Source: Acidimicrobiales bacterium (GTDB lineage Bacteria > Actinomycetota > Acidimicrobiia > Acidimicrobiales > SHLQ01). From it: 64,000 bases of DNA. The stretch is taken from contig JAHDEJ010000017.1 in the NCBI GenBank assembly GCA_020628865.1, positions 1,534 through 65,533 on the forward strand. Direction: 5' to 3'. Position 1 is the first letter of the stretch. The number at the start of each line of letters is the position of its first letter. The position numbers and the translations under genes were made by a program. Below the pieces are notes generated by a model that was not told the origin of the DNA, searched no databases, and worked only from the letters and a program-made list of their open reading frames with translations. Below are positions 1 through 64,000 of this stretch, one piece after another.

Positions 1-2
1 CC

Positions 3-191
3 GTGTGGCCGGATGGCGACCAGCAGATGCAGGCCCACGTGGACATCGATGTGCCGGACCTCGATGTGGCCGAGGCCGCAGTGATGGAGCTGGGTGCCGT
101 GAAGCACGAGGTGCAGCCGTACCCATCGAGTTTCCGCGTGTTCCTCGATCCGGCCGGCCATCCGTTCTGCCTGGTGCGGGAGAAAGAGTAA
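3..191 (+). CDS. VOC (glyoxalase/bleomycin-resistance fold) family protein, C-terminal fragment; the 5' end lies outside the window
   Basis: The ORF is open at the window edge. The tail HVDIDVPDLDVAEAAVMELGA...FRVFLDPAGHPFCL resembles the last beta-alpha-beta-beta-beta module of VOC proteins (D-P-x-G-x-x-F-x-L ending). Confidence 0.45.
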   Translation: MWPDGDQQMQAHVDIDVPDLDVAEAAVMELGAVKHEVQPYPSSFRVFLDPAGHPFCLVREKE

Positions 192-229
192 GCCGGGAGG
201 ACGGGCCCGGGCTCCGTACAATCGAAGAC

Positions 230-724
230 GTGATCCACGTCGAGTCGACCTCTCCAGCAGACACTGGTGCGCTTGCGGCAACCCTCGCGGAGCGAGCGGA
301 GCCCGGAGACGTGCTCGTGCTGGTGGGCGACCTCGGTGCCGGCAAGACCGCGTTCTCCAAGGCGTACGGCGCGGCGCTCGGCGTGACCGAACCGATGACG
401 AGCCCGACCTTCACGCTCGCCCGGGAGTACCAAGGCCGTCTGCCCCTGCACCACCTCGACGTCTACCGGCTGGAGATGATGTCGGAGGTGCTCGACCTCG
501 ACCTGCCCGACCTGCTCGACAGCGGCGGTGTTGTACTCATCGAGTGGGGCGACGCCATCCTCTCCACACTGCCGGCCGACTTCCTCGAGATTCGATTCAC
601 GTTCGGCGAAGGCGACGACGACCGCCACATCGAACTGCGCCCCGTCGGCGCCCGCTGGTGTGGCCGTGAGGCTGCGCTCGCCGACGCGCTCGGCACGTCG
701 ATCGCCGGCGGTGAACCGTGCTGA
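230..724 (+). CDS. tsaE: tRNA t6A37 biosynthesis ATPase TsaE
   Basis: GTG 230 lies in the frame of ORF 5..724. It has the P-loop GDLGAGKT plus SPTFTL and HLDVYRL motifs. Its stop overlaps the tsaB start, and it sits first in a tsaE-tsaB-rimI-tsaD array. Confidence 0.85.
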   Translation: MIHVESTSPADTGALAATLAERAEPGDVLVLVGDLGAGKTAFSKAYGAALGVTEPMTSPTFTLAREYQGRLPLHHLDVYRLEMMSEVLDLDLPDLLDSGGVVLIEWGDAILSTLPADFLEIRFTFGEGDDDRHIELRPVGARWCGREAALADALGTSIAGGEPC

Positions 725-1416
725 TTCTTGGCATCGAAACCGCTGGTACGCAGGTGGGGGTGGCCATCGCCGGACAGGAAGGTGTGCTGGCCTCGGCCCA
801 CTCCGGCCGAGACCGTCGCCATGCCGAATCGCTCACGCCGATGATCGAGTTCGTGGCGAGTCAGGCGCGCATCGAGCTGAAAGACGTCTCGGCAGTCGCC
901 GTCGACATCGGTCCCGGTCTGTTCACCGGGCTGCGCGTCGGCCTTGCGAGCGCAATGGCGATCGCTCATGCGCTTGGTGTGCAGATGATCGGGGTCTCCA
1001 GTCTGGATCTGCTGGCCTTCTCGTCCCGCCACTCCTCCCGTCGAATCGTCACCTGCATGGACGCGCGGCGCAACGAGGTCTTCACCGCCGACTATCGGGC
1101 GGTTCCCGGCGGAGTCCAACGCATCACCGAACCAATGGTGGCGTCCCCGGCCGAGCTCCGGGGCGAGCTCGTCGCCCTCAAGGATGACGTACTGCTCGTC
1201 GGCGATGGTGCGCTTCGGTACGCCGACGAGTTCGGATCGATCGAACACGTCGAACTCGCAGGCCCAGACGTGGCCCACCCGTCGGCCCGGTCGCTGGTCG
1301 ACATCGCTCATCACAAGGCTGTTCGCGAAGAGTTCGTTCCGGCGAACGAGCTCGAACCGATGTACCTCCGGTTGCCAGATGCCGAGATCAATTGGAAGAC
1401 CCGCAACGATGGCTGA
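718..1416 (+). CDS. tsaB: tRNA t6A37 biosynthesis protein TsaB (YeaZ-like)
   Basis: The N-terminus LILGIETAGTQVGVAI is typical of the ASKHA-fold YeaZ family. It lies between tsaE and rimI, and its end overlaps the rimI start. Confidence 0.85.
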   Translation: MLILGIETAGTQVGVAIAGQEGVLASAHSGRDRRHAESLTPMIEFVASQARIELKDVSAVAVDIGPGLFTGLRVGLASAMAIAHALGVQMIGVSSLDLLAFSSRHSSRRIVTCMDARRNEVFTADYRAVPGGVQRITEPMVASPAELRGELVALKDDVLLVGDGALRYADEFGSIEHVELAGPDVAHPSARSLVDIAHHKAVREEFVPANELEPMYLRLPDAEINWKTRNDG

Positions 1417-1981
1417 CGTCGCATCGCCGACCTCCGAGCCAGTCGTTTCGGCGGAGCGGCTCGCCATCCGCGCTGCAGAAGCACGGGATGTGCACGCCAT
1501 CATGGCGATCGATCGGCACGCCTATCCCACGCCATGGTCCCGGCGAATGACGATCGATCAGGTGACCGGCAGCAACCGCACGCACCTGGTCCTGGAGAAG
1601 AACCACGAGGTCGTCGGGCACGCCGGCGTGTTGTTCATGGCCGGCGAAGCACACGTGAGCACGATTGCCTTGGCGCCGGAGGTGCACCGCCGCGGCCACG
1701 GCTTCGACCTGCTGCTTGCGCTCGTGCGTGCGTCCCTCGCCGCCGGCTGCCACGCACTCACCCTCGAGGTGCGGGCCACCAACAAGACTGCACTTGCCCT
1801 GTACCGCCGTTTCAGCCTGGCCCCGGCCGGCATCCGCCGCGGCTACTACGGCGACAACGGTGAAGACGCCCTCGTGTTGTGGAGCCCCGAGTTCTCGGGC
1901 GACTACCTCGACCGCATATCGGCGATGCGCTACGTCCACGAGTTGGACGTACCCCATCAATTGGAGAACCCATGGGACTGA
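1409..1981 (+). CDS. rimI: ribosomal-protein-alanine N-acetyltransferase RimI (GNAT)
   Basis: ATG 1409 lies inside ORF 1184..1981. The GNAT acetyl-CoA motif is present (VHRRGHGFDLL, R-x-x-G-x-G). The gene occupies the conserved position between tsaB and tsaD. Confidence 0.8.
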   Translation: MADVASPTSEPVVSAERLAIRAAEARDVHAIMAIDRHAYPTPWSRRMTIDQVTGSNRTHLVLEKNHEVVGHAGVLFMAGEAHVSTIALAPEVHRRGHGFDLLLALVRASLAAGCHALTLEVRATNKTALALYRRFSLAPAGIRRGYYGDNGEDALVLWSPEFSGDYLDRISAMRYVHELDVPHQLENPWD

Positions 1982-2970
1982 TCCTCGCCATCGAAACGTC
2001 CTGCGACGAGACCGCCGCTTCGGTCGTCGAGTCCGGCACCAACGTGCTGTCCTCGGTCGTCTCGAGCCAGATCGACATCCATGCCCGGTACGGCGGGGTC
2101 GTGCCCGAGGTGGCGAGCCGCGCACACGTCGAGATGCTGACCCCGGTCATCGCCCAGGCGATGGTTGAAGCTGGCATCGAACCGGACGAGCTCACGGCGG
2201 TTGCGGCGACGGTGGGGCCGGGCCTGATCGGGTCGCTGCTGATCGGCGTGAGCGCGGCCAAGTCGTTGGCGCTCGTGTGGGACAAACCGTTCGTGCCGGT
2301 CAATCACCTCGAGGGTCATCTCTACGCGGCCTCACTCGAAGAACCCGACATGCCGATGCCCGTCGTCACGCTGCTCGTGTCCGGCGGCCACACGATGCTC
2401 GTCCTCCAGGAGGGCCACGGCCAGTACCGGCTGCTCGGCGAGACGCTCGACGACGCAGCCGGCGAGGCGTTCGACAAGGTCGCCCGCTACCTCGGCCTCG
2501 GCTATCCGGGAGGCCCCATCATCGATCGCATGGCCGCCGACGGCGACCCCATGGCCATCTCGTTTCCGCGGGCCATGATGAACGACGGCTACGACTTCTC
2601 CTTCAGCGGTTTGAAGACCTCCGTCGTGAACCACGTCCGCAAGAACCCGGATGCAGCCGACGTGGACGTTGCCGCTTCGTTCCAGGAGGCCGTCGTGGAC
2701 GTGCTCGTCACCAAGGCTCGTCGAGCCGTACACGAGTACGGGGCCGAAGCGCTCTGCATCGGCGGTGGCGTTGCCGCGAACTCCGGGCTCCGCGAGCGGG
2801 TGCTCGACGTGTGCGTGGAGGACGGACTTCGCGCACTCATCCCGAGCCGATCGATGTGCACCGACAATGCGGCGATGATCGCCGCAGCGGGATGGTGGCG
2901 CTGGCAGTCCGACGGCGGAGCCAGCCTCGACCACGGTGCCGACTCCAGCCTGCGCCTCCAAACGATCTGA
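1972..2970 (+). CDS. tsaD: tRNA N6-adenosine threonylcarbamoyltransferase TsaD (Kae1/Gcp)
   Basis: ATG 1972 lies in ORF 1879..2970. The product starts MGLILAIETSCDETAASVV and contains HLEGHL, SGGHT and GGVAAN motifs. Confidence 0.95.
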   Translation: MGLILAIETSCDETAASVVESGTNVLSSVVSSQIDIHARYGGVVPEVASRAHVEMLTPVIAQAMVEAGIEPDELTAVAATVGPGLIGSLLIGVSAAKSLALVWDKPFVPVNHLEGHLYAASLEEPDMPMPVVTLLVSGGHTMLVLQEGHGQYRLLGETLDDAAGEAFDKVARYLGLGYPGGPIIDRMAADGDPMAISFPRAMMNDGYDFSFSGLKTSVVNHVRKNPDAADVDVAASFQEAVVDVLVTKARRAVHEYGAEALCIGGGVAANSGLRERVLDVCVEDGLRALIPSRSMCTDNAAMIAAAGWWRWQSDGGASLDHGADSSLRLQTI

Positions 2971-2999
2971 TCTTCCGACCGGCGGAGCCGGGTCAGAAC

Positions 3000-3392
3000 T
3001 CAGTTTTGGTCGAGGGCGGTGATGGCGCGCTTGGGGGCGGTGAGGCGGAACGACTCCTCCAGCAGCTCGGCGACCTCGTCCCAGTCCGTGGCGTCGTCGA
3101 GATCCAGGCCGATCCAACCCGATGGCCCCCAGTACGCCGGCACGAAAACCCGCGCGTCCTGAACCAACGCGTGTCGTTCGTCCTCGGTTACCTGCACGAG
3201 CACGGCCTGCGGGTGTTGCACCCACTCGTTGTCGATCTTGAGCGCACCGCCGTAGATGCAGAACACCTTCTTCGTGAAGAACGCCGGTCGTCCGTGCGAC
3301 ACCTTCTCATCGGCGTCGGGCAGTGCAAGAGCCAATCCCCGAACACGAGCGAGGAACGGATCGTCGTCATCGAACATTTGCTGGTGCGCCAT
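3000..3392 (-). CDS. MmcQ/YjbR-family protein (small DNA-binding-like fold)
   Basis: This 130-aa ORF has a VSHGRPAFFTKKVF...WIGLDL pattern typical of the YjbR/DUF419 family, and GC-rich third codon positions. Confidence 0.55.
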   Translation of the reverse strand: MAHQQMFDDDDPFLARVRGLALALPDADEKVSHGRPAFFTKKVFCIYGGALKIDNEWVQHPQAVLVQVTEDERHALVQDARVFVPAYWGPSGWIGLDLDDATDWDEVAELLEESFRLTAPKRAITALDQN

Positions 3393-3438
3393 GAGTCGAT
3401 CGTAGCGAGCGGGTCCGACGGCACTCCGGCCGTTGCGC

Positions 3439-4836
3439 TCAGATCTGGCGGAAGCCCTTTCGGGTCATCGTTCCCCAGTCGTTGCGCCCGAGCAGCGCGT
3501 CGACCATGCCGACCAGCCGCCACAGCAGGGTGCCCAGGTGCACGACCGTGCTCTCGAACACTGCGTGGATCACGAGCTTGAGGCGGTCCGTGCCGTGCTC
3601 GTACGGATGATTGATGAGTTCGTCGCCGAGCAGGACGAGGAACGTGATGAGCAGGCTGACGAGGTACGCACAGACGACCACGAGGATGACGCCCTCGGTC
3701 GCCGTGCCGTTCGCCAACGCCACGAGGAAGAACAACAACCCGACGAGCTCGAGGATCGGTGCCACGAACTCGACGAGCAGGTAGTACGGCAGGACCACGG
3801 TCCCCGCAGCACCGTAGCGGCGGTTGAAGAGCATCTCCCGATGCCGTTTCAGCACGTCCAGCAGCCCGCGATGCCACCGGCCCCGCTGATTCGCAAGCAC
3901 TTCGATCGTCTCGGGAACCTCCGTCCACGAACAGGGTGTCGTGGTGAAGATGACGTGTGCAGGGCGACCGGTTTCGTAGCCCCGTCGGCGAAGCCGGACG
4001 ACCAACTCCATGTCCTCGGCGATCGTCTCCGGTTCGTAGCCGCCGATTTCGAGAATGCTGTCTCGGTCGAAGAGGCCGAAGGCGCCACTGATGATGATGT
4101 TGCCGCCGAGCTTGTTCCAGCCGAGCCGGCCGACCATGAACGCCCGGACGTACTCGACCGCCTGCGCTCCCGGGAGGATCCGGTTGGGGGCGCTCATCTT
4201 CATGACGCGGCTGTGCTCGATGGTGGCGCCGTTGGCATGTCGAACCATGCCGCCGCTGGCGACCACTCCTTCGCGTTCGATGAACGGCACGGCGAGCTGT
4301 TGCAGCGCCGTCGGCGCGATCAACGTGTCGGCATCGATGAAGCAGATCAGTTCGCCAGACGCAAGGTTGATACCGGCGTTCATCGAGTCGGCCTTCCCGC
4401 CGTTCGCCTTCTCCGCGACGATCAGGTTGGGCTCGGTGCTCGATCGGTAGATCTGACCCATCGTCGCCGTGTCGATCTGGTGTTGGTACACGGAGTGCAC
4501 GGGCACGAGTTCGTACAACCGGTCGAGAACCCCGAGGGTGTCGTCGGTTCCGCCGTCGAGCACGATCACGACCTCGAGGTTCGGATAGTTGAGGCCGAGG
4601 ATGTTCGTGCTCGTCTCACCGATCGTGAGCTCCTCGTTGTACGCCGGTATGACCACGGTGATCTTTGGCGGCACGGTGCTCGACAATGCCCGGTCCCACA
4701 GGTGGTGCTTCTCCCGCTGTTTGATGTGCCGGGCCTCGAGCGTTGCCGAGACGAACAGGACGAGTTGCGTGCCGGCGAGGGCGAGCACGACGAACGTCAA
4801 GAGCGCGGCGCCGGCAAGGCCGAGCATGTCGATCAT
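3439..4836 (-). CDS. processive family-2 glycosyltransferase (PgaC/IcaA/NodC/cellulose-synthase-like exopolysaccharide synthase), polytopic membrane protein
   Basis: It has an N-terminal TM helix, then VVIPAYNEE, VLDGGTDD, FIDADT (DxD), IAEDMEL (ED catalytic motif) and NQRGRWHRG (Q-x-x-R-W), followed by 3-4 C-terminal TM helices. Its start overlaps the stop of the upstream HEAT gene. Confidence 0.85.
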   Translation of the reverse strand: MIDMLGLAGAALLTFVVLALAGTQLVLFVSATLEARHIKQREKHHLWDRALSSTVPPKITVVIPAYNEELTIGETSTNILGLNYPNLEVVIVLDGGTDDTLGVLDRLYELVPVHSVYQHQIDTATMGQIYRSSTEPNLIVAEKANGGKADSMNAGINLASGELICFIDADTLIAPTALQQLAVPFIEREGVVASGGMVRHANGATIEHSRVMKMSAPNRILPGAQAVEYVRAFMVGRLGWNKLGGNIIISGAFGLFDRDSILEIGGYEPETIAEDMELVVRLRRRGYETGRPAHVIFTTTPCSWTEVPETIEVLANQRGRWHRGLLDVLKRHREMLFNRRYGAAGTVVLPYYLLVEFVAPILELVGLLFFLVALANGTATEGVILVVVCAYLVSLLITFLVLLGDELINHPYEHGTDRLKLVIHAVFESTVVHLGTLLWRLVGMVDALLGRNDWGTMTRKGFRQI

Positions 4837-5918
4837 GCGACCGCCTCCGCGTCGAGCTCGAACAGGTCTTCCGCGTCGAGGGGCGGCGGCTGACGAAGTC
4901 GCACCGCCGCCGCGTGAAGCACCTGACGCGCCATGTCGCGTGCAAACGGATCGTCCGCCGTGAGCGATCGCCGGAGTACCAGCGTGCCGACCGGGCCGAG
5001 CTGGTCGAGGGCGAGTCCGGCGCTGCGACGCACGTCCCAGGAGCGGTCGCCGAGCAGTGCACCGAGCGTGGGGGCGTGGCTCGTGGCACCGATGTAGCCG
5101 GTCGAGATCGCCGCCTGCGCCCGCACGGCCTCCGAATCGTCCGTCAGGAGGATCCCGAGGATCTGGCCGGCCGCCCGCGTTGCCGACAAGCCGAGACCTC
5201 GCGCCACGAGCACACGGGTCGATGCATCGGCCGCACCGAGCCGCGCGTTCAACATCGCCTGAATGCCGGGGTCGGGAATCCGAGACGCAACTTCGAGCGC
5301 TCGCTGGGTTCCCGCACGGCTCTGATCGCCCAGATACGCCTCGAGTAGATGGAGGGACTTGGGTTCGCTCCGAATGAGTGCGCTCTGCGCGGCCTGATGC
5401 ACCGGGCGTTCCGGGGAGTCGAGGGCAACGAGCACGAGGTCATACCAACGGTGCAACGCGTCACTCGTCAGGCCGGCGACCGCGTAGGCCCGAACCATCG
5501 GATGGGAGTCTCGCAGGAGGGTCCGTTGCACGCTCGACGAAGCCGGTAGCAGATGGAGGAGTTGGCTGGCTCGCATGCGCTTGCGCCACTTTCGACTCCT
5601 GCTCAGCCGTCGGATGTCGCGGTCCAGACCGAACGCGTCGACCAACTGGAGCGCCCGGTCGAATGCGGTGCCTTCGACGTCGTATGCGAGCGACTGCAGT
5701 GAGCCGAGGAGCAGTCGCCGAGGAGTGTTGTGGTGGGCTCGGACCTGTGCCGGCGTCGGCGGTGTGGCGGCCATGAGGAGGGCCACGAGCTGGCGCTGGA
5801 CCTGATCCAGCCGCTGCTCGCGTCGCTTGCGCAGGAAGTCCCGGATGTCTCCGCCCAGAACGAAGGTGCCGGCCGCGGCGACATTCGCAACGACGAGGAC
5901 CATTGCAAGGGTCCTCAT
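4833..5918 (-). CDS. membrane-anchored HEAT-repeat protein
   Basis: It has an N-terminal hydrophobic anchor (LAMVLVVANVAAAGTFVL). Repeated HEAT-like units follow (DSHPMVRAYAVAGL, DDSEAVRAQAAISTG, DRSWDVRRSAGLALDQLG). Start and stop overlap the neighbouring genes on both sides. Confidence 0.65.
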   Translation of the reverse strand: MRTLAMVLVVANVAAAGTFVLGGDIRDFLRKRREQRLDQVQRQLVALLMAATPPTPAQVRAHHNTPRRLLLGSLQSLAYDVEGTAFDRALQLVDAFGLDRDIRRLSRSRKWRKRMRASQLLHLLPASSSVQRTLLRDSHPMVRAYAVAGLTSDALHRWYDLVLVALDSPERPVHQAAQSALIRSEPKSLHLLEAYLGDQSRAGTQRALEVASRIPDPGIQAMLNARLGAADASTRVLVARGLGLSATRAAGQILGILLTDDSEAVRAQAAISTGYIGATSHAPTLGALLGDRSWDVRRSAGLALDQLGPVGTLVLRRSLTADDPFARDMARQVLHAAAVRLRQPPPLDAEDLFELDAEAVA

Positions 5919-7867
5919 GACGGTCCGTCGGCGCGGGCGATCATCTGGTCGACTCGGTGCGCCAGCACGAGTGGCACGAACGGCTTCCGAATCGAATCCA
6001 CTGCGCCGAGTTCGTACGCCGTGCGAAGTTCGAACTCATCGGAACGAGAGGCCAGCATCAGCACCTGCAATCGACCCATCAGACCGTTCGAGCGAAGCTG
6101 CCGCAGCAGGCGGATGCCGTCGAGACCGTCGAGATCGAACTCGAGGAGGATCGCCCGCGGCAGGGGAGGGCGATCCTGGTTGACGAGGCGAGCCAGCGCT
6201 TCGATGCCGTTCGAGACCTCGGCAACGGTCAGATCCCGCTCCTCGAGCACTGTCCGCATCACGGCCCGGTGGGCGGCGTCGGGATCGATGATGAGGACGT
6301 CGGCTCCGGCGGTTGCGCTGCTGACCCAATCGCTCGCTGCGACCCGTGGTCCCCGGCTCCGCTTGGTGCGCAGAATCGTCGCACCGGCCGAGTCCAAAAG
6401 CGCGTCGACCGTCCGGCCATCGGCCGGGAACTCGGAGATGCCCACGCGGGTGCGGTCCACGTCGAGGCCGACCCGATCCACCAGGGAGGCAAAGCGTTTC
6501 ACGGCGACGTTCCGGGGAAGACCGGGAAGCAGGACGACGGCCTCGCGTTCGTTGAAGCGGCCCACGATGTCTTCGCGACGGAACTCGGAGATGAGGCCCG
6601 GCATCGCTGCGTTCAGTTCCTCCGTGGTCACGCTGTCGTCGATGGTCAGACGGGCGAGGCTTGCTCGGTGTCCGCTGCGGCCCTGCCGACCGAGCAGGCG
6701 CTCGGCCAACAGCTGTACCGAGGTCCAGCTCAGCGTCGCCGCTCGAGCATCGGAGGTGTCGACGTCCGACGTTCGACGGTGGCGTCGCACGCCAGCCATC
6801 ACGGCAGCCACGATCTCGTCGTCCTCGATGTCGGGCGGAAGGGTCATGTCGGCGCCGCTGCGCAACAGCTCGATTCGCTGGCTCACTCGAAGCTGGTAGC
6901 TGGGGATCACGGCAACACGAAGCGAACGGAAGTCCTCGTTTGTCCGCAGGAGGGTTGCGACGGCGAGCGCTTCGTCGTGCGGAATCCGATCGAGCAGCAC
7001 GGAGACGACGCCGAGTTCCCTGGCTGCGTCGGCGACCGCTGGCGCACCGATGCTGATGTGGCAGTGTTCGAATTCGGCGCTTCGATGCGGCAGTTCACGA
7101 GGCTCGGCCGAGCCCGACACCACCAGAACCCGCGGCGGCCGCTGGGCGTGCACGACGGACACGAGGACCTGCTCGGCCGCCGCGCCCGGATCGTCGGTGT
7201 CGAGGGTGGCGTGAATGTGCCGACGAGCGTCGGTGGAGAGGTCCTCCTCGTCCGACACCACCGCGAAGATCAGTGCATCGCTGCGCCGGGCTCGGGCCTC
7301 GGCGAGGATGGCGCTCGCCTGTGAACGCTCGCCTCGTGCGATTGCGACGAGCAGGGCGTCCGCAGGACCCTCGGGTTCGACGCCTGGGTCCTCGATTCGC
7401 AGCCCGACGCCACGCAGCGCCAACGACAGCGCGATCGTGTCCAACTCAGCCGTCGGGGTTCCCGTCACCACGGCAACCCGCTCGGGGGCCGCCGCCGTCG
7501 TGAGACCGGCTTCGGTGTCGGCCAGCGCGATCCGGAGGTCCTCGAGGGCCCGGGCCGCGTGCAGCGCCGGCGACCGGGTTTCCGTCTCTCCTGCGCACAG
7601 TCGTTGCACGTCCCGTACCAGTTCGGCGCCGACCGCGAGCCCGAGCTGGCTCAGACGCCTCGCCAATCCGTTGCAGGATTGCGTGACCTCTTCGACCTCC
7701 ACGTGCGTGAGGGGCCGCTCGAGCATGGCCGCGACGGGGCCCTCGATCACATGGAGAGACCGTTCGAGCCGCCGATGCATTCGCCGCCACACGATGTCCG
7801 TCTCGTCGTGTGGTTGCGGTGTGTCAGTGGTCCGCCGGTCGATCAGGGTCGATTCGACACTGGACAC
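5915..7867 (-). CDS. multidomain signalling protein: weak HPt-like segment, two pseudo-receiver modules, a degenerate GGDEF domain (NEREA with RxxD retained) and a C-terminal canonical receiver
   Basis: The C-terminal REC is intact (IIDPD, LLEFDLDGLDG, MLAS, IRKPF). The GGDEF-like segment FRREDIVGRFNEREAVVLLPG aligns to R-x-x-D-x5-GG(D/E)EF-x-x-x-x-P. The start is taken at GTG 7867 (TTG 7876 is also possible), because the longer ORF to 8116 overlaps the upstream peptidase gene. Confidence 0.7.
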   Translation of the reverse strand: MSSVESTLIDRRTTDTPQPHDETDIVWRRMHRRLERSLHVIEGPVAAMLERPLTHVEVEEVTQSCNGLARRLSQLGLAVGAELVRDVQRLCAGETETRSPALHAARALEDLRIALADTEAGLTTAAAPERVAVVTGTPTAELDTIALSLALRGVGLRIEDPGVEPEGPADALLVAIARGERSQASAILAEARARRSDALIFAVVSDEEDLSTDARRHIHATLDTDDPGAAAEQVLVSVVHAQRPPRVLVVSGSAEPRELPHRSAEFEHCHISIGAPAVADAARELGVVSVLLDRIPHDEALAVATLLRTNEDFRSLRVAVIPSYQLRVSQRIELLRSGADMTLPPDIEDDEIVAAVMAGVRRHRRTSDVDTSDARAATLSWTSVQLLAERLLGRQGRSGHRASLARLTIDDSVTTEELNAAMPGLISEFRREDIVGRFNEREAVVLLPGLPRNVAVKRFASLVDRVGLDVDRTRVGISEFPADGRTVDALLDSAGATILRTKRSRGPRVAASDWVSSATAGADVLIIDPDAAHRAVMRTVLEERDLTVAEVSNGIEALARLVNQDRPPLPRAILLEFDLDGLDGIRLLRQLRSNGLMGRLQVLMLASRSDEFELRTAYELGAVDSIRKPFVPLVLAHRVDQMIARADGPS

Positions 7868-7913
7868 AATGATCAATGTCGGTGCGTGCCGGCGCCGCCT
7901 TGAGCCCGGTGGG

Positions 7914-8597
7914 TCAGATGATCCAGCGACCCCGACTACGGGCAAACAGCATGGCGAAGTAGGCGATGCTCGTCGCCGCCGCCGCAACGTAGGTGAGCGC
8001 GGCGGCTCGGAGCACTGCTTCGACGCCGTCCCGCTGGGCCGGGTCGGACAAGCCGAGACGTTCGAGGCTGTCGAGCGCACGTCGGCTCGCGTTGAACTCG
8101 ACCGGCAGGGTCGCAAGCTGGAAGATCGTCATACCGGCGAGCAGGAGGGCGCCCACCTGCAGGATCGTCTCGCTCCCGGTGAGGAATCCGGCGATCACGA
8201 CCATCGGCCCGAACCGTGCACCGAGCGCCGCCAACGGCACGAGGAACCGACGGAGGCGAAGGCGCAGGTCGTTCGATGCGTCCTGGAGCGCATGGCCGGC
8301 TTCGTGCGCCGACACCGCCATCGCCGCCACACTCGTCGTCCCCCAGTTCGATTTCGAGAGTCGAAGGATGTCCTTCTGCGGGTCGTAGTGGTCGGTCAGT
8401 TTTCCTCGGACCTGCTGCAGCTCAACGCCTTCGACGCCGTGGTCCTGCAGGATCGCCGCCGCCGTCTGGGCCCCGGTCACCCGGTACTGATTCTCGACTC
8501 GACTCCACTTCTTGTAGGTTCGCTGGAGCCACCACTTCACGAGGTAGGAACCACCAAAGGCCAGCCCCGCCAGGAGATATGCCATTCCGGTACTCAT
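7914..8597 (-). CDS. membrane zinc metallopeptidase (YugP/Zn_peptidase_2-like)
   Basis: This 227-aa ORF has a HEAGHA zinc motif, an N-terminal TM helix and two C-terminal TM helices. Confidence 0.8.
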   Translation of the reverse strand: MSTGMAYLLAGLAFGGSYLVKWWLQRTYKKWSRVENQYRVTGAQTAAAILQDHGVEGVELQQVRGKLTDHYDPQKDILRLSKSNWGTTSVAAMAVSAHEAGHALQDASNDLRLRLRRFLVPLAALGARFGPMVVIAGFLTGSETILQVGALLLAGMTIFQLATLPVEFNASRRALDSLERLGLSDPAQRDGVEAVLRAAALTYVAAAATSIAYFAMLFARSRGRWII

Positions 8598-8660
8598 GGG
8601 GCGAGACTATGTCCCGCGGGCTGCGCCCTCCAAGGCTCGGGCCTCCGGTACGTTCGTGCC

Positions 8661-9374
8661 ATGGACGGATGGACGCGGCGGAACGCAATTGTCGTCACGG
8701 TCGTCGCGTTCGTAGCCGTGGCGCTCTTCGCGTGGTTCTGGAGCAACCGCACCCGCGTCGAGGTGCTCGGCATTGACCGTTGGGAACCCGACGTCCTGTC
8801 CGTGATGGTTGGCTCGTGCAACGGCGCGCCGGAGGCGGACGTCGTCGACCTCGGCGACGGCCGGTATGAGGTCGAGGCCCGCACGACGCAGGCATACGAT
8901 TCCGGCCGGGACTGCGGCGACGTGGTGCGGATTCCGATCGACCCGAACCTCGATGCACTCGAGGTCGTCGATCGGGTGAGTGGCGACACGTTTCGCTGGC
9001 CGGAGGTCCCGGTGGCCGTGGTCGACATCGACGGCACGTGGCGGATGGTCGAGGTGAACGGCGATCGGGTGGTGGTCGGCGTCAACACCACCGAGATTCC
9101 GGAGATCACGATCGACGCAGGCTTCCTCACCGGCAATCTGGGCTGCAACGACGGCGGCGGCGAATTGCTGCAGGACGAGTCGATCCTCGAAGCGCCATTC
9201 ATCGAAAGCACCGAGGAACTGTGCACGCTTCCGGACGGAGGCGAAGCCATGGTGCCCACGGAACGGACCGTGGTTGCACTGCTCGGCGACGGCGCCACGG
9301 TCGAACGCAGCGACGATCGAATGACCTGGCGGGGCGAAGCCGGAACGGTGACCTTCGACCGAATCGAAGGTTGA
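8661..9374 (+). CDS. membrane-anchored META-domain (HslJ-like) protein
   Basis: ATG 8661 lies inside long ORF 7215..9374. It has an N-terminal TM helix (AIVVTVVAFVAVALFAWFW). The C-terminal half carries the META pattern GTWRMVEVNG...GNLGCNDGGG...STEELC... Confidence 0.65.
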   Translation: MDGWTRRNAIVVTVVAFVAVALFAWFWSNRTRVEVLGIDRWEPDVLSVMVGSCNGAPEADVVDLGDGRYEVEARTTQAYDSGRDCGDVVRIPIDPNLDALEVVDRVSGDTFRWPEVPVAVVDIDGTWRMVEVNGDRVVVGVNTTEIPEITIDAGFLTGNLGCNDGGGELLQDESILEAPFIESTEELCTLPDGGEAMVPTERTVVALLGDGATVERSDDRMTWRGEAGTVTFDRIEG

Positions 9375-9422
9375 ACCGTTCTTCGCAGCAGCGAACGCGC
9401 CAGCGGTCGCCCAACAGGTCGG

Positions 9423-9449
9423 CTGGCACTCTCGCTGCTCGGTTGCCAA
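9423..9449 (+). promoter_or_regulatory. CIRCE-like inverted repeat (HrcA operator), distal copy
   Basis: The sequence is CTGGCACTC-N9-GGTTGCCAA, against the consensus TTAGCACTC-N9-GAGTGCTAA. It is the weaker of the two copies upstream of groES. Confidence 0.45.
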
Positions 9450-9470
9450 CGAGCGACGCGCTCTCTATCG

Positions 9471-9497
9471 TTGGCAGTCGGTTGTGGCGAGTGCCAG
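9471..9497 (+). promoter_or_regulatory. CIRCE-like inverted repeat (HrcA operator), proximal copy
   Basis: The sequence is TTGGCAGTC-GGTTGTGGC-GAGTGCCAG, with 9-nt arms, a 9-nt spacer and 4 mismatches to the consensus. It lies 53 nt upstream of the groES ATG. Confidence 0.65.
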
Positions 9498-9549
9498 TCA
9501 CCGTCGAGCCGATTTCAAATCCATGATTCACATCGCCAAGGAGGCGTGA

Positions 9550-9840
9550 ATGAACCTGCAGCCACTCGAGGACCGCATTGTTGTGCGGCCGGCAGCACCC
9601 GAACAGACGACGGCCAGCGGCCTCGTCATCCCCGACAGCGCAACCGAAAAGCCCCAGCAGGGCGAGGTCATCGCTGCTGGTCCGGGCAAGCGCTCCGATC
9701 AGACCGGTGAGGTCATCCCGATGGACGTCAGCGTCGGCGACGTCGTCGTCTACTCGAAGTACGGCGGCACCGAGATCTCCTCGGCCGGCGAAGACCTGCT
9801 CATCCTCAACGCTCGCGACGTGCTCGCGATCGTCAAGTAG
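9550..9840 (+). CDS. groES: co-chaperonin GroES
   Basis: The 96-aa product ([12 protein letters not shown]...GEVIAAGPG...[10 protein letters not shown]) is typical Cpn10. Confidence 0.97.
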
Positions 9841-11505
<1,665 letters not shown>

Positions 11506-11648
11506 TTCCGCTTCGTTGCCAGCGCCTGCGAACCCTCTCGGGTTCGGTCGCAATTTTGGCAACGACGGAATTGCGTCTCTTCTCCTTCGGAGAGAGCGTT
11601 CATTCGCCACGCAGGCTTGCGCCTGAGGCGCAGATAGCGAATTTGAAG

Positions 11649-11686
11649 GGAGGCCCGGTGCTTGCGCCGGGCCTCCTTCCGTTTTG
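11649..11686 (+). terminator. rho-independent terminator downstream of groEL
   Basis: A GGAGGCCCGG-tgcttgcg-CCGGGCCTCC stem-loop is followed by TTCCGTTTTGCG. Confidence 0.7.
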
Positions 11687-11762
11687 CGATGGCTGAGAAC
11701 GTTGTTCATTTGGATCCGTCCGACCCTTCAAGCGGGGGTGCCCGATCGGTACGGTCTGTGCC

Positions 11763-12419
11763 GTGGAACACGACACACGCCAGCGATTTGTCAAGGCCGC
11801 TCTGATGACCGCGGTTCTCGGAGATGAGAAGCGCAGCGTTCGCACTGTGGCGGCCGAGGCCCTCGCAACGCCGTCGCTGTTGTACCGCTATTTCGGCTCG
11901 TTCGAAGACCTCGAACGCGAAGCCCGCACCGTCGCACTTGCGACCGTCCTGGGTGATGACGTCGGGCATGGCTACCTGGTCGAGCTACTCGGCGGCGTGG
12001 CCAACACCGAGCCGCTGTTCGATCCGGACGAGTACGCCCCGGCCTTCGTCGACAACGAACTGTTCCCCAAGCTGCACATCGCGTGGCTGCGCCGCAACGC
12101 CGACTTCGTCGTCTGGCTGTTCAAGAGCCACGACTTCGCCGACGTCTTCGAAGCGGTTCGACCCGGTCTGGTGCAGGCGTTGTTCTTCCGTGGCGCCGAA
12201 GTCCACGAACAGACGTTTTCGCTTGCGTTGGACACGATGGTGGCTTGGGTTTGTCACAGCGCCACCTGCGGCGCGGAGGAACTCCCCGAAGTCCTGCAGT
12301 GGGCGGGGGACACGGTGCATGCACTCGCCGAAATTCGCGACGAAGGCGGGCTCAAGACGACGCTTTCGGAGGCGGTCGAGAGCTTCGGTGTCGACGGAGT
12401 TCTCCTGCTCGATCGCTGA
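11763..12419 (+). CDS. TetR-family-like transcriptional regulator
   Basis: It has a GTG start. The N-terminal segment RQRFVKAAL...SVRTVAAEALATPSLLYRYFGSFEDL resembles the TetR HTH, while the rest is not diagnostic. Confidence 0.5.
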   Translation: MEHDTRQRFVKAALMTAVLGDEKRSVRTVAAEALATPSLLYRYFGSFEDLEREARTVALATVLGDDVGHGYLVELLGGVANTEPLFDPDEYAPAFVDNELFPKLHIAWLRRNADFVVWLFKSHDFADVFEAVRPGLVQALFFRGAEVHEQTFSLALDTMVAWVCHSATCGAEELPEVLQWAGDTVHALAEIRDEGGLKTTLSEAVESFGVDGVLLLDR

Positions 12420-12466
12420 GCCAAAAGCTCGGCTCAACTCAGCTGCGGAGTCGCCGATTGGAGCCA

Positions 12467-14200
12467 ATGGCGGCAATTCGGCGGAACGAATCGGAGCGCG
12501 ACGCGACGCGCCCCGGCGAAGGTCTCGTCGATCGCTATCTGGCCGGCGACGCAGCGCTCCACGACCTGCTGACCGAGATGGGTTGTGTGCTCTACGTCCA
12601 CGACGTGGACGAGGCGCTGACCATCATCGATGCCATCGGTGCAACGGAGATGGTGTCCGGCTATCCGGTGCAGTCCCTGCCGGGCATGTCCATGGTGAGC
12701 CTCATCGCCGAAGAGGATGCGTTGGACGACCCGACCCGACGAACGGAGACAGACGCCTTCGAAGGAGATGTTCGGGTCCGGCGAGCCGACGGAACCTTCG
12801 AGTGGCTCATGGTCTCGAGCAGCCTGCGGTCCACACCTGACGGGGACCGCGTGTTCGGTCTGGCCCAAACACTTCGCGTCCTGAAGGTCCGGCATGCTGC
12901 GCAGATGCGGCAGCTCGAGACCGACGCCCTCACCGGCCTGCTCAGCCGCGACGCGTTCATGCGTCGGTTGATGCAAGCGATGGTGAGCAGCCCGGAGCGC
13001 GTGGTCTTGGCGATCATCGATCTGAATGCGTTTGGCCAGGTGACCGACACCCACGGACTGCAGGTGGGGGACGAACTGCTCCGACTGATTGGTGGCCGGC
13101 TGGCTGAGCACTTCGGAGCCGATCTACACCTCTCCCGCCTGGGAGCGGACGAGTTCGGCGTGTGTCTGACCAGCTGGCGATCCGATGGAGAGGTGCTCGC
13201 CCTCATGGAGCAGCTGCTGGAAGACATCCGGCGACCGATCGAGATCGGTGCCCACGTCTTCGAAATGCGGGCATCCGTCGGGCTGACCCGATCGACCGAG
13301 GGCGTCACGACGACCGAGTTGCTTCGCCAAGCCGACGTCGCAATGACCGAAGCTCGGCGCTCGGACGTCGGCTGCCTGATGCACACGGCAACCACGGCCA
13401 GCATGAGCGAGGAAGAGCTGGGCATCATTCACCGGTTGACGCAGCGGCTTGAGGATGAGCTCGTGATGTGGTTCCAACCGCTCGTCAACATGGACACCGG
13501 AGAGACCGTGGGTCTCGAGGCGCTCGCCCGCTGGGATCACCCGGAACGAGGGATCCTTCCCCCAGGGGCGTTTCTCGACTGTGTCACCCTCGGCGGGTTG
13601 TCCTCCCGCCTCGATCTTTGGGCGCTGGCCGCCACAGCCCGGGTTTCCGGTGCGTCCACCAACAGCGGCGAACCGATTCGCCTGTCGGTGAACGTGACGG
13701 CCGAAGGGCTCCGCTCACCGCAACTGATGCCGGCGATCCGACAACTCCGCACGATGGGAGCCCTGGCGCCGGATCAACTGACGATCGAGCTGTCGGAACG
13801 GGACATCGACGACGATCTGAAACAGCTCGCCCCGACACTCAACGAACTGAGGCGGCTCGGCGTCGGACTCTCCCTCGACGACTACGGCACCGGGTTCTCG
13901 TCCTTGATCCGCCTGCGCGATCTTCCGTTCACCGAAGTGAAGGTGGATCGATCGTTCGTGAGCCGGATCACCTGTGACCACACCGACTGGTCCATCGTCC
14001 GCTCGACCGTCGAGATGTCGAAGCTGCTCGATCTTGACATCGTTGCGGAGGGGATCGAGGACATCGACACCGCGGAGGCGCTCGCCGACATGGCGTGTGG
14101 CCTGGGCCAGGGCTACCTCTTCGCGAAGCCGGCCCCCATCGAGCAACTTGCGGCCGACGGATACATCCGGTTGCCGAGCTGGGCCGACCGGGTCAGCTGA
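12467..14200 (+). CDS. PAS-GGDEF-EAL protein (GADEF variant cyclase site, apparently intact EAL phosphodiesterase)
   Basis: ATG 12467 lies in ORF 12083..14200. The GGDEF domain shows DALTGLLSRDAF and RLGADEFGVCL. The EAL domain shows EALARWDHP, ELSERD, DDYGTGFSSL, KVDRSFV, AEGIED and GQGYLFAKP. Confidence 0.85.
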   Translation: MAAIRRNESERDATRPGEGLVDRYLAGDAALHDLLTEMGCVLYVHDVDEALTIIDAIGATEMVSGYPVQSLPGMSMVSLIAEEDALDDPTRRTETDAFEGDVRVRRADGTFEWLMVSSSLRSTPDGDRVFGLAQTLRVLKVRHAAQMRQLETDALTGLLSRDAFMRRLMQAMVSSPERVVLAIIDLNAFGQVTDTHGLQVGDELLRLIGGRLAEHFGADLHLSRLGADEFGVCLTSWRSDGEVLALMEQLLEDIRRPIEIGAHVFEMRASVGLTRSTEGVTTTELLRQADVAMTEARRSDVGCLMHTATTASMSEEELGIIHRLTQRLEDELVMWFQPLVNMDTGETVGLEALARWDHPERGILPPGAFLDCVTLGGLSSRLDLWALAATARVSGASTNSGEPIRLSVNVTAEGLRSPQLMPAIRQLRTMGALAPDQLTIELSERDIDDDLKQLAPTLNELRRLGVGLSLDDYGTGFSSLIRLRDLPFTEVKVDRSFVSRITCDHTDWSIVRSTVEMSKLLDLDIVAEGIEDIDTAEALADMACGLGQGYLFAKPAPIEQLAADGYIRLPSWADRVS

Positions 14201-14324
14201 ACAAGCTCGACAGCGCGAGCCACGCACCCCACAGCAGGCCCGGGCCGACGAACGCCACGACGGCGATCGTAAGGACGACGAACCACGGTGCCTCGAACCA
14301 TTCGTTCCGGAGGCTGGCGATCAT
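14193..14324 (-). CDS. possible 43-aa hydrophobic small protein (not in the ORF track, which omits ORFs under 60 aa)
   Basis: The reading frame from ATG 14324 to TGA 14193 encodes MIASLRNEWFEAPWFVVLTIAVVAFVGPGLLWGAWLALSSLFS. It has one clear TM helix and strongly G/C-biased third positions. Its stop overlaps the stop of the convergent EAL gene. Confidence 0.35.
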   Translation of the reverse strand: MIASLRNEWFEAPWFVVLTIAVVAFVGPGLLWGAWLALSSLFS

Positions 14325-14465
14325 GCGATCGCGGCGACGTCCCATGACGGGCAGTCTTGCAGGTCGCCGGTGTCTCCGGGTGCGTCACGGAGAGTTCACC
14401 TCAACGGGCGTGAACGTTCACCCGAGCGCGACGAGCAGGTCATCTGACTGCTCGAAGCTCCGCAC

Positions 14466-15077
14466 ATGAACATCGACCATGACGACGACATCACGAACTT
14501 CTCCCGCAACCGACCCTTCGAGGACGTGCTCGACGCCAATCTGCGTCGGCGCCGCGTCCTGCAGGGTGGTCTGATCACGGCGGCGGCCTTCATCGCCGGC
14601 GGGGGCGGCAGCGCTGCAGCTCTGGCCCCGGCCGGTGAGGCCGGCACCGCCGCGGCCACCGGTGCCGTCAGCCCATCCCTCCAGGGCGGCGGCATCAACT
14701 TCACCGGCATCGCTGCCTCCACCGCCGACACGATCCGTGTCCCGGCTGGCTACTCCTGGGAGGCCGTGCTCAAGTGGGGCGAGCCGATTCGATCCGGCGG
14801 CCCCGCCTGGCTGTCGGACGCGTCCAACACCTCGTCGGAACAGCTGGAGCAGATCGGCACCGGCCACGACGGCATGCACCTGTTCCCGCTTCCCGAGGAG
14901 GACGGCAAGCAGGCCGGCCTGATGTGCATCAACCACGAGTACGCCATCGACTCCCAGATGTTCCCCGACGGCACCGAGAACCAACGGCCGGCCCCGGGCG
15001 GCGACCGTCGCGATCACCAAGGACGATGGCGGGGTCATTGGTTCGTGATGTTGGTCGGCGACGTGTGCCTCGCCTGA
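14466..15077 (+). pseudogene. truncated PhoX-type (COG3211) alkaline phosphatase remnant that retains its Tat signal
   Basis: The Tat motif RRRRVLQGGLITAAAF is followed by PhoX N-terminal motifs (VPAGYSWEAVLKWGEP, GTGHDGMHLFP, LMCINHEY). Similarity is lost after about 175 aa, and a shifted frame reads AATVAITKDDGGVIGS*. The ORF is only 203 aa, whereas PhoX enzymes are far longer. Confidence 0.7.
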
Positions 15078-15122
15078 CCACAACCGGGTGACGGTTTCCC
15101 TGCTGTCACCCCGACAAACCAC

Positions 15123-15171
15123 ACGCCGCCGCACCTGGCCCCTTTCGGGTTGCGGCGGCGTACGTCGTTTT
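15123..15171 (+). terminator. GC-rich hairpin with T-tract between the phoX remnant and the convergent EEP gene
   Basis: The stem is ACGCCGCCGCA...TGCGGCGGCGT (11 bp) with a 17-nt loop, followed by ACGTCGTTTT. Confidence 0.5.
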
Positions 15172-15175
15172 CGCC

Positions 15176-15925
15176 CTACAGCGAGAAGTCCACAAGCACG
15201 CCGTAGTGGTCGCTCGGCATCGTGCCATCGATCGGGCAGGTGCCGATGAGCTCGACCACATGCAGACGTCGGGTGGGCCGGCCGGCCGTCGGGAGAAGCA
15301 CGTAGTCGAGGCGCCGGTTCGGCCATCGGGCATGTGCTGCGAGCGGGTTCGCACGTGCCCAGGTCCATCCGTCGCCTTTGCCGCCCTCGGCCCAACAATC
15401 GATCCACGAATCGCGCAGTCTCCGGATCTCCTCACTGTCGGGGGTGGCGTTGAGGTCGCCGAGTAGGGCGAGGGCGTCGGTTTCGGCGCCGCCGTTGTCG
15501 TCGATGAAGGCGTGCAACGCGTCGAGCTGAACGAGTCGGGTGGGTGTCTCGTGACGCCGGTGGGTCAGGTGCGTCGTCACGGCCGTGAACGGGGGTTCGT
15601 CGCCGTTGGGCGCGGTGCGGACGAGCAGCGCACTTCGATAGGCCGGACCGACGAGTGCCGGAAGTGTGATCTCCGCATGATGTGCAATCGGCCGGCGCGA
15701 GAGGATGCCGTTGCCGAAGCCATGCTCGACGCTCTCGGATGGCCGGCGGCCCGAGAAGGCCCAATGAAGCTCCAACCGCTCGGCGAGCCGGGCGAGCTGA
15801 TCGGGCCAGGTTTCTTGCACGGCGATGACATCGGCGTCCGTGGCGGCGAGCGTGGCATCTATCGCCGGCTGGCGCGGTTCCCATTCCCCGAACCGCCAGC
15901 CGAGGTTCCAGGTCACGACGCGCAC
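15176..15925 (-). CDS. endonuclease/exonuclease/phosphatase (EEP) family protein
   Basis: The start is GTG 15925 (GTG 15916 is an alternative). EEP motifs are present: VVTWNLGW, VIAVQE, LLGDLNA, and SDHYGVLVDF at the C-terminus. The upstream part of ORF 15176..17920 is antisense to real genes. Confidence 0.8.
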   Translation of the reverse strand: MRVVTWNLGWRFGEWEPRQPAIDATLAATDADVIAVQETWPDQLARLAERLELHWAFSGRRPSESVEHGFGNGILSRRPIAHHAEITLPALVGPAYRSALLVRTAPNGDEPPFTAVTTHLTHRRHETPTRLVQLDALHAFIDDNGGAETDALALLGDLNATPDSEEIRRLRDSWIDCWAEGGKGDGWTWARANPLAAHARWPNRRLDYVLLPTAGRPTRRLHVVELIGTCPIDGTMPSDHYGVLVDFSL

Positions 15926-15931
15926 GCGGTC

Positions 15932-16870
15932 ATGGTACGGCTGTCTAGTCTCGGGGTCGTGGCCAAACGGCGTGTCATCGAAATTCCGCAGTGGATCGAG
16001 CTCGCCCAGACCGTGCGCGGCTCGAAGGACCCCGTCATGGTCGGACCGTCCGAAACCCGTTGGAACACGAGAACCCCGGACGGGCCGGGCGCCTTGTCTC
16101 TGGAGCGCACCGCCGACACGAGGGTGGATGCGCAGGCGTGGGGCCCCGGGGCGGACTGGATGCTCGAGCAGGCACCCCGACTGCTTGGTGCGGAAGACGA
16201 CCTCACCGGGTTCTCCCCGCCGGCCGGTCCGGCCGGTGACCGCTGGCGTCGCCGACCGTTCCTGCTCGGGCGTACCGATCGCTTGTGGGACTCGATCATC
16301 GGCGGCATCTTCGGGCAGAAGGTGCAGGTGGCGAATGCCGTGAAGGCGCGGCGGATGCTCGGTCGGCGGTTCGGCGACCCCGGCCCCGGACCATGGGGCG
16401 GCTCCGTGCTGCCGTCCCCGGAACGGGTGGCCGAGCTCGGGTACTCGGACTTCCACGCTTTCGGGGTCGAACGGAAGCGGGCCGAGATCCTCCTTCGGGT
16501 GGCGCGCGAGATGCCGCGGCTCGACAACCTGGAGCAACGCCGGCCGGAACAGGTGCGGGCGCGTCTGGAACGGATCCGGGGGATCGGGCCGTGGACGACG
16601 GCGATGATCACGGCGAGCGCAATGGGTGATGCAGATGCCGTTCCGGTCGGCGACTTCCATCTTCCGAACACCGTTGCCTGGCATCTCGCCGGGGAAGAGC
16701 GGGGAGATGACACTCGAATGCTCGAGCTGCTCGAACCGTACGAGGGGCATCGATGGCGGGTGCTTCGGCTGCTGAAGGGGCTCGGATCCGCGCCGAAGCG
16801 GGGACCCAAGCTGTCGCTCACGGGCGACGGGCTGCACATGGAACGCGCAGGTCGTCAACGGCGACGCTGA
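15932..16870 (+). CDS. HhH-GPD DNA glycosylase (AlkA / 3-methyladenine glycosylase II-like)
   Basis: ATG 15932 lies in ORF 15512..16870. It has the helix-hairpin-helix IRGIGPWTTAMI and a catalytic-Asp context AVPVGDFHL. Confidence 0.75.
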   Translation: MVRLSSLGVVAKRRVIEIPQWIELAQTVRGSKDPVMVGPSETRWNTRTPDGPGALSLERTADTRVDAQAWGPGADWMLEQAPRLLGAEDDLTGFSPPAGPAGDRWRRRPFLLGRTDRLWDSIIGGIFGQKVQVANAVKARRMLGRRFGDPGPGPWGGSVLPSPERVAELGYSDFHAFGVERKRAEILLRVAREMPRLDNLEQRRPEQVRARLERIRGIGPWTTAMITASAMGDADAVPVGDFHLPNTVAWHLAGEERGDDTRMLELLEPYEGHRWRVLRLLKGLGSAPKRGPKLSLTGDGLHMERAGRQRRR

Positions 16871-16879
16871 CGTGCGACG

Positions 16880-17737
16880 ATGGGCGCCATGCCCGCCTTC
16901 ACCACCGTGCTGATCGACGGAGTCTCCTTCGATCCCGCCACCGCTTCCATCCCGGTTTCCGACATGGGATTCATCCGTGGGTACGGCGTCTTCGAAGTGA
17001 TCCGGTCGCACCACGGTGCCTGCTTCCGCATGCAACCGCACCTGGATCGGCTCGAACGGTCGGCGGGGATGCTCGGGATCGAGCTGCCACCGGCCGAGAC
17101 GATCTCCGGCTGGGCGGATCAGGCGGCCGTCGGTCTGGACGATGGCGTGATCCGTGTGCTCGTCTCCGCCGGGGACGACCCGTTCGACGGGACGACCCGA
17201 GTTGTGGTCACCGGTGAGCCGGCACAACCCCAACCCGGAGCGATCTCCCTCCACCCGGTGGTTGCGCCCTGGCACGCCGACGGCGCCGACTGGGAACTGC
17301 TCCGGGCCAAGACGCTCTCGTATGCGAACAACTTCGGCGCCATCCGCCAGGCCCGCCTTGCCGGCCACACCGATGCGCTCCTCATCGGCCGAAGCGGCCG
17401 GGTGCTGGAAGGGCCCACGTTCACCGTCGGGTGGGTGGTCGAGGAGTCGGATGGCATGGTGTACGAAACGCCGGCGATGTCGCTCGGCATTCTGGACTCG
17501 ATCACCCGGCAGGTCGCGCTGGATGCAGCGAAGGAAGCCGGGCTGCGCTTCCGGGAGGTCGAGCACACACTCGATCGGCTCGATGCCGCCTCCGAGTTCT
17601 TCGTCATCTCCACACTGCGTGACTCGCTCAGCGTGACCGCAGTCGGCGAGCGGACCTTCCCGGCCGGCCCGGCCGCGGTTGCCCTGCGCGATGCGATGGC
17701 AGATCTGACTCGGCGAGAGCTCGCTGGCCGGCGATAG
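16880..17737 (+). CDS. class IV (fold type IV) PLP aminotransferase / aminodeoxychorismate-lyase-like
   Basis: This 285-aa ORF has GFIRGYGVFE, RLERSA, AKTLSY and EGPTFTV patterns of the BCAT/PabC family. Confidence 0.75.
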   Translation: MGAMPAFTTVLIDGVSFDPATASIPVSDMGFIRGYGVFEVIRSHHGACFRMQPHLDRLERSAGMLGIELPPAETISGWADQAAVGLDDGVIRVLVSAGDDPFDGTTRVVVTGEPAQPQPGAISLHPVVAPWHADGADWELLRAKTLSYANNFGAIRQARLAGHTDALLIGRSGRVLEGPTFTVGWVVEESDGMVYETPAMSLGILDSITRQVALDAAKEAGLRFREVEHTLDRLDAASEFFVISTLRDSLSVTAVGERTFPAGPAAVALRDAMADLTRRELAGRR

Positions 17738-17748
17738 CCTTGACCCTG

Positions 17749-18021
17749 ATGGAAGAACGACCGCCACCCTCCCCAGCGAAGCTCCGCAACCAGTTCCAGG
17801 ACTGGGTGTCCGAGACCGAAATGCCGGGCCGAACCATGAGCTACCTGAAGACCGGGTTCCTTCCTGAGATTCTTGAAGCGCAGGCCGAGGTCGACGGCGT
17901 GGCCGAGATGCTCGAAGCATGGGCCACCTGGGAAGCGGGCACGACCGATCCGGCCATCGTGCTCGAGGTGCTCAAGGACCGCGGGCTCGACGCACTGTTG
18001 GCAGGCCTCGCCGAATCGTGA
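17749..18021 (+). CDS. hypothetical small protein
   Basis: ATG 17749 lies in ORF 17740..18021. Third positions are GC-rich and the stop overlaps the NUDIX start (GTGA). No family was recognised. Confidence 0.4.
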   Translation: MEERPPPSPAKLRNQFQDWVSETEMPGRTMSYLKTGFLPEILEAQAEVDGVAEMLEAWATWEAGTTDPAIVLEVLKDRGLDALLAGLAES

Positions 18022-18710
18022 CCGACCGGGGTGGTCCGCAGCGGATCCCCACACCGGAGGCCAGCCGCCTCGGCGGGCCGCCACCGTGGCCGATACCGGC
18101 GGCACGCCCAGTCAGCGTCGCCGACGTGGCCGCCACGCTCGACGCCTACGAACCGGTCGAGATCGTCCGTGGGCCGCCAACCGAGCGTCCGCCCCGTCCG
18201 GGGCGCCGGAGTGCCGTACTGATCGCGCTCTACGACGGACCCGACGGTGCCACGACCATCCTCACCCGCCGGCCGCAGCACATGCGAAAGCATGCCGGCG
18301 AAATTGCGTTCCCGGGCGGCGCCATCGACGACGACGATGCGTCGCCGTGGGCGGCTGCGTTGCGCGAGGCGGATGAGGAAGTGGCGATGCCCCGTCACCT
18401 TCCCCGACCACTGGGGCAGCTGGACCGCTTCATCACCGGCGCCAGCTTCTCGCTGGTGACCCCGTTCGTCGCGGCGCTCGACGACGTGCCGGAACTGGTG
18501 GCGGCTCCCGCCGAAGTCGACCGGATTCTGCACGTCCCGCTGGCCGAATTGATGGAACCGGGCGTCTACCGCGAGGAGTTGTGGACGAGGGACGATCGGG
18601 AACATTCGATCCACTTCTTCGACCTCGTGGGCGAGACCGTTTGGGGCGCGACTGCGCTGATGCTCCACCGTCTCCTCGAGCTGGTGGCCGTGCCAGACTC
18701 AACGCCATGA
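18018..18710 (+). CDS. NUDIX hydrolase, CoA pyrophosphatase-like
   Basis: GTG 18018 lies in ORF 17919..18710. The Nudix box is GGAIDDDDASPWAAALREADEEVAM, preceded by ILTRRPQHMRKHAGEIAFPGG, which is the NudL/Nudt7-type signature. Confidence 0.8.
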   Translation: MTDRGGPQRIPTPEASRLGGPPPWPIPAARPVSVADVAATLDAYEPVEIVRGPPTERPPRPGRRSAVLIALYDGPDGATTILTRRPQHMRKHAGEIAFPGGAIDDDDASPWAAALREADEEVAMPRHLPRPLGQLDRFITGASFSLVTPFVAALDDVPELVAAPAEVDRILHVPLAELMEPGVYREELWTRDDREHSIHFFDLVGETVWGATALMLHRLLELVAVPDSTP

Positions 18711-20110
18711 CGTACACCCCACCGATGAGCAACGACGATTTCCGTCGTGCCGGCCACGAGCTGATCGACTGGATCGCCGACTACTGGGAGACGGTCGAGC
18801 AACGCCCGGTGCTGAGCCAGGTGGCGCCGGGAGACATTCGAGCCTCCCTGCCCACCGAACCGCCGGCCGAACCCGAGTCGTGGGACGCGATCATGGCCGA
18901 CGTCGACGAGTTGATCATGCCCGGCATCACCCACTGGCAATCGCCGAACTTCTTCGCCTACTTCCCGGCGAACGCCTCGCCGCCATCGGTCCTCGGGGAA
19001 CTGCTGTCAGCGGGGCTCGGTGTACAGGGAATGCTGTGGGCGACCTCGCCCGCCTGCACCGAGCTCGAGACGCACGTGTTGGACTGGATGCTCGACCTCT
19101 GCGGTCTGCCGGACCGGTTTCGTTCCGGAGGGCCCGGCGGCGGCACGATCCAGGACTCAGCGTCGAGCGCAGCGCTCGTGGCGATCCTCGCTGCGCGTGA
19201 GCGGGTGGCCGGCCAGTGGCGCATGGACCAGATGGTCGCCTACACCTCGGAGCACGCACACTCGTCGGCCGAGAAGGGCATCCGGATCGCGGGCATGTTC
19301 CCCGAACAGCTCCGCCAGATTCCGTCCGACGGCACCCATGCGATGGACCCGGTCAAGCTCCGCGAAGCGATGCTCGCCGACATCATCGAGGACCGTCGCC
19401 CGTTCTTCGTGCAGGCCACGACCGGCACCACCAGCTCGACGGCCCTCGATCCGATCGATGAGATCGCCGATGTGTGCAAGGAGTTCGGTGCATGGCTTCA
19501 CGTGGACGGGGCGTTCGCCGGGTCGGCTGCGGTTGCACCCGAGTACCGGTTCGTCAACGCCGGCCTCGAGCGAGTCGACAGCTATTGCTTCAACCCGCAC
19601 AAGTGGCTGCTGACCAACTTCGACTGTTCGCTCTTCTGGGTGGCCGACCGGGGCCCGATGACCTCGGCCCTCAGCATCGTTCCCGAGTATCTGCGCAATG
19701 CGGCGAGCGACGCCGGCTCCGTGATCGACTATCGAGACTGGCAGATCCCGCTCGGCCGCCGTTTCCGGGCGCTCAAACTGTGGTTCGTGATCCGGACCCA
19801 CGGCGCCGCCGGACTCGCGGACTTCATCCGGAACCATGTCCACATGGCGCAAGCACTCGCCGAGCGCATCCACGGGCACCCGAGCTACGAACTCGTCGCA
19901 CCCACGCCGCTCTCTCTCGTGACCTTCCGGCACACGGGCGGCGACGAGGACAACGAGCGCATCCGAGACACGATCAACTCGGATGGCGAGGCGTACCTCA
20001 CGCACACCCGCCTCGCCGATCAGACCGTGCTTCGTGTCGCCATCGGTGCGGTGCGCACCGAACAACGCCACATCGACGCGTTGTTCGATCGTCTCGACGA
20101 ACTGGCCTGA
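18707..20110 (+). CDS. group II PLP-dependent aromatic-L-amino-acid/tyrosine decarboxylase
   Basis: ATG 18707 overlaps the NUDIX stop (ATGA). Motifs include HWQSPNFFAYFP, the PLP-lysine context NPHKWLL and YRDWQIPLGRRFRALKLW. Confidence 0.9.
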   Translation: MTYTPPMSNDDFRRAGHELIDWIADYWETVEQRPVLSQVAPGDIRASLPTEPPAEPESWDAIMADVDELIMPGITHWQSPNFFAYFPANASPPSVLGELLSAGLGVQGMLWATSPACTELETHVLDWMLDLCGLPDRFRSGGPGGGTIQDSASSAALVAILAARERVAGQWRMDQMVAYTSEHAHSSAEKGIRIAGMFPEQLRQIPSDGTHAMDPVKLREAMLADIIEDRRPFFVQATTGTTSSTALDPIDEIADVCKEFGAWLHVDGAFAGSAAVAPEYRFVNAGLERVDSYCFNPHKWLLTNFDCSLFWVADRGPMTSALSIVPEYLRNAASDAGSVIDYRDWQIPLGRRFRALKLWFVIRTHGAAGLADFIRNHVHMAQALAERIHGHPSYELVAPTPLSLVTFRHTGGDEDNERIRDTINSDGEAYLTHTRLADQTVLRVAIGAVRTEQRHIDALFDRLDELA

Positions 20111-20149
20111 GTCTTCACCGGGTGGCGGCGAGTGCGCCCCGCCGCCTCA

Positions 20150-21193
20150 TCATGCCGCTCGAGATGACTCGTCGACGGCGTATGTCCGAGCCATTGCGGA
20201 CAGCGCTTGACCCTCCGCCGAGTGTTCGCCAACACCGCGGAAGCGGCGAACGAGGGGCCGGATCCGATTCAGCGATCGCGCATTGCGGCTCTCCAGCTCC
20301 AACTGCGTCGTTCGTACCGCCGCGAAGGCGATGGCCTTCTCGCGATGCGAGGAGCTTCGGTGCCGTGGTTCGTAACCAAGGGCGAGCATTTTCGGCCTGC
20401 AGACCGTTTCGATGGCTCGGATCTGCCCGGCATCGAGATGGTCAGCCCAATCGCGCCGCTTGGTCGGTCGTTCTCGGAGTCGGGCGTGTGCGTCGCCGTC
20501 GGTTCTCGAACCGAGCGTCGCAACTCGGCCGTTCTGGTACTGGAGCATCGATGCCTCGAATGGGAGGTCGACGAGTGCGCAGATCCGCCGGAGGCTGCGT
20601 TCCGGGTCGTTCGTGAGATCTCGGTAGCCGATCTCCAGGAATCGGTGCTCGCCGAGCGCGCGAGCCCGTTGCGCTCCGCGGACGCTCAGCGCCCAGTACG
20701 CGGCGGCTCGTGGCGCTGTCCGGTAGCTCCAGTTGGCATCGAGATAGGAGGCCACGACCTCTCGAGGGTCTCGATGGAGGTGGATGAAGACGGCTTCGGG
20801 AAACAGCGTCGACAACCGGTCAACGGCGAACGCGTAGGCCGGAGTCTTGTCTGCCCACCGGGTCTTGCCGACCGACTCGGCGTGGCAGCGGTAGACCACG
20901 CGCAGAGCATCCGCGAGCGTCTCGGGTGCGGAGTCGTCGAGCGCAGCACGAACGGTGGCGCGCTCGATGTAGAACGACCAGAACCGGGTATCGCCGAACA
21001 ACTCGTCTTCGAAGGCTGCACGGTCGAAGCGGCCATCCCGAACGAAGCGGTCACGCCGTCGAGCGAGCTGATCGAGAAGATAGGTCTCACCCGGAATCGC
21101 CATGGCCGAATGGCTGTCGAGCATCGCTCGAAGAAGCGTGGTGCCCGAACGGCCGGCGCCGATGATGAAGGGAAACGGAGCGTCCGTAGTCAT
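20150..21193 (-). CDS. PAPS-dependent sulfotransferase family protein
   Basis: The 5'-PSB loop is PFIIGAGRSGTTLL and the 3'-PB region is FIHLHRDPREVVAS. It is the last gene of the co-directional glycan cluster, and its start overlaps the PGT stop. Confidence 0.75.
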   Translation of the reverse strand: MTTDAPFPFIIGAGRSGTTLLRAMLDSHSAMAIPGETYLLDQLARRRDRFVRDGRFDRAAFEDELFGDTRFWSFYIERATVRAALDDSAPETLADALRVVYRCHAESVGKTRWADKTPAYAFAVDRLSTLFPEAVFIHLHRDPREVVASYLDANWSYRTAPRAAAYWALSVRGAQRARALGEHRFLEIGYRDLTNDPERSLRRICALVDLPFEASMLQYQNGRVATLGSRTDGDAHARLRERPTKRRDWADHLDAGQIRAIETVCRPKMLALGYEPRHRSSSHREKAIAFAAVRTTQLELESRNARSLNRIRPLVRRFRGVGEHSAEGQALSAMARTYAVDESSRAA

Positions 21194-22521
21194 CGCCCGA
21201 GACCTCCGGCGACCTCGCGCAGGGTTCGGCCGACGATGCGGAGGTCGAAGGTGATCGACTGTCGCCGCAGATAGTAGAAGTCGTACTGCAGCTTCTCGAG
21301 TGCGTCGGTCTCGGACGAGGTGTAGCCGAGCTTGACCTGGGCCCAGCCGGTGAGCCCCGGACGCACGATGTGGCGTTCGTCGTAGAAGGGGATCTTGGTC
21401 CGGAGCTCCTCGACGTAGGCCGTCTGCTCGGGCCGGGGACCGACGATCGACAGTTGACCGCGCAGGACGTTGATCGCCTGCGGGAGCTCGTCGACGTGCA
21501 GGCGGCGGAGCAGGTTGCCGAACGACGTCACCCGGGGGTCGTGGTCTTCAGTCCAGACCTGATCGTCGGTGCCTTCGCGCATCGTCCGGAACTTGAGCAT
21601 GGTGAACGCAACGCCGTGCTTGCCGATGCGTTCCTGTCGAAACAGCAGCGGTCCACGGTTCCCGGCCAGATTGGCGATGAGGATGAGCGGCGTGAGAACG
21701 ACGAGTGCGGCACAGCAGAGCAGGCCGAACGCAATGTCCATCACTCGCTTCGCTCTGCCGTAGCTGACGCGATGCAGTTCTCCAATGTCGAAGAGCATGG
21801 AGACTTGTGCAAGTTCGCTCAGTGGAAGCTTCCCGAGCCATTCCTCGTAGAAGAGCGACAAGGTGCGAACTCTGATCCCGGCGCGGTGGGCAGTTGCCAC
21901 CTGCTCGACGACCGTGTCGTCATTCTGCGCAGCGCGATCCAGCACGATCACGGTCGGGTCGAGGACCTCGAGGCTCTCGGCCACCGGAGAGCCTCCATCG
22001 CTCCGGATCCTTGCGTCTTCGACGTCGATCACGCCCACGACAACTGCGTTCACCTCGACGCGCTGCTCGAGGTCGGCACGGAGTGCAGCGACGTCCTGTG
22101 GACGGTCGGTGATGACGAGCACGCGGTCCCGTCGGGTGGACCATCGCTCCACATCGACTGCGACGTTCCAGACGAGCAGCGACCACAGCGGCACGATCGA
22201 AGCGATCAGAAGCAGCGACGACCGGGGAAGCAGAGATGCGGCGAGCATCAGCTGCAGCAGGGACAGCCCGGCGATTCCCACGGCGACCGCGCCACTGCTT
22301 CGCAAGAACGCCTCGGTGCGAGAACGGGGGTGCTCAGGGAGGCCGAGGCTGTATCCACCGACGACGACAAGTCCGGCGAGCAACACCCACCAGCCGGCCG
22401 ACGACACATCGCTGTTGCCATAGCGGGCCGGCCCGAACACCTCGACGTAGGCGATGCGCGATGCGCCGATCGTGACGAGGACTCCGAGCGCCTGGAGGGC
22501 GTGTACGACACTCCGTTTCAT
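21190..22521 (-). CDS. polyprenyl-phosphate glycosyl-1-phosphate transferase (WbaP/EpsB-type bacterial sugar transferase), initiating enzyme
   Basis: N-terminal TM helices and a linker domain are followed by a C-terminal catalytic core: KRVMDIAFG, LLFRQERIGKHG, LKFRTM, DELPQ and IVGPRP. Confidence 0.85.
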   Translation of the reverse strand: MKRSVVHALQALGVLVTIGASRIAYVEVFGPARYGNSDVSSAGWWVLLAGLVVVGGYSLGLPEHPRSRTEAFLRSSGAVAVGIAGLSLLQLMLAASLLPRSSLLLIASIVPLWSLLVWNVAVDVERWSTRRDRVLVITDRPQDVAALRADLEQRVEVNAVVVGVIDVEDARIRSDGGSPVAESLEVLDPTVIVLDRAAQNDDTVVEQVATAHRAGIRVRTLSLFYEEWLGKLPLSELAQVSMLFDIGELHRVSYGRAKRVMDIAFGLLCCAALVVLTPLILIANLAGNRGPLLFRQERIGKHGVAFTMLKFRTMREGTDDQVWTEDHDPRVTSFGNLLRRLHVDELPQAINVLRGQLSIVGPRPEQTAYVEELRTKIPFYDERHIVRPGLTGWAQVKLGYTSSETDALEKLQYDFYYLRRQSITFDLRIVGRTLREVAGGLGR

Positions 22522-23813
22522 GGCTGGCCGATCGCTTGCGGGTCGATGGAAGCGTTCGCTGAGTCATCCGTCGCCGGACCGTCTTGACGGGAGACGGCGT
22601 GCAACACGAAGACCAGCAGAAGGAGTTGCCCGGCGACCATCGCTCCGCTGTAGGCCCAGACGGTCTGCAGCGGCCCCCAACTTTTCGCTTCCGCCAGAGC
22701 GAATGCGGCGAGTACCAGCACGAAGCGAGCGATGTTGCGGACGAGTTCGGTGCGCTGGCGATCGGTGATCCACATGACGCTTGCGACCGGTGCGACCACG
22801 ATGCTTGCGCCGATGGCCGGGAGAAGCGCGCGGGCGTAGTCGCCGGCAGCGTCCCATTCGGCGCCGAAGACGAGTGGCACCAGGGACGGCGCCAGGAACA
22901 TCCCGAGGCCGCACGCCGGGATGGCGGCCGCAGCGAGGCCGGCAACCGTGCGACGAGTGAGGGATGCGAGCTCTGCGGCGTCGGTGCGGGCCAGGGCACC
23001 ACCGCGATGCAGAAACGCCTGGTGAAGACTGTCGGTGAGAAGGTTGGCCGGGAGCACGGTGATGCGATACGCAAGGTAGAACGCGCCGGCACTCGCCTGA
23101 CCGAACAGGGCGAGGAGTGCGATCGTCGGGAGCTCGAGTGCGCCTCGATTGAACAGCGCGGACCACACGCTGAAGAGTGGGAAGCGTCGGTATCGGCGTA
23201 GCTGCTCCTTCATCGTCGAACCCGATGCCTGGGTGGTCGACGGGCTCGTCGAGAGCAGGAGTGATGCGGCGACGTATCCGATGAGGGGTCCGAGAGCGAG
23301 GCCGAGTCCGCCGAGGCCGAGAGGCGCCAAAGCGAGCTGCGTGATCGCGGTCCCGACGCCGAGCGCGACTCGAGCGCGGCCGGCCGTGGCGAACTGATCG
23401 TGTCGAACAGCCAGATGTGTCCGGATGTTGAAAGCCCCGATTGCGAGGGCCGAGGGTGCCAACAACCATGCGGTCACGCCGAGCGGCGTGATGAGGAAGC
23501 TGTCGTTGGCGGCAGCGACGACGGCCAGTATGAGCATTGCGATGGCGACGACCGACACGTCCGCAAGGCGTGCCACCGCCACGGCATCCTCGTCCGAGGA
23601 CGGCAGCGGAATCGCGAGTTCGAGGCGGAGTGTCGCAACGAGCCCGAGAATTGCAGCAGTTGCGAAGAACGCGCCAAAGAGCCCGAATGCCTCCGGCGAA
23701 TACCATCGCGTCAGGATGGGCGCGGCCGCAAGCAGCGCGACCTGTCCGAGCGCGGCGCCTGAGGCGACCGTCGCAGCACGTCGCAGAAGCCCGTTGGGGC
23801 GGTCACCGTTCAC
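22518..23813 (-). CDS. MOP/Wzx-type polysaccharide flippase
   Basis: GTG 23813 overlaps the AsnB stop (GTGA). The product is about 430 aa, with roughly 12 predicted TM helices and a LLRRAATVASGAALGQV...LTRWYSPEAFG N-terminus typical of Wzx. Confidence 0.7.
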   Translation of the reverse strand: MNGDRPNGLLRRAATVASGAALGQVALLAAAPILTRWYSPEAFGLFGAFFATAAILGLVATLRLELAIPLPSSDEDAVAVARLADVSVVAIAMLILAVVAAANDSFLITPLGVTAWLLAPSALAIGAFNIRTHLAVRHDQFATAGRARVALGVGTAITQLALAPLGLGGLGLALGPLIGYVAASLLLSTSPSTTQASGSTMKEQLRRYRRFPLFSVWSALFNRGALELPTIALLALFGQASAGAFYLAYRITVLPANLLTDSLHQAFLHRGGALARTDAAELASLTRRTVAGLAAAAIPACGLGMFLAPSLVPLVFGAEWDAAGDYARALLPAIGASIVVAPVASVMWITDRQRTELVRNIARFVLVLAAFALAEAKSWGPLQTVWAYSGAMVAGQLLLLVFVLHAVSRQDGPATDDSANASIDPQAIGQP

Positions 23814-25624
23814 GGCAGTTCGAGTCCGTACACGTCGATGAAGCGACTGATGCTGAGGCGGACCCACGGGTTGATCGCCGAGGCGTTTTCGCCATGGAGC
23901 ACGCCGAGCTCGACGAGATGTGCGGTCGCAGCGTCGATCTGTTCGACCAACTTCGATTGTGCCAGCCACGTGTCGGTCGGAACGTCGAATGCGGACTTCT
24001 CTCTCCGCCACAGGACCTCGTCGGGAACGCGCCCCTGCATGGACCGTCGCAGCTGATGCTTGGTCCAGCCGACGGTCGCCCCGTTGGCCCAGTTCGACCG
24101 AAGGCCGATTTCCACCATTTCGGGGTCGAGGAAGGGAAGTCGCACTTCTCGACTCCACGCCATCGAGTTGCGGTCGGCGTACCGAAGCAGGCGCGGCAGA
24201 ATCGAGCGGTCGAGGTCGCCGACGCGGCCACGTTGAAGCGGGCCGGTTGCGGCGGTTGAACCGATGGGGTCGTCGGGCATGGCTGTGTGGAGAGCGGGAC
24301 CGAGAATCGCAGCTCGTCGGCGCCTGAGGACGTCCAACAGGAGACCGCGGACGTGGTCATTGACGAGGTAGCCGAGGATCTTGGAGCTTGCGCCATCTCG
24401 CACGTTCCGACGTCCGTGGGACGACCGCAGTGCCGATGTCACCGTGACAAGGTGTCCGTCGCGTGCTGCTTGGAGCAACGCGAGGGTCGAGTGCTTTGCG
24501 TAACCACCCCACGTCTCGTCAGCTCCTTGCCCATCCAGAAGCACGGTGACGCCAGCGGCGGCCGCCGCCTGCATGACGCACCATTGTGCGTAGACCGAGG
24601 GCATGTCGAACGGTGCACCCTGATGGCGGATCAGGTCGTCGAGGTCGCCGAGAAACCCATCCACGGAAGGTTCGACACGGTGCAGGTCCACATCGAAACG
24701 GTCGGCGACCAGCGCCGCTCGGTCGTACTCGTCCCCGGGATGTCCGGGGAAGGAGGCCGTGAATGCGACGAGCGAGCGGTCGGGATCGACGGCCCGGATG
24801 GAGGCGACGATGGAAGCGCTGTCGACACCGCCGGAAAGGCTGGTGCCGACGGAGACGTCGCTTCGGAGTCGAAGCGCGACCGCACGTTCGAGCGCGGCCT
24901 GGACGTCAGCGTCCGACGCCGGCGCCGACGTGCGGGTCTCGTCGAGAAGATCGGCGGTGGACCAGTACGGCTGCGCAACTCGCCCGTTGTGGTCGAGGTG
25001 CACGATGTGTCCGGGAGGGATGAGTTCGATCCCGTCGAACCACGTTCGGGTGCCCGGGTCGGTGTCTCCGTAGACCAGCAGGCCGGCGAGTGCGTTGGTG
25101 TCAAGGCGTCCCGAACCCACGCCGGCGGCACGAAGTGCGGCCGGTTCGGACGCAAACCACCACGCACCTGACTTGTCCTGGCCGATGTGGAGGGGCTTCT
25201 CCCCGAAGCGATCGCGAGCGAGGGTCACCCCCGACCGAGCGGGGTCGAGCACGGCCACGGCCCACATGCCGTTGCAGCGTCGGAAGACGTCCTCTCCCCA
25301 CTCGACCCAGCCGTGGAGGAGTACTTCGGTGTCGCCGCTCGTCTCGAAGCGATGGCCGAGCTGTTCGAGCTCGACGCGGAGTTCGCGGTAGTTGTAGATC
25401 TCGCCGTTGAAGACGATCCGCACCCCGCCAGGGTGGGTCATCGGTTGATCAGAGCGTTCGTCGAGGTCCAGGATCGACAGCCGACGGAATCCCAACCATC
25501 CGGTTGGGCCCCATGAATCGCCCTCGGCATCGGGGCCCCGATGGCGAAGGGACTCGAGCGCGGCGGCGCGTCGTTCCGGCGGAGGCGCGTTCCTCAGGCC
25601 GATCGTGCCGATGAAGCCGCACAT
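23810..25624 (-). CDS. asparagine synthase (glutamine-hydrolysing)-like amidotransferase (AsnB/WbpS-like)
   Basis: The start is set at MCGFIG (a class II GATase needs Cys2). The PP-loop SLSGGVDS is present, and the product is about 604 aa. Confidence 0.9.
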   Translation of the reverse strand: MCGFIGTIGLRNAPPPERRAAALESLRHRGPDAEGDSWGPTGWLGFRRLSILDLDERSDQPMTHPGGVRIVFNGEIYNYRELRVELEQLGHRFETSGDTEVLLHGWVEWGEDVFRRCNGMWAVAVLDPARSGVTLARDRFGEKPLHIGQDKSGAWWFASEPAALRAAGVGSGRLDTNALAGLLVYGDTDPGTRTWFDGIELIPPGHIVHLDHNGRVAQPYWSTADLLDETRTSAPASDADVQAALERAVALRLRSDVSVGTSLSGGVDSASIVASIRAVDPDRSLVAFTASFPGHPGDEYDRAALVADRFDVDLHRVEPSVDGFLGDLDDLIRHQGAPFDMPSVYAQWCVMQAAAAAGVTVLLDGQGADETWGGYAKHSTLALLQAARDGHLVTVTSALRSSHGRRNVRDGASSKILGYLVNDHVRGLLLDVLRRRRAAILGPALHTAMPDDPIGSTAATGPLQRGRVGDLDRSILPRLLRYADRNSMAWSREVRLPFLDPEMVEIGLRSNWANGATVGWTKHQLRRSMQGRVPDEVLWRREKSAFDVPTDTWLAQSKLVEQIDAATAHLVELGVLHGENASAINPWVRLSISRFIDVYGLELP

Positions 25625-25625
25625 G

Positions 25626-26708
25626 TCAGACCGGCCGCAGGGCCCGATCGAGACGCTGGGTGACCTCGTCGACATCCTCGAGGGACATCAGGGGGTCCAT
25701 CGGCAGTGAGAGGATCTCTTGGGCCGCGGTCTCTGCGCCGGGACACGTTGGTGTCGATGTGGCGAGCCAGGGCTGAAGGGAGAGCGGTACGGGGTAGTGG
25801 ATGCCGGTGGCAACCTTTGCGTCCGCAAGGTGCTGCTGCACGGCATCGCGGTCGTCGAAACGGGCGACGAGAAGGTGGTGGACGGCGCCATCGTTCCACG
25901 GCACGAGTCGGTCGCCGATGAGCGACCGGTAGTGCTCGGCCACGGCGACGCGTGCGGCCGTCCACTCCGGGAGATGGCGGAGTTTGACGTCGAGAATGGC
26001 CGCCTGAATGCCATCGAGACGTGAGCAGTAACCGACGACATCGTGGGTGTACTTGCTCGTCCGACCGTGGTCCCGGATGCGTTGGACTTCTTCGACCACT
26101 GCTTCGTCGGCGGAGATCACCATTCCGCCGTCGCCGAAGGCGCCGAGGTTCTTGCCCGGGTAGAAGCTGAAGCATGCCGCGTGGCCGATCGATCCGACGG
26201 GATGCTGCTCCGTCGTGCCGAGGTGGGCCTGTGCTGCGTCCTCGATGACGATGAGCCCCTCCTCTCGCCAGTGGCGAAGGTGCACGGCCGGCACGATGTG
26301 GCCATACAGGTGGACGGGGAGTACGGCCCGGGTGTTGGCTGTGCGAACCGCATCGACGGTTTCGGGGGTGAGGAGGAGTGTCACTGGATCGACATCGGCG
26401 ACGACCGGTGTGCCGCCGGCGTGCACGACGGCCTCGGCGGTGGCGATGAACGTCATGGCCGGGACGATGACCTCATCACCGGAAGAGATCCCGAGTGCTT
26501 TCAGCGCAAGGGTGAGTGCGTCGGTGCCCGAGCCACACCCGGCCCCCGAACCCGTGTGATGGGCTGCACCGAAACGTTCTTCGAAGCCGGCGATGGCGTT
26601 CTTGCCGACGAAGGCACCACGCTCGATGGTCGAACGAATGGCCTCTTGCACCTCATCATCGATGGATCGATGGAGGCGTTGCAGGTCGAGGAAGGGGATG
26701 TTGTTCAC
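25626..26708 (-). CDS. DegT/DnrJ/EryC1/StrS-family sugar aminotransferase (WbpE/GnnB-like)
   Basis: GTG 26708 overlaps the acetyltransferase stop. Motifs are GSGTDAL, DAAQAHG-like IEDAAQAH, and FSFYPGKNLGAFGDGG (PLP lysine). Confidence 0.9.
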   Translation of the reverse strand: MNNIPFLDLQRLHRSIDDEVQEAIRSTIERGAFVGKNAIAGFEERFGAAHHTGSGAGCGSGTDALTLALKALGISSGDEVIVPAMTFIATAEAVVHAGGTPVVADVDPVTLLLTPETVDAVRTANTRAVLPVHLYGHIVPAVHLRHWREEGLIVIEDAAQAHLGTTEQHPVGSIGHAACFSFYPGKNLGAFGDGGMVISADEAVVEEVQRIRDHGRTSKYTHDVVGYCSRLDGIQAAILDVKLRHLPEWTAARVAVAEHYRSLIGDRLVPWNDGAVHHLLVARFDDRDAVQQHLADAKVATGIHYPVPLSLQPWLATSTPTCPGAETAAQEILSLPMDPLMSLEDVDEVTQRLDRALRPV

Positions 26709-27277
26709 AGCGATGTTCCTGGGTTTCCGACGATGACCGATCCGGCCGGCACGTCTTTGGTTACGACAGCGCCGGCGCCGATGAGTGCGCCTTCGCCGAT
26801 TTCGATTCCCGGCAGCAGCACGCTGCCGGCACCAACGGTGGCGCCCGCCCGAAGCGTGACGCCGGTGAGGTTCTCTTTCGTGTCTTCGCGATTGGGGAAC
26901 TTGGCGTTCGTGACGATGACGCCGGGGCCGAGCCACACGCCGTCCTCGAGGACGCTCAGTTCCGGCACGAAGCAGCGACTGTGCAGTCGGACGCCATCGC
27001 CCAACGTCACCGTGTGTTCCACCACGGTGTGGCTGCCCACGGACACGTTCCGGCCGAACCGGCAGTGCTCGCGCACGAGCGTGCCGTGGCCGAGATGCAG
27101 TCCGTCGCCGAAACTGCTGCCGCGGTACACGACGGCGTGGCTCCGGCAGATGGCCGAGCCGTCGAAGGTCGGTGTGTCGAGCTTGGGTTGGTCGATGCCG
27201 ACGACCGCGTAGGGGCCAAGTTCGAGGCCGTCGTGGTCGGCGAGCTCGTCGGCGAAGATCGCGGTGGCGTGCTTCAT
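26705..27277 (-). CDS. left-handed beta-helix (hexapeptide) sugar N-acetyltransferase (WbpD-like)
   Basis: The start is at MKHATAIF (ATGA overlap with the upstream stop). Hexapeptide repeats run throughout, ending GAGAVVTKDVPAGSVIVGNPG. Confidence 0.8.
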   Translation of the reverse strand: MKHATAIFADELADHDGLELGPYAVVGIDQPKLDTPTFDGSAICRSHAVVYRGSSFGDGLHLGHGTLVREHCRFGRNVSVGSHTVVEHTVTLGDGVRLHSRCFVPELSVLEDGVWLGPGVIVTNAKFPNREDTKENLTGVTLRAGATVGAGSVLLPGIEIGEGALIGAGAVVTKDVPAGSVIVGNPGTSL

Positions 27278-28329
27278 GCGGCGATCGCCACGTCGGTCGG
27301 GCCCCGGTCGATCGAGACGGGCCGTCCACCGTCCTGCGCAGACGCGTCGATCGCGGCGAGAACCTGGACGACTTCGAGGCCGTGTCGGCCGTCGGTCGGT
27401 ACCGGTTCTCCGCCGGCGGCGGCGACGCCGAAGGCGTTGATCTCGGCGCGGAGCGGTTCGACCATCGGCACGCGGGGAATCGAGATGTCGCCGGCTCGGG
27501 TGCGCCACTGGAAGTCACCGAGGGACTCGTATTCGCCGAGTGTTGAGTCGCGGGCGACGCCGCTGTCGACCATCCAAAGGGGCTGGTCGGCGCTGACGTC
27601 GTTGTAGATCGCCATCTTCTCGTCGCCGACGACGGTCATCAGTCGGGTCTTGCGAGGGTCGATCCAGCTGACGTGAAGGTTGGCGCCGATGCCGGATGGG
27701 TACGTGAGGCTGGCGAAACAGACGTCGTCGATGCCCTGCTGAATGAACGAGAACCCCTTCGCCGTGACCTCGACGGGTGTTTCACCGAGCAGATGGTTCA
27801 TGATCGAGATGTCGTGCGGGGCGAAGTTCCACAACGCGTTCGTGTCCCGACGGATGCGTCCGAGTGACAGGCGCTGCGAGTAGAGGTACTGAACGGCCCC
27901 GAGTTCGCGGGTGTCGATCCAGTTCTTCAGGTGCTTGACCGGATTCGAGTAGAGGAACGTGTGGCCGACCATGAGCAGCAGCCCCCTGGAGTCGGCCTCA
28001 TCGACGAGTTCCTGTGCGTGCGCAACCGTCTCGGACAGCGGCTTTTCGACCATCAGGTGCCGGTTGGCCCGGAGCACGTCCATGCCGAGTCCATGGTGTG
28101 TGCTGGCCGGTGTGGCGAGCACGACGGCTTCGACTCGCTCATCGGCGAGCACCTGATCGAGATTGCTCCAGACGTCGGCGTCCGGGTGGTTCTGGGCCAG
28201 GACGGCCTGCCGATCGGGGTCCGGGTCGCACACACCGACGAGGTGGGTGGAGTCTGCACCGGCGACGTTGCGGGCGAGGTTGACGCCCCAGTAGCCGTAG
28301 CCGATCACGGCGGTTCCGATGGTGGTCAT
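27274..28329 (-). CDS. Gfo/Idh/MocA NAD-dependent sugar oxidoreductase (WbpB/GnnA-like)
   Basis: The start is at MTTIGTAVIGYGYWG (Rossmann motif). The EKP motif (MVEKPLS) is present, and the start overlaps the GT2 stop. Confidence 0.85.
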   Translation of the reverse strand: MTTIGTAVIGYGYWGVNLARNVAGADSTHLVGVCDPDPDRQAVLAQNHPDADVWSNLDQVLADERVEAVVLATPASTHHGLGMDVLRANRHLMVEKPLSETVAHAQELVDEADSRGLLLMVGHTFLYSNPVKHLKNWIDTRELGAVQYLYSQRLSLGRIRRDTNALWNFAPHDISIMNHLLGETPVEVTAKGFSFIQQGIDDVCFASLTYPSGIGANLHVSWIDPRKTRLMTVVGDEKMAIYNDVSADQPLWMVDSGVARDSTLGEYESLGDFQWRTRAGDISIPRVPMVEPLRAEINAFGVAAAGGEPVPTDGRHGLEVVQVLAAIDASAQDGGRPVSIDRGPTDVAIAA

Positions 28330-29369
28330 GAGCGGTTCCTTCGGTTTGGGCGGAGACACATTTGGACGACTGACGTGAGTACGCCGGCGCCCCAGCTGAG
28401 ATGCATGGTGGGGAACGCTGCGGCGAGCGTGCGCGGGTTCACGGGCGCCGGATGCTCGGCGGCCGCCTTTCGGGTGGCCGCAGCGGTGAGGAGGCCGTAT
28501 GCCGTGACGTTCGTGGCGACGAGAAGTCGTCCCCATCGGCGGGTGGAAAGGAACGGGCTGAGTGCCACGAACCCGGCGAAGGCTGGGGCGACCAGGTGGC
28601 GCGGCTTCACATCGCCGGGGTGCTGCGCGGCCACGTGGGCCTTCCAGCGGCCGTAGTGCCAGAACTGGCGTCGAAGTGCATGGAGGTCGGGCCTCGGTCG
28701 GTAGATCGATTCGATCGAAGGGTCGAAGACGAGCCGGTGACCGGCCTGCCGGAGGCGAATGTTGATCTCGTAGTCGGAGTTGCGAGCGAGCGATTCGTCG
28801 AAGCCGCCGATGTCGACGAGCGTCTGACGCCAGTAGGCGGGGTGGCTGATGGTGTCGACCTCGCATCGTTCGGTGGCGAAACGATGTCCCGAGGCCATGC
28901 CGAACGGGGAGACCATGGCCGCGCCAACCGCCGTGGATTCGGGAGTGGTGCCGATGTGCAGGTAGCGGCCGCCGACACCGGCGGCGCCCGTCTCGGTGAG
29001 AACCTTCACGGAGCGGCTGACGTAGTCGGTTTCTGGCACGCCGTGCGAGGAGAAGAGGAAGACGATGTCGCCGCGGCCCTGGTGCGCGCCGATGTTGAAG
29101 GCAGCCGCCGCAGACCCGACCGGGTTGTCGACGACGCGGATCCAGTGTTCGTTGGCGGCTCGCTCGTCCACGTACTCGCGGGAGCCGTCGGTCGAGCCAC
29201 CGTCGATGACGAGAACTTCGAGTCGGTCGAGCGGATAGTCCTGCGCCTCGAAGGACGCGAGGCAGTGCTCGATCGCACCGAGTTCGTTCAACATCGGTAC
29301 GGCGATCGTCACCATCGGGTCGCTCTCGGCAGCGACCGCGGTGTCATCGACATGATCACGCGGGTTCAT
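28326..29369 (-). CDS. family-2 glycosyltransferase (non-processive type)
   Basis: Motifs are VTIAVPMLNE, VLVIDGGSTDGS and a DxD-like region. There is no QxxRW motif, and the C-terminal segment is hydrophobic. Confidence 0.85.
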   Translation of the reverse strand: MNPRDHVDDTAVAAESDPMVTIAVPMLNELGAIEHCLASFEAQDYPLDRLEVLVIDGGSTDGSREYVDERAANEHWIRVVDNPVGSAAAAFNIGAHQGRGDIVFLFSSHGVPETDYVSRSVKVLTETGAAGVGGRYLHIGTTPESTAVGAAMVSPFGMASGHRFATERCEVDTISHPAYWRQTLVDIGGFDESLARNSDYEINIRLRQAGHRLVFDPSIESIYRPRPDLHALRRQFWHYGRWKAHVAAQHPGDVKPRHLVAPAFAGFVALSPFLSTRRWGRLLVATNVTAYGLLTAAATRKAAAEHPAPVNPRTLAAAFPTMHLSWGAGVLTSVVQMCLRPNRRNRS

Positions 29370-29389
29370 CGGGTGCCGATCGGCAAAAA

Positions 29390-30757
29390 TCAGCTGGTTG
29401 TGAGCGGCGCAGCCACGCCCAGACGTTCGAGAATTCGGTCGCCGATGCTGAAGGCGTCGACTTCGTCCGGCCAGTCAGTTCGACGAGCGGAGGCGAGGAT
29501 GCCTCGGGGGTCGTGACGACCCGAGCGATGGTCGTTGATGGCCTCGATCGAAGCGCCGATTCGCTCCGGGGCGACGAGCGCATCGGCGACGCGCACGTGG
29601 GTCGCGTTGCTCGGAAGATCGGCAGTGAGGGTGACGGTGTCGTCGGCACGCATGGACTCGGTGATTGCCGAACCGAGCGCCTCGCGAATCCATGTTTCGA
29701 ATCGTTGCGCCTGGGCTGCATCGGGGAGCACGTAGGTGAGTTGCGGGACCATCGCCGGCCGGGTGTCGGCGGTGAATGGGCAATCGAGGTGGTGGAGCAG
29801 AGCGAGCGGGTCGTTGATGACCGCCTGGTGCGTGCGGCTCGGGTCGACGTCGAGGTCGGCCTTCTGCCCCATCGACGAGACGACGACGACGTTGCGGTCG
29901 GTGCGTTCGGCGTGCTGCACGAGACGGCCGACGATGCGATCGGTGGCCCGCATCGCGAACGGCAGTTCGTCCGCATGTTCGGCGATCCACTCGTCGCCGT
30001 ACGGGTGCTCGGACCAGTCTTCGGGGAACGATGCCGCCCAGTATCGATGCATGGCGCTGGCCACGTGGTTCGTGAACAGGATGCTGAGGTCGGTGTCGTG
30101 TCGTTCGATCTGGCGGAGGAACACGTCGGCCATGAGGAGGGACTGGCCGACCCGGAGGCGCTCCTTGTTCCAGCGTCGGGTACCGACGGCGGCGGCGAGG
30201 CGGGCGAGTTCGAGCCAGGTCGCCGGAGTGACGCCGTGTCTGGCGAAGCCGAGCACGCCGCGCAGGTCGTTGGGGGAGAGGCGCGCCGACGCCACTCGTG
30301 CGGACTGTCGGGAGAGGCGTAGGTTGAGTTCCTGCAGCGGCTGCAAGGCCGCCGGTCGGGTCTCGGGGTCGCCGGAGAAGACGTCCGGGATCACGAACGA
30401 ATGGTTGGGCGAGGCGCACCGCTCGCTGATGGGGGAGGTGTGGAGCGCCCCGACGAGGCCGACGGTTCGACCCGCTTCGGCCGCCCGCTGCCAGTAGAAG
30501 GGATGCTCGTCCGGTTTGGGGTCGCCGTACCAGAACACGCCGTGGTCTTCCCACGGCACCCCCATGCCGACCGAGGCCCAACTCTGGGAGGGGTAGAGAT
30601 CGCGGGGCAGGTCTTCGTGGAGCAGCGTGTCGACCACTTGCCCCCGTTGCGCGAGTTGCCAGAGCGCGGAGCGCGGGTGTTGCTGCCCCCACCATGAGAG
30701 AACCCGGGGAGGAAGCTCATTGACCTCGAGAACGATCAGTCGCTCCATCGCTCCCAA
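29390..30757 (-). CDS. alkaline-phosphatase-superfamily-like protein (phosphodiesterase/phosphotransferase/sulfatase fold), function unknown
   Basis: LYPSQSWASVGMGVPWEDHGVF resembles the nucleophile loop of AlkP/NPP enzymes (P-T/S-x-T/S...T-G-x-x-P-x-x-H-G). The N-terminal strand IVLEVNELP has N where the family usually has a metal-binding D. Confidence 0.45.
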   Translation of the reverse strand: MGAMERLIVLEVNELPPRVLSWWGQQHPRSALWQLAQRGQVVDTLLHEDLPRDLYPSQSWASVGMGVPWEDHGVFWYGDPKPDEHPFYWQRAAEAGRTVGLVGALHTSPISERCASPNHSFVIPDVFSGDPETRPAALQPLQELNLRLSRQSARVASARLSPNDLRGVLGFARHGVTPATWLELARLAAAVGTRRWNKERLRVGQSLLMADVFLRQIERHDTDLSILFTNHVASAMHRYWAASFPEDWSEHPYGDEWIAEHADELPFAMRATDRIVGRLVQHAERTDRNVVVVSSMGQKADLDVDPSRTHQAVINDPLALLHHLDCPFTADTRPAMVPQLTYVLPDAAQAQRFETWIREALGSAITESMRADDTVTLTADLPSNATHVRVADALVAPERIGASIEAINDHRSGRHDPRGILASARRTDWPDEVDAFSIGDRILERLGVAAPLTTS

Positions 30758-30797
30758 TCGGCTGGACTCGACGATTCCTGAACCTGTGGCCGTTGGG

Positions 30798-32501
30798 TCA
30801 GCCCACCGGTCGACGGACGAATCGGATCACCTGGACGTCGAGGAAGCCCAGCTCGTCGACGATCTCGGTCGCCGCCCATCCGGGAAACTCCGCGGTGATC
30901 TGCTCCTTGCCGATCCAGTGGAACTCGGTCGCCTCGGTGCTGCCGAGCAACTCGGCCAGTTCGGTCCGGTCGGGTGCATAGGGTGCGCTCAGCCAGGATC
31001 GGCCGTTGGACAGCTCGCCGAATTCGCGGGCCTTGAACGGGCTTCGCCAGACGACGATGTCGTCCGGATCGGTGAGTTGTGCGATGCGTTCGCCGGCGTC
31101 GCCGATCTCGTTCGTACGAATGGCGGTCCACGTCGCGCCGAGCAGCGACACGACAACGGACAGTGCCACGACGATGCGCAGCGCAATCGGTGAGCGGGCG
31201 GCGAGCCAGACCAGACCCATCACGGTCAACGTGAGGCCGGAGGTGAGGATGTACCGGCCGCCCCATTGCGGAAACGCGCCGGCAGCGAAGGCGGTGGCGG
31301 CGACCACGGGAAGGGGCCCGACGCCGAGGATTCCGACGAGCCACCAGCGCTCCTTCATCATGCCGGCGAGTCCGAAAAGTGCGGCCGGACCGGCGACTGC
31401 GAGTCCGGGCACGAACCCGAGTCCGAGGTAGACGAAGAGGATCGCCCAGACGGTCCACGCGGAAACCATCGCCTTCGCCAGAGCCGCAGGCGGCGCGCCC
31501 GAGCCTCGGGCGAGTGACAGCGCAAATGTGGCGGTCGTGAGGAGAATGGCGGCACTCAGAATCCAGGAGATCGGCGAGGTCGACGACATGGTGAACACCG
31601 TCGTCCCGAGAATCGAAAGGACCCGATCGGCGGCGTCCGTGCCCGCCGAGCCCAGCGTGGATGCACCCCGGGAGGCACGTGCGCTGCCACCGAGTACGAC
31701 GATTTCGAGGGCCGTGTGCAGACCGAGCGGCACGAGTGCCGCCGCGGCCATGAGCGCGCCGCGACCGATGGCGGCGACGGCACGCCGTTGAACGAGGAGG
31801 GCGCCGACGAGCGCCACTCCGGCGACGAAGCCGTAGACGAGCGCCTCCTGCCGCATCGTTGCCGCCAGGCCGTAGCCCAGTCCGGCAATCACCGCCGCGC
31901 GGGCCGGAGCTCGATCGGTCACGGCATCGAGTACGCCGACGAGGCCGATGGTCATCAGTGCGAGGCCCCACGAGTGTTCCCACACGTCGAGCGCGTAGAT
32001 CAGCGCGGGCGACGCCAGCCCGATCGTCCAGATGGACAGGGTTCCGTCATCGGTGGGCCGAAGCCGGCGATGCAACGCTCCGGCGGCGAGGGCGGCGGCG
32101 ATCGAACCGAGCATCGGGATGAGCAGAATGGCTCGGGGACCACCGACAGCCCACAGCGGCCGGGCCACGTAGATCATCGTCAGCGATGTCGTGTTCACCC
32201 ATGTTCCATTCTCCGTTTGGGCGGTGTGGGCGAAGGGGTGGAAGCGACCGGTGGGGTCTGCGGAATCGAACCAGTAGCCGATGTCCGGGTCCCAGTCGCC
32301 GCGTTCGACCATGGCGTCGATGCTGACGGTCTTGCCGCCGACGTCGGTCGACAGGTGACCGCGTGGGTCGATCGCAAGCGATACGAGGCCGTAGATGAGG
32401 AGAAGTGTGACGGCGATCGGTCTGGGCCGCCGGTACCAGGCCCGGGCGTCGGTGGACGCGACGGGCTCCGCTTCCGGGCGCGGCTCGACCATTGTGTCCA
32501 T
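30798..32501 (-). CDS. large polytopic membrane protein, GT-C-fold-like (ArnT/PMT/DUF2029-type glycosyltransferase or polymerase/ligase-like), with a C-terminal soluble domain
   Basis: This 567-aa ORF has about 11-13 predicted TM helices and an acidic first loop (AIDPRGHLSTDVGG...DWDPD). It is the first gene of the co-directional glycan cluster. The call rests on topology only. Confidence 0.55.
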   Translation of the reverse strand: MDTMVEPRPEAEPVASTDARAWYRRPRPIAVTLLLIYGLVSLAIDPRGHLSTDVGGKTVSIDAMVERGDWDPDIGYWFDSADPTGRFHPFAHTAQTENGTWVNTTSLTMIYVARPLWAVGGPRAILLIPMLGSIAAALAAGALHRRLRPTDDGTLSIWTIGLASPALIYALDVWEHSWGLALMTIGLVGVLDAVTDRAPARAAVIAGLGYGLAATMRQEALVYGFVAGVALVGALLVQRRAVAAIGRGALMAAAALVPLGLHTALEIVVLGGSARASRGASTLGSAGTDAADRVLSILGTTVFTMSSTSPISWILSAAILLTTATFALSLARGSGAPPAALAKAMVSAWTVWAILFVYLGLGFVPGLAVAGPAALFGLAGMMKERWWLVGILGVGPLPVVAATAFAAGAFPQWGGRYILTSGLTLTVMGLVWLAARSPIALRIVVALSVVVSLLGATWTAIRTNEIGDAGERIAQLTDPDDIVVWRSPFKAREFGELSNGRSWLSAPYAPDRTELAELLGSTEATEFHWIGKEQITAEFPGWAATEIVDELGFLDVQVIRFVRRPVG

Positions 32502-32545
32502 GCGGTCTCTTCGGTCGAAACCCCCGCGTGGTTAGGCGGTCGGCG

Positions 32546-33187
32546 TCAGGCCCGGTCCAGCCAGGCAAGAACGGCGAGCACTCTGCGGTGGTCGGCGGCG
32601 CTGGGTTCGAGGTTCAGTTTGGAGAAGATCGACGACGTGTGCTTCTCCACCGCGCCGGAGCTCACGGAGAGCTGCGCCGCGATGGCGGCGTTGGTGTAAC
32701 CCTGGGCCATGAGCGACAGCACGTCGGACTCTCGGGGTGTGAGGGAGTCGATCGGGTTGCGGCGACGGGCGAACAGCTGGCTGACGACCTCCGGGTCGAG
32801 GGCCGTTCCGCCGGCAGCGACGCGCTGGACGGCATCGATGAACTCGCCGACGTCCGCAATCCGCTCCTTCAACAGGTAGCCGATGCCGCCATTGCCGTCC
32901 GCCAACAGTTCCGAGGCGTACTGCTCTTCCACGTACTGCGACAGGACGAGAATCCTGGCGTCCGGATGGTTGGCCCGAAGCTCGATGGAGGCCTTGATGC
33001 CTTCGTCGGTGTGGGTGGGTGGCATGCGCACGTCGACGATGCTGATGTCGGGCCGGGTTCGCTCCCACTCGCGCAGGAACGCGTCGGCATCGCCCGCCTC
33101 GCCGACCATCTCCATGTCCTCGTCTTCGAGGAGCCGGCCGAGGCCGGCGCGGAGGAGAACGGAGTCTTCGACGACGAGTACGCGCAT
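32546..33187 (-). CDS. NarL/LuxR-family response regulator
   Basis: The start is at MRVLVVEDS (TGATG overlap with the kinase stop). The receiver has D at VDVRMP and K at the YLLK site, and the C-terminal LuxR HTH is LTPRESDVLSLMAQGYTNAAIA. Confidence 0.9.
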   Translation of the reverse strand: MRVLVVEDSVLLRAGLGRLLEDEDMEMVGEAGDADAFLREWERTRPDISIVDVRMPPTHTDEGIKASIELRANHPDARILVLSQYVEEQYASELLADGNGGIGYLLKERIADVGEFIDAVQRVAAGGTALDPEVVSQLFARRRNPIDSLTPRESDVLSLMAQGYTNAAIAAQLSVSSGAVEKHTSSIFSKLNLEPSAADHRRVLAVLAWLDRA

Positions 33188-34440
33188 CAGGTGACCGGCA
33201 ATTCGATGAGGGCGGTGGTGCCACCGCCGAGTGGGCTGCTCATGTTCATGGTGCCATCCACCGCAGTCAGTCGGTCGTACAGGCCGGTGATGCCGGTGCC
33301 GAGGCCGGTCGTCACGCCGCCCACGCCGTCGTCGCTCACTTCGATCGAAAGCCGATCCTCGGTGCCGCGGACGGTCACCCACGCATTGGTTGCGCTCGAA
33401 TGGCGGCCGATGTTCGTGATGAGCTCGCAGACGGCGAAGTACGCAGCGCTCTCGACCGGCATGGTCGGGCGACGTTCCATGCGGACGTCCAGGTGGATGG
33501 GAACCGGACAGCGGGCGGCCACTTCGGACAATGCCGCATCGAGACCCCGGTCCGTCAGCACGGCCGGGTGGATGCCGCGGGCAAGGTCCCGCAGCTCGAC
33601 GATGGCCGCTTTGGCGTCCTCGTGGGCGCCGTCGATGATCTGGCCGACCTCGTCGCTCGCCCCGCCCTGCTCGAGCTTTCGTTTGGCTCGGCCCAGATCC
33701 AGGGCGACGGTGGCGAGGCGAGCCTGGGCGCCGTCGTGCAGATTGCGTTCGATTCGCCGGCGTTCGGCTTCCGCAGCCTCGAGTGACCGGTCTCGGCTGC
33801 GCTCGACGACGCGGGCCCGCTGGGCCAGCTGGGCCTGGGATGGGCCGAGCAGCAGGGTGGCCAGGTACACGTGGAGCTCGGTGACGGCGTGGATGAAGAT
33901 CGGGCCGAGCAGGGTGAAGGCGAGGCCGGTGGCCACGATGAGGATGGTCCACCCCTCGAAGACCCACCAGCCCCAGAAGAACGTGCTGAGCGCCCACACC
34001 GGATAGACCCATGCCATCAGCGCGATCACGAAGCTCGTCAATCCGAGCGGGAACCGGGCGAGGACGAAGAAGAGCTCACGCCAGTAGGTGCCGTCGCGCA
34101 GCGGATTGATGATGCGCGAACCGATCGTCGGCCGTTCCTGGTGGTCGGCGAGGCGGGTGCCGCGCGGGATGTCGACCCGAAGGAGCTCCTGGAGGATTCG
34201 ACGCTCGACGTGGGCGGCGCCCGCAGCGATGCGAAGCGTGAACGAGAGAAGTACGAAGCCGACCAAGACCACGAGGAGGGACCCGGCGACGCTGAGCGAC
34301 ACGGCAAAGACGGTGAACCAGCCGAGGCCGATCGGCAGCCCGAGCAGGCAGTAGATCGTCTTGTTGATGAGTGCCGAGTTGTAGACCTGTCTCACGACCG
34401 TCCCCCGGGACTTCCCTTGACCAGGATCGCCCCGACCCAT
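33187..34440 (-). CDS. HisKA_3-type sensor histidine kinase with a multi-TM N-terminal sensor region
   Basis: The H-box is ERRRIERNLHDGAQARL and the ATPase N/G boxes are AVCELITNIGRHS and DDGVGG...GTGITGL. Several N-terminal TM helices are present. The start is uncertain (34440, or the internal GTG at VRQVYN). Confidence 0.85.
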   Translation of the reverse strand: MGRGDPGQGKSRGTVVRQVYNSALINKTIYCLLGLPIGLGWFTVFAVSLSVAGSLLVVLVGFVLLSFTLRIAAGAAHVERRILQELLRVDIPRGTRLADHQERPTIGSRIINPLRDGTYWRELFFVLARFPLGLTSFVIALMAWVYPVWALSTFFWGWWVFEGWTILIVATGLAFTLLGPIFIHAVTELHVYLATLLLGPSQAQLAQRARVVERSRDRSLEAAEAERRRIERNLHDGAQARLATVALDLGRAKRKLEQGGASDEVGQIIDGAHEDAKAAIVELRDLARGIHPAVLTDRGLDAALSEVAARCPVPIHLDVRMERRPTMPVESAAYFAVCELITNIGRHSSATNAWVTVRGTEDRLSIEVSDDGVGGVTTGLGTGITGLYDRLTAVDGTMNMSSPLGGGTTALIELPVT

Positions 34441-34634
34441 GTTGCCAGAATCGGCCCGAGACCCGCCAAAGGTGCTGCGGCCGGTCCCAGCAGGGTGTGG
34501 AGGGTCGACAGGTCGATCATGGACTCATCGTGCGCCTTCGCGCATCGGAATTGAATCCGGCCATCTGGCAATCCGATAGTAGGGCCAGCCCCACTTCCCG
34601 ATAGTCTCGTTTCTTTCCAGCGAGAGGTTTCGCA

Positions 34635-35747
34635 GTGGCTGAGATCGACATCGGCATGGGTAAATCCGGGCGCCGAGCCTATGGATTCGACGACATCACG
34701 ATCGTCCCGTCGCGCCGGACCCGCGACCCGGAGGACATCGACCTGAGCTGGGAGATCGACGCCTACCGCTTCGATCTGCCGTTCATGGCGTCGGCGATGG
34801 ATTCGGTCGTTTCCCCGGCGACGGCAATCGAGATCGGTCGCCTCGGCGGAGTCGGTGTGCTGAACCTCGAAGGCCTGTGGACTCGCTACGAGGATGCGGA
34901 TGCCGTCCTGGCGGAGATCGCCACGCTCGACGAACCCACGGCGATGGCACGCATGCAGGAGCTGTATGCGGCGCCGGTCGATCCCGACCTCGTCGTCGAG
35001 CGCATTCGCGAGATCAACGATGCCGACATGGTCAGTTGTGCGGCGATCAGCCCCCAGCGGACCGCCGACCACATCGACACCATCCTGAAGGCCGAGCTCG
35101 GTCTCCTGGTGATCCAGCAGCCGGTCATCTCCGCAGAACACGTCAGCAAGAACGAGACCGAGCCGCTGAACCTCAAGACGTTCATCCGGCGGCTCGAGGT
35201 GCCGGTGATCGTCGGCGATTGTGCCAGCTACTCGGCCGCCCTCCACCTGATGCGGACCGGCGCGGCCGGCGTGCTCGTCGGCGTCGGGACCGGCCGGGCC
35301 AGCACGGTGCGCCGCGTGCTCGGCATCGGTGGACCGCAGGCCACGGCGTTGGCCGACGCCCGCGCCGCCCGCATGCGTCACCTGGACGAAACCGGGGTGT
35401 ACACCCACATCATTGCCGACGGCAGCATGGCGACCGGCGGCGATGTCGCCAAGGCCATCGTCTGTGGTGCCGATGCCGTGATGCTCGGAGCGCCCCTGGC
35501 CGCCGCAAGCGAAGCTCCCGGCAAGGGCTGGCACTGGGGCGTGCAGAGCGTGCACCCGACCGTCCCGCAGGGCGGCCGGGTCGCCGTACCGGTCCGAGGC
35601 ACGCTCGACGAGATCATCCATGGGCCGTCGCATGCCGACGACGGGGCCCTCAACCTGGCCGGCAGTCTTCGCCAGAGCATGGCCATGTGCGGATACACCG
35701 ACCTCAAGGACTTCCAGAAGGCCGAGATCCTGGTGCAACAGTCATGA
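34635..35747 (+). CDS. guaB3: GuaB3-type IMP-dehydrogenase-related protein (no CBS insert)
   Basis: The product starts [37 protein letters not shown], as in actinobacterial GuaB3. Its stop overlaps the guaA ATG. Confidence 0.85.
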
Positions 35748-37303
35748 CCGGTACCCCCGCGGATCCCGCCGAAGAAACCGTTCTGGTCGTCGACTTCGGC
35801 GCCCAGTACGCCCAGTTGATCGCCCGCCGGGTGCGCGAGGCGAACGTCTACTCGGAGATCGTGCCGCACACGATCACGGCCGACGAGGTGCGAGCCAAAG
35901 CGCCGACCGGCATCATCTTTTCCGGCGGCCCGAAGTCGGTGCACGTCGAGGGTGCGCCGCAGATCGATCCCGAGGTGTACGACCTGGGCGTCCCGGTCCT
36001 GGGCATCTGTTACGGCGCGCAGCTGATCGCCCATCAGAACGACGGCACGGTCGGTCGGAACGAACGGGGCGAATACGGCCGGACCGAACTGACCGTGAAG
36101 GACGCCGGCGGAAGTCTCCTCGAGGGAACGCCCGGCACGCAGACCGTGTGGATGAGCCACTTCGACGCCATCACCGACGTGCCGGACACCTTCGACGTCA
36201 TCGCATCGACACCCGACGCGCCGGTGGCGGCCTTCGAGAACGCCGACGCCGGGCTCTACGGGGTGCAGTACCACCCCGAGGTCGTCCACAGTCCGTTCGG
36301 CCAGCACGTGATCGAACGATTCCTCGGCGACGCCTGCGGTGCGTCCCAGGCGTGGACCATGGCGAGCGTGATCGACACGCAGGTCGAGCTGATCCAGCAA
36401 CAGGTCGGCGACGAGGGCCGGGTCATCTGTGCGCTCTCCGGTGGCGTCGATTCCGCCGTTGCAGCAGCACTGGTCCACAAGGCGGTCGGCGATCGGCTCA
36501 CCTGCGTCTACGTCGACACCGGTCTGATGCGCAAGGGCGAGTCCGACCAGATCGTGGAGACCTTCGAGCGTCACCAGAAGATCGAGCTCATTCACGTGAG
36601 CGCGGCCGAACGGTTCTTCGAACACCTGCAGGGTGTCATCGACCCGGAGCAGAAGCGCAAGACGATCGGTGAGCAGTTCATCCGGGTGTTCGAGGCAGCC
36701 AAGGCCAGCGTCGAGGGAGCCCAGTACCTCGTGCAGGGCACGCTCTACCCGGACGTCATCGAGTCGGGCACCTCCGACGCAGCGAAGATCAAGAGCCACC
36801 ACAACGTTGGCGGCCTCCCGGACGACATCGAGTTCGAACTCGTCGAGCCGCTCCGGTCCCTGTTCAAGGACGAGGTTCGTGCCGTCGGGACCGAGCTCGG
36901 CCTGCCTGACGAAATCGTCTGGCGTCAACCGTTCCCCGGACCGGGCCTGGGCGTCCGCATCATCGGCGAGGTCACGCCGGAGAAGGTGGCCGTACTCCAG
37001 GAAGCCGATTGGATCGTGCGTGAAGAGATCCGTCTCGCCGGTCTCGATCGAGAGATCTGGCAGGCGTTCGCCGTTCTGCCCGGCGTGAATTCGGTGGGCG
37101 TCATGGGCGACGAGCGCACCTACGCCGACGCCGTCATCATTCGTGCCGTCACCTCTGAGGACGCGATGACGGCCGATTGGGCCCGACTTCCCTACGAACT
37201 GTTGGACCGGATGTCGAACCGGATCATCAACGAGGTGGCCGGCGTGAACCGCGTCGCCTACGACATCACGTCGAAGCCTCCGGGCACGATCGAATGGGAA
37301 TGA
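35744..37303 (+). CDS. guaA: GMP synthase (glutamine-hydrolysing)
   Basis: ATG 35744 lies in ORF 34877..37303. It has the GATase motif GICYGAQL, the PP-loop SGGVDS and the C-terminal PPGTIEWE. Confidence 0.97.
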
Positions 37304-37884
37304 GCGGTCCCGACGAGTCGAGCCCGGCCGAGGACACCATCGCGGCCATGGCCGTGTTCGGGAACATCCTCAACCAGGTCGATGACGAACACCTCGAGCT
37401 GGCCACGCCGTGCGCAGATTGGGATGTGCAGGCGCTGATCAGCCATGTCGTGCTCGGCGACGCGTCGATCCCGTTGCTGTTCGACGGCAAACCGCTCGAC
37501 CTCAGCCAGCCGATCAATCCGTCGATCCTCGGGCCGAATCCGATGGCCACGTGGCGGGGCACTGCCCTCGCCGCGATCGAGGCCTTCCGGCGTCCGGGAG
37601 CGATGGAGCAGATCGTGGCCCACCCCGTGGGCGACCGGCCGGGCAGCGTCGTCGCCCGGTTCCGGCTCGTCGACGTGCTCACGCATGCGTGGGATCTCGC
37701 AACAGCCTGCGGCATCCCGGTCGAACTGCCCGACGAGCTTGCCGAAGCAGCGCTCGAGTTCCTGCAGCCGATGTTCGAACAGATCCGCGGCTCGGAGTTC
37801 TTCGTGGATGCCGGCACCGTCGAACCTCCCGAGGGAGCCTCGGCCGGCGTGCGGCTCGTGTCCTTGCTCGGTCGACGTCCCTGA
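37300..37884 (+). CDS. DinB-superfamily, mycothiol maleylpyruvate isomerase N-terminal-domain (TIGR03086-like) protein
   Basis: The start is ATG 37300 (ATG 37294 is an alternative) and overlaps the guaA stop. The pattern [18 protein letters not shown] is characteristic of the family. Confidence 0.65.
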
Positions 37885-37896
37885 CGGGAGATCGGT

Positions 37897-38526
37897 TCAG
37901 GCGTCGCTGACCCGCGTGCCGCCGAACATCTCGTCGTAGTCGGCCAACGATGCCTCGATGACCTTGCGGGCGTGCTCCGCGCCATAGGTGCCGACGATCT
38001 CGATCCCGTTGGGCTTCTTGCCAGTCATGTCCATTTTGTAGGTGCCGAAGTAGTGCACGATTCGGTTCACGACGGCCACGGGGAGCTGGTCGAGTTCCCG
38101 GGCGTAGTCGAACACCGTGTCGCTGCCGAGGACGGCGATGATCTTGTCGTCTGCCTCGCCGCCATCGAGGACGGAGATGCCGCCCACGACGCGAGCAGGC
38201 AGGACGATCTCCGCGCGGTCGATCCGCTGCTGGCTCAGCACGCAGATGTCGAGCGGGTCGTGGTCGCCTTCACGGGATCCGGGGGTGAGCGCGGCCACCC
38301 GTTCGCCGCAGTAGGTCTGGGGAACAAACCCGTACAGCGTCGGTGGCAGTGCCGAGGAGCCCTGGGGGCGGTCCACCCGGAGATAGCCGGTCTGCTTGTC
38401 GATCTCGTACTTGACCGCGTCGAACGGGGTGATCTCGATGTACGCGTCGACGACGTCCGGTGCGTCGGGGCCCGCCGTCAACCCGTGCCAGGGGTGCGCG
38501 CGGAAGTAGTCGAAGGTATCGATCAT
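37897..38526 (-). CDS. ppa: family I inorganic pyrophosphatase
   Basis: Motifs are YIEITPFDAVKYEIDK, YGFVPQT, GDHDPLDICVL and DDKIIAV. Confidence 0.9.
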   Translation of the reverse strand: MIDTFDYFRAHPWHGLTAGPDAPDVVDAYIEITPFDAVKYEIDKQTGYLRVDRPQGSSALPPTLYGFVPQTYCGERVAALTPGSREGDHDPLDICVLSQQRIDRAEIVLPARVVGGISVLDGGEADDKIIAVLGSDTVFDYARELDQLPVAVVNRIVHYFGTYKMDMTGKKPNGIEIVGTYGAEHARKVIEASLADYDEMFGGTRVSDA

Positions 38527-38609
38527 GCAACTCTATCGGCGGGCGACCGTCGGATTGAAGGTGGGGGCCATATGGGCCATTTGACTCATGTTCGCCGTCA
38601 ACCTGCCGA

Positions 38610-40490
38610 ATGCACGAGGGAATGGACCGGGATTCACGGCGCGCCCAGGAAGCGGACCGCCTCTTCGAGGAGCAACGAGCTCGTATCAGCACGCTCGATG
38701 CGGCGGGCATCTTCGGCGCGGCCGTGTTCGCCTCGGTGATGTTCTGGGGACAGCCGTTGGTGATGGCCTGGTCCGTCGTCCTGTTCTCCCAGGTCGTGTC
38801 GGGGTTCTTCACCCGTCGGGTGGGCGAGCCCCTCAGCCGAATGATGGAGCTCTGGTGGGTGTCCGGGAGTTCGTTGGCATGGGCCGTGCTTCCGCTACTT
38901 GCGTTCAATGAGGCAGGTCAGGTCGAGGGCGCATGGGTGCTCACGTCCATCCTCGTGTTCGGGGTCGCGAGCGATGCCGTCTACCTGCCACAGACCTACG
39001 AAAAGAACGTCGTGCTCACCAGCGTGGCGTATTCGATTCCCTATCTCCTCGTGCTTGCCTACCAGGACATGTGGTCGCCGGTGATCCTCGTGTTCGGCAT
39101 CCTCATCCACGTCGGTTGGGGAGCCGTCGGCATCTCGGGACTGGTCGACGACCTGATCAGTCGACGTGTCGACGCCGTCATCTCCGCCGAGCGTGCACAT
39201 CTCTCGGCGCGAACCGATGGCCTGACCGGCCTGCTGAATCGTTCGGGGGTCATGGCGGAGCTGCGCCAACTCGCCGGATCGGATGCGGTCGTGCACTGTG
39301 TCTTCGTCGACTTGGATGACTTCAAGTCCGTCAACGATCAGCTCGGCTACGAGGCTGGTGATCGCCTGCTCAGCCGTTTGGGGCTGTCGCTCCGCGCCGT
39401 CTTCCCACCCGACTGGAAGGTCGGTCGATTCGGCGGCGACGAATTCATCGCGGTCGGGGTCGGCGGAGATCTCGAGCACATCGCGCAACAGCTGACCTCG
39501 CTTCGGATCGCGCCCGAGACCGGGCTCTTCGCTCGACGCACACGCTTTGTGCACGCATCGGCCGGTATCGCATCACTTCCGATCCGTGTCGGCGAAGCAG
39601 ACGAACTGGTGTCGCATGCGAGCGCTGCGGTCCGCGAAGCGAAGTCCCGCGGGAAGAGCACCGTCGTGATGAGTGATGAGACGTTTCGGGAGAACCTGCG
39701 ACGCGGCCGCCTCCGGGCCGCGGCCTTGGAACAGGGGATCGCACGCGGGGAGTTCGTTGGATTCGTGCAGCGCATCGTCGACCTCGACACCGGGCTGACC
39801 CGCGGGTTCGAGGTCCTCGCACGTTGGCAGCGGGATGACGAGCTGGTGCCTCCCGGTCTCTTCGTCGAACAGGTGGAGCGGCAGCATCTGCAGCGCGAAT
39901 TCGACCGGGCGATGTTGGATCGTGGGATCGAACTGCTGCAGTCGCTCGATGCACAGGGACGCACCGATCTGACCGTGTCCGTCAACATCTTCGCCTCGCA
40001 TCTGCTCGATGCCGGTCTGCCGGATTTCCTGCGCGACCGACTCGATCGAGCAGCCGTGGATTCCGGTCGTCTCGTGCTCGAGGTCACGGAGTCCGATGAT
40101 CTCTCCGCTGGCGATGTGGCGCTCGAGGTCGCAAATGCGCTTCGGGAGATGGGAATCGGTCTGTCGATCGATGACTTCGGCACCGGCTACTCCTCGATGA
40201 CGCAACTTCTCAGTTTTCCCTTCACGGAGATGAAGCTCGACCGTTCGCTCGTCGATCGCGTCGGCGCACCCGACGCCGACGACCTCCTGAAGGCGCTGTG
40301 CGACTTCGGACGCCGCCATGGTCTGCAGGTGGTCGCCGAAGGCATCGAGGGAGATCGGCAACTCGAGGCCATTCGTCGATTGGGTGTCGAGGTCGGTCAG
40401 GGCTTCCACTTCCACCGGCCGACCGCCGCCGAAGCCGCCCTTGCGGAACTGGCCGCCGAGGTGTCGGCCACCGACTTGTCTGCCGCCTGA
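38610..40490 (+). CDS. membrane-bound GGDEF-EAL protein (intact GGDEF; EVL-variant EAL)
   Basis: The N-terminal region has about 6 TM helices. The GGDEF domain shows RTDGLTGLLNRSG and RFGGDEFIAVG. The EAL domain shows FEVLARWQ, EVTESD, DDFGTGYSSM, KLDRSLV, AEGIEG and GQGFHFHRP. Confidence 0.85.
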   Translation: MHEGMDRDSRRAQEADRLFEEQRARISTLDAAGIFGAAVFASVMFWGQPLVMAWSVVLFSQVVSGFFTRRVGEPLSRMMELWWVSGSSLAWAVLPLLAFNEAGQVEGAWVLTSILVFGVASDAVYLPQTYEKNVVLTSVAYSIPYLLVLAYQDMWSPVILVFGILIHVGWGAVGISGLVDDLISRRVDAVISAERAHLSARTDGLTGLLNRSGVMAELRQLAGSDAVVHCVFVDLDDFKSVNDQLGYEAGDRLLSRLGLSLRAVFPPDWKVGRFGGDEFIAVGVGGDLEHIAQQLTSLRIAPETGLFARRTRFVHASAGIASLPIRVGEADELVSHASAAVREAKSRGKSTVVMSDETFRENLRRGRLRAAALEQGIARGEFVGFVQRIVDLDTGLTRGFEVLARWQRDDELVPPGLFVEQVERQHLQREFDRAMLDRGIELLQSLDAQGRTDLTVSVNIFASHLLDAGLPDFLRDRLDRAAVDSGRLVLEVTESDDLSAGDVALEVANALREMGIGLSIDDFGTGYSSMTQLLSFPFTEMKLDRSLVDRVGAPDADDLLKALCDFGRRHGLQVVAEGIEGDRQLEAIRRLGVEVGQGFHFHRPTAAEAALAELAAEVSATDLSAA

Positions 40491-40491
40491 C

Positions 40492-43281
40492 TCAGTTGTC
40501 GAGCAGTGGCTGGTCCAGCGCGATGGAGCCGTTCGGGTTCTGCACGGTGAGCCGACCGTCGACCACCCGGTAGACGGTCGTCGCGCCGTCGGTACCCACG
40601 TTCGTCGCCTCGAAGCCGCCGGCGACCTCGACGGCCGGCAGGGTGATCGACACCGCCGTCGACCGTTCGGCGCCGTGATACCACAGCGCTCCGTCCTCAT
40701 CGGCGCAGATCCAGAGGGCGAATCGTTCGGTGGCATCGATGAGCACCGGACGAAGTGTTGCCTCGTCGCGAGTTTTCTGAACGTCGGCGACGGCCTGGGC
40801 CGCGCAGCCGCCCAAGGCAAGCCCGAGCGGAGAGTCGCCGCCGGCGGCTTCACGCTGCGCCTGTTCGACGATGTCGTCAACCGTGTCCGGCGAGTCGCCG
40901 AGGTCGACCGTGACGGTCCAGCCCGCGGCGACGTCCCGCCCGTCGCCATCGGAAGCCCGGCCGAGCGCAAACACGGCGCCATCGAACTCGACGACCGACC
41001 AGAATTCCTGGCGGCCCTCGACACGGAGCTCGTCGGAGTCCCGCGTGGTCCAGCGTTCCTCGGAAGGGTCGTCGGCGGTGATCAGCTGCCAGATGGCTCC
41101 GTCGACCAGTCCCTGCGTCAGGGCTGCGGTTCCGGCGATCTCCGCCGTGATGCCGACGGCGAACACGCCGGCTCGCGTGGCGACGACATCGTGAGCTCGG
41201 GCGTCGCCGACGCCGGACGGCAGCTGGTGGAGTTGTGGCTCGACCCCGCCGACATCGACCACGAGAGCGACCGGCTCCACGCTGGTGCCGATCGTTCGGT
41301 TGCCGACGGCGACGACGCGGTCGCCCACGAGGTCGACCGCTTGTAGCTCGACACCCTCGATCGGGGGAAGCAGGGAAGACCAGACACCGTCGCGCCGGCC
41401 CAGAACAAGGCTCTCGGCGGTTCCATCGGTCTCGGCGTGGCCGACGACCACGGCAATGTCTCCGGCAACGGCCACGTCGGTGAGTTCTCCCGGGCCGGGA
41501 ATCTGGAGCGGAACCTGGGCCCACACCGGATCGGTCCAATCGTCGCCCTGGGCCACCACCCAGAGGCCGGGCTGGGCAACCCCATCCACGGCCGAGCTTC
41601 CGACGACGAGGAACTCGCCTCGAGTGTTGTCGCCGGCCGCAGCCAGCAGCCGCTGTGGGCCGGGTCCGGTGAACGAGTCGTCGGTCGTGGGTCGCATCCG
41701 GGCCGCTCGGTCGCCGAGCCAGGCGACGCCATCGGTGCCGGTGCGGCCGGAGTCGCCGACCGCAAGGAAGGCGACGCCGTCGAGCAGCCCGATGCCCCGG
41801 AGGCGCTGGTCCGCAGGGTCGCTCCCGGCGACGGTCGCGAACGCCACCTGATGGGTCCACGAACCCGTGGCGTCCATGGTCCACATGACGCTCTGCTGTT
41901 CTGAAGCCGTCTCACCGTCTCCGGCGGAACCCACCACGGTGAGACCGAGCTGGTTGGCCACCGCACCGAACATGATGCCCACGTCCCCGTCGGGAGCGGT
42001 GAAGGCGTCCTGATCGATACGGACGAGGGTTGGGGTGATCTCCAGCTCCGTGTCGTCCCCGGGCCCACCATCGGCCGCGGCCGGATCGTCGCCCACCCAC
42101 ACCGATTGGAACAACAACGCGCCGGCCACGCCGAGGGCGGCGAGGCCGAGCAGGACCACCGCGGCCGTGCGGCCGCGCCGCGGCGTCCGTGTGGCCGGTG
42201 CCATCGCTGGCGGCACGGCGATCTCGGGGCGAAGCGGTCGTGCGACGATGGTCTCGACCGGTGGGAGGACCTCGGTCTGGTCGGGGCGGGTGAAGTCGGC
42301 GAGGGTTGCGTCCGGATCCGGTCGTTCCGGTTCCGCCGGCGGTGCAACGACCGGCGGCGCCGGTTCGGGGGCGACGGTCACCGTGGGTGCGGGTTCGGCC
42401 GGCACCGTCGGCGTCGGCTCCGGGCGCACGGAAGAGATTCCAGGCGCCGGTGTGGGCGGGCGGCCGAGGAGCACCTCGGCCTCGTTCAAGCGTCGGCCGA
42501 ACTCCTCGGCGGTCTGCGGGCGTTCCCCCGGATCCTTGGCCAGCACGTCGTCGAGGAGATCGGAGAGTGGCGCGGGGACATCGAACTGGGCGAGGGGAGG
42601 CGCCGGGTTCTCCAGGATGCGTCGGATGACCATGGCCTTGTTGTCGCTCGCCCCGGACTTGAAGGGCGCACGGCCGAGCAGCATCTCGTAGAGCGAGATG
42701 CCGAGTTGGTAGATGTCGCCACGCCCGTCGAAACCATGATTGTGGAGGATTTCCGGCGGCGTGTAGGCGAGCGTGCCGATGATCGACTGTGCGGCCGTGA
42801 GTTGGCTCTGTCCCATGAGACGGGCGATGCCGAAGTCGGCGAGCTTGGCGCCGGTGCCGTCGTCGAGGATGTTGGCCGGCTTGATGTCTCGATGGAGGAC
42901 GCCGCTGCGATGGGCGGCCATGAGCGCCGAACAGAGCTGGACGCCGATGCGGGTCACCGTCGACCAGTGGAAGGCCCCGTTCGTCGTGAGCTGCTCCTTG
43001 ACGGAACCGCCATCGACGTACTCGAGTGCCATCCAGTGGTGACCGTCCTCGTTCTCCCCGCTGTCGAGAATGCCGACGATGTGCGGGTGGCCACCCAGGG
43101 CCGACATGGAGAGGCGCTCCCGTTCGAAGCGTTTCAGATCGCTGGTGTCGTGCACATGGGAGAAGAGCATCTTGATCGCGACTTCGGCGCCGTCGGGATC
43201 GATGGCGCGGTGAACGGAGGCGAAGCCGCCACGGCCCACCTGTTCCAGAATCTCGTACCCCGCGATGTTCGGTGTTGCCAC
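40492..43281 (-). CDS. Hanks-type Ser/Thr protein kinase with a Pro-rich linker, one TM helix and a large repeat-containing ectodomain
   Basis: The start is GTG 43281, with AGGGAG 7 nt upstream. Kinase motifs are GRGGFASV, VAIKML, HRDIKPANIL, DFGIA and TLAYTPPE. The TM helix is AAVVLLGLAALGVAGALLF. The part of ORF 40492..44940 upstream of 43281 is an out-of-frame read of the neighbouring gene. Confidence 0.85.
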   Translation of the reverse strand: MATPNIAGYEILEQVGRGGFASVHRAIDPDGAEVAIKMLFSHVHDTSDLKRFERERLSMSALGGHPHIVGILDSGENEDGHHWMALEYVDGGSVKEQLTTNGAFHWSTVTRIGVQLCSALMAAHRSGVLHRDIKPANILDDGTGAKLADFGIARLMGQSQLTAAQSIIGTLAYTPPEILHNHGFDGRGDIYQLGISLYEMLLGRAPFKSGASDNKAMVIRRILENPAPPLAQFDVPAPLSDLLDDVLAKDPGERPQTAEEFGRRLNEAEVLLGRPPTPAPGISSVRPEPTPTVPAEPAPTVTVAPEPAPPVVAPPAEPERPDPDATLADFTRPDQTEVLPPVETIVARPLRPEIAVPPAMAPATRTPRRGRTAAVVLLGLAALGVAGALLFQSVWVGDDPAAADGGPGDDTELEITPTLVRIDQDAFTAPDGDVGIMFGAVANQLGLTVVGSAGDGETASEQQSVMWTMDATGSWTHQVAFATVAGSDPADQRLRGIGLLDGVAFLAVGDSGRTGTDGVAWLGDRAARMRPTTDDSFTGPGPQRLLAAAGDNTRGEFLVVGSSAVDGVAQPGLWVVAQGDDWTDPVWAQVPLQIPGPGELTDVAVAGDIAVVVGHAETDGTAESLVLGRRDGVWSSLLPPIEGVELQAVDLVGDRVVAVGNRTIGTSVEPVALVVDVGGVEPQLHQLPSGVGDARAHDVVATRAGVFAVGITAEIAGTAALTQGLVDGAIWQLITADDPSEERWTTRDSDELRVEGRQEFWSVVEFDGAVFALGRASDGDGRDVAAGWTVTVDLGDSPDTVDDIVEQAQREAAGGDSPLGLALGGCAAQAVADVQKTRDEATLRPVLIDATERFALWICADEDGALWYHGAERSTAVSITLPAVEVAGGFEATNVGTDGATTVYRVVDGRLTVQNPNGSIALDQPLLDN

Positions 43282-43366
43282 CGTTGACTCCCTTGCCGGG
43301 ATCGTGCTGATCGCCGATCCGACAGTCTGACACGGAACGCGCAGCGTTCGGCAGCGTGCGCCGGAG

Positions 43367-45562
43367 TCAGGCCAGTGGCGTCGGAGCGACCGCGTCGCCG
43401 CCGTCACCGGGGTCCGGATCCGGTGGCTCAGGCTCCGGCTCGGGTTCCGGAACCGTGGTGGTGGTCGTTGTTGTGGTCGTGGTCGTTGTTGTGGTCGTGG
43501 TCGTCGTCGTACTTGTGCTGGATGTGCTCGACGTGCTGGAGGTCGTGGTGGTCGGCTCCGGAGCCGTCGTCGTGGTGGTGGTCGTCGTTGTCGTCGTGGT
43601 TGTCGAGGTCGTGGTGGTGGATGTGGACGACGTGGTCGTGGTCGTCGTCGGCGCCGCCGTCGTGGTCGTCGGCTCCGGAACCGTTGAGGTGGTCGTGGTC
43701 GTAGTTGTTGTCGACGTCGTTGTGGTGGTGGTGGCGGTCGTGGTGGGCGCCTCGGTCGTCGTCGTGGTGGTGGGCGCAATCGTCGTGGCCGTCGTCGTGG
43801 TGGGAGCCTCGGTCGTGGTGGTCGTCGTCGGCGGGTCGGTTGGTGTGGGCGGCTCCGTCGTGATGACGGTCGGCGCCGTCGTGGGGGCCTCGGTGGTGGT
43901 CGTCGGTTCTTCCGTTGTGGTGGGGGCCTCGGTGGTGGTCGTCGGCGCAGCGGTCGTGGTGGTCGTCGAGGGCTCCGTCGTCGGTGCGTCGGTGGGTTCA
44001 GGATCCGGTGTCGGCTCCTCGACCACATCGAGCACCTCGGTGGGCACGGTGGTTGCGGGTTCGGCGGGGGCCGCGGTCGTGGTGGTCGTCGACGGCTCGA
44101 CGACCGATCGTGGTGCGAGCGTGGTACTGGTGCGCTGGATCGTGGGCGGCACGAATCGGGTGGTCGGCACCGCTGCGGTGGTGGGGGTGGACGCGTCCGT
44201 CGACGCCGGTGCAGCGGTCGTCGTCGTGCTCGTGGAGGCGACTGTGCTCGAGGTCTCCTGCTCCACGGTCGACGGAGCCAACGACGGAGCGACAGTTGGT
44301 GAGGGCACGCTCGTCGTCGGTCCGACCAGCTGGGTCTCGGCAGCAAGGGAAGGAAGCAGTTCGCCGTCGTCGCCGGCAACCGGTACGGATCCGTCCGGAC
44401 CCTCGACGACGAAGAGACCGCTGCCCTCGCCGACAGCGTCGGCCTGGCTGGCCTCCCTCGAGACGCCGAACTTGGGCACGAGTCGGGCCTGGCGGTCCAC
44501 GTCCACGACCGCCGCCATCCGTCCGAAGGTGTCGTTCGCCCAGACGACACCGTTGTGGACCAGCACTTCGAACTCGACGTTCGGCGCAACGAACGGGACC
44601 GTGGTCTGCTCAGCGGTGTCGAGCTCGATGCGCAGCACGGTTCCGTTGGCCCAGTTGGGGACGTAGGCGACGTCCTCGCTAATGACCGGGGGACCGTAGC
44701 GCCACTCCTGCTGTTCGAGATCGATGGCGCGACACGGCAGGTTGGGCGCCGCGCCGAGCGGGCTGAGCAGCAGTTCGTTCCGCTGCCGATCGACCATCGG
44801 GAGATCGACGGCACTGGCGGAGGCGGTTCCAATGGCGACATCGGTGGTCGAACTGGCGATGCACTGGCTCTCCACGAGGCGTTCACCGGCCACACGCTGG
44901 ACTTCGAGCCGCACGTTGTCGACCAACAGCACACCATCACTCGACGTGGTCAGCTGCGGAACCGCAGTGGTTTCCGTGAGCTCGACGATCCGACGGAAGT
45001 CGGTGTCTTCGGATCCCATGTGGTGAATCGCCTGGCCGTTGCCGTCGACGGCGTAGATGCCGTCACGCGCGAGGACAGCGCTCGAGATGCCACCGGTGAA
45101 CCCGACCACCGTGTGTTCGAACGTCGTCAGGTCCACGCGGTCGACGCGGGCGGCGCCGACCACAACGACTCGGTCGCCGGCTCCGTGGAGTTCGATCTCC
45201 CCTTCGGCCACGCCGAGATCCATCAGGTGGGTGATGCGATGCGTTGCCCGATCGACGAGCACGAGGGTGCGCGTCTCATGGTTGGCAACAGCGACGCGTG
45301 TGGAGCCGGCGTGCGCCGAGATCCGTTGGCCGGGCTCGGCCACCTGGATGGTGTTCTGCACGTCGAGGGATTCGCTGTTGACCTCGACGATGGCGCCCGC
45401 CGAGCTCGTCTCGAACCAGATGGAGGCGTCCGAAATTGCGACAGATGCGGACGCCTTGGGGTCGAATTGGAAGATGGCGTAGCCGAGCGCGAGAACGGCA
45501 AGCGCGACAACGATGGCGAACGGCTGCGGGCCACGCAGGTTGATTCGTTCTCGTTTCGCCAT
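43367..45562 (-). CDS. signal-anchored extracytoplasmic protein: beta-rich globular domain of about 400 aa plus a threonine-dominated (mucin-like) C-terminal tail of about 310 aa
   Basis: The start is at MAKRERINLRGPQPFAIVVALAVLALGYAIF (ATG 45562). The tail contains TTTTTEAPTTT-type units and runs of up to 19 consecutive Thr, ending VPEPEPEPEPPDPDPGDGGD. The gene lies 85 nt upstream of the kinase on the same strand. Confidence 0.75.
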   Translation of the reverse strand: MAKRERINLRGPQPFAIVVALAVLALGYAIFQFDPKASASVAISDASIWFETSSAGAIVEVNSESLDVQNTIQVAEPGQRISAHAGSTRVAVANHETRTLVLVDRATHRITHLMDLGVAEGEIELHGAGDRVVVVGAARVDRVDLTTFEHTVVGFTGGISSAVLARDGIYAVDGNGQAIHHMGSEDTDFRRIVELTETTAVPQLTTSSDGVLLVDNVRLEVQRVAGERLVESQCIASSTTDVAIGTASASAVDLPMVDRQRNELLLSPLGAAPNLPCRAIDLEQQEWRYGPPVISEDVAYVPNWANGTVLRIELDTAEQTTVPFVAPNVEFEVLVHNGVVWANDTFGRMAAVVDVDRQARLVPKFGVSREASQADAVGEGSGLFVVEGPDGSVPVAGDDGELLPSLAAETQLVGPTTSVPSPTVAPSLAPSTVEQETSSTVASTSTTTTAAPASTDASTPTTAAVPTTRFVPPTIQRTSTTLAPRSVVEPSTTTTTAAPAEPATTVPTEVLDVVEEPTPDPEPTDAPTTEPSTTTTTAAPTTTTEAPTTTEEPTTTTEAPTTAPTVITTEPPTPTDPPTTTTTTEAPTTTTATTIAPTTTTTTEAPTTTATTTTTTSTTTTTTTTSTVPEPTTTTAAPTTTTTTSSTSTTTTSTTTTTTTTTTTTTAPEPTTTTSSTSSTSSTSTTTTTTTTTTTTTTTTTTTVPEPEPEPEPPDPDPGDGGDAVAPTPLA
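43370..44300 (-). repeat. low-complexity ACN-codon (Thr) / Pro-Glu-Ala coding repeat region
   Basis: The plus strand reads as reiterated GGTCGT/GTTGTG/GTGGTC units, for example GGTCGTTGTTGTGGTCGT twice in tandem near 43466-43501. The protein shows degenerate repeats of (E)APTTTT. Confidence 0.8.
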
Positions 45563-45744
45563 CTCTCGCCCGTCTCGTGGAGCGAACCCACCGTTGCTCC
45601 TCACTCATTGTCACCGAAAGGACGTTCGGTTGACAATATGAGTCGCGGAGCGTGTGAATTTGCCCACGCATCCGGGTCGCGATGAACGCGCGCAGTCGGT
45701 CATCGGACGGTCCCGGGCCGGGTTCCGAGGCGTAGAGTGGCGCG

Positions 45745-47553
45745 GTGGGCGCCGTCGAATCACTTCTCTTCCTTTTCCGGCGCATGCCCGCCGACCAGAA
45801 GCGGCTGCTGCTTGCGTCGCAGGTCGCTGCCGTGATCGCGGTGCTGTTCGAGCTGCTGATTCCCCAGCAGATTCAGCGCATCATCGATGAGGGCGTTCGC
45901 AACCAGGACACCGGGGTCGTCGTGGAGACGTCATTGCGGATGCTCGGGTTCGGCATCGCCTCGATGGTCTTCGGCGGTTTTGCCGCCTACCTGGCCTCGC
46001 GTGTGGCCACCGAAACCGCTCACACGATCCGGGTGGCGCTGTACGAGAAGGTCACGACCCTGTCGTTCGGCGACCTCGACCGGTTCCGGACCGGCCCCCT
46101 TCTCGTGCGCCTCACCAGCGACATCTCGATCCTGCGAAACGCCCTGATGATGGCGATCATCATGTTGATCCGTTCGCCGGTGATGTTGATCGGCGCGCTG
46201 ATTCTCGTGGCGACCGAGACGCCGTCGCTTCTCCTGCCGACACTCGTGGTGCTGGGCCTCAACCTCGCCGTGATTTCGTTCATCGTGCCCCGGCTCAACC
46301 CGCTCTACGCCGCACAGCAGCAGCGGCTCGACTCGCTCAACACGGTGCTGCAGGAGAATCTGGCCGGCGTCCAGGTCGTGAAGAACTTCGTTCGCCAGCC
46401 GCTCGAGGTCGAGCGCTACACCGATCGCAACGACGAGCTCTACGAGGCGTCGATGCGTCCGGCACGCCGGGTGGCCCTCCTCGAGCCGACCTTCGTGACG
46501 CTGATCTACCTCGCGGTCGCCGGGGCGCTGTTCTTCACCGCCCGCAGCGGGGTGGGTTCGCTGACCGCAGGCGAGCTCACCACGTTCTTCAACTATCTGC
46601 TCACCGCGATGCTGCCCATTGCGTTCCTGTCGTTCGTACTCCCCGAACTCGGCCGGCTCGGCACCTCCATGGGGCGATTCCGGGAGATCTTCCGCACGGT
46701 GCCCGATGTTCGGGAGCGTGAGGATGCCCAACCGTTCGGCGACATCGACGGCGCCATCGAATTCGATGACGTCACGCTGCACTACCTCGAGGCGGACGGC
46801 TCGCCGGCCGGGTCGCCGGTGCTCGACCAGGTCAGCTTTCGGATCGAACCGGGGGAGACGGTCGTCGTCATCGGCGCAACCGGCTCCGGGAAGACGTCGC
46901 TCGTCAGCTGCATCCCGCGTTTCTACGACGTGACCGATGGTGCCGTTCGCATCGATGGGGTGGACGTGCGCGACGTGCGAATCGCCGACCTGCGGCAGAC
47001 GATCGCCATCACGCTGCAGCAGGCCCACATCTTCACCGGTTCCGCGGAACACAACATCAAGATGGGTCGGCCCGAAGCCGGGGCCGAGCAGGTCGAGCGT
47101 GCGCTTCGGGTCGCCGACGCCGACACGTTCCTCCATCGGCTCCCTGATGGTATCGAAACGGACCTGGCCGAGAAGGGGACGAACCTGTCCGGCGGTCAGC
47201 GCCAACGCATCGCCCTGGCACGAGCGGTCGTGGCCCGCCCCCGAATCCTCATCCTCGACGACACGACGAGCGCGGTCGACGTCGCGACCGAAGCCCGGAT
47301 TCAGGCTCGCCTCGCCGCCGAGCACGCCGACACGACCGTCGTGATGGTGGCCCAGCGGGTCTCGGCCGCGCTGAGCGCCGACCGCATCCTGCTGCTCGAC
47401 CACGGTCGCCTCGTCGGCAACGGCACCCACGAAGAGCTGCTCGCGGCGAGCGAGCTCTATCGGACGATCGTCGAATCGCAGCTCGGCCCACTCGACGAGG
47501 TGGAGGAGCTGCTCCAAGCTGCACCGTCGGTCGACCCGGAGGTCGGCCGATGA
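45745..47553 (+). CDS. ABC exporter, fused permease-ATPase (type I exporter half-transporter, MdlA-like)
   Basis: Six TM helices are followed by the NBD: Walker A GATGSGKTS, signature LSGGQRQR and Walker B ILILDD. Confidence 0.9.
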   Translation: MGAVESLLFLFRRMPADQKRLLLASQVAAVIAVLFELLIPQQIQRIIDEGVRNQDTGVVVETSLRMLGFGIASMVFGGFAAYLASRVATETAHTIRVALYEKVTTLSFGDLDRFRTGPLLVRLTSDISILRNALMMAIIMLIRSPVMLIGALILVATETPSLLLPTLVVLGLNLAVISFIVPRLNPLYAAQQQRLDSLNTVLQENLAGVQVVKNFVRQPLEVERYTDRNDELYEASMRPARRVALLEPTFVTLIYLAVAGALFFTARSGVGSLTAGELTTFFNYLLTAMLPIAFLSFVLPELGRLGTSMGRFREIFRTVPDVREREDAQPFGDIDGAIEFDDVTLHYLEADGSPAGSPVLDQVSFRIEPGETVVVIGATGSGKTSLVSCIPRFYDVTDGAVRIDGVDVRDVRIADLRQTIAITLQQAHIFTGSAEHNIKMGRPEAGAEQVERALRVADADTFLHRLPDGIETDLAEKGTNLSGGQRQRIALARAVVARPRILILDDTTSAVDVATEARIQARLAAEHADTTVVMVAQRVSAALSADRILLLDHGRLVGNGTHEELLAASELYRTIVESQLGPLDEVEELLQAAPSVDPEVGR

Positions 47554-49307
47554 CCGCTCCCGGCCCACGCGTCCCATCGAACATCGGCGCAACGCTGCGC
47601 CGCCTCTTCGGCTACCTGTTGATCCGGCGGGTGGTCGTTGCGGGCGCGGTCCTGCTGCTGCTCGCCGGGCTGCTGTTGCAGTCCATCCAGCCGTTGTTGT
47701 TCGGCAACGCCGTCGACGACGTGTTCGAAGGCCAGACCGACGGACTCGGCAGTCAGGCGCTGCTCATTCTGGTGCTCGCGCTCGTCACGTTCGTCCTGCG
47801 GTGGGCGGCAGCGAACCTGATTGCCATCGCCGCACAAACGGCGATGCGTCGGCTCAGACAGGAACTGTTCGAGAAGCTGCAGACGTTGTCGCTCGGCTTT
47901 CACGAGTCCCGTTCGTCCGGCGACCTGATGAGCCGGGTCACGTCCGACACCGAGGTCATCAACACGTTCCTCTCGTCGTCGTTGTTCGGCCTGGTTTCGG
48001 CGATGATCCAGATGGTCGCCATCACGGTGATCATGTTCAGCCTGGACGTCGTCCTCGCCATCGTCGTCCTGTTGATCGCCCCGCTGTCGCTGCTGGTGAT
48101 GAGTCGGATCGGCAAGCAGGTCGCCCGCAATTTCACGATCCTGCAAGGAGCGGTCGGGTCGATCAACGGCTACCTCGAGGAGCGGGTCACCGGCCAGAAG
48201 ACGTTGCAGGCCTACGGGCAGCAGGGGGCAACGCTCGAGGAGCTGCGCGAGCGATCGCTGGTCGCCCGCGACGCCGATCAGAAGGCATCGTTCCTCGGCT
48301 GGATGGTGATGCCGACCGTGCGGCTGGTCGGCAACGCCGATGTGGCTGCCATCGCGTTGATCGGTGGGATCATGGCGTCGAACGGTCGGGTCGGGGTCGG
48401 CACCGTCGTGGCCTTCCTGGGTTTCTCTCAGCAGTTCGCCATGCCGGTCGGTGCCATTTCTCGTTCGATCAATTCCGCGATCCAGTCGGCAGCGGGTGCG
48501 AACCGCGTCTTCGAGCTCCTCGACGAACAGCCCGCCATCACGGATGGCGAGGCGGCCAGGCCCTTCTCGCGGGCGGAGGGCGACGTGGTCTTCGACAACG
48601 TCGACTTCAGCTACGACACCGGCGGGCAGATCCTTTTCGACAATTCGTTCCACGCCCGACCCGGGCAGATGATCGGCATGGTCGGCCCGACGGGTGCCGG
48701 AAAGTCCACCATCATCAACCTGATCGGCCGGTTCTACGAGATCGACGACGGCGAGATCCGTCTCGACGGGGAACCCATCGTCGAACTCAAGCTGGACGAC
48801 CTGCGGCTGCGGGCTGCCGTCGTGCTGCAGACGCCGTTCCTCTTCAGCGAGACCGTCATGTACAACCTCAAGTACGGGCGGAGCGACGCGTCCGACGAGG
48901 AATGCATCGAAGCGGCGAAGGATGCGAACGCCCATCGGTTCATCGAACGGCTGCCCGACGGCTACGACACGGTGCTCTCCGAGGGCGGATCGAACCTCTC
49001 GCAGGGACAACGGCAGCTGCTCACCATCGCCCGGGCGATCGTGGCTCGACCCGACGTGCTGATCCTCGACGAGGCGACCTCATCGGTCGACACCCGCACG
49101 GAACGTGCCATTCAGCTGGCGATGAATCGACTGATGGAAGGACGAACGTCGTTCGTCATCGCCCACCGCCTGTCGACCATCCGGCACGCCGATCTCATCA
49201 TCGCCCTGGACGGTGGCGTGATCCGGGAGATCGGCCCGCACGAGGAACTGCTCGCAAACCGCGGGTTCTACCACGACCTGTTCATGCAGCAGTTCGCTCG
49301 GACCTGA
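47550..49307 (+). CDS. ABC exporter, fused permease-ATPase (MdlB-like partner)
   Basis: The start overlaps the upstream stop (ATGA). It has Walker A GPTGAGKST, signature LSQGQRQL and Walker B VLILDEATS. It is probably the heterodimer partner of the preceding gene. Confidence 0.9.
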   Translation: MTAPGPRVPSNIGATLRRLFGYLLIRRVVVAGAVLLLLAGLLLQSIQPLLFGNAVDDVFEGQTDGLGSQALLILVLALVTFVLRWAAANLIAIAAQTAMRRLRQELFEKLQTLSLGFHESRSSGDLMSRVTSDTEVINTFLSSSLFGLVSAMIQMVAITVIMFSLDVVLAIVVLLIAPLSLLVMSRIGKQVARNFTILQGAVGSINGYLEERVTGQKTLQAYGQQGATLEELRERSLVARDADQKASFLGWMVMPTVRLVGNADVAAIALIGGIMASNGRVGVGTVVAFLGFSQQFAMPVGAISRSINSAIQSAAGANRVFELLDEQPAITDGEAARPFSRAEGDVVFDNVDFSYDTGGQILFDNSFHARPGQMIGMVGPTGAGKSTIINLIGRFYEIDDGEIRLDGEPIVELKLDDLRLRAAVVLQTPFLFSETVMYNLKYGRSDASDEECIEAAKDANAHRFIERLPDGYDTVLSEGGSNLSQGQRQLLTIARAIVARPDVLILDEATSSVDTRTERAIQLAMNRLMEGRTSFVIAHRLSTIRHADLIIALDGGVIREIGPHEELLANRGFYHDLFMQQFART

Positions 49308-49901
49308 TCAGCGCAGATCCTCGGCGGCCTGGCGAACCTGTCGATCCCGGTCGTGGAGCGCCCGTTCGAGTGCCGCAGTGACCTCGGGACCGTCGAACGG
49401 CGCAAGTGCCAGCACGGCTCGCCGTCGGACCGGTGGCTTGTCGTCGAGGCCCGCAAGGATGGTGGGCAGGCCGTCGGGGTGGCCGATGGCGCCGAGGGCG
49501 GCAATGGCGGCCTCCCTGCAGATGGCGATGGTGTGTTCGATGCCGACACGGTTCAAGGCGGCCACGATCAGCGGATCGTCGTCCTCACGTTCGCCGAGTG
49601 CCCATGCCGCCGTCTCGACGACGAGGTCGTCCGGGTCCGACAGGAGCCCGACCAATGGCACCTCGCCGGCGATCGCCAGTTCGATTGCCCGGCAGCGGAC
49701 GTCGCGATCGGGATCCTCGAGACCTCGGGTGAGGTCGTCGTCGGTGAGCACGCCGGCCCGCAGACGCGCGCCCAACGAGAGGATGCGCAAGACTGGATCC
49801 GCCGAGGCACTTGCCCGGTCGAGCACAGCGATGTCCGCCGTGGTTCCGGCGAGCACGACGTCGGATCGATCGGGGTCGGGTGACTGGGCCATACGACTCA
49901 A
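49308..49901 (-). CDS. HEAT-repeat (PBS-lyase-HEAT-like) protein
   Basis: Repeats include DPDRDVRCRAIELA, DPDDLVVETAAWALGE, CREAAIAALGAIG, KPPVRRRAVLALA and DRDRQVRQAAEDL. Its stop abuts the convergent ABC gene stop (TGATCA). Confidence 0.6.
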   Translation of the reverse strand: MSRMAQSPDPDRSDVVLAGTTADIAVLDRASASADPVLRILSLGARLRAGVLTDDDLTRGLEDPDRDVRCRAIELAIAGEVPLVGLLSDPDDLVVETAAWALGEREDDDPLIVAALNRVGIEHTIAICREAAIAALGAIGHPDGLPTILAGLDDKPPVRRRAVLALAPFDGPEVTAALERALHDRDRQVRQAAEDLR

Positions 49902-49958
49902 GAACTCGACCGTGGATCCGATGGGACCACTCGCCTGCTGTCGCGATCACCTGGAGAA

Positions 49959-50639
49959 ATGAACATGTCACACATTGTCGTGTATGAATCGGCCGATGGT
50001 GCGTCCGGCTTCGAACGGTGTGGAAGCCTCGATGCGGCCATCGTCGCCGCCGAGCGACTGCGCAATGTCGAGGGAGTGACCTCACCGCGCATCTTCAAGC
50101 TCGAAGAGGTGCAGTTCGACTTCCGCCCGTACTTCCGGGTCGAGGTGAACGACGACGATGCTTCGCCGTCGGCAGCGCCGGTCGAGCGCACGGTGATTCC
50201 CGAGCCGCCGGTGATGGCTGCTCCCGAGGTGGCCGCGCCCGCCGAGGCGCCGGCACCTGAGCCGGAACCGGTTGTCGAACCCGAACCGATCGCGTCCGTC
50301 GAGGACATCGCCGATGCTCCCTCAGCCGAGCCGGTCAACGACCCGTTTGCGGAGACGTCGGACGACTCGACCGACTGGGTCACCGCCGATTCGGACAGCC
50401 AGGAAGCTGCCTTCGAACCGGAAGCCGAACTCGAGGCGATCTTCGCCACCGATCCGGAACCGGTACCGGAGAACACCGGCGAGGCATTGTTCGATTCGCT
50501 CCAGGGCGAGGCCCCCGACCCGGAGACCGTGTTCGACGACGTGGCCGATGTGGCCGAGGCCGCTGAAGAGGCGCCGATCGTCGAGGTTCCCGAGCCGGAC
50601 TCGATGGTGAGCGTCCGCAAGGGGCTCTTCGGACGCTGA
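49959..50639 (+). CDS. hypothetical protein: small N-terminal domain plus a long acidic, Pro/Glu/Ala-rich disordered tail
   Basis: This 226-aa ORF has GC-rich third positions. No family was recognised. Its strand is consistent with the neighbours. Confidence 0.5.
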   Translation: MNMSHIVVYESADGASGFERCGSLDAAIVAAERLRNVEGVTSPRIFKLEEVQFDFRPYFRVEVNDDDASPSAAPVERTVIPEPPVMAAPEVAAPAEAPAPEPEPVVEPEPIASVEDIADAPSAEPVNDPFAETSDDSTDWVTADSDSQEAAFEPEAELEAIFATDPEPVPENTGEALFDSLQGEAPDPETVFDDVADVAEAAEEAPIVEVPEPDSMVSVRKGLFGR

Positions 50640-50646
50640 GCGTGGC

Positions 50647-50928
50647 TCAGCTGCTGATGGCCTGTTCGAGCAGGAACCCGGCGACCAGGATCACGGAGCC
50701 GATCATGCCCGCAACGGCAACACCCAGGAACACCACCAGACCGATGAGCAGGAACAACGAGGTGATGCGCCGCAGCACCGACGGGTACGCGTCGGGGCCG
50801 TACTCTGCCTGCGCAGGCGGCTGGAAGCCGACGCCCAACTTCTGCAACAGCGAACGCTCGGGACGAGGCTCGATGGGCAGTTGCCGAGGTGACGGAGGGT
50901 TTTCACCGTGTCGTGCGATGCTGGTCAT
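50647..50928 (-). CDS. possible small membrane protein (two C-terminal TM helices)
   Basis: This 93-aa ORF has a hydrophobic hairpin ITSLFLLIGLVVFLGVAVAGMIGSVILVAGFLL and G/C-biased third positions. Its start abuts or overlaps the divergent PDZ-protease start. Confidence 0.4.
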   Translation of the reverse strand: MTSIARHGENPPSPRQLPIEPRPERSLLQKLGVGFQPPAQAEYGPDAYPSVLRRITSLFLLIGLVVFLGVAVAGMIGSVILVAGFLLEQAISS

Positions 50929-52275
50929 GTGCTGGACAGCGTAGTCACTCCCCCCGCCGACGCGACGGCAGAGGACACGTCACCGGGCGGCTCGTTCGTC
51001 TACTGGTTCGTGCTCGCGCTGGTGATGTTCGGGATCGGTGTGGCGCTCACGCTGTTCCGGATTCCGTACCTCGTGCTCGAGCCCGGCTCGACGTTCGAGA
51101 CGGAGGAGTTCGTCCAGGTCGAGGGCGCCGCGTCCTTCGAGAGCCCCGATGGTGAGGTCCGATTCGTCACCGTCACCCAGCGTCGGCTCTCGCCGGTTGG
51201 CTGGCTGATCTCGCGGTTCCGGGAGTCGGATCGCATCTTCCACGAGGACGAGCTGCTGCGCGGGCGCACGTTCGACGAGCAGCGCGAAGAAAACGCGCAG
51301 CTCATGCTGACCTCGCAGAGTAATTCGATCGCTGCGGCGCTCACCCAGCTCGGCTTCGAGGTTTCGGAGCCGGCCGGTGTCGTCGTGATCGACGTGGTCG
51401 ACGGCGGGGCCCTCGACGGCGTCGTCAGCCGGAACGACGTGATCACGGCGGTGGATGGCCAGACCTTCACGACTGTGCAGGAACTGTTCGACGTGCTCGA
51501 TCCGCGCCAACCGGGGGAGGAGGTCACGTTGCTGGTCAACCCACCGGGCGAAGCACCGATCGACGTGCCGGTCACCCTCACCGGAGACACTGCGGCCTTC
51601 CTCGGCGTTGCTCGGGGCGCGGAAGTGACCGACGCTGGCGACGGCGCCGTCATCGACGATGTGGTGCCCGGGGGTCCGGTCGCCGACCTCCTGGCCGCCG
51701 GAGACCGAATCACCCAGCTCGATGGTCAGCCGATCACGAACTTCGAGGACCTCGTGGTGTCGCTCTCCGATCGGCGCTCGGGCGACGTCGTCATGCTCGA
51801 AGCCGTTCGGCTCGACGGTTCGCTCGTGACCGGCGATGTGGAACTTGGAAGCCGGGCGCTCGAACGGGCCGGGTTGTTCAATGCGGCCACGCAGTTCCGC
51901 GATGCCGAGCTTCCCTTCAGCGTCGACATCCTGACGGAGGACGTGGGCGGCCCGTCGGCGGGTCTCGCCTTCACGATCACGGTGCTCGATGTGCTGACCG
52001 AGGGCGATCTGACCGGTGGCAACCAGATCGTGGTCACGGGAACGATGAATCGGGATGGCAGTGTCGGAGCGATCGGCGGGGTGCATCAGAAGGCTTTTGC
52101 CGCACGCGACGCCGACGCTGCGGTCTTCATCGTTCCCTCCGCGAACTTCGATGAAGCTCGCGCCGCGGTCGACGATCTTCGGATCGAACCGGTGGACACG
52201 CTGGCCGATGCGCTGGCGATCATCGGTGAGCTCGGCGGAAACGTGGACGAGCTTCCAACCGACGGCACCCTCTGA
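50908..52275 (+). CDS. membrane-anchored PDZ-domain protein with a Lon-type (S16) C-terminal protease domain (YlbL / Rv3194c-like)
   Basis: It has a TM helix FVYWFVLALVMFGIGVALTLF and two PDZ-like segments. The C-terminal S16 motifs are GGPSAGLAFTI and GTMNRDGSVGAIGGVHQK. The start is GTG 50908 or GTG 50929. Confidence 0.8.
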   Translation: MSCDAGHVLDSVVTPPADATAEDTSPGGSFVYWFVLALVMFGIGVALTLFRIPYLVLEPGSTFETEEFVQVEGAASFESPDGEVRFVTVTQRRLSPVGWLISRFRESDRIFHEDELLRGRTFDEQREENAQLMLTSQSNSIAAALTQLGFEVSEPAGVVVIDVVDGGALDGVVSRNDVITAVDGQTFTTVQELFDVLDPRQPGEEVTLLVNPPGEAPIDVPVTLTGDTAAFLGVARGAEVTDAGDGAVIDDVVPGGPVADLLAAGDRITQLDGQPITNFEDLVVSLSDRRSGDVVMLEAVRLDGSLVTGDVELGSRALERAGLFNAATQFRDAELPFSVDILTEDVGGPSAGLAFTITVLDVLTEGDLTGGNQIVVTGTMNRDGSVGAIGGVHQKAFAARDADAAVFIVPSANFDEARAAVDDLRIEPVDTLADALAIIGELGGNVDELPTDGTL

Positions 52276-52362
52276 ATTGGCGCTGTTCTTGGGCTCGGCC
52301 CGCCAAAAGTGGGCCATGGTGATCACAGAACCACGTTTCGTGGGGACGTACCATTGCGTTCG

Positions 52363-54345
52363 ATGGATGGCTCCACCGACAACCTGACGCCGGCCGAGGT
52401 CGCCAAGAAGACCTTTGGGTCACGCCTGCGCGGCGTGGACCCCCAAGAGGTCACCGCGTACCTCGAGCGGGTTTCCACCCAATTGCGCACCGCCGAGACC
52501 GACCGTGACGCCTGGAAGGCCGAGGTCGAACGCCTCCGCGAGGAGGTCGCCTCGCTGCAGGAGTCGCTCGTCCAGGAGCAGGCCGAACCGGACGAGGCCG
52601 CGCTCACCGAACAGCTCGGACAGGAGGCGGGTCGCGTGCTCACCGAAGCGCGGGCCGCTGCCGCCGATCGTCTCGCAGAAGCGGAGGCCGAGGCCGCAGA
52701 CATCATCGCGGCAGCCGAGGAGCTGCACGCCGAACGATCTCGGGCCGCTGATGCCGAGGCCGAACGGCTCCGCGCTGCCGCGCTCGACGAGGAGCGCCGC
52801 CGGTTGGAGGCGGCCGACGACGAGGCCGGAACCATCCGTGATCGTGCCCGTCAGGACGCCGAGTCGATTCGGGCGGAAGCCGGTGTCGATCAACAATCCG
52901 CCGACGCCGAAGCGGCGCGCATCGTTCGTGAAGCCGAACTCACCCGCCGCCGGATTCTCGAGGACCTCGCTCGGCGCCGCTCCGCCGCTCGACGGCAGAT
53001 CGAACAGCTACGCGCCGGCCGGGAACGGCTGTTGGCATCGCACGAGGTCGTCCGCCGGGCACTGGAAGAGATCAGCGAAGAACTGAACATCTCCATGTCG
53101 GAGGCGCGGGCCGCTGCGGAGACGGCGGGTCACAACGTGAGCGACTCCACGCTCGAGGAGATCGAGGCAGAAATCGAGACGGCCAAGCTGGCCGGTCTGT
53201 TGGACACCGGTCCCGTTCCCGTGGTCGCACCCGCCCGGACTCGGGCGGAAATGACGTCCGAGCCAACGATTGAAATGGCCCCGGTCGCCGCGGCCGAGGA
53301 TGCGTCGACGTCGGTCGAGGAACCGGCGGCCGAGCCCGAAGCGCTCGAGCCGGAGGAACCCGCGGCAGCGGAAGACACCGTCCCCGCCGACGAGGGCAGC
53401 GACGAGGACGCCGTCGCCGCGCCGGACATCGGACGTTCGGACGACGCGGCAGCCGGAGACGATGGCGATGGTCCGCTCGCCGAAGTGGTGAGCCTGACTG
53501 CCGCCCGCCAGGACGTCGACACGGATCGACATCCGGCGAACCGCAGGTCGACAAAGCCGAGGGACCAGGAACCCGAATCGGCGCCGGTGCCCGAGCCGCT
53601 GGAAGTGGTGAGCGCCGTCGACGACTCTGACGAACCTGACGAACCAGACGAGCCCTCGGAACCGGACGAGGTCGAGGTCGCCGCGGTGGACGAGCCGGTA
53701 GAGGTGGAAGCGCCGGCAGAGGTCGAGGAGCCAGCGGAGGTCGTCGAGCCGGTTGCCGCCGACGCCGAGCCCGAACCGGAGCCCGAAGCTGCACCGGAGT
53801 CAGAGCCCGAACCCGAGGCTGACCCGACCAGGGTGGACAGCCTTTTCGCTCGCATGCGTCAGACCCAGGACGCGGCCGTCGTGGCGGAAGCGGCCGAAGC
53901 CGACACCGCACCCGCGGGCGAATCCGATGCTGCGACCGAGGCCGGCGTCGCTCCCCAGCAACTTGCCGACGAGGTCGGACGGAAGCTGAAGCGGGTGCTG
54001 GCCGATGAGCAGAGCGAGGTGCTCTCGACGCTCCGGGCAGGAACCGACGGCGCCACCGTCGAAGGACTGCTCGGCACCGAAGCCGATCATCGCCTCCGCT
54101 ACTGGTCGGCGACGGAGGCCGTGCTGGGCGACGGCGTTGCCGATGCACCCGAGGCCGAGGCCGAGATCGGCCGCCTCGTCGAAGGAATCCGGCGACGGGT
54201 GGACGCCTGCCTCACCGACGTGTCCGACGATCCGGACGCCGTCGTGGACCGGCTGCGCAGCGTCTACCGCGAGGTGAAGACCCAGCGGATCGCAGAGCAC
54301 TCGCAGATCATTTGTGGTGCCGTGAAGGATCTCAACGCCAGCTGA
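52363..54345 (+). CDS. DivIVA-domain protein with a long coiled-coil and an acidic Pro/Glu repeat region
   Basis: ATG 52363 lies in ORF 52309..54345. The N-terminus LTPAEVAKKTFGSRLRGVDPQEVTAYLERV is the DivIVA signature. An Ala/Glu/Arg coiled-coil follows, with DEPDEPDEPSEPDE and EPEPEPEA tracts. Confidence 0.75.
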   Translation: MDGSTDNLTPAEVAKKTFGSRLRGVDPQEVTAYLERVSTQLRTAETDRDAWKAEVERLREEVASLQESLVQEQAEPDEAALTEQLGQEAGRVLTEARAAAADRLAEAEAEAADIIAAAEELHAERSRAADAEAERLRAAALDEERRRLEAADDEAGTIRDRARQDAESIRAEAGVDQQSADAEAARIVREAELTRRRILEDLARRRSAARRQIEQLRAGRERLLASHEVVRRALEEISEELNISMSEARAAAETAGHNVSDSTLEEIEAEIETAKLAGLLDTGPVPVVAPARTRAEMTSEPTIEMAPVAAAEDASTSVEEPAAEPEALEPEEPAAAEDTVPADEGSDEDAVAAPDIGRSDDAAAGDDGDGPLAEVVSLTAARQDVDTDRHPANRRSTKPRDQEPESAPVPEPLEVVSAVDDSDEPDEPDEPSEPDEVEVAAVDEPVEVEAPAEVEEPAEVVEPVAADAEPEPEPEAAPESEPEPEADPTRVDSLFARMRQTQDAAVVAEAAEADTAPAGESDAATEAGVAPQQLADEVGRKLKRVLADEQSEVLSTLRAGTDGATVEGLLGTEADHRLRYWSATEAVLGDGVADAPEAEAEIGRLVEGIRRRVDACLTDVSDDPDAVVDRLRSVYREVKTQRIAEHSQIICGAVKDLNAS

Positions 54346-54384
54346 GCTCACGTCGGCGCATGGCAGCGATATCCTCGACGGGAC

Positions 54385-57363
54385 ATGGCAACTGACGAAG
54401 AAACCGAGTCCGAGAGTCGCCGCCCGGGTCGAGGCCGGATCATCGGCTTCATCGTGGTGGTGGCGCTCATCGTCCTGCTCGCATCACTGCGTGGGATCTT
54501 TGGCCTCTACACGGACTATCTCTGGTACGACGACATCGGACGTACCGACGAATGGACGACCGTTCTGTCGGCCCAGATCATCCTGTCCGTCATCTTCATC
54601 GCGGTGTTTTTCGTACTCGCGTGGATCAACCTGGTCATCGCCGACCGCATTGCGCCGGCCCTGCGCCCACCCGGCCCCGAAGAGGAGCTGTTGGTGCGGT
54701 GGCACGAGACCATCGGCCGGCGCACCGGCCTCATCCGCTTTGCCATCGCCGGCTTCTTCGCACTGGTCGCCGGCGGGGGCGCGGCGTCGCAGTGGAACGA
54801 GTGGATCCTGTTCACCAACCCGGTGGACTTCGGCACGACCGAACCGGTCTTCGGCCGCGACATTGCGTTCTACATCTTCCGGCTGCCGTTCCTGAACTTC
54901 GTCGTCAGCTGGTTCTTCGCCGCATTCATCATCATCGGCATCATCACGGCCATCTGGCACTACATCAACGGCGGCATCCGCATTCAGACCGTCGACCGGC
55001 GGAGCACCCCGCAGGTCAAGGCCCACCTGTCGATCATCCTGGCCTTTCTGGCCCTCTTCAAGGCCGCCGACTACTACCTGCAGCGGTTCGACCTGTTGAC
55101 CTCCCAGCAGGGCTTCGCCCGCGGCGCCTTCTACACCGATCTGAACGCCTCCCTCCCCGCAATTCAGCTCCTGCTGTTGATCTCGCTGTTCTCGGTGGGG
55201 CTGCTGGTGGCCAACATCTGGCGCCGCGGCTGGGCGCTGCCGTCGATCGCTGTCGGGCTCTGGGCGCTGATCGCCGTCATCGCCGGTGGCATCTACCCGG
55301 CCGTCATCCAGCAGCTGCAGGTGTCTCCCGACCAGGAGGCGCGTGAACGCCCGTACATCGAACGGAACATCGAGGGCACCCGGGCCGCGTTCGAACTGGA
55401 CGCCGTGAACACGGGCGACTTCGTCTACACCGGCGACATCGAGGTCGACGAGCTGCTCCAGCATCGCAACGTCCTCAGCAACGCTCGCCTGCTCGACCCA
55501 CGCATCGTCGACGATTCGTTCACCCTCAACCAGAAGGACCGCGACTTCTACCGCGACTTCGACGAGTCGCTCGACATCGACCGGTACGTGATCGACGGCG
55601 AGCTCACCCCGATGGTCGTCGGTGTGCGCGAGTTGGGGTCCATCAACGCGGCGTCGTGGGAAGAACTCCACGCTGTCAACACTCACGGCTACGGCATCGT
55701 CATGGCGCCGGCCAACCGCGTCGACGAGAACGGCGTCCCCCAGTTCGTCGTCCGTGACGCACCGCTCGAGTCCGACCTGGACGAGATCCAGATCGATCAG
55801 CCCCAGATCTACTTTGGCGAGAACAACACGCCGTACGCCGTCGTTTCGACCACGCAGAACGAGTTCGAGCCGGGCAACGCCGGAGGCTTCAACTACGACG
55901 GTGAGGGTGGCGTGCCCATGTCGTCGTTCCTGCAGCGGCTCGCCTTCTCGTTCCGCTTCGGAGAGATCGAGCCGTTGATCTCGGGCACGCTCACCGACGA
56001 GTCCGAGGTGCTGTTCATTCGGGACATCGTCGATCGGGCCCGCCGGATCGCCCCCTTCCTCCAGTACGACAGCAACCCGTACGCCGTCGTGTCCGACGGC
56101 GGCATCAGCTGGATCATCGATGCGTACACCACGTCGAGCGACTACCCGTACTCCGACCTCGCCCCGACCACGCAGCTGCCCGACGAGTCCGACCTGAATC
56201 GGAACTTCAACTACGTGCGCAACTCGGTGAAGGTCGTGGTCGATGCCTACGACGGTTCCGTCGAGTTCTACGCAGTGGATGAGCCCGGCGATCCGGACGC
56301 CGATCCGATCCTGTGGGCCTACCGTCAGCAATTCGACGGCCTCTTCCGGAGCATGGACGAGATGCCCGCAGACATCCGGGAGCACCTGCGCTTCCCGGAA
56401 GACCTGTTCCGGGTGCAGACGGAACTGTGGGGTCGCTACCAGCTCGAGGATGTGAGTGAGTTCTTCACGGCCAACCTGGCCTGGGAAGTCGCTGCGAACA
56501 CCGACTCGGTGTCGGGCGGCCAGGAAGTCTTCATCGTCGATGCGAACGACGCGACCCAGGTGATCGGCCGGACCGGGCGACGGGTGGATCCCTTCTACCA
56601 GGTCCTCGAACTTCCCGACGAAGACGAACCGTCCTTCGTCGTTTCCCGCTCGTACGTGCCCCGGTCACTCAACGACGGCATCCGCGAGATCACGGCCTAC
56701 ATCATCGGTCGGGTCGACGAGAACGGAAATCCCGAGTTGCGTCAGTACCTCATGTCGACCGGCGCCAACGTCGAAGTCGATGGACCGAGCAACATTCACG
56801 AGCTCCTGAGCATCGACCCGGTCATCTCCGAGGAGCAGACACAGCTCAGCCAGGCGGGATCCGAGTTCCTGGCCGGCAACCTGCTGCCACTGCTCATCGA
56901 CGACGCAATCATCTACGTCCGCCCGTACTACGTGCGCCCCGAGCCCGAGTCCGACACGTCGAACCAGACGACCGAGCCGGCCATCCAGTTCGTCGCCGTC
57001 GTGGTCGAGGACTCGATCGGGTTCGCGCCGACCTATGCCGAGGCGATGGCCGCGCTGTTCAACATCTCCGTGGCGGACGCCGCGGCGATCACGGGAACGG
57101 CCGTGCCGACGGGCGTGGACGCCGACCGTCCGCCGACCGGTGTGATCGGCCCAGACAGCCCAAGCGGCGTCCAGGAGCGTCTGGCCGACATTCTTGAGCG
57201 GCTCAACTCGGCCGAGGAAGCGTTGCCGGACTTCGCCGAGTACGAGCGTCTCCAGGAGGACGCACTTGCCGACCTCGAGCGACTGCTGCGGGATCTGGAG
57301 GCCGGCGAGGTTCCTGAGGTGCTCGGCGAAGAGGAACCGGAAGAAACCTCGGCGAACGCCTGA
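54385..57363 (+). CDS. UPF0182-family large membrane protein (Rv3193c-like)
   Basis: The product is 992 aa. N-terminal TM helices carry LYTDYLWYDDIG, and a large extracytoplasmic domain and acidic tail follow, matching the actinobacterial UPF0182 layout. Confidence 0.9.
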   Translation: MATDEETESESRRPGRGRIIGFIVVVALIVLLASLRGIFGLYTDYLWYDDIGRTDEWTTVLSAQIILSVIFIAVFFVLAWINLVIADRIAPALRPPGPEEELLVRWHETIGRRTGLIRFAIAGFFALVAGGGAASQWNEWILFTNPVDFGTTEPVFGRDIAFYIFRLPFLNFVVSWFFAAFIIIGIITAIWHYINGGIRIQTVDRRSTPQVKAHLSIILAFLALFKAADYYLQRFDLLTSQQGFARGAFYTDLNASLPAIQLLLLISLFSVGLLVANIWRRGWALPSIAVGLWALIAVIAGGIYPAVIQQLQVSPDQEARERPYIERNIEGTRAAFELDAVNTGDFVYTGDIEVDELLQHRNVLSNARLLDPRIVDDSFTLNQKDRDFYRDFDESLDIDRYVIDGELTPMVVGVRELGSINAASWEELHAVNTHGYGIVMAPANRVDENGVPQFVVRDAPLESDLDEIQIDQPQIYFGENNTPYAVVSTTQNEFEPGNAGGFNYDGEGGVPMSSFLQRLAFSFRFGEIEPLISGTLTDESEVLFIRDIVDRARRIAPFLQYDSNPYAVVSDGGISWIIDAYTTSSDYPYSDLAPTTQLPDESDLNRNFNYVRNSVKVVVDAYDGSVEFYAVDEPGDPDADPILWAYRQQFDGLFRSMDEMPADIREHLRFPEDLFRVQTELWGRYQLEDVSEFFTANLAWEVAANTDSVSGGQEVFIVDANDATQVIGRTGRRVDPFYQVLELPDEDEPSFVVSRSYVPRSLNDGIREITAYIIGRVDENGNPELRQYLMSTGANVEVDGPSNIHELLSIDPVISEEQTQLSQAGSEFLAGNLLPLLIDDAIIYVRPYYVRPEPESDTSNQTTEPAIQFVAVVVEDSIGFAPTYAEAMAALFNISVADAAAITGTAVPTGVDADRPPTGVIGPDSPSGVQERLADILERLNSAEEALPDFAEYERLQEDALADLERLLRDLEAGEVPEVLGEEEPEETSANA

Positions 57364-57379
57364 GCCCCGGCTCGGTCCG

Positions 57380-57835
57380 TCAGGCCTTGCGCTTCTGCAC
57401 CGGCTGCCAGCCGGCGGGGCGAGTCACTTCAGAGCGCCAGCGCGGGCGACGCGGTGCCGTGAGGTCCACGACCACGGGGTCGCCTTCGAGGCCGGACGTC
57501 GGCGTCGACCCGGCGGCGGTGCGCTGCGGGACGGTCGCCGGCTCGTTGACGGATGGTTCGTCGAGCCGGCTCGGGGCGTCGAGCGATGCGACGATCGACT
57601 GGAGGGACGACTGGATTCCGGCGATCTCGTCGCTCAGGTTCGCCGAGGCCGTGCGGGATGCGTCGACGGCAACGAAGTCGCCCATGGTCGGCGGCTCCAC
57701 CTGCGGGTCGAGCACGTTCTCGACGAACTGCAGACGGGTGTTGAGTTCCTGAATCTGCTGCACGACGGCGAACAGAATTCGATCGTGCTGACGGGTGTAG
57801 CGGCGAGCGTCCGCGTCAACAGGGTTGATCGTCAT
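57380..57835 (-). CDS. hypothetical protein
   Basis: This 151-aa ORF has GC-rich third positions. No family was recognised. It is convergent with UPF0182. Confidence 0.4.
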   Translation of the reverse strand: MTINPVDADARRYTRQHDRILFAVVQQIQELNTRLQFVENVLDPQVEPPTMGDFVAVDASRTASANLSDEIAGIQSSLQSIVASLDAPSRLDEPSVNEPATVPQRTAAGSTPTSGLEGDPVVVDLTAPRRPRWRSEVTRPAGWQPVQKRKA

Positions 57836-57990
57836 GGTGGGGAGGTCTTTCGCATCGTTGCCCGCTTGCGGCCCTCTCCGAGTTGCTCACTGTAGATGAC
57901 GGAGAGTGAGCGTGCGTGCATACCTCGTCACGTATCGGGTGGAGCATGGTGGGGGTGGAGCCGCAGCGACGCGACTGCGATACTGGTCGA

Positions 57991-59178
57991 ATGAGCGACC
58001 TCGAACGCATTGACCAGGCCATCGACGAACTGCTGGCGCAGCACGATCCCAGTTCGATGTCGGGGCAGGAGTTCCGCGGTCATCAGTTCGACGCCAACCT
58101 TGCGGTCATCAACTTTCCCGAGGGCGAGGGTGGGATGGGGCTGTCGCCGAAGCTCCAACAACACATCGAGAAGCGGCTTGCGGCTGCGGGCAAGGAGCCA
58201 GACGATCCGGTCACGTTCTTCCGTCACCTTGCCGGCCCGACCATCGCAACGCACGGCAGCCCCGAGGTGCGGGCCCGCTTCCTGCGGCCGATGTTCACGG
58301 GCGAAGAGAAGTGGTGTCAGCTCTTTTCCGAGCCGGGCGCCGGCTCCGACTTTGCCGGACTTGCGGCGAAGGGTCTTCGTGACGGCGACGAATGGGTCGT
58401 CAACGGGCAGAAGGTGTGGAACACGCTCGCCCATCTTGCGGACTTCGGCATGCTGGTGGTCCGGACCGATCCGTCCCTGCCGAAGCACAAGGGCATGACC
58501 TACTTCGCGATGGACATGCGGGCCGAAGGAGTCGAGGTTCGGCCGTTGCGTCAGATCACCGGCGAGGCCGAGTTCAACGAGGTCTACATGACCGACGTCC
58601 GGATTCCCGATGCCTTCCGAATCGGTGAGGTCGGCGAAGGATGGCGGGCCGCGTTGACGACGTTGATGAACGAACGCGTCTCCATCGGTGGCAACGCTCC
58701 GCGCCGGGGCGGCGGTTCGGTCGGCATGTTGATGGCCGAGTGGGAGAAGCTGCCCGACGAGGAGCGCACGCCACTCGCTCGGGACAAGGTCACGAAGCTG
58801 TGGGCGAAGGCGGAGGCACTCCGGCTCACGAACATCCGCGCATCCCAGAACCGCAAGGTCGGCAACCCGGGTCCGGAGGGTTCGGTGGCCAAGCTGATGT
58901 TCGCCGAGCTGAACAAGGACGTCTACGAACTCTCCGTCGATCTGCTCGGCATGGCGGGCCAGGTCGACTACGACTACACCTTCCGTCGGCCCGAGACCCT
59001 CGACGTTTCGGGTACCTCCACGGGTTCGCGGTACGCGTTCCTGCGGGCGCGGGCCAACAGCATCGAGGGTGGCACGTCGGAGATCATGCGGAACATCCTC
59101 GGCGAGCAGGTGCTGGGCCTTCCCGGCGAGCCCCGCGTCGACAAGGAGATCCCCTGGGTCGAGGTTCCCCGCAGCTAA
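57991..59178 (+). CDS. acyl-CoA dehydrogenase family protein
   Basis: ATG 57991 lies in ORF 57916..59178. Motifs are CQLFSEPGAGSDFAGL, WVVNGQKVWNT and GGTSEIMRNILGE. Confidence 0.9.
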   Translation: MSDLERIDQAIDELLAQHDPSSMSGQEFRGHQFDANLAVINFPEGEGGMGLSPKLQQHIEKRLAAAGKEPDDPVTFFRHLAGPTIATHGSPEVRARFLRPMFTGEEKWCQLFSEPGAGSDFAGLAAKGLRDGDEWVVNGQKVWNTLAHLADFGMLVVRTDPSLPKHKGMTYFAMDMRAEGVEVRPLRQITGEAEFNEVYMTDVRIPDAFRIGEVGEGWRAALTTLMNERVSIGGNAPRRGGGSVGMLMAEWEKLPDEERTPLARDKVTKLWAKAEALRLTNIRASQNRKVGNPGPEGSVAKLMFAELNKDVYELSVDLLGMAGQVDYDYTFRRPETLDVSGTSTGSRYAFLRARANSIEGGTSEIMRNILGEQVLGLPGEPRVDKEIPWVEVPRS

Positions 59179-59210
59179 CTGCGCTGTGCTGCTCAGCTCC
59201 GCTGTGCGGC

Positions 59211-59693
59211 TCAGCTGCGCTGAGCTTGTTCGAAGGTCACCTTGCGGATGATCTCGCTTGCGGTGAACCGGCCGATGGGGCCGGTCGAATAGACGGCCGT
59301 GTTGATCGTGCCGTCGGGTTCCACGAGGAAACCGGTGGCATGCATGATCTCGCGCCCACCAGTCTGTTTGTGCGCTCCCGTGTCGGCCGCGATCTTGTGG
59401 TGGTCGATCTCTGCGTACATCGGGTAACCGACGTGGAGTCCGGCCTTGAGCGCAGCCACCGATTCGATCGAATCGACGGACGCGGCGGCGACCTTCACGC
59501 CGAGATTGATGAGCGGGCCACCATGAACTGCGAAGTCAACCAACTGTTGACGGCAGTACGGTCACCAGTCGCCCCGGTAGAACATGATGACGGCCCAGCT
59601 TCCGGCGACGGAGGCGGTGAGGTCGACCTCGTTGCCGTCGAGATCCTTCGCGAGCAGTGGAGGAAGTGCGTCTCCCGTGACGAGTTGGCTCAT
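59211..59693 (-). CDS. AhpC/TSA-redoxin (thioredoxin-fold) protein with an in-frame TGA at the redox-active position (U-P-Y-C): candidate selenoprotein, alternatively a nonsense pseudogene
   Basis: From ATG 59693 there are 43 sense codons, then TGA (59562..59564), then 116 codons to stop 59211, all in one frame. The joined sequence reads ...WAVIMFYRGDW-[TGA]-PYCRQQL..., which is the family motif FYRGxWCPYC. A SECIS-like hairpin follows. Confidence 0.6.
59527..59557 (-). promoter_or_regulatory. SECIS-like stem-loop immediately 3' of the in-frame UGA
   Basis: The mRNA reads ACUGC-C-GUCAAC-[AGUUG]-GUUGAC-UUC-GCAGU. It has a 6-bp upper stem, a 5-bp lower stem and a 5-nt apical loop containing G. 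Sixteen nt lie between the UGA and the apical loop. Confidence 0.45.
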
Positions 59694-59702
59694 GGAGCGA
59701 AC

Positions 59703-60233
59703 CTATCCGACGATCGTGTAGCCGTCGATCTCGGTGAGCAGCGCGCCCGTTGGCGCCGGCGGGACGTCGAGGCCGTGCGCTTCGTTGCGGACCTCACCGA
59801 TCCACTTGCTGTGCTGGTATTCGTGATTGACGACGGCCACCAGCAGCGTGTGCGCGATGACTCGGAGTTGGGCCGGTGCGCCGACGTCGCCCCCGTCGAT
59901 ACGGCCGATCGTGTGGTGGACACGTTCGCGCACGGCCGACCGGTAGTCGCCGATTCGCCCGACGTTGGGGAGCACGCCACGGTCGACTTCGAGTGTGGCC
60001 GAGTCCATCAGGCCGTCGAGTTCGGGGTCCGGGCTGGGCTCGGCGGCCGTGAGATTGCGCAGCATGAAGTGGGCAACCGCCGCTTGGTGACCGAGGTGCC
60101 AGCCGATGGCACTGGACTCCTCGTGCGGGCGCCAGACCACCTGGTCGGCGCTCAGGTCGGTCCAGAGCGAGTCGGTCCAGCCGATGGCACGGTCGTACTC
60201 GTGGAGCAGTTCGTTCAACGTCGGTGTGGTCAT
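59703..60233 (-). CDS. DinB-family protein
   Basis: The 176-aa product has the four-helix-bundle His pattern (WHLGH...HEYQH). Its stop lies 9 nt before the redoxin ATG. Confidence 0.7.
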   Translation of the reverse strand: MTTPTLNELLHEYDRAIGWTDSLWTDLSADQVVWRPHEESSAIGWHLGHQAAVAHFMLRNLTAAEPSPDPELDGLMDSATLEVDRGVLPNVGRIGDYRSAVRERVHHTIGRIDGGDVGAPAQLRVIAHTLLVAVVNHEYQHSKWIGEVRNEAHGLDVPPAPTGALLTEIDGYTIVG

Positions 60234-61294
60234 GGTTGACTCCGTTGTGGGGATCGGTCGGCGATGACGGTGGCGGCCACACGGGCTGCGCTCGCGAGTG
60301 CGCCGTCGATGTGGCCGGGGTTGACGGGTGCGGTTTCCGTGGACGACCAGTGGAGCCGTCCGTCCATGGCGGGTTCCGCCCAGAGCGGATGGCCGTAGGT
60401 CTGGTAGGCCCGAAGCAGCTCTGCCCCCGGCGGCGCGGTGTGCGATTCCGACCGCCAGTCGGTCAGGTGAAGGGCGCTCGGGTTTGCGGCGTCAGGGCCG
60501 AAGAGTTGGATGAGTTGGTCGACGACGGCCTCGGGTGTGGGCGCCGGCTGGTCCGCCTCCATCAGCGGAACGAACCCGAAGAGGGCGGCCGGGGTGCCGG
60601 CCGGCCCGGACATGTCGTGGATCTCGCGCATGGGTCCGACATGGCTCATGGCGGCTCCGGCGAGGCCGGCGTCGCGCCAGAAGGCGTTGGGGTAGACGGC
60701 GACCACCTTCACGATGGCACCCATCCACACCGGCGTGGATCGGGCGAGGCCGCCGAGTGGCTCGGGGAGGGGAGGGGTGAACTCGATCGCATGCGCGGCG
60801 AGCGCCGGCGGAAGTGCGAGCACCACGTGCTGAGCGGCGTGTTCGGCTTCGGCGGTCTGAACCACGAGGTGATCGTCGGTGCGGTGGACGGCGGTGGCGG
60901 CTTCACCGAGCCGGATCGTCGACGGAGGGAGGCGGTCGGCGAGGCGTTGGGCCAGGTCTTGAGCGCCGGCCGTGAAGCGCCCGGATGGCACGTCGATCGG
61001 GTTGCCGTCGAGGCGCCGAGTTTGTTGGGGATCGTGATACACGGCGTCGCCGGCGAGGTGCTGGGCGTGCACGGGTACGCCGAGTTCGTGGATGAGTTGT
61101 TCGACGTGGCGTTCGCCGGCCCAGAACCAGGTGGCACCCAGGTCGACGGCTCCACGATCGAGCGGCAGGGAGTGCAGTCGTCCGCCCACGCGGTCGCGGG
61201 CCTCGAGCACGACGGTGTTCAACCCGGCGGCGATGGCGAGGTCGGCCGTGCGGAGTCCGGAGATTCCGGCGCCGATCACGAGGAGGTCGAGCAT
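60230..61294 (-). CDS. FAD-dependent amine oxidase (flavin monoamine-oxidase-like)
   Basis: It has the dinucleotide-binding motif LLVIGAGISGL...VLEARDRVGGR and a C-terminal GHIDGALASA pattern. Its stop overlaps the DinB start. Confidence 0.8.
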   Translation of the reverse strand: MLDLLVIGAGISGLRTADLAIAAGLNTVVLEARDRVGGRLHSLPLDRGAVDLGATWFWAGERHVEQLIHELGVPVHAQHLAGDAVYHDPQQTRRLDGNPIDVPSGRFTAGAQDLAQRLADRLPPSTIRLGEAATAVHRTDDHLVVQTAEAEHAAQHVVLALPPALAAHAIEFTPPLPEPLGGLARSTPVWMGAIVKVVAVYPNAFWRDAGLAGAAMSHVGPMREIHDMSGPAGTPAALFGFVPLMEADQPAPTPEAVVDQLIQLFGPDAANPSALHLTDWRSESHTAPPGAELLRAYQTYGHPLWAEPAMDGRLHWSSTETAPVNPGHIDGALASAARVAATVIADRSPQRSQP

Positions 61295-61389
61295 GGCGTC
61301 AGCGTAGCACGAGTCTAGGTATTAGTAGACTCCATGTCGGCGTCTGCCGGACAGGTAGGTTGGAGGCGTTCGACCTCGAAAGGGATGAC

Positions 61390-62280
61390 ATGCAGCTTGA
61401 TGTGTTCGGATTTGCGACCTCGGTGGACGGCCTGGTCGAAGACGTGGCGGCTGCGGCCGCGCAGGGCTTCAGCCGGTTCTGGACGCCACAGATCCGCGAT
61501 CTCGACGCACTGACCGCGTTCGCCGTCGTCGGCCGCGAAGTGCCCGACATTCGGCTCGGCACGAACGTCGTCCCCACGTGGGTGCGGCATCCGACGATGC
61601 TCGCCCAGCAGGCCATCACCGTGAACCAGGCCATCGGTGGCCGACTCGACCTTGGCATCGGCCTCTCGCACAAGCCGGTGGTCGAAGGGTTCTGGGGGAT
61701 CCCGTTCGAGCGACCGGTCCGCCACATGAGCGACTACCTCAAGGTGCTCATGCCGCTGCTCAACGGCGAACCTGCTTCGCATACGGGTGAGATGGTGAGC
61801 GGTCGCATGGAGCTCGGCATCCGCGCCGATCCGGCACCGGTGTTCGTCGCTGCGCTCGGAGAGCAGATGTTGAAGCTGGCCGGTCGCTATGCCGACGGCA
61901 CCACCACCTGGATGACGGGCCCGGTCACCCTCGAGACGCTCACCGGTCCGACGTTGCGGGCAGCAGCCGCCGATGCGGACCGGCCCGAGCCACAGCTGCT
62001 CGCCGCGGTCCCGGTGCTGCTCACGAACGATGTCGAAGCTGCTCGGGCTCGCGCGGCCAAGGACTACGAGATCTACGGCGTGCTGCCGTCGTACCGGACG
62101 ATGCTCGATCGCGAAGGTCTCGACGGCCCGGCCGATCTGGCGATCGTCGGTGATGAGGCTGCGGTCGAGGCCGGCCTGCGCCGATTCGACGCCGCGGGAG
62201 CAACGACCGTCATCGCGAATCCGTTCGGCACCGACGCAGAGGTGGCCCGGACCCGAGAGTTCCTCGCCAGCCTGGCCTGA
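61390..62280 (+). CDS. LLM-class (luciferase-like) F420-dependent oxidoreductase
   Basis: ATG 61390 (MQLDVFGF) lies in ORF 61360..62280. Patterns such as FSRFWTPQ, LGIGLSH and GYADGTTTWM-like are typical of actinobacterial F420-dependent LLM enzymes. Confidence 0.75.
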   Translation: MQLDVFGFATSVDGLVEDVAAAAAQGFSRFWTPQIRDLDALTAFAVVGREVPDIRLGTNVVPTWVRHPTMLAQQAITVNQAIGGRLDLGIGLSHKPVVEGFWGIPFERPVRHMSDYLKVLMPLLNGEPASHTGEMVSGRMELGIRADPAPVFVAALGEQMLKLAGRYADGTTTWMTGPVTLETLTGPTLRAAAADADRPEPQLLAAVPVLLTNDVEAARARAAKDYEIYGVLPSYRTMLDREGLDGPADLAIVGDEAAVEAGLRRFDAAGATTVIANPFGTDAEVARTREFLASLA

Positions 62281-62289
62281 TGTCGACGC

Positions 62290-63555
62290 TCAGCCGGCGC
62301 TCTTCCGGCTGAGCGCATCGACCGAAGCGGCGACGAGAAGGGCAAGGCCGGCGGCGATGGCCTTCACCCCCGAACTGCTGAAGTCGACCTCGACCAGCCA
62401 GAACACGCTGCGCTTGCCGACAAGCGGAAGCCCATTGTCGATCAGCGCAAGGACGAGTCCACCCAAGGCCGCGTTGATCATCCGGCCTTTGCCACCGAAG
62501 AGCGAGGTCCCGCCGATGACGGCGGCACCCACGGCGAGCAGCAGCGTGTCGTTGGCGCCAGTCGTTGCGCTCACCGAGTTGATTTGTGAGGCGAGGAAGT
62601 AGCCGCCGACGCCGGCGAGCAGGCCGCAGGCCGTGAAGGCTGCGAGCTTGATGCGATCGACCCGGATGCCGGCGCGACGGGCTGCTTCGGCGTTTCCACC
62701 GACCGCATACAGGTGTCGTCCGGCGCGGGTGTTGTCGAGAACGAAGGTGATCGATACCAGGAGCAGCAGCACCAGCGGAACGACCACCGGCATGCCCTTG
62801 ATCTCGATGTTCGCCCGAGCCAGCGCACGATTCTCGTTCAACAGCAGTGTGGCAATCACCGCCACTGCGGTAGTGCCGGCGACTTTCATCGCGACGAGCG
62901 ACATCGGCACCGCGCCGTGCGAAGCCCGTTGCGTCCGCACTTCGAACGCTGCGAAGAGCGCAAGCGCGATCACGACGAAGATCCAGGACTGCGTGGGAGA
63001 CAGGCTGGCGCCGACCATGTCGCGGATCAGTTCAGAATCGATGCCGACCGTGCCGCCCTCCTTGACCAGGAGAAGCAGGATCCCCTGGAAGATCAGGAAG
63101 TTGGCGAGCGTGACGACGAACGAGGGAATCCCCACCTTGGCGACCATGAAGCCGGTGAACATGCCGAGTGCGACGGCGACCACGGCGGACAACAGCACCG
63201 CACTCGGCAGGTCCCAGCCGTCCTGAAGGCGGGTGGCCATGACCGCAGCGGCCACGCCCGCAGTGAACCCGGCGGCGAGGTCGATCTCGCCGAGCAGCAG
63301 GGAGAAGCTGACGGCCATTGCAATGACGATGACGGCGCTGGCCTGCTCGAGCAGGTTTGCGAAGTTGCCGACCGACAGGAAGGTCGACGGGTTGGCCAGC
63401 CCGAAGACGGCGACCAGGGTCACGATGGCAAGGAGGGCTGGCACCGGACCCAGGTCACCGCCTCGGAATCGGGCGATGGCGTCGTGGGCGACGTCCGCAA
63501 GAGATCGGGGTGTGGTGTCGAGGCCGAAGTCGGCGACTGCGGTTTCTTCGTGCAT
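62290..63555 (-). CDS. sugar ABC transporter permease (XylH/RbsC-type)
   Basis: The 421-aa product has about 10-12 TM helices, LLGEIDLAAG, and the RAGRHLYAVGGNAEAARRAGI motif of the family. Confidence 0.85.
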   Translation of the reverse strand: MHEETAVADFGLDTTPRSLADVAHDAIARFRGGDLGPVPALLAIVTLVAVFGLANPSTFLSVGNFANLLEQASAVIVIAMAVSFSLLLGEIDLAAGFTAGVAAAVMATRLQDGWDLPSAVLLSAVVAVALGMFTGFMVAKVGIPSFVVTLANFLIFQGILLLLVKEGGTVGIDSELIRDMVGASLSPTQSWIFVVIALALFAAFEVRTQRASHGAVPMSLVAMKVAGTTAVAVIATLLLNENRALARANIEIKGMPVVVPLVLLLLVSITFVLDNTRAGRHLYAVGGNAEAARRAGIRVDRIKLAAFTACGLLAGVGGYFLASQINSVSATTGANDTLLLAVGAAVIGGTSLFGGKGRMINAALGGLVLALIDNGLPLVGKRSVFWLVEVDFSSSGVKAIAAGLALLVAASVDALSRKSAG

Positions 63556-64000
63556 CAGGTGTCGTCTCCGTGCGTGTCTGTCGTCGGATTGCCGGCACGT
63601 TGACCGGAGGTGATGAGGCCGACGAGCTGTTCTTTCGTGGTCGAAGCGGTGACTTCGATGTCTGCCGCCATCCGGCCGAGGTACATCGCACTCACCCGGT
63701 CGGAGACGGACATCACGTCGTTCATGTTGTGGGACACGAGTACGACGCCGAGCCCCTGATCAGCGAGGCGGCGAACGAGTGCCAACACCTGCTCGGTCTG
63801 GGCGACGCCGAGCGCAGCGGTCGGTTCGTCGAGCACGACGATCCGGGAGTTCCACAACACGGCGCGGGCGATGGCCACGGTCTGGCGTTGGCCACCCGAG
63901 AGCGATCGGATCGGCTGACGCACGCTCTTGACCGTACGCACGCCGAGCGTCGCCAGGGTGTCCCGCGCCGCCTGCTCCATGCTCGACTTGTCGAGCAGAC
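63555..64000 (-). CDS. sugar ABC transporter ATP-binding protein, C-terminal part (the 5' end lies outside the window)
   Basis: It has the signature LSGGQRQTVAIARA, Walker B IVVLDEPTA and an H-loop VSHNM. The frame stays open to the window edge. Confidence 0.85.
   Translation of the reverse strand, partial: LLDKSSMEQAARDTLATLGVRTVKSVRQPIRSLSGGQRQTVAIARAVLWNSRIVVLDEPTAALGVAQTEQVLALVRRLADQGLGVVLVSHNMNDVMSVSDRVSAMYLGRMAADIEVTASTTKEQLVGLITSGQRAGNPTTDTHGDDT

What the first reader, a model, noticed from the sequence alone, without database searches (positions are those of the whole stretch)
59211..59693. Candidate selenoprotein: redoxin with in-frame TGA at the catalytic Cys position (U-P-Y-C) and a SECIS-like hairpin
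The ORF track lists only a 110-aa ORF (59211..59543, alternative start). The same frame upstream contains 43 sense codons from ATG 59693 (MSQLVTGDALPPLLAKDLDGNEVDLTASVAGSWAVIMFYRGDW). A single TGA at 59562..59564 is then followed by PYCRQQLVDF... The joined 160-codon product is one complete AhpC/TSA-redoxin domain. The TGA falls exactly where this family carries the first Cys of FYRGxWCPYC. G/C-biased third positions continue on both sides of the TGA. Five nt after the TGA a hairpin begins (ACUGC-C-GUCAAC-[AGUUG]-GUUGAC-UUC-GCAGU, 59527..59557). Its apical loop lies 16 nt past the UGA and contains G, which is within the geometry described for bacterial SECIS elements. Thioredoxin-fold UxxC proteins are a known class of bacterial selenoproteins. 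Standard gene callers would truncate or split this gene.
Basis: partly seen in the sequence, partly recalled or inferred. Interest (0 to 1): 0.85.

Follow-up and report, generated by a model that had tools for sequence, protein, structure and literature searches.

The report
Real selenocysteine peroxiredoxin-like redox gene
This is a genuine gene for a small peroxiredoxin-like redox protein whose active-site residue is selenocysteine, encoded by an in-frame TGA; the type has been known since 2004-2008, but public annotation still cuts every copy in two.

Summary

- **The gene.** Window 59693..59211 (minus strand) is one 160-codon AhpC/TSA-domain gene with a single in-frame TGA at 59562-59564, in the motif YRGDW-U-PYC.
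- **Conservation of the TGA.** All 89 copies recovered from other assemblies carry TGA at this codon. They span 38-99% amino-acid identity and are mostly from Acidimicrobiales MAGs. More distant full-length homologues carry Cys there (WCxxC).
- **Both sides are translated.** Strain-level substitutions on both sides of the TGA are almost all at third codon positions.
- **The hairpin.** A 6-bp stem with a 5-nt loop (AGUUG) follows the TGA. The loop starts 16 nt after the TGA, which meets the published bacterial SECIS criteria. RNAalifold predicts the same stem, four of six pairs show compensatory changes, and synonymous sites are frozen across codons 48-54.
- **Not a code change.** TGA is the ordinary stop for 32 of 41 predicted window genes.

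The family is already known as "Prx-like 1" or "Prx-like thiol:disulfide oxidoreductase" (PF00578, UxxC). A published ocean-metagenome member is 37% identical, with Sec aligned to Sec.

One thing is untested. selA/B/C/D could not be examined in the source genome. They are documented in cultured Acidimicrobiales. Verdict: a new member of a known kind, of modest interest.

The parts
59211..59693 (-). Complete selenoprotein gene: 160 codons plus stop, Prx-like UxxC redoxin (AhpC/TSA domain)
   Evidence: Translation. PF00578 E=3.5e-21 over residues 7-131. tblastn relatives match residues 1-160 across the TGA.
59565..59693 (-). N-terminal 43 codons (ATG 59693 to W43). Public gene calls list this piece as a separate 43-aa ORF.
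   Evidence: Conserved as protein with synonymous variation: for example G7, P11 and R40 are conserved in 96-100% of copies yet use 4-5 different codons. Against strain L002, 14 of 16 substitutions in this piece are at third positions.
59562..59564 (-). In-frame TGA, read as the Sec codon (U44)
   Evidence: TGA in 89 of 89 copies at 38-99% amino-acid identity. Cys at this column in full-length homologues P0089, P0092, P0093 and others. Aligned with U of the ocean-metagenome (GOS) Prx-like 1 read JCVI_READ_286511.
59553..59564 (-). Redox motif U44-P45-Y46-C47
   Evidence: P45, Y46 and C47 are 98-99% conserved yet use 3, 2 and 2 synonymous codons, so this stretch just after the UGA is translated in frame. 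C47 aligns with the peroxidatic Cys of 2-Cys Prx and U44 with its Thr.
59535..59551 (-). Conserved SECIS core: 6-bp stem GUCAAC/GUUGAC with the 5-nt apical loop AGUUG. It starts 10 nt after the UGA, and the loop starts 16 nt after it.
   Evidence: RNAalifold predicts exactly this stem on 74 distinct sequences. 95.3% of cells are paired, 4 of 6 pairs have changes on both sides, and 0 of 500 shuffles reach the observed values. It meets the published bSECIS constraints.
59527..59557 (-). Extended hairpin in this lineage: lower stem ACUGC/GCAGU plus internal loop plus the core
   Evidence: MFE -12.5 kcal/mol alone. It is part of the -24.8 kcal/mol fold with z=-3.57. The lower-stem columns vary across the family.
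59532..59552 (-). Codons 48-54 (R-Q-Q-L-V-D-F), where synonymous sites are frozen by the overlapping RNA structure
   Evidence: Third-position entropy is 0.16-0.48 bits (1.05 at Q49), against about 1.5 elsewhere. CGT is used in 100%, TTG in 94% and GTT in 96% of copies. These are rare codons in the window (CGT 0.13, CAA 0.19, TTG 0.08, GTT 0.08), and the joint probability of this spelling is about 1e-4.
59541..59543 (-). TTG (Leu51) inside the SECIS loop, used by ORF finders as the false start of the 110-aa truncated product
   Evidence: Database homologues start at M/L-VDF.
59268..59282 (-). Invariant G138-P139-I140-G141-R142 motif; R142 is equivalent to the active-site Arg of peroxiredoxins
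   Evidence: G138, P139, G141 and R142 are invariant and I140 nearly so, in 33 sequences. The motif aligns with 'PVGR' of Prx 4kw6.
59211..59213 (-). Real stop codon (TGA) of the gene
   Evidence: TGA is the ordinary stop of 32 of 41 predicted window genes.
59703..60233 (-). Upstream DinB_2-family gene ending 9 nt before the ATG. It is a likely operon partner in this lineage only.
   Evidence: PF12867 on the identical gene in L001-L005. Found next to the selenoprotein gene only in L001-L008.

Best explanation
Window 59693..59211 (minus strand) encodes a cytoplasmic 160-residue selenoprotein with a peroxiredoxin fold and the active-site motif W-U-P-Y-C.

**Translation (inferred).** During translation, the 17-nt stem-loop that starts 10 nt after UGA-44 (GUCAAC-AGUUG-GUUGAC), together with a lineage-specific lower stem, acts as a bacterial SECIS. 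It recruits SelB carrying GTP and Sec-tRNA(Sec) to the ribosome, so the UGA is read as selenocysteine instead of stop. The same nucleotides also encode R48-F54, which is why that peptide and its codon spelling are nearly invariant.

**Chemistry (inferred).** U44 sits just before the N-terminus of the active-site helix, at the position of the nucleophilic Cys of a thioredoxin CxxC. C47 sits one turn later, at the position of the peroxidatic Cys of peroxiredoxins. R142 is the Prx active-site Arg. The most likely reaction is attack of the selenolate on a peroxide or a disulfide substrate, followed by a U44-C47 selenenylsulfide that a thiol reductant recycles.

**What is shown.** The gene structure, the conserved TGA, the Sec/Cys pairing, translation on both sides of the TGA, the conserved and co-varying hairpin, the Prx fold of a Cys homologue, and homology to a published selenoprotein family.

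**What is inferred.** Actual Sec insertion, the presence of selA/B/C/D in this genome, and the substrate.
For: 1. TGA is at the same codon in 89 of 89 copies from about 80 species-level genomes, 38-99% identical to the window protein.
2. All 82 database relatives are truncated at this point. Gene calls split the gene into 43 + 110 aa.
3. Full-length homologues at 35-42% identity have Cys at this column, in WCxxC.
4. There is purifying selection on both sides. Against strains L002 and L007, 27 of 29 and 20 of 20 substitutions are at third codon positions. Codons 45-47, right after the UGA, are conserved as amino acids with synonymous variation.
5. RNAalifold predicts the hairpin independently. 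95.3% of cells are paired, 4 of 6 pairs have compensatory changes (A-U to G-C in L056/L069/L079 and in L048), and 0 of 500 shuffles match.
6. The hairpin meets all four published bSECIS constraints: loop 5 nt, stem 6 bp, G at loop position 2 followed by U, spacing 16 nt, MFE -12.5 kcal/mol.
7. Synonymous sites are frozen over codons 48-54 and spelled with rare codons.
8. TGA is the normal stop in the window, 32 of 41 genes.
9. BLASTP to the published GOS 'Prx-like 1' selenoprotein JCVI_READ_286511 gives 37% identity, E=7e-27, with U aligned to U.
10. The AlphaFold model of Cys homologue P0092 (pLDDT 96.3) matches only peroxiredoxins, with TM up to 0.83. The first Cys of its WCxxC lies just before the active-site helix and the second in the helix's first turn; these are the positions of U44 and C47.
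11. The Sec machinery and large selenoproteomes are documented in cultured Acidimicrobiales. Ilumatobacter coccineus has SelD/SelA/SelB and 15 selenoproteins, I. nonamiensis has 10, and Ca. Microthrix parvicella has 7 (PMC5029168 Tables S1 and S2). They are also reported in Actinomarinales and in a sponge-associated Acidimicrobiales bin.
Against: - No selA, selB, selD or tRNA-Sec was found in the 64-kb window or in about 1.4 Mb of related loci. The rest of the source genome could not be read, so the machinery is unverified for this organism.
- Some Acidimicrobiia lack it, for example Acidimicrobium ferrooxidans.
- Rfam has no matching SECIS family. This is expected and not informative.
- In the most divergent paralogues (L082, L083), single-sequence folds show a hairpin at the same place clearly in only one of four copies.
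- There is no experimental evidence of Se incorporation, and no biochemical characterisation of any family member is known to me.
Confidence: 0.9

Rival explanations
1. Nonsense pseudogene: a Cys codon (TGC or TGT) mutated to TGA and the gene is dead.
For: A single in-frame stop, and gene callers report only fragments.
Against: TGA is conserved in 89 of 89 copies down to 38% identity. Substitutions between strains are almost all synonymous on both sides of the TGA. There are no frameshifts or further stops. The hairpin is conserved and co-varies.
Confidence: 0.01
2. Two separate products: translation really ends at the UGA, giving a 43-aa peptide, and restarts at the TTG/ATG of L51. The result would be a split redoxin or just a 110-aa protein.
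For: L51 is a potential start codon (TTG, or ATG in some relatives), and databases annotate the gene this way.
Against: Codons 45-50, between the UGA and that 'start', are conserved as amino acids (P, Y, C, R, Q, Q) with synonymous variation at P45, Y46 and C47. They contain the redox Cys that aligns with the Prx peroxidatic Cys. The 110-aa piece lacks the whole active site and the first beta strands of the fold. The TTG is explained by its place in the SECIS loop.
Confidence: 0.03
3. The UGA is recoded, but not to Sec. One route is Cys inserted by a SelB-dependent non-canonical tRNA(Cys) with a UCA anticodon. I recall this from Vargas-Rodriguez et al. 2018 and did not check it here. Another route is Trp or Gly through a lineage-wide code change.
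For: The SECIS-like hairpin and the Cys homologues fit SelB-dependent Cys insertion as well as Sec insertion. The Sec machinery was not seen directly.
Against: TGA terminates 32 of 41 predicted genes in the window, so there is no code reassignment. If Cys were the product, a plain TGC or TGT would be expected to appear somewhere among 89 copies, and none does. Related cultured Acidimicrobiales have SelA and SelD, which points to real Sec synthesis, and 7-15 predicted selenoproteins.
Confidence: 0.04
4. Sequencing or assembly error created the TGA in this window.
For: None beyond the fact that it is a single base triplet.
Against: The identical TGA is found in seven independent assemblies of the same or a sister strain from Logan, ENA and NCBI, and in all other species.
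Confidence: 0

Closest known systems
'Prx-like 1' selenoprotein family of the Global Ocean Sampling (GOS) study (Zhang & Gladyshev 2008, PMC2398784). This is the 'Prx-like thiol:disulfide oxidoreductase' (PF00578; UxxC/UxxU) listed in the 2026 review PMC13188914.
   Same: Same Pfam domain and the same UxxC motif at the same place. A published member, JCVI_READ_286511 (..FYRGHWUPYCRRQLVAF..SYSSGPLGRV..), is 37% identical (E=7e-27) with Sec aligned to Sec, and it shares the YRGxW-U-PYC and YSxGPxGR signatures. Like the window gene, it is predicted only by computation.
   Different: The window gene belongs to a tight, mostly Acidimicrobiales clade with the signature UPYCRQQLVDF / YSTGPIGRF. That exact string was not found in the held (truncated) GOS supplement. 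Within this clade no Cys form was seen, whereas the GOS family as a whole has about 12 Cys homologues per Sec form.
Selenocysteine-containing peroxiredoxin PrxU (TxxU; NCBIfam NF040737)
   Same: Same AhpC/TSA fold and the same use of Sec in the active site. The window protein gives a weak hit, 39.5 bits.
   Different: In PrxU the Sec replaces the peroxidatic Cys (TxxU). Here the Sec sits three residues earlier, at the Thr position, and the peroxidatic-Cys position keeps Cys. The score is far below the 270-bit cut-off.
Canonical 2-Cys peroxiredoxins / AhpC (for example PDB 4kw6 and 4ql7; structural matches 5ovq and 3a5w)
   Same: The fold matches: TM up to 0.83 for the model of a Cys homologue. 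Cys at the peroxidatic position and the active-site Arg (GPIGR vs PVGR) are conserved.
   Different: The PxxxTxxC motif is replaced by RxxxUxxC: Pro becomes Arg and Thr becomes Sec. Sequence similarity is weak (E about 1e-7), and no NCBIfam peroxiredoxin equivalog reaches its cut-off. There is no C-terminal resolving-Cys extension.
E. coli fdhF-type bacterial SECIS, and the bSECISearch consensus
   Same: A stem-loop inside the coding region directly after the UGA, with a small apical loop carrying G followed by U, and the loop 16 nt from the UGA. All consensus constraints quoted in PMC13188914 are met. From memory (Liu et al. 1998, not checked here), the minimal fdhF element is a 17-nt stem-loop 11 nt after the UGA. 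Here it is 17 nt and lies 10 nt after the UGA.
   Different: The sequence is unrelated. No bulged U is evident in the 6-bp upper stem. SelB binding is untested.

Membership tests
Bacterial selenoprotein gene (Sec-UGA plus bSECIS) | In-frame UGA conserved among orthologues, with coding sequence on both sides | tested here: met
   89 of 89 copies carry TGA. Third-position-biased substitutions on both sides. Amino-acid conservation with synonymous variation on both sides.
Bacterial selenoprotein gene (Sec-UGA plus bSECIS) | Sec/Cys pair: homologues carry Cys at the UGA column | tested here: met
   Full-length homologues P0089, P0092, P0093, P0095, P0097 and others have WCxxC.
Bacterial selenoprotein gene (Sec-UGA plus bSECIS) | bSECIS consensus: apical loop 3-9 nt, upper stem 4-16 bp, G in the first two loop positions, 16-37 nt between UGA and loop, MFE <= -7.5 kcal/mol (PMC13188914) | tested here: met
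   Loop AGUUG (5 nt, G at position 2 followed by U), stem 6 bp, spacing 16 nt, MFE -12.5 kcal/mol.
Bacterial selenoprotein gene (Sec-UGA plus bSECIS) | The hairpin is maintained by selection (covariation, suppressed synonymous change) | tested here: met
   4 of 6 pairs compensatory, 0 of 500 shuffles match; third-position entropy 0.16-0.48 bits in codons 48-54, against about 1.5 elsewhere.
Bacterial selenoprotein gene (Sec-UGA plus bSECIS) | selA, selB, selC (tRNA-Sec) and selD present in the same genome | not testable with these tools
   Absent from the 64-kb window and from 86 loci. Indirect support: present in Ilumatobacter, Ca. Microthrix, Actinomarinales and a sponge Acidimicrobiales bin.
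Bacterial selenoprotein gene (Sec-UGA plus bSECIS) | Selenium demonstrated in the protein (75Se labelling or mass spectrometry) | not testable with these tools
   Needs an experiment.
Prx-like 1 / Prx-like thiol:disulfide oxidoreductase selenoproteins (PF00578, UxxC) | AhpC/TSA (PF00578) domain | tested here: met
   E=3.5e-21, 75.9 bits against a cut-off of 26.
Prx-like 1 / Prx-like thiol:disulfide oxidoreductase selenoproteins (PF00578, UxxC) | UxxC redox motif | tested here: met
   U44-P-Y-C47.
Prx-like 1 / Prx-like thiol:disulfide oxidoreductase selenoproteins (PF00578, UxxC) | Sequence homology to published members, with Sec aligned | tested here: met
   37% identity, E=7e-27 to JCVI_READ_286511 from the paper's Dataset S1, with YRGxW[U]PYCR aligned.
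Canonical peroxiredoxin (Prx/AhpC/BCP) | PxxxTxxC active-site motif with catalytic Thr | tested here: not met
   R40-G-D-W-U44-P-Y-C47 aligns with P-L-D-F-T-F-V-C of 4kw6, so Pro is replaced by Arg and Thr by Sec.
Canonical peroxiredoxin (Prx/AhpC/BCP) | Peroxidatic Cys and active-site Arg; Prx fold | tested here: met
   C47 and R142 align with the peroxidatic Cys and with PVGR. The Cys-homologue model (pLDDT 96.3) matches Prx structures at TM 0.8.
Canonical peroxiredoxin (Prx/AhpC/BCP) | Score above the curated NCBIfam equivalog cut-offs (AhpC, PrxU, PrxQ, BCP) | tested here: not met
   The best hit is TIGR03137 at 46 bits against a cut-off of 272. All others are far below their cut-offs.

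The most novel reading that the evidence does not exclude
This Acidimicrobiales clade may be an obligately Sec-dependent, mechanistically distinct enzyme. It would be a peroxiredoxin scaffold in which selenocysteine has replaced the catalytic Thr while the peroxidatic Cys and the Arg are kept. Catalysis would then run through a U44-C47 selenenylsulfide, as a new kind of peroxidase or disulfide reductase rather than a Prx or a thioredoxin. No Cys form is tolerated in any of the 89 copies seen, and the SECIS is so constrained that it fixes the peptide RQQLVDF. A rarer alternative that is also not excluded is that the UGA is read as Cys by a SelB-dependent tRNA(Cys)-UCA.
Probability: 0.25. Interest if true: 0.45.

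Novelty: new member of a known kind. Interest (0 to 1): 0.3.

Why it matters
- **Annotation.** Every public protein record of this clade is a truncated 91-114-aa fragment or a split 43 + 110-aa pair. These are labelled 'hypothetical protein', 'redoxin domain-containing protein' or 'alkyl hydroperoxide reductase subunit AhpC'. No NCBIfam model captures the family. Correcting this would fix hundreds of MAG annotations.
- **Ecology.** It would add a marker of selenium use in Acidimicrobiales, including the sponge symbionts Ca. Poriferisodalis.
- **A clean teaching example.** The clade shows an RNA element (SECIS) dictating both the codon spelling and the peptide sequence of the seven codons it overlaps.
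- **Limits.** It does not open a new question. The family and the mechanism of bacterial Sec insertion are established.

Tried and rejected
- **Rfam.** A gathering-threshold scan of the whole window and a permissive scan of 59450-59620 found nothing relevant. I know of no Rfam model for bacterial in-frame SECIS elements of this type, so this says nothing either way.
- **Sec machinery search.** ARAGORN on the window and all loci, and tblastn with E. coli SelA, SelB and SelD taken from NC_000913.3, found nothing. The machinery is not linked to the gene.
- **Other in-frame TGAs.** A GC3-based scan of the window gave 35 candidates, apparently non-coding frames or gene junctions; none was followed up. 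It even missed the true case at the threshold used, so I dropped it as uninformative.
- **Conserved operon partners.** DinB_2 and the amine oxidase are adjacent only in the closest relatives. An acyl-CoA dehydrogenase gene is nearby in many loci but at variable distance, so no functional inference was drawn.
- **Restricted tools.** Aligning the window translation was rejected because it contains the stop codon. I used the post-TGA segment and Cys homologues instead.
- **Structure prediction.** Single-sequence AlphaFold of P0093 was poor (pLDDT 59.5) and was discarded in favour of the alignment-based model.
- **Divergent paralogues.** Single-sequence folds of L082, L083, L048 and L061 often prefer alternative structures. 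I therefore rely on the alignment-level evidence, not on individual MFE folds.
Full report
**1. The observation**

On the minus strand, ATG 59693 opens 43 sense codons (MSQLVTGDALPPLLAKDLDGNEVDLTASVAGSWAVIMFYRGDW). A TGA follows at 59562-59564, and the same frame then continues PYCRQQLVDF... to the stop at 59211-59213. The mechanical ORF list holds only the two pieces, of 43 aa and 110 aa, the latter with a TTG start at 59543. Joined, with U written as C, the 160 residues form one AhpC/TSA domain (PF00578, E=3.5e-21, residues 7-131). GC by codon position is the same on both sides of the TGA (0.67/0.44/0.81 and 0.64/0.45/0.78).

Alone it folds at -12.5 kcal/mol. In a 53-nt context it folds at -24.8 kcal/mol, z=-3.57.

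**2. Is the TGA real and conserved?**

Seven independent public assemblies of the same or a sister strain carry the identical TGA (L001-L007), so it is not a base-call error.

A search of 5.8 billion proteins returned 82 relatives. Every one is 91-114 aa long and begins just after the TGA region, or in one case ends at ...YYRGDW. That is the pattern expected when gene callers stop at a Sec codon across a whole family.

A scan of one genome per prokaryotic species found 200 relatives. The best 80 loci are almost all Acidimicrobiales or Acidimicrobiia MAGs, including many Ca. Poriferisodalis sponge symbionts. A few bins are labelled Burkholderiales, Tectomicrobia or Verrucomicrobia. Translating them shows an in-frame stop at exactly this codon in every copy. 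The stop is TGA in 89 of 89 copies, never TAA, TAG, TGC or TGT, at 38-99% amino-acid identity.

**3. Are both sides translated as one protein?**

- *Strain comparison.* Against strain variants L002 and L007 the gene differs at 29 and 20 of 483 positions. Of these, 27 of 29 and 20 of 20 are third codon positions, spread on both sides of the TGA.
- *Family comparison.* N-terminal residues such as G7, P11 and R40 are 96-100% conserved while using 4-5 synonymous codons.
- *Codons right after the TGA.* P45, Y46 and C47 lie before the supposed TTG start. They are 98-99% conserved with 3, 2 and 2 synonymous codons.

This excludes a pseudogene, and it excludes a model in which translation ends at the UGA and restarts at L51.

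**4. Sec/Cys pair**

An exhaustive HMMER search of 1.84 billion representatives with the post-TGA segment found only 189 relatives. Many are truncated. A set of full-length proteins of 160-177 aa matches from their residue 45 onward. These carry Cys where the window has TGA: YRGDW-C-RYC, YRGHW-C-RYC, YRGAW-C-PFC. A few lack the first Cys but keep the second (P0123, P0150), so C47 is the more deeply conserved residue.

**5. The RNA element**

Immediately after the TGA, the nucleotides CCGUACUGCCGUCAACAGUUGGUUGACUUC are nearly invariant across the clade.

- RNAalifold on 74 distinct sequences predicts one helix: GUCAAC/GUUGAC around the loop AGUUG, at window 59551-59535.
- Pair counting gives 95.3% of cells paired. 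Four of six pairs have changes on both sides. Examples are A-U to G-C in L056, L069 and L079, and A-U to G-C plus A-U to G-U in L048. No shuffle out of 500 reaches the observed values, and every slid register does much worse.
- Third-position entropy collapses to 0.16-0.48 bits over codons 48-54 (1.05 at Q49), against about 1.5 bits elsewhere. Elsewhere includes invariant residues such as G138 and R142, which still use 4-5 codons.
- The fixed spelling uses codons that are rare in this 66.6% GC window: CGT 0.13, CAA 0.19, TTG 0.08, GTT 0.08. The joint probability is about 1e-4.

The element meets every constraint of the published bacterial SECIS consensus. That consensus requires a loop of 3-9 nt, a stem of 4-16 bp, G within the first two loop positions (usually followed by G or U), 16-37 nt from UGA to loop, and MFE <= -7.5 kcal/mol (PMC13188914). 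The measured values are 5 nt, 6 bp, A-G-U, 16 nt and -12.5 kcal/mol.

Two caveats apply. The lower stem ACUGC/GCAGU is specific to this lineage. In the most divergent paralogues, single-sequence folds show a hairpin in the same register clearly in only one of four copies (L082, CUCGCC/GGCGGG).

**6. Not a code change**

TGA ends 32 of the 41 genes I predicted in the window, including this one. ORFs of up to 992 codons are uninterrupted.

**7. The Sec machinery**

This is the one element I could not test in the source genome.

- The window has no tRNA genes at all.
- No tRNA-Sec was found in any fetched locus.
- tblastn with E. coli SelA, SelB and SelD against the window and about 1.4 Mb of related loci found nothing.

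The genes are therefore not linked, and the rest of the genome is out of reach of these tools. The indirect evidence is good:

- Table S1 of Peng et al. 2016 lists SelD, SelA and SelB as present in Ilumatobacter coccineus, I. nonamiensis and Ca. Microthrix parvicella, all cultured Acidimicrobiia. Their predicted selenoproteomes are unusually large, at 15, 10 and 7 proteins. Acidimicrobium ferrooxidans has none.
- A 2026 preprint reports selA/B/C/D in all 84 complete Actinomarina genomes.
- A sponge-associated Acidimicrobiales bin (bin76) has SelA, SelB and SelD.

**8. What the protein is like**

Against solved structures, the best sequence matches are 2-Cys peroxiredoxins and AhpC, at E about 1e-7. 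In that alignment FYRGDW-U-PY-C pairs with FYPLDF-T-FV-C:

- the Sec occupies the conserved Thr position of the Prx TxxC motif;
- C47 occupies the peroxidatic-Cys position;
- GPIGR pairs with PVGR, which holds the Prx active-site Arg.

An alignment-based AlphaFold model of the Cys homologue P0092 is confident (pLDDT 96.3). Its best 50 structural matches are all peroxiredoxins, with TM up to 0.83. The first Cys of its WCxxC lies just before the active-site helix and the second in the first turn.

From memory (Copley et al. 2004, not checked here), this is the register in which the thioredoxin CxxC superposes on the Prx TxxC. The protein is therefore a Prx-fold scaffold with a thioredoxin-like U-x-x-C centre. 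The likely chemistry is selenolate attack followed by a U44-C47 selenenylsulfide. Whether the substrate is a peroxide or a disulfide is not known.

No signal peptide is apparent, by eye only. The upstream DinB_2 gene ends 9 nt before the start codon, but that pairing holds only in the closest relatives.

**9. Comparison with what is known**

The family is published.

- Table 2 of Zhang & Gladyshev 2008 lists 'Prx-like 1' (pfam00578, UxxC), with 225 Sec sequences and 2,740 Cys homologues in GOS.
- Their Dataset S1 holds members such as JCVI_READ_286511 (..VVLFYRGHWUPYCRRQLVAF..SYSSGPLGRV..). The window protein matches it at 37% identity, E=7e-27, Sec on Sec.
- The 2026 review lists 'Prx-like thiol:disulfide oxidoreductase, PF00578, UxxC/UxxU' as predicted with high confidence.

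The window gene is not PrxU (TxxU) and not a canonical peroxiredoxin. The Thr and Pro of PxxxTxxC are replaced, and no NCBIfam equivalog comes near its cut-off. The exact clade signature UPYCRQQLVDF / STGPIGRF was not found in the held part of the GOS dataset. I therefore file it as a new member of a known kind. It represents a large Acidimicrobiales clade that is systematically mis-annotated.

**10. Verdict**

I put the confidence that this is a functional Sec-encoding gene at about 0.9. The remainder is split between Cys or other recoding, a split gene, and an unexpected absence of the machinery. Interest is modest at 0.3: it is a correct, well-supported call of a known selenoprotein type. 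Its value is mainly for annotation and as a clear example of SECIS-imposed codon and peptide constraint.

Noticed in passing
L083:2677-2688 (Ca. Tectomicrobia MAG JACPCT010000067.1); compare L082:10777-10788: One of two tandem Prx-like paralogues reads TGA-CCG-TAC-TGA, an apparent U-P-Y-U motif with two Sec codons. Its counterpart in L082 has TGA..TGC. UxxU forms are listed for this family in the 2026 review. I did not check whether this copy has a suitable second SECIS or is a sequencing error.
   Followed up: partly
L082:10115-10830 and L083:2009-2730: Two Sec-containing paralogues of the family lie in tandem, about 660 nt apart, in two distant MAGs. Their post-UGA sequences differ from the Acidimicrobiales consensus, and single-sequence folds show a hairpin in the expected register clearly in only one of four copies.
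   Followed up: partly
window 59182-59226: An 18-nt tandem repeat of 2.5 copies (85% matches) spans the gene's real stop codon. It lies between that stop and the end of the convergent acyl-CoA dehydrogenase gene (57916-59178, + strand). Copy number differs between strains: L001 reads AQRS*AAQRS*AAQRS, while L002 reads AQRS*AAQRG*.
   Followed up: partly
L016, L030, L031 (contigs CAWGJI010000014.1, JBLIMK010000007.1, CAXMRH010000155.1): Contigs binned as Acidobacteriota, Verrucomicrobiales and Chthoniobacterales carry copies 58-70% identical to the Acidimicrobiales gene, with the same SECIS sequence. This could be mis-binning or horizontal transfer.
   Followed up: no
window 59211-59693, and all database relatives P0001-P0082: Every public protein entry of this clade is truncated to 91-114 aa or split into 43 + 110 aa. 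They are named 'hypothetical protein', 'redoxin domain-containing protein' or 'AhpC'. No NCBIfam model reaches its cut-off, so NCBI's annotation models have nothing with which to name it as a selenoprotein.
   Followed up: yes
window 59541-59543: The TTG that ORF finders take as the start of the 110-aa fragment is Leu51, inside the SECIS apical loop. Its 94% conservation as the rare TTG codon comes from the RNA element, not from start-codon function.
   Followed up: yes
window 38610-57363: The surrounding genes look like ordinary chromosomal content: a GGDEF-EAL protein, two ABC exporter genes, a PDZ/Lon-C protease and a 992-aa UPF0182 protein. Several ORFs (43356-44666, 49959-50639, 52420-52896, 53008-53532, 57380-57835) have no Pfam match.
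   Followed up: partly
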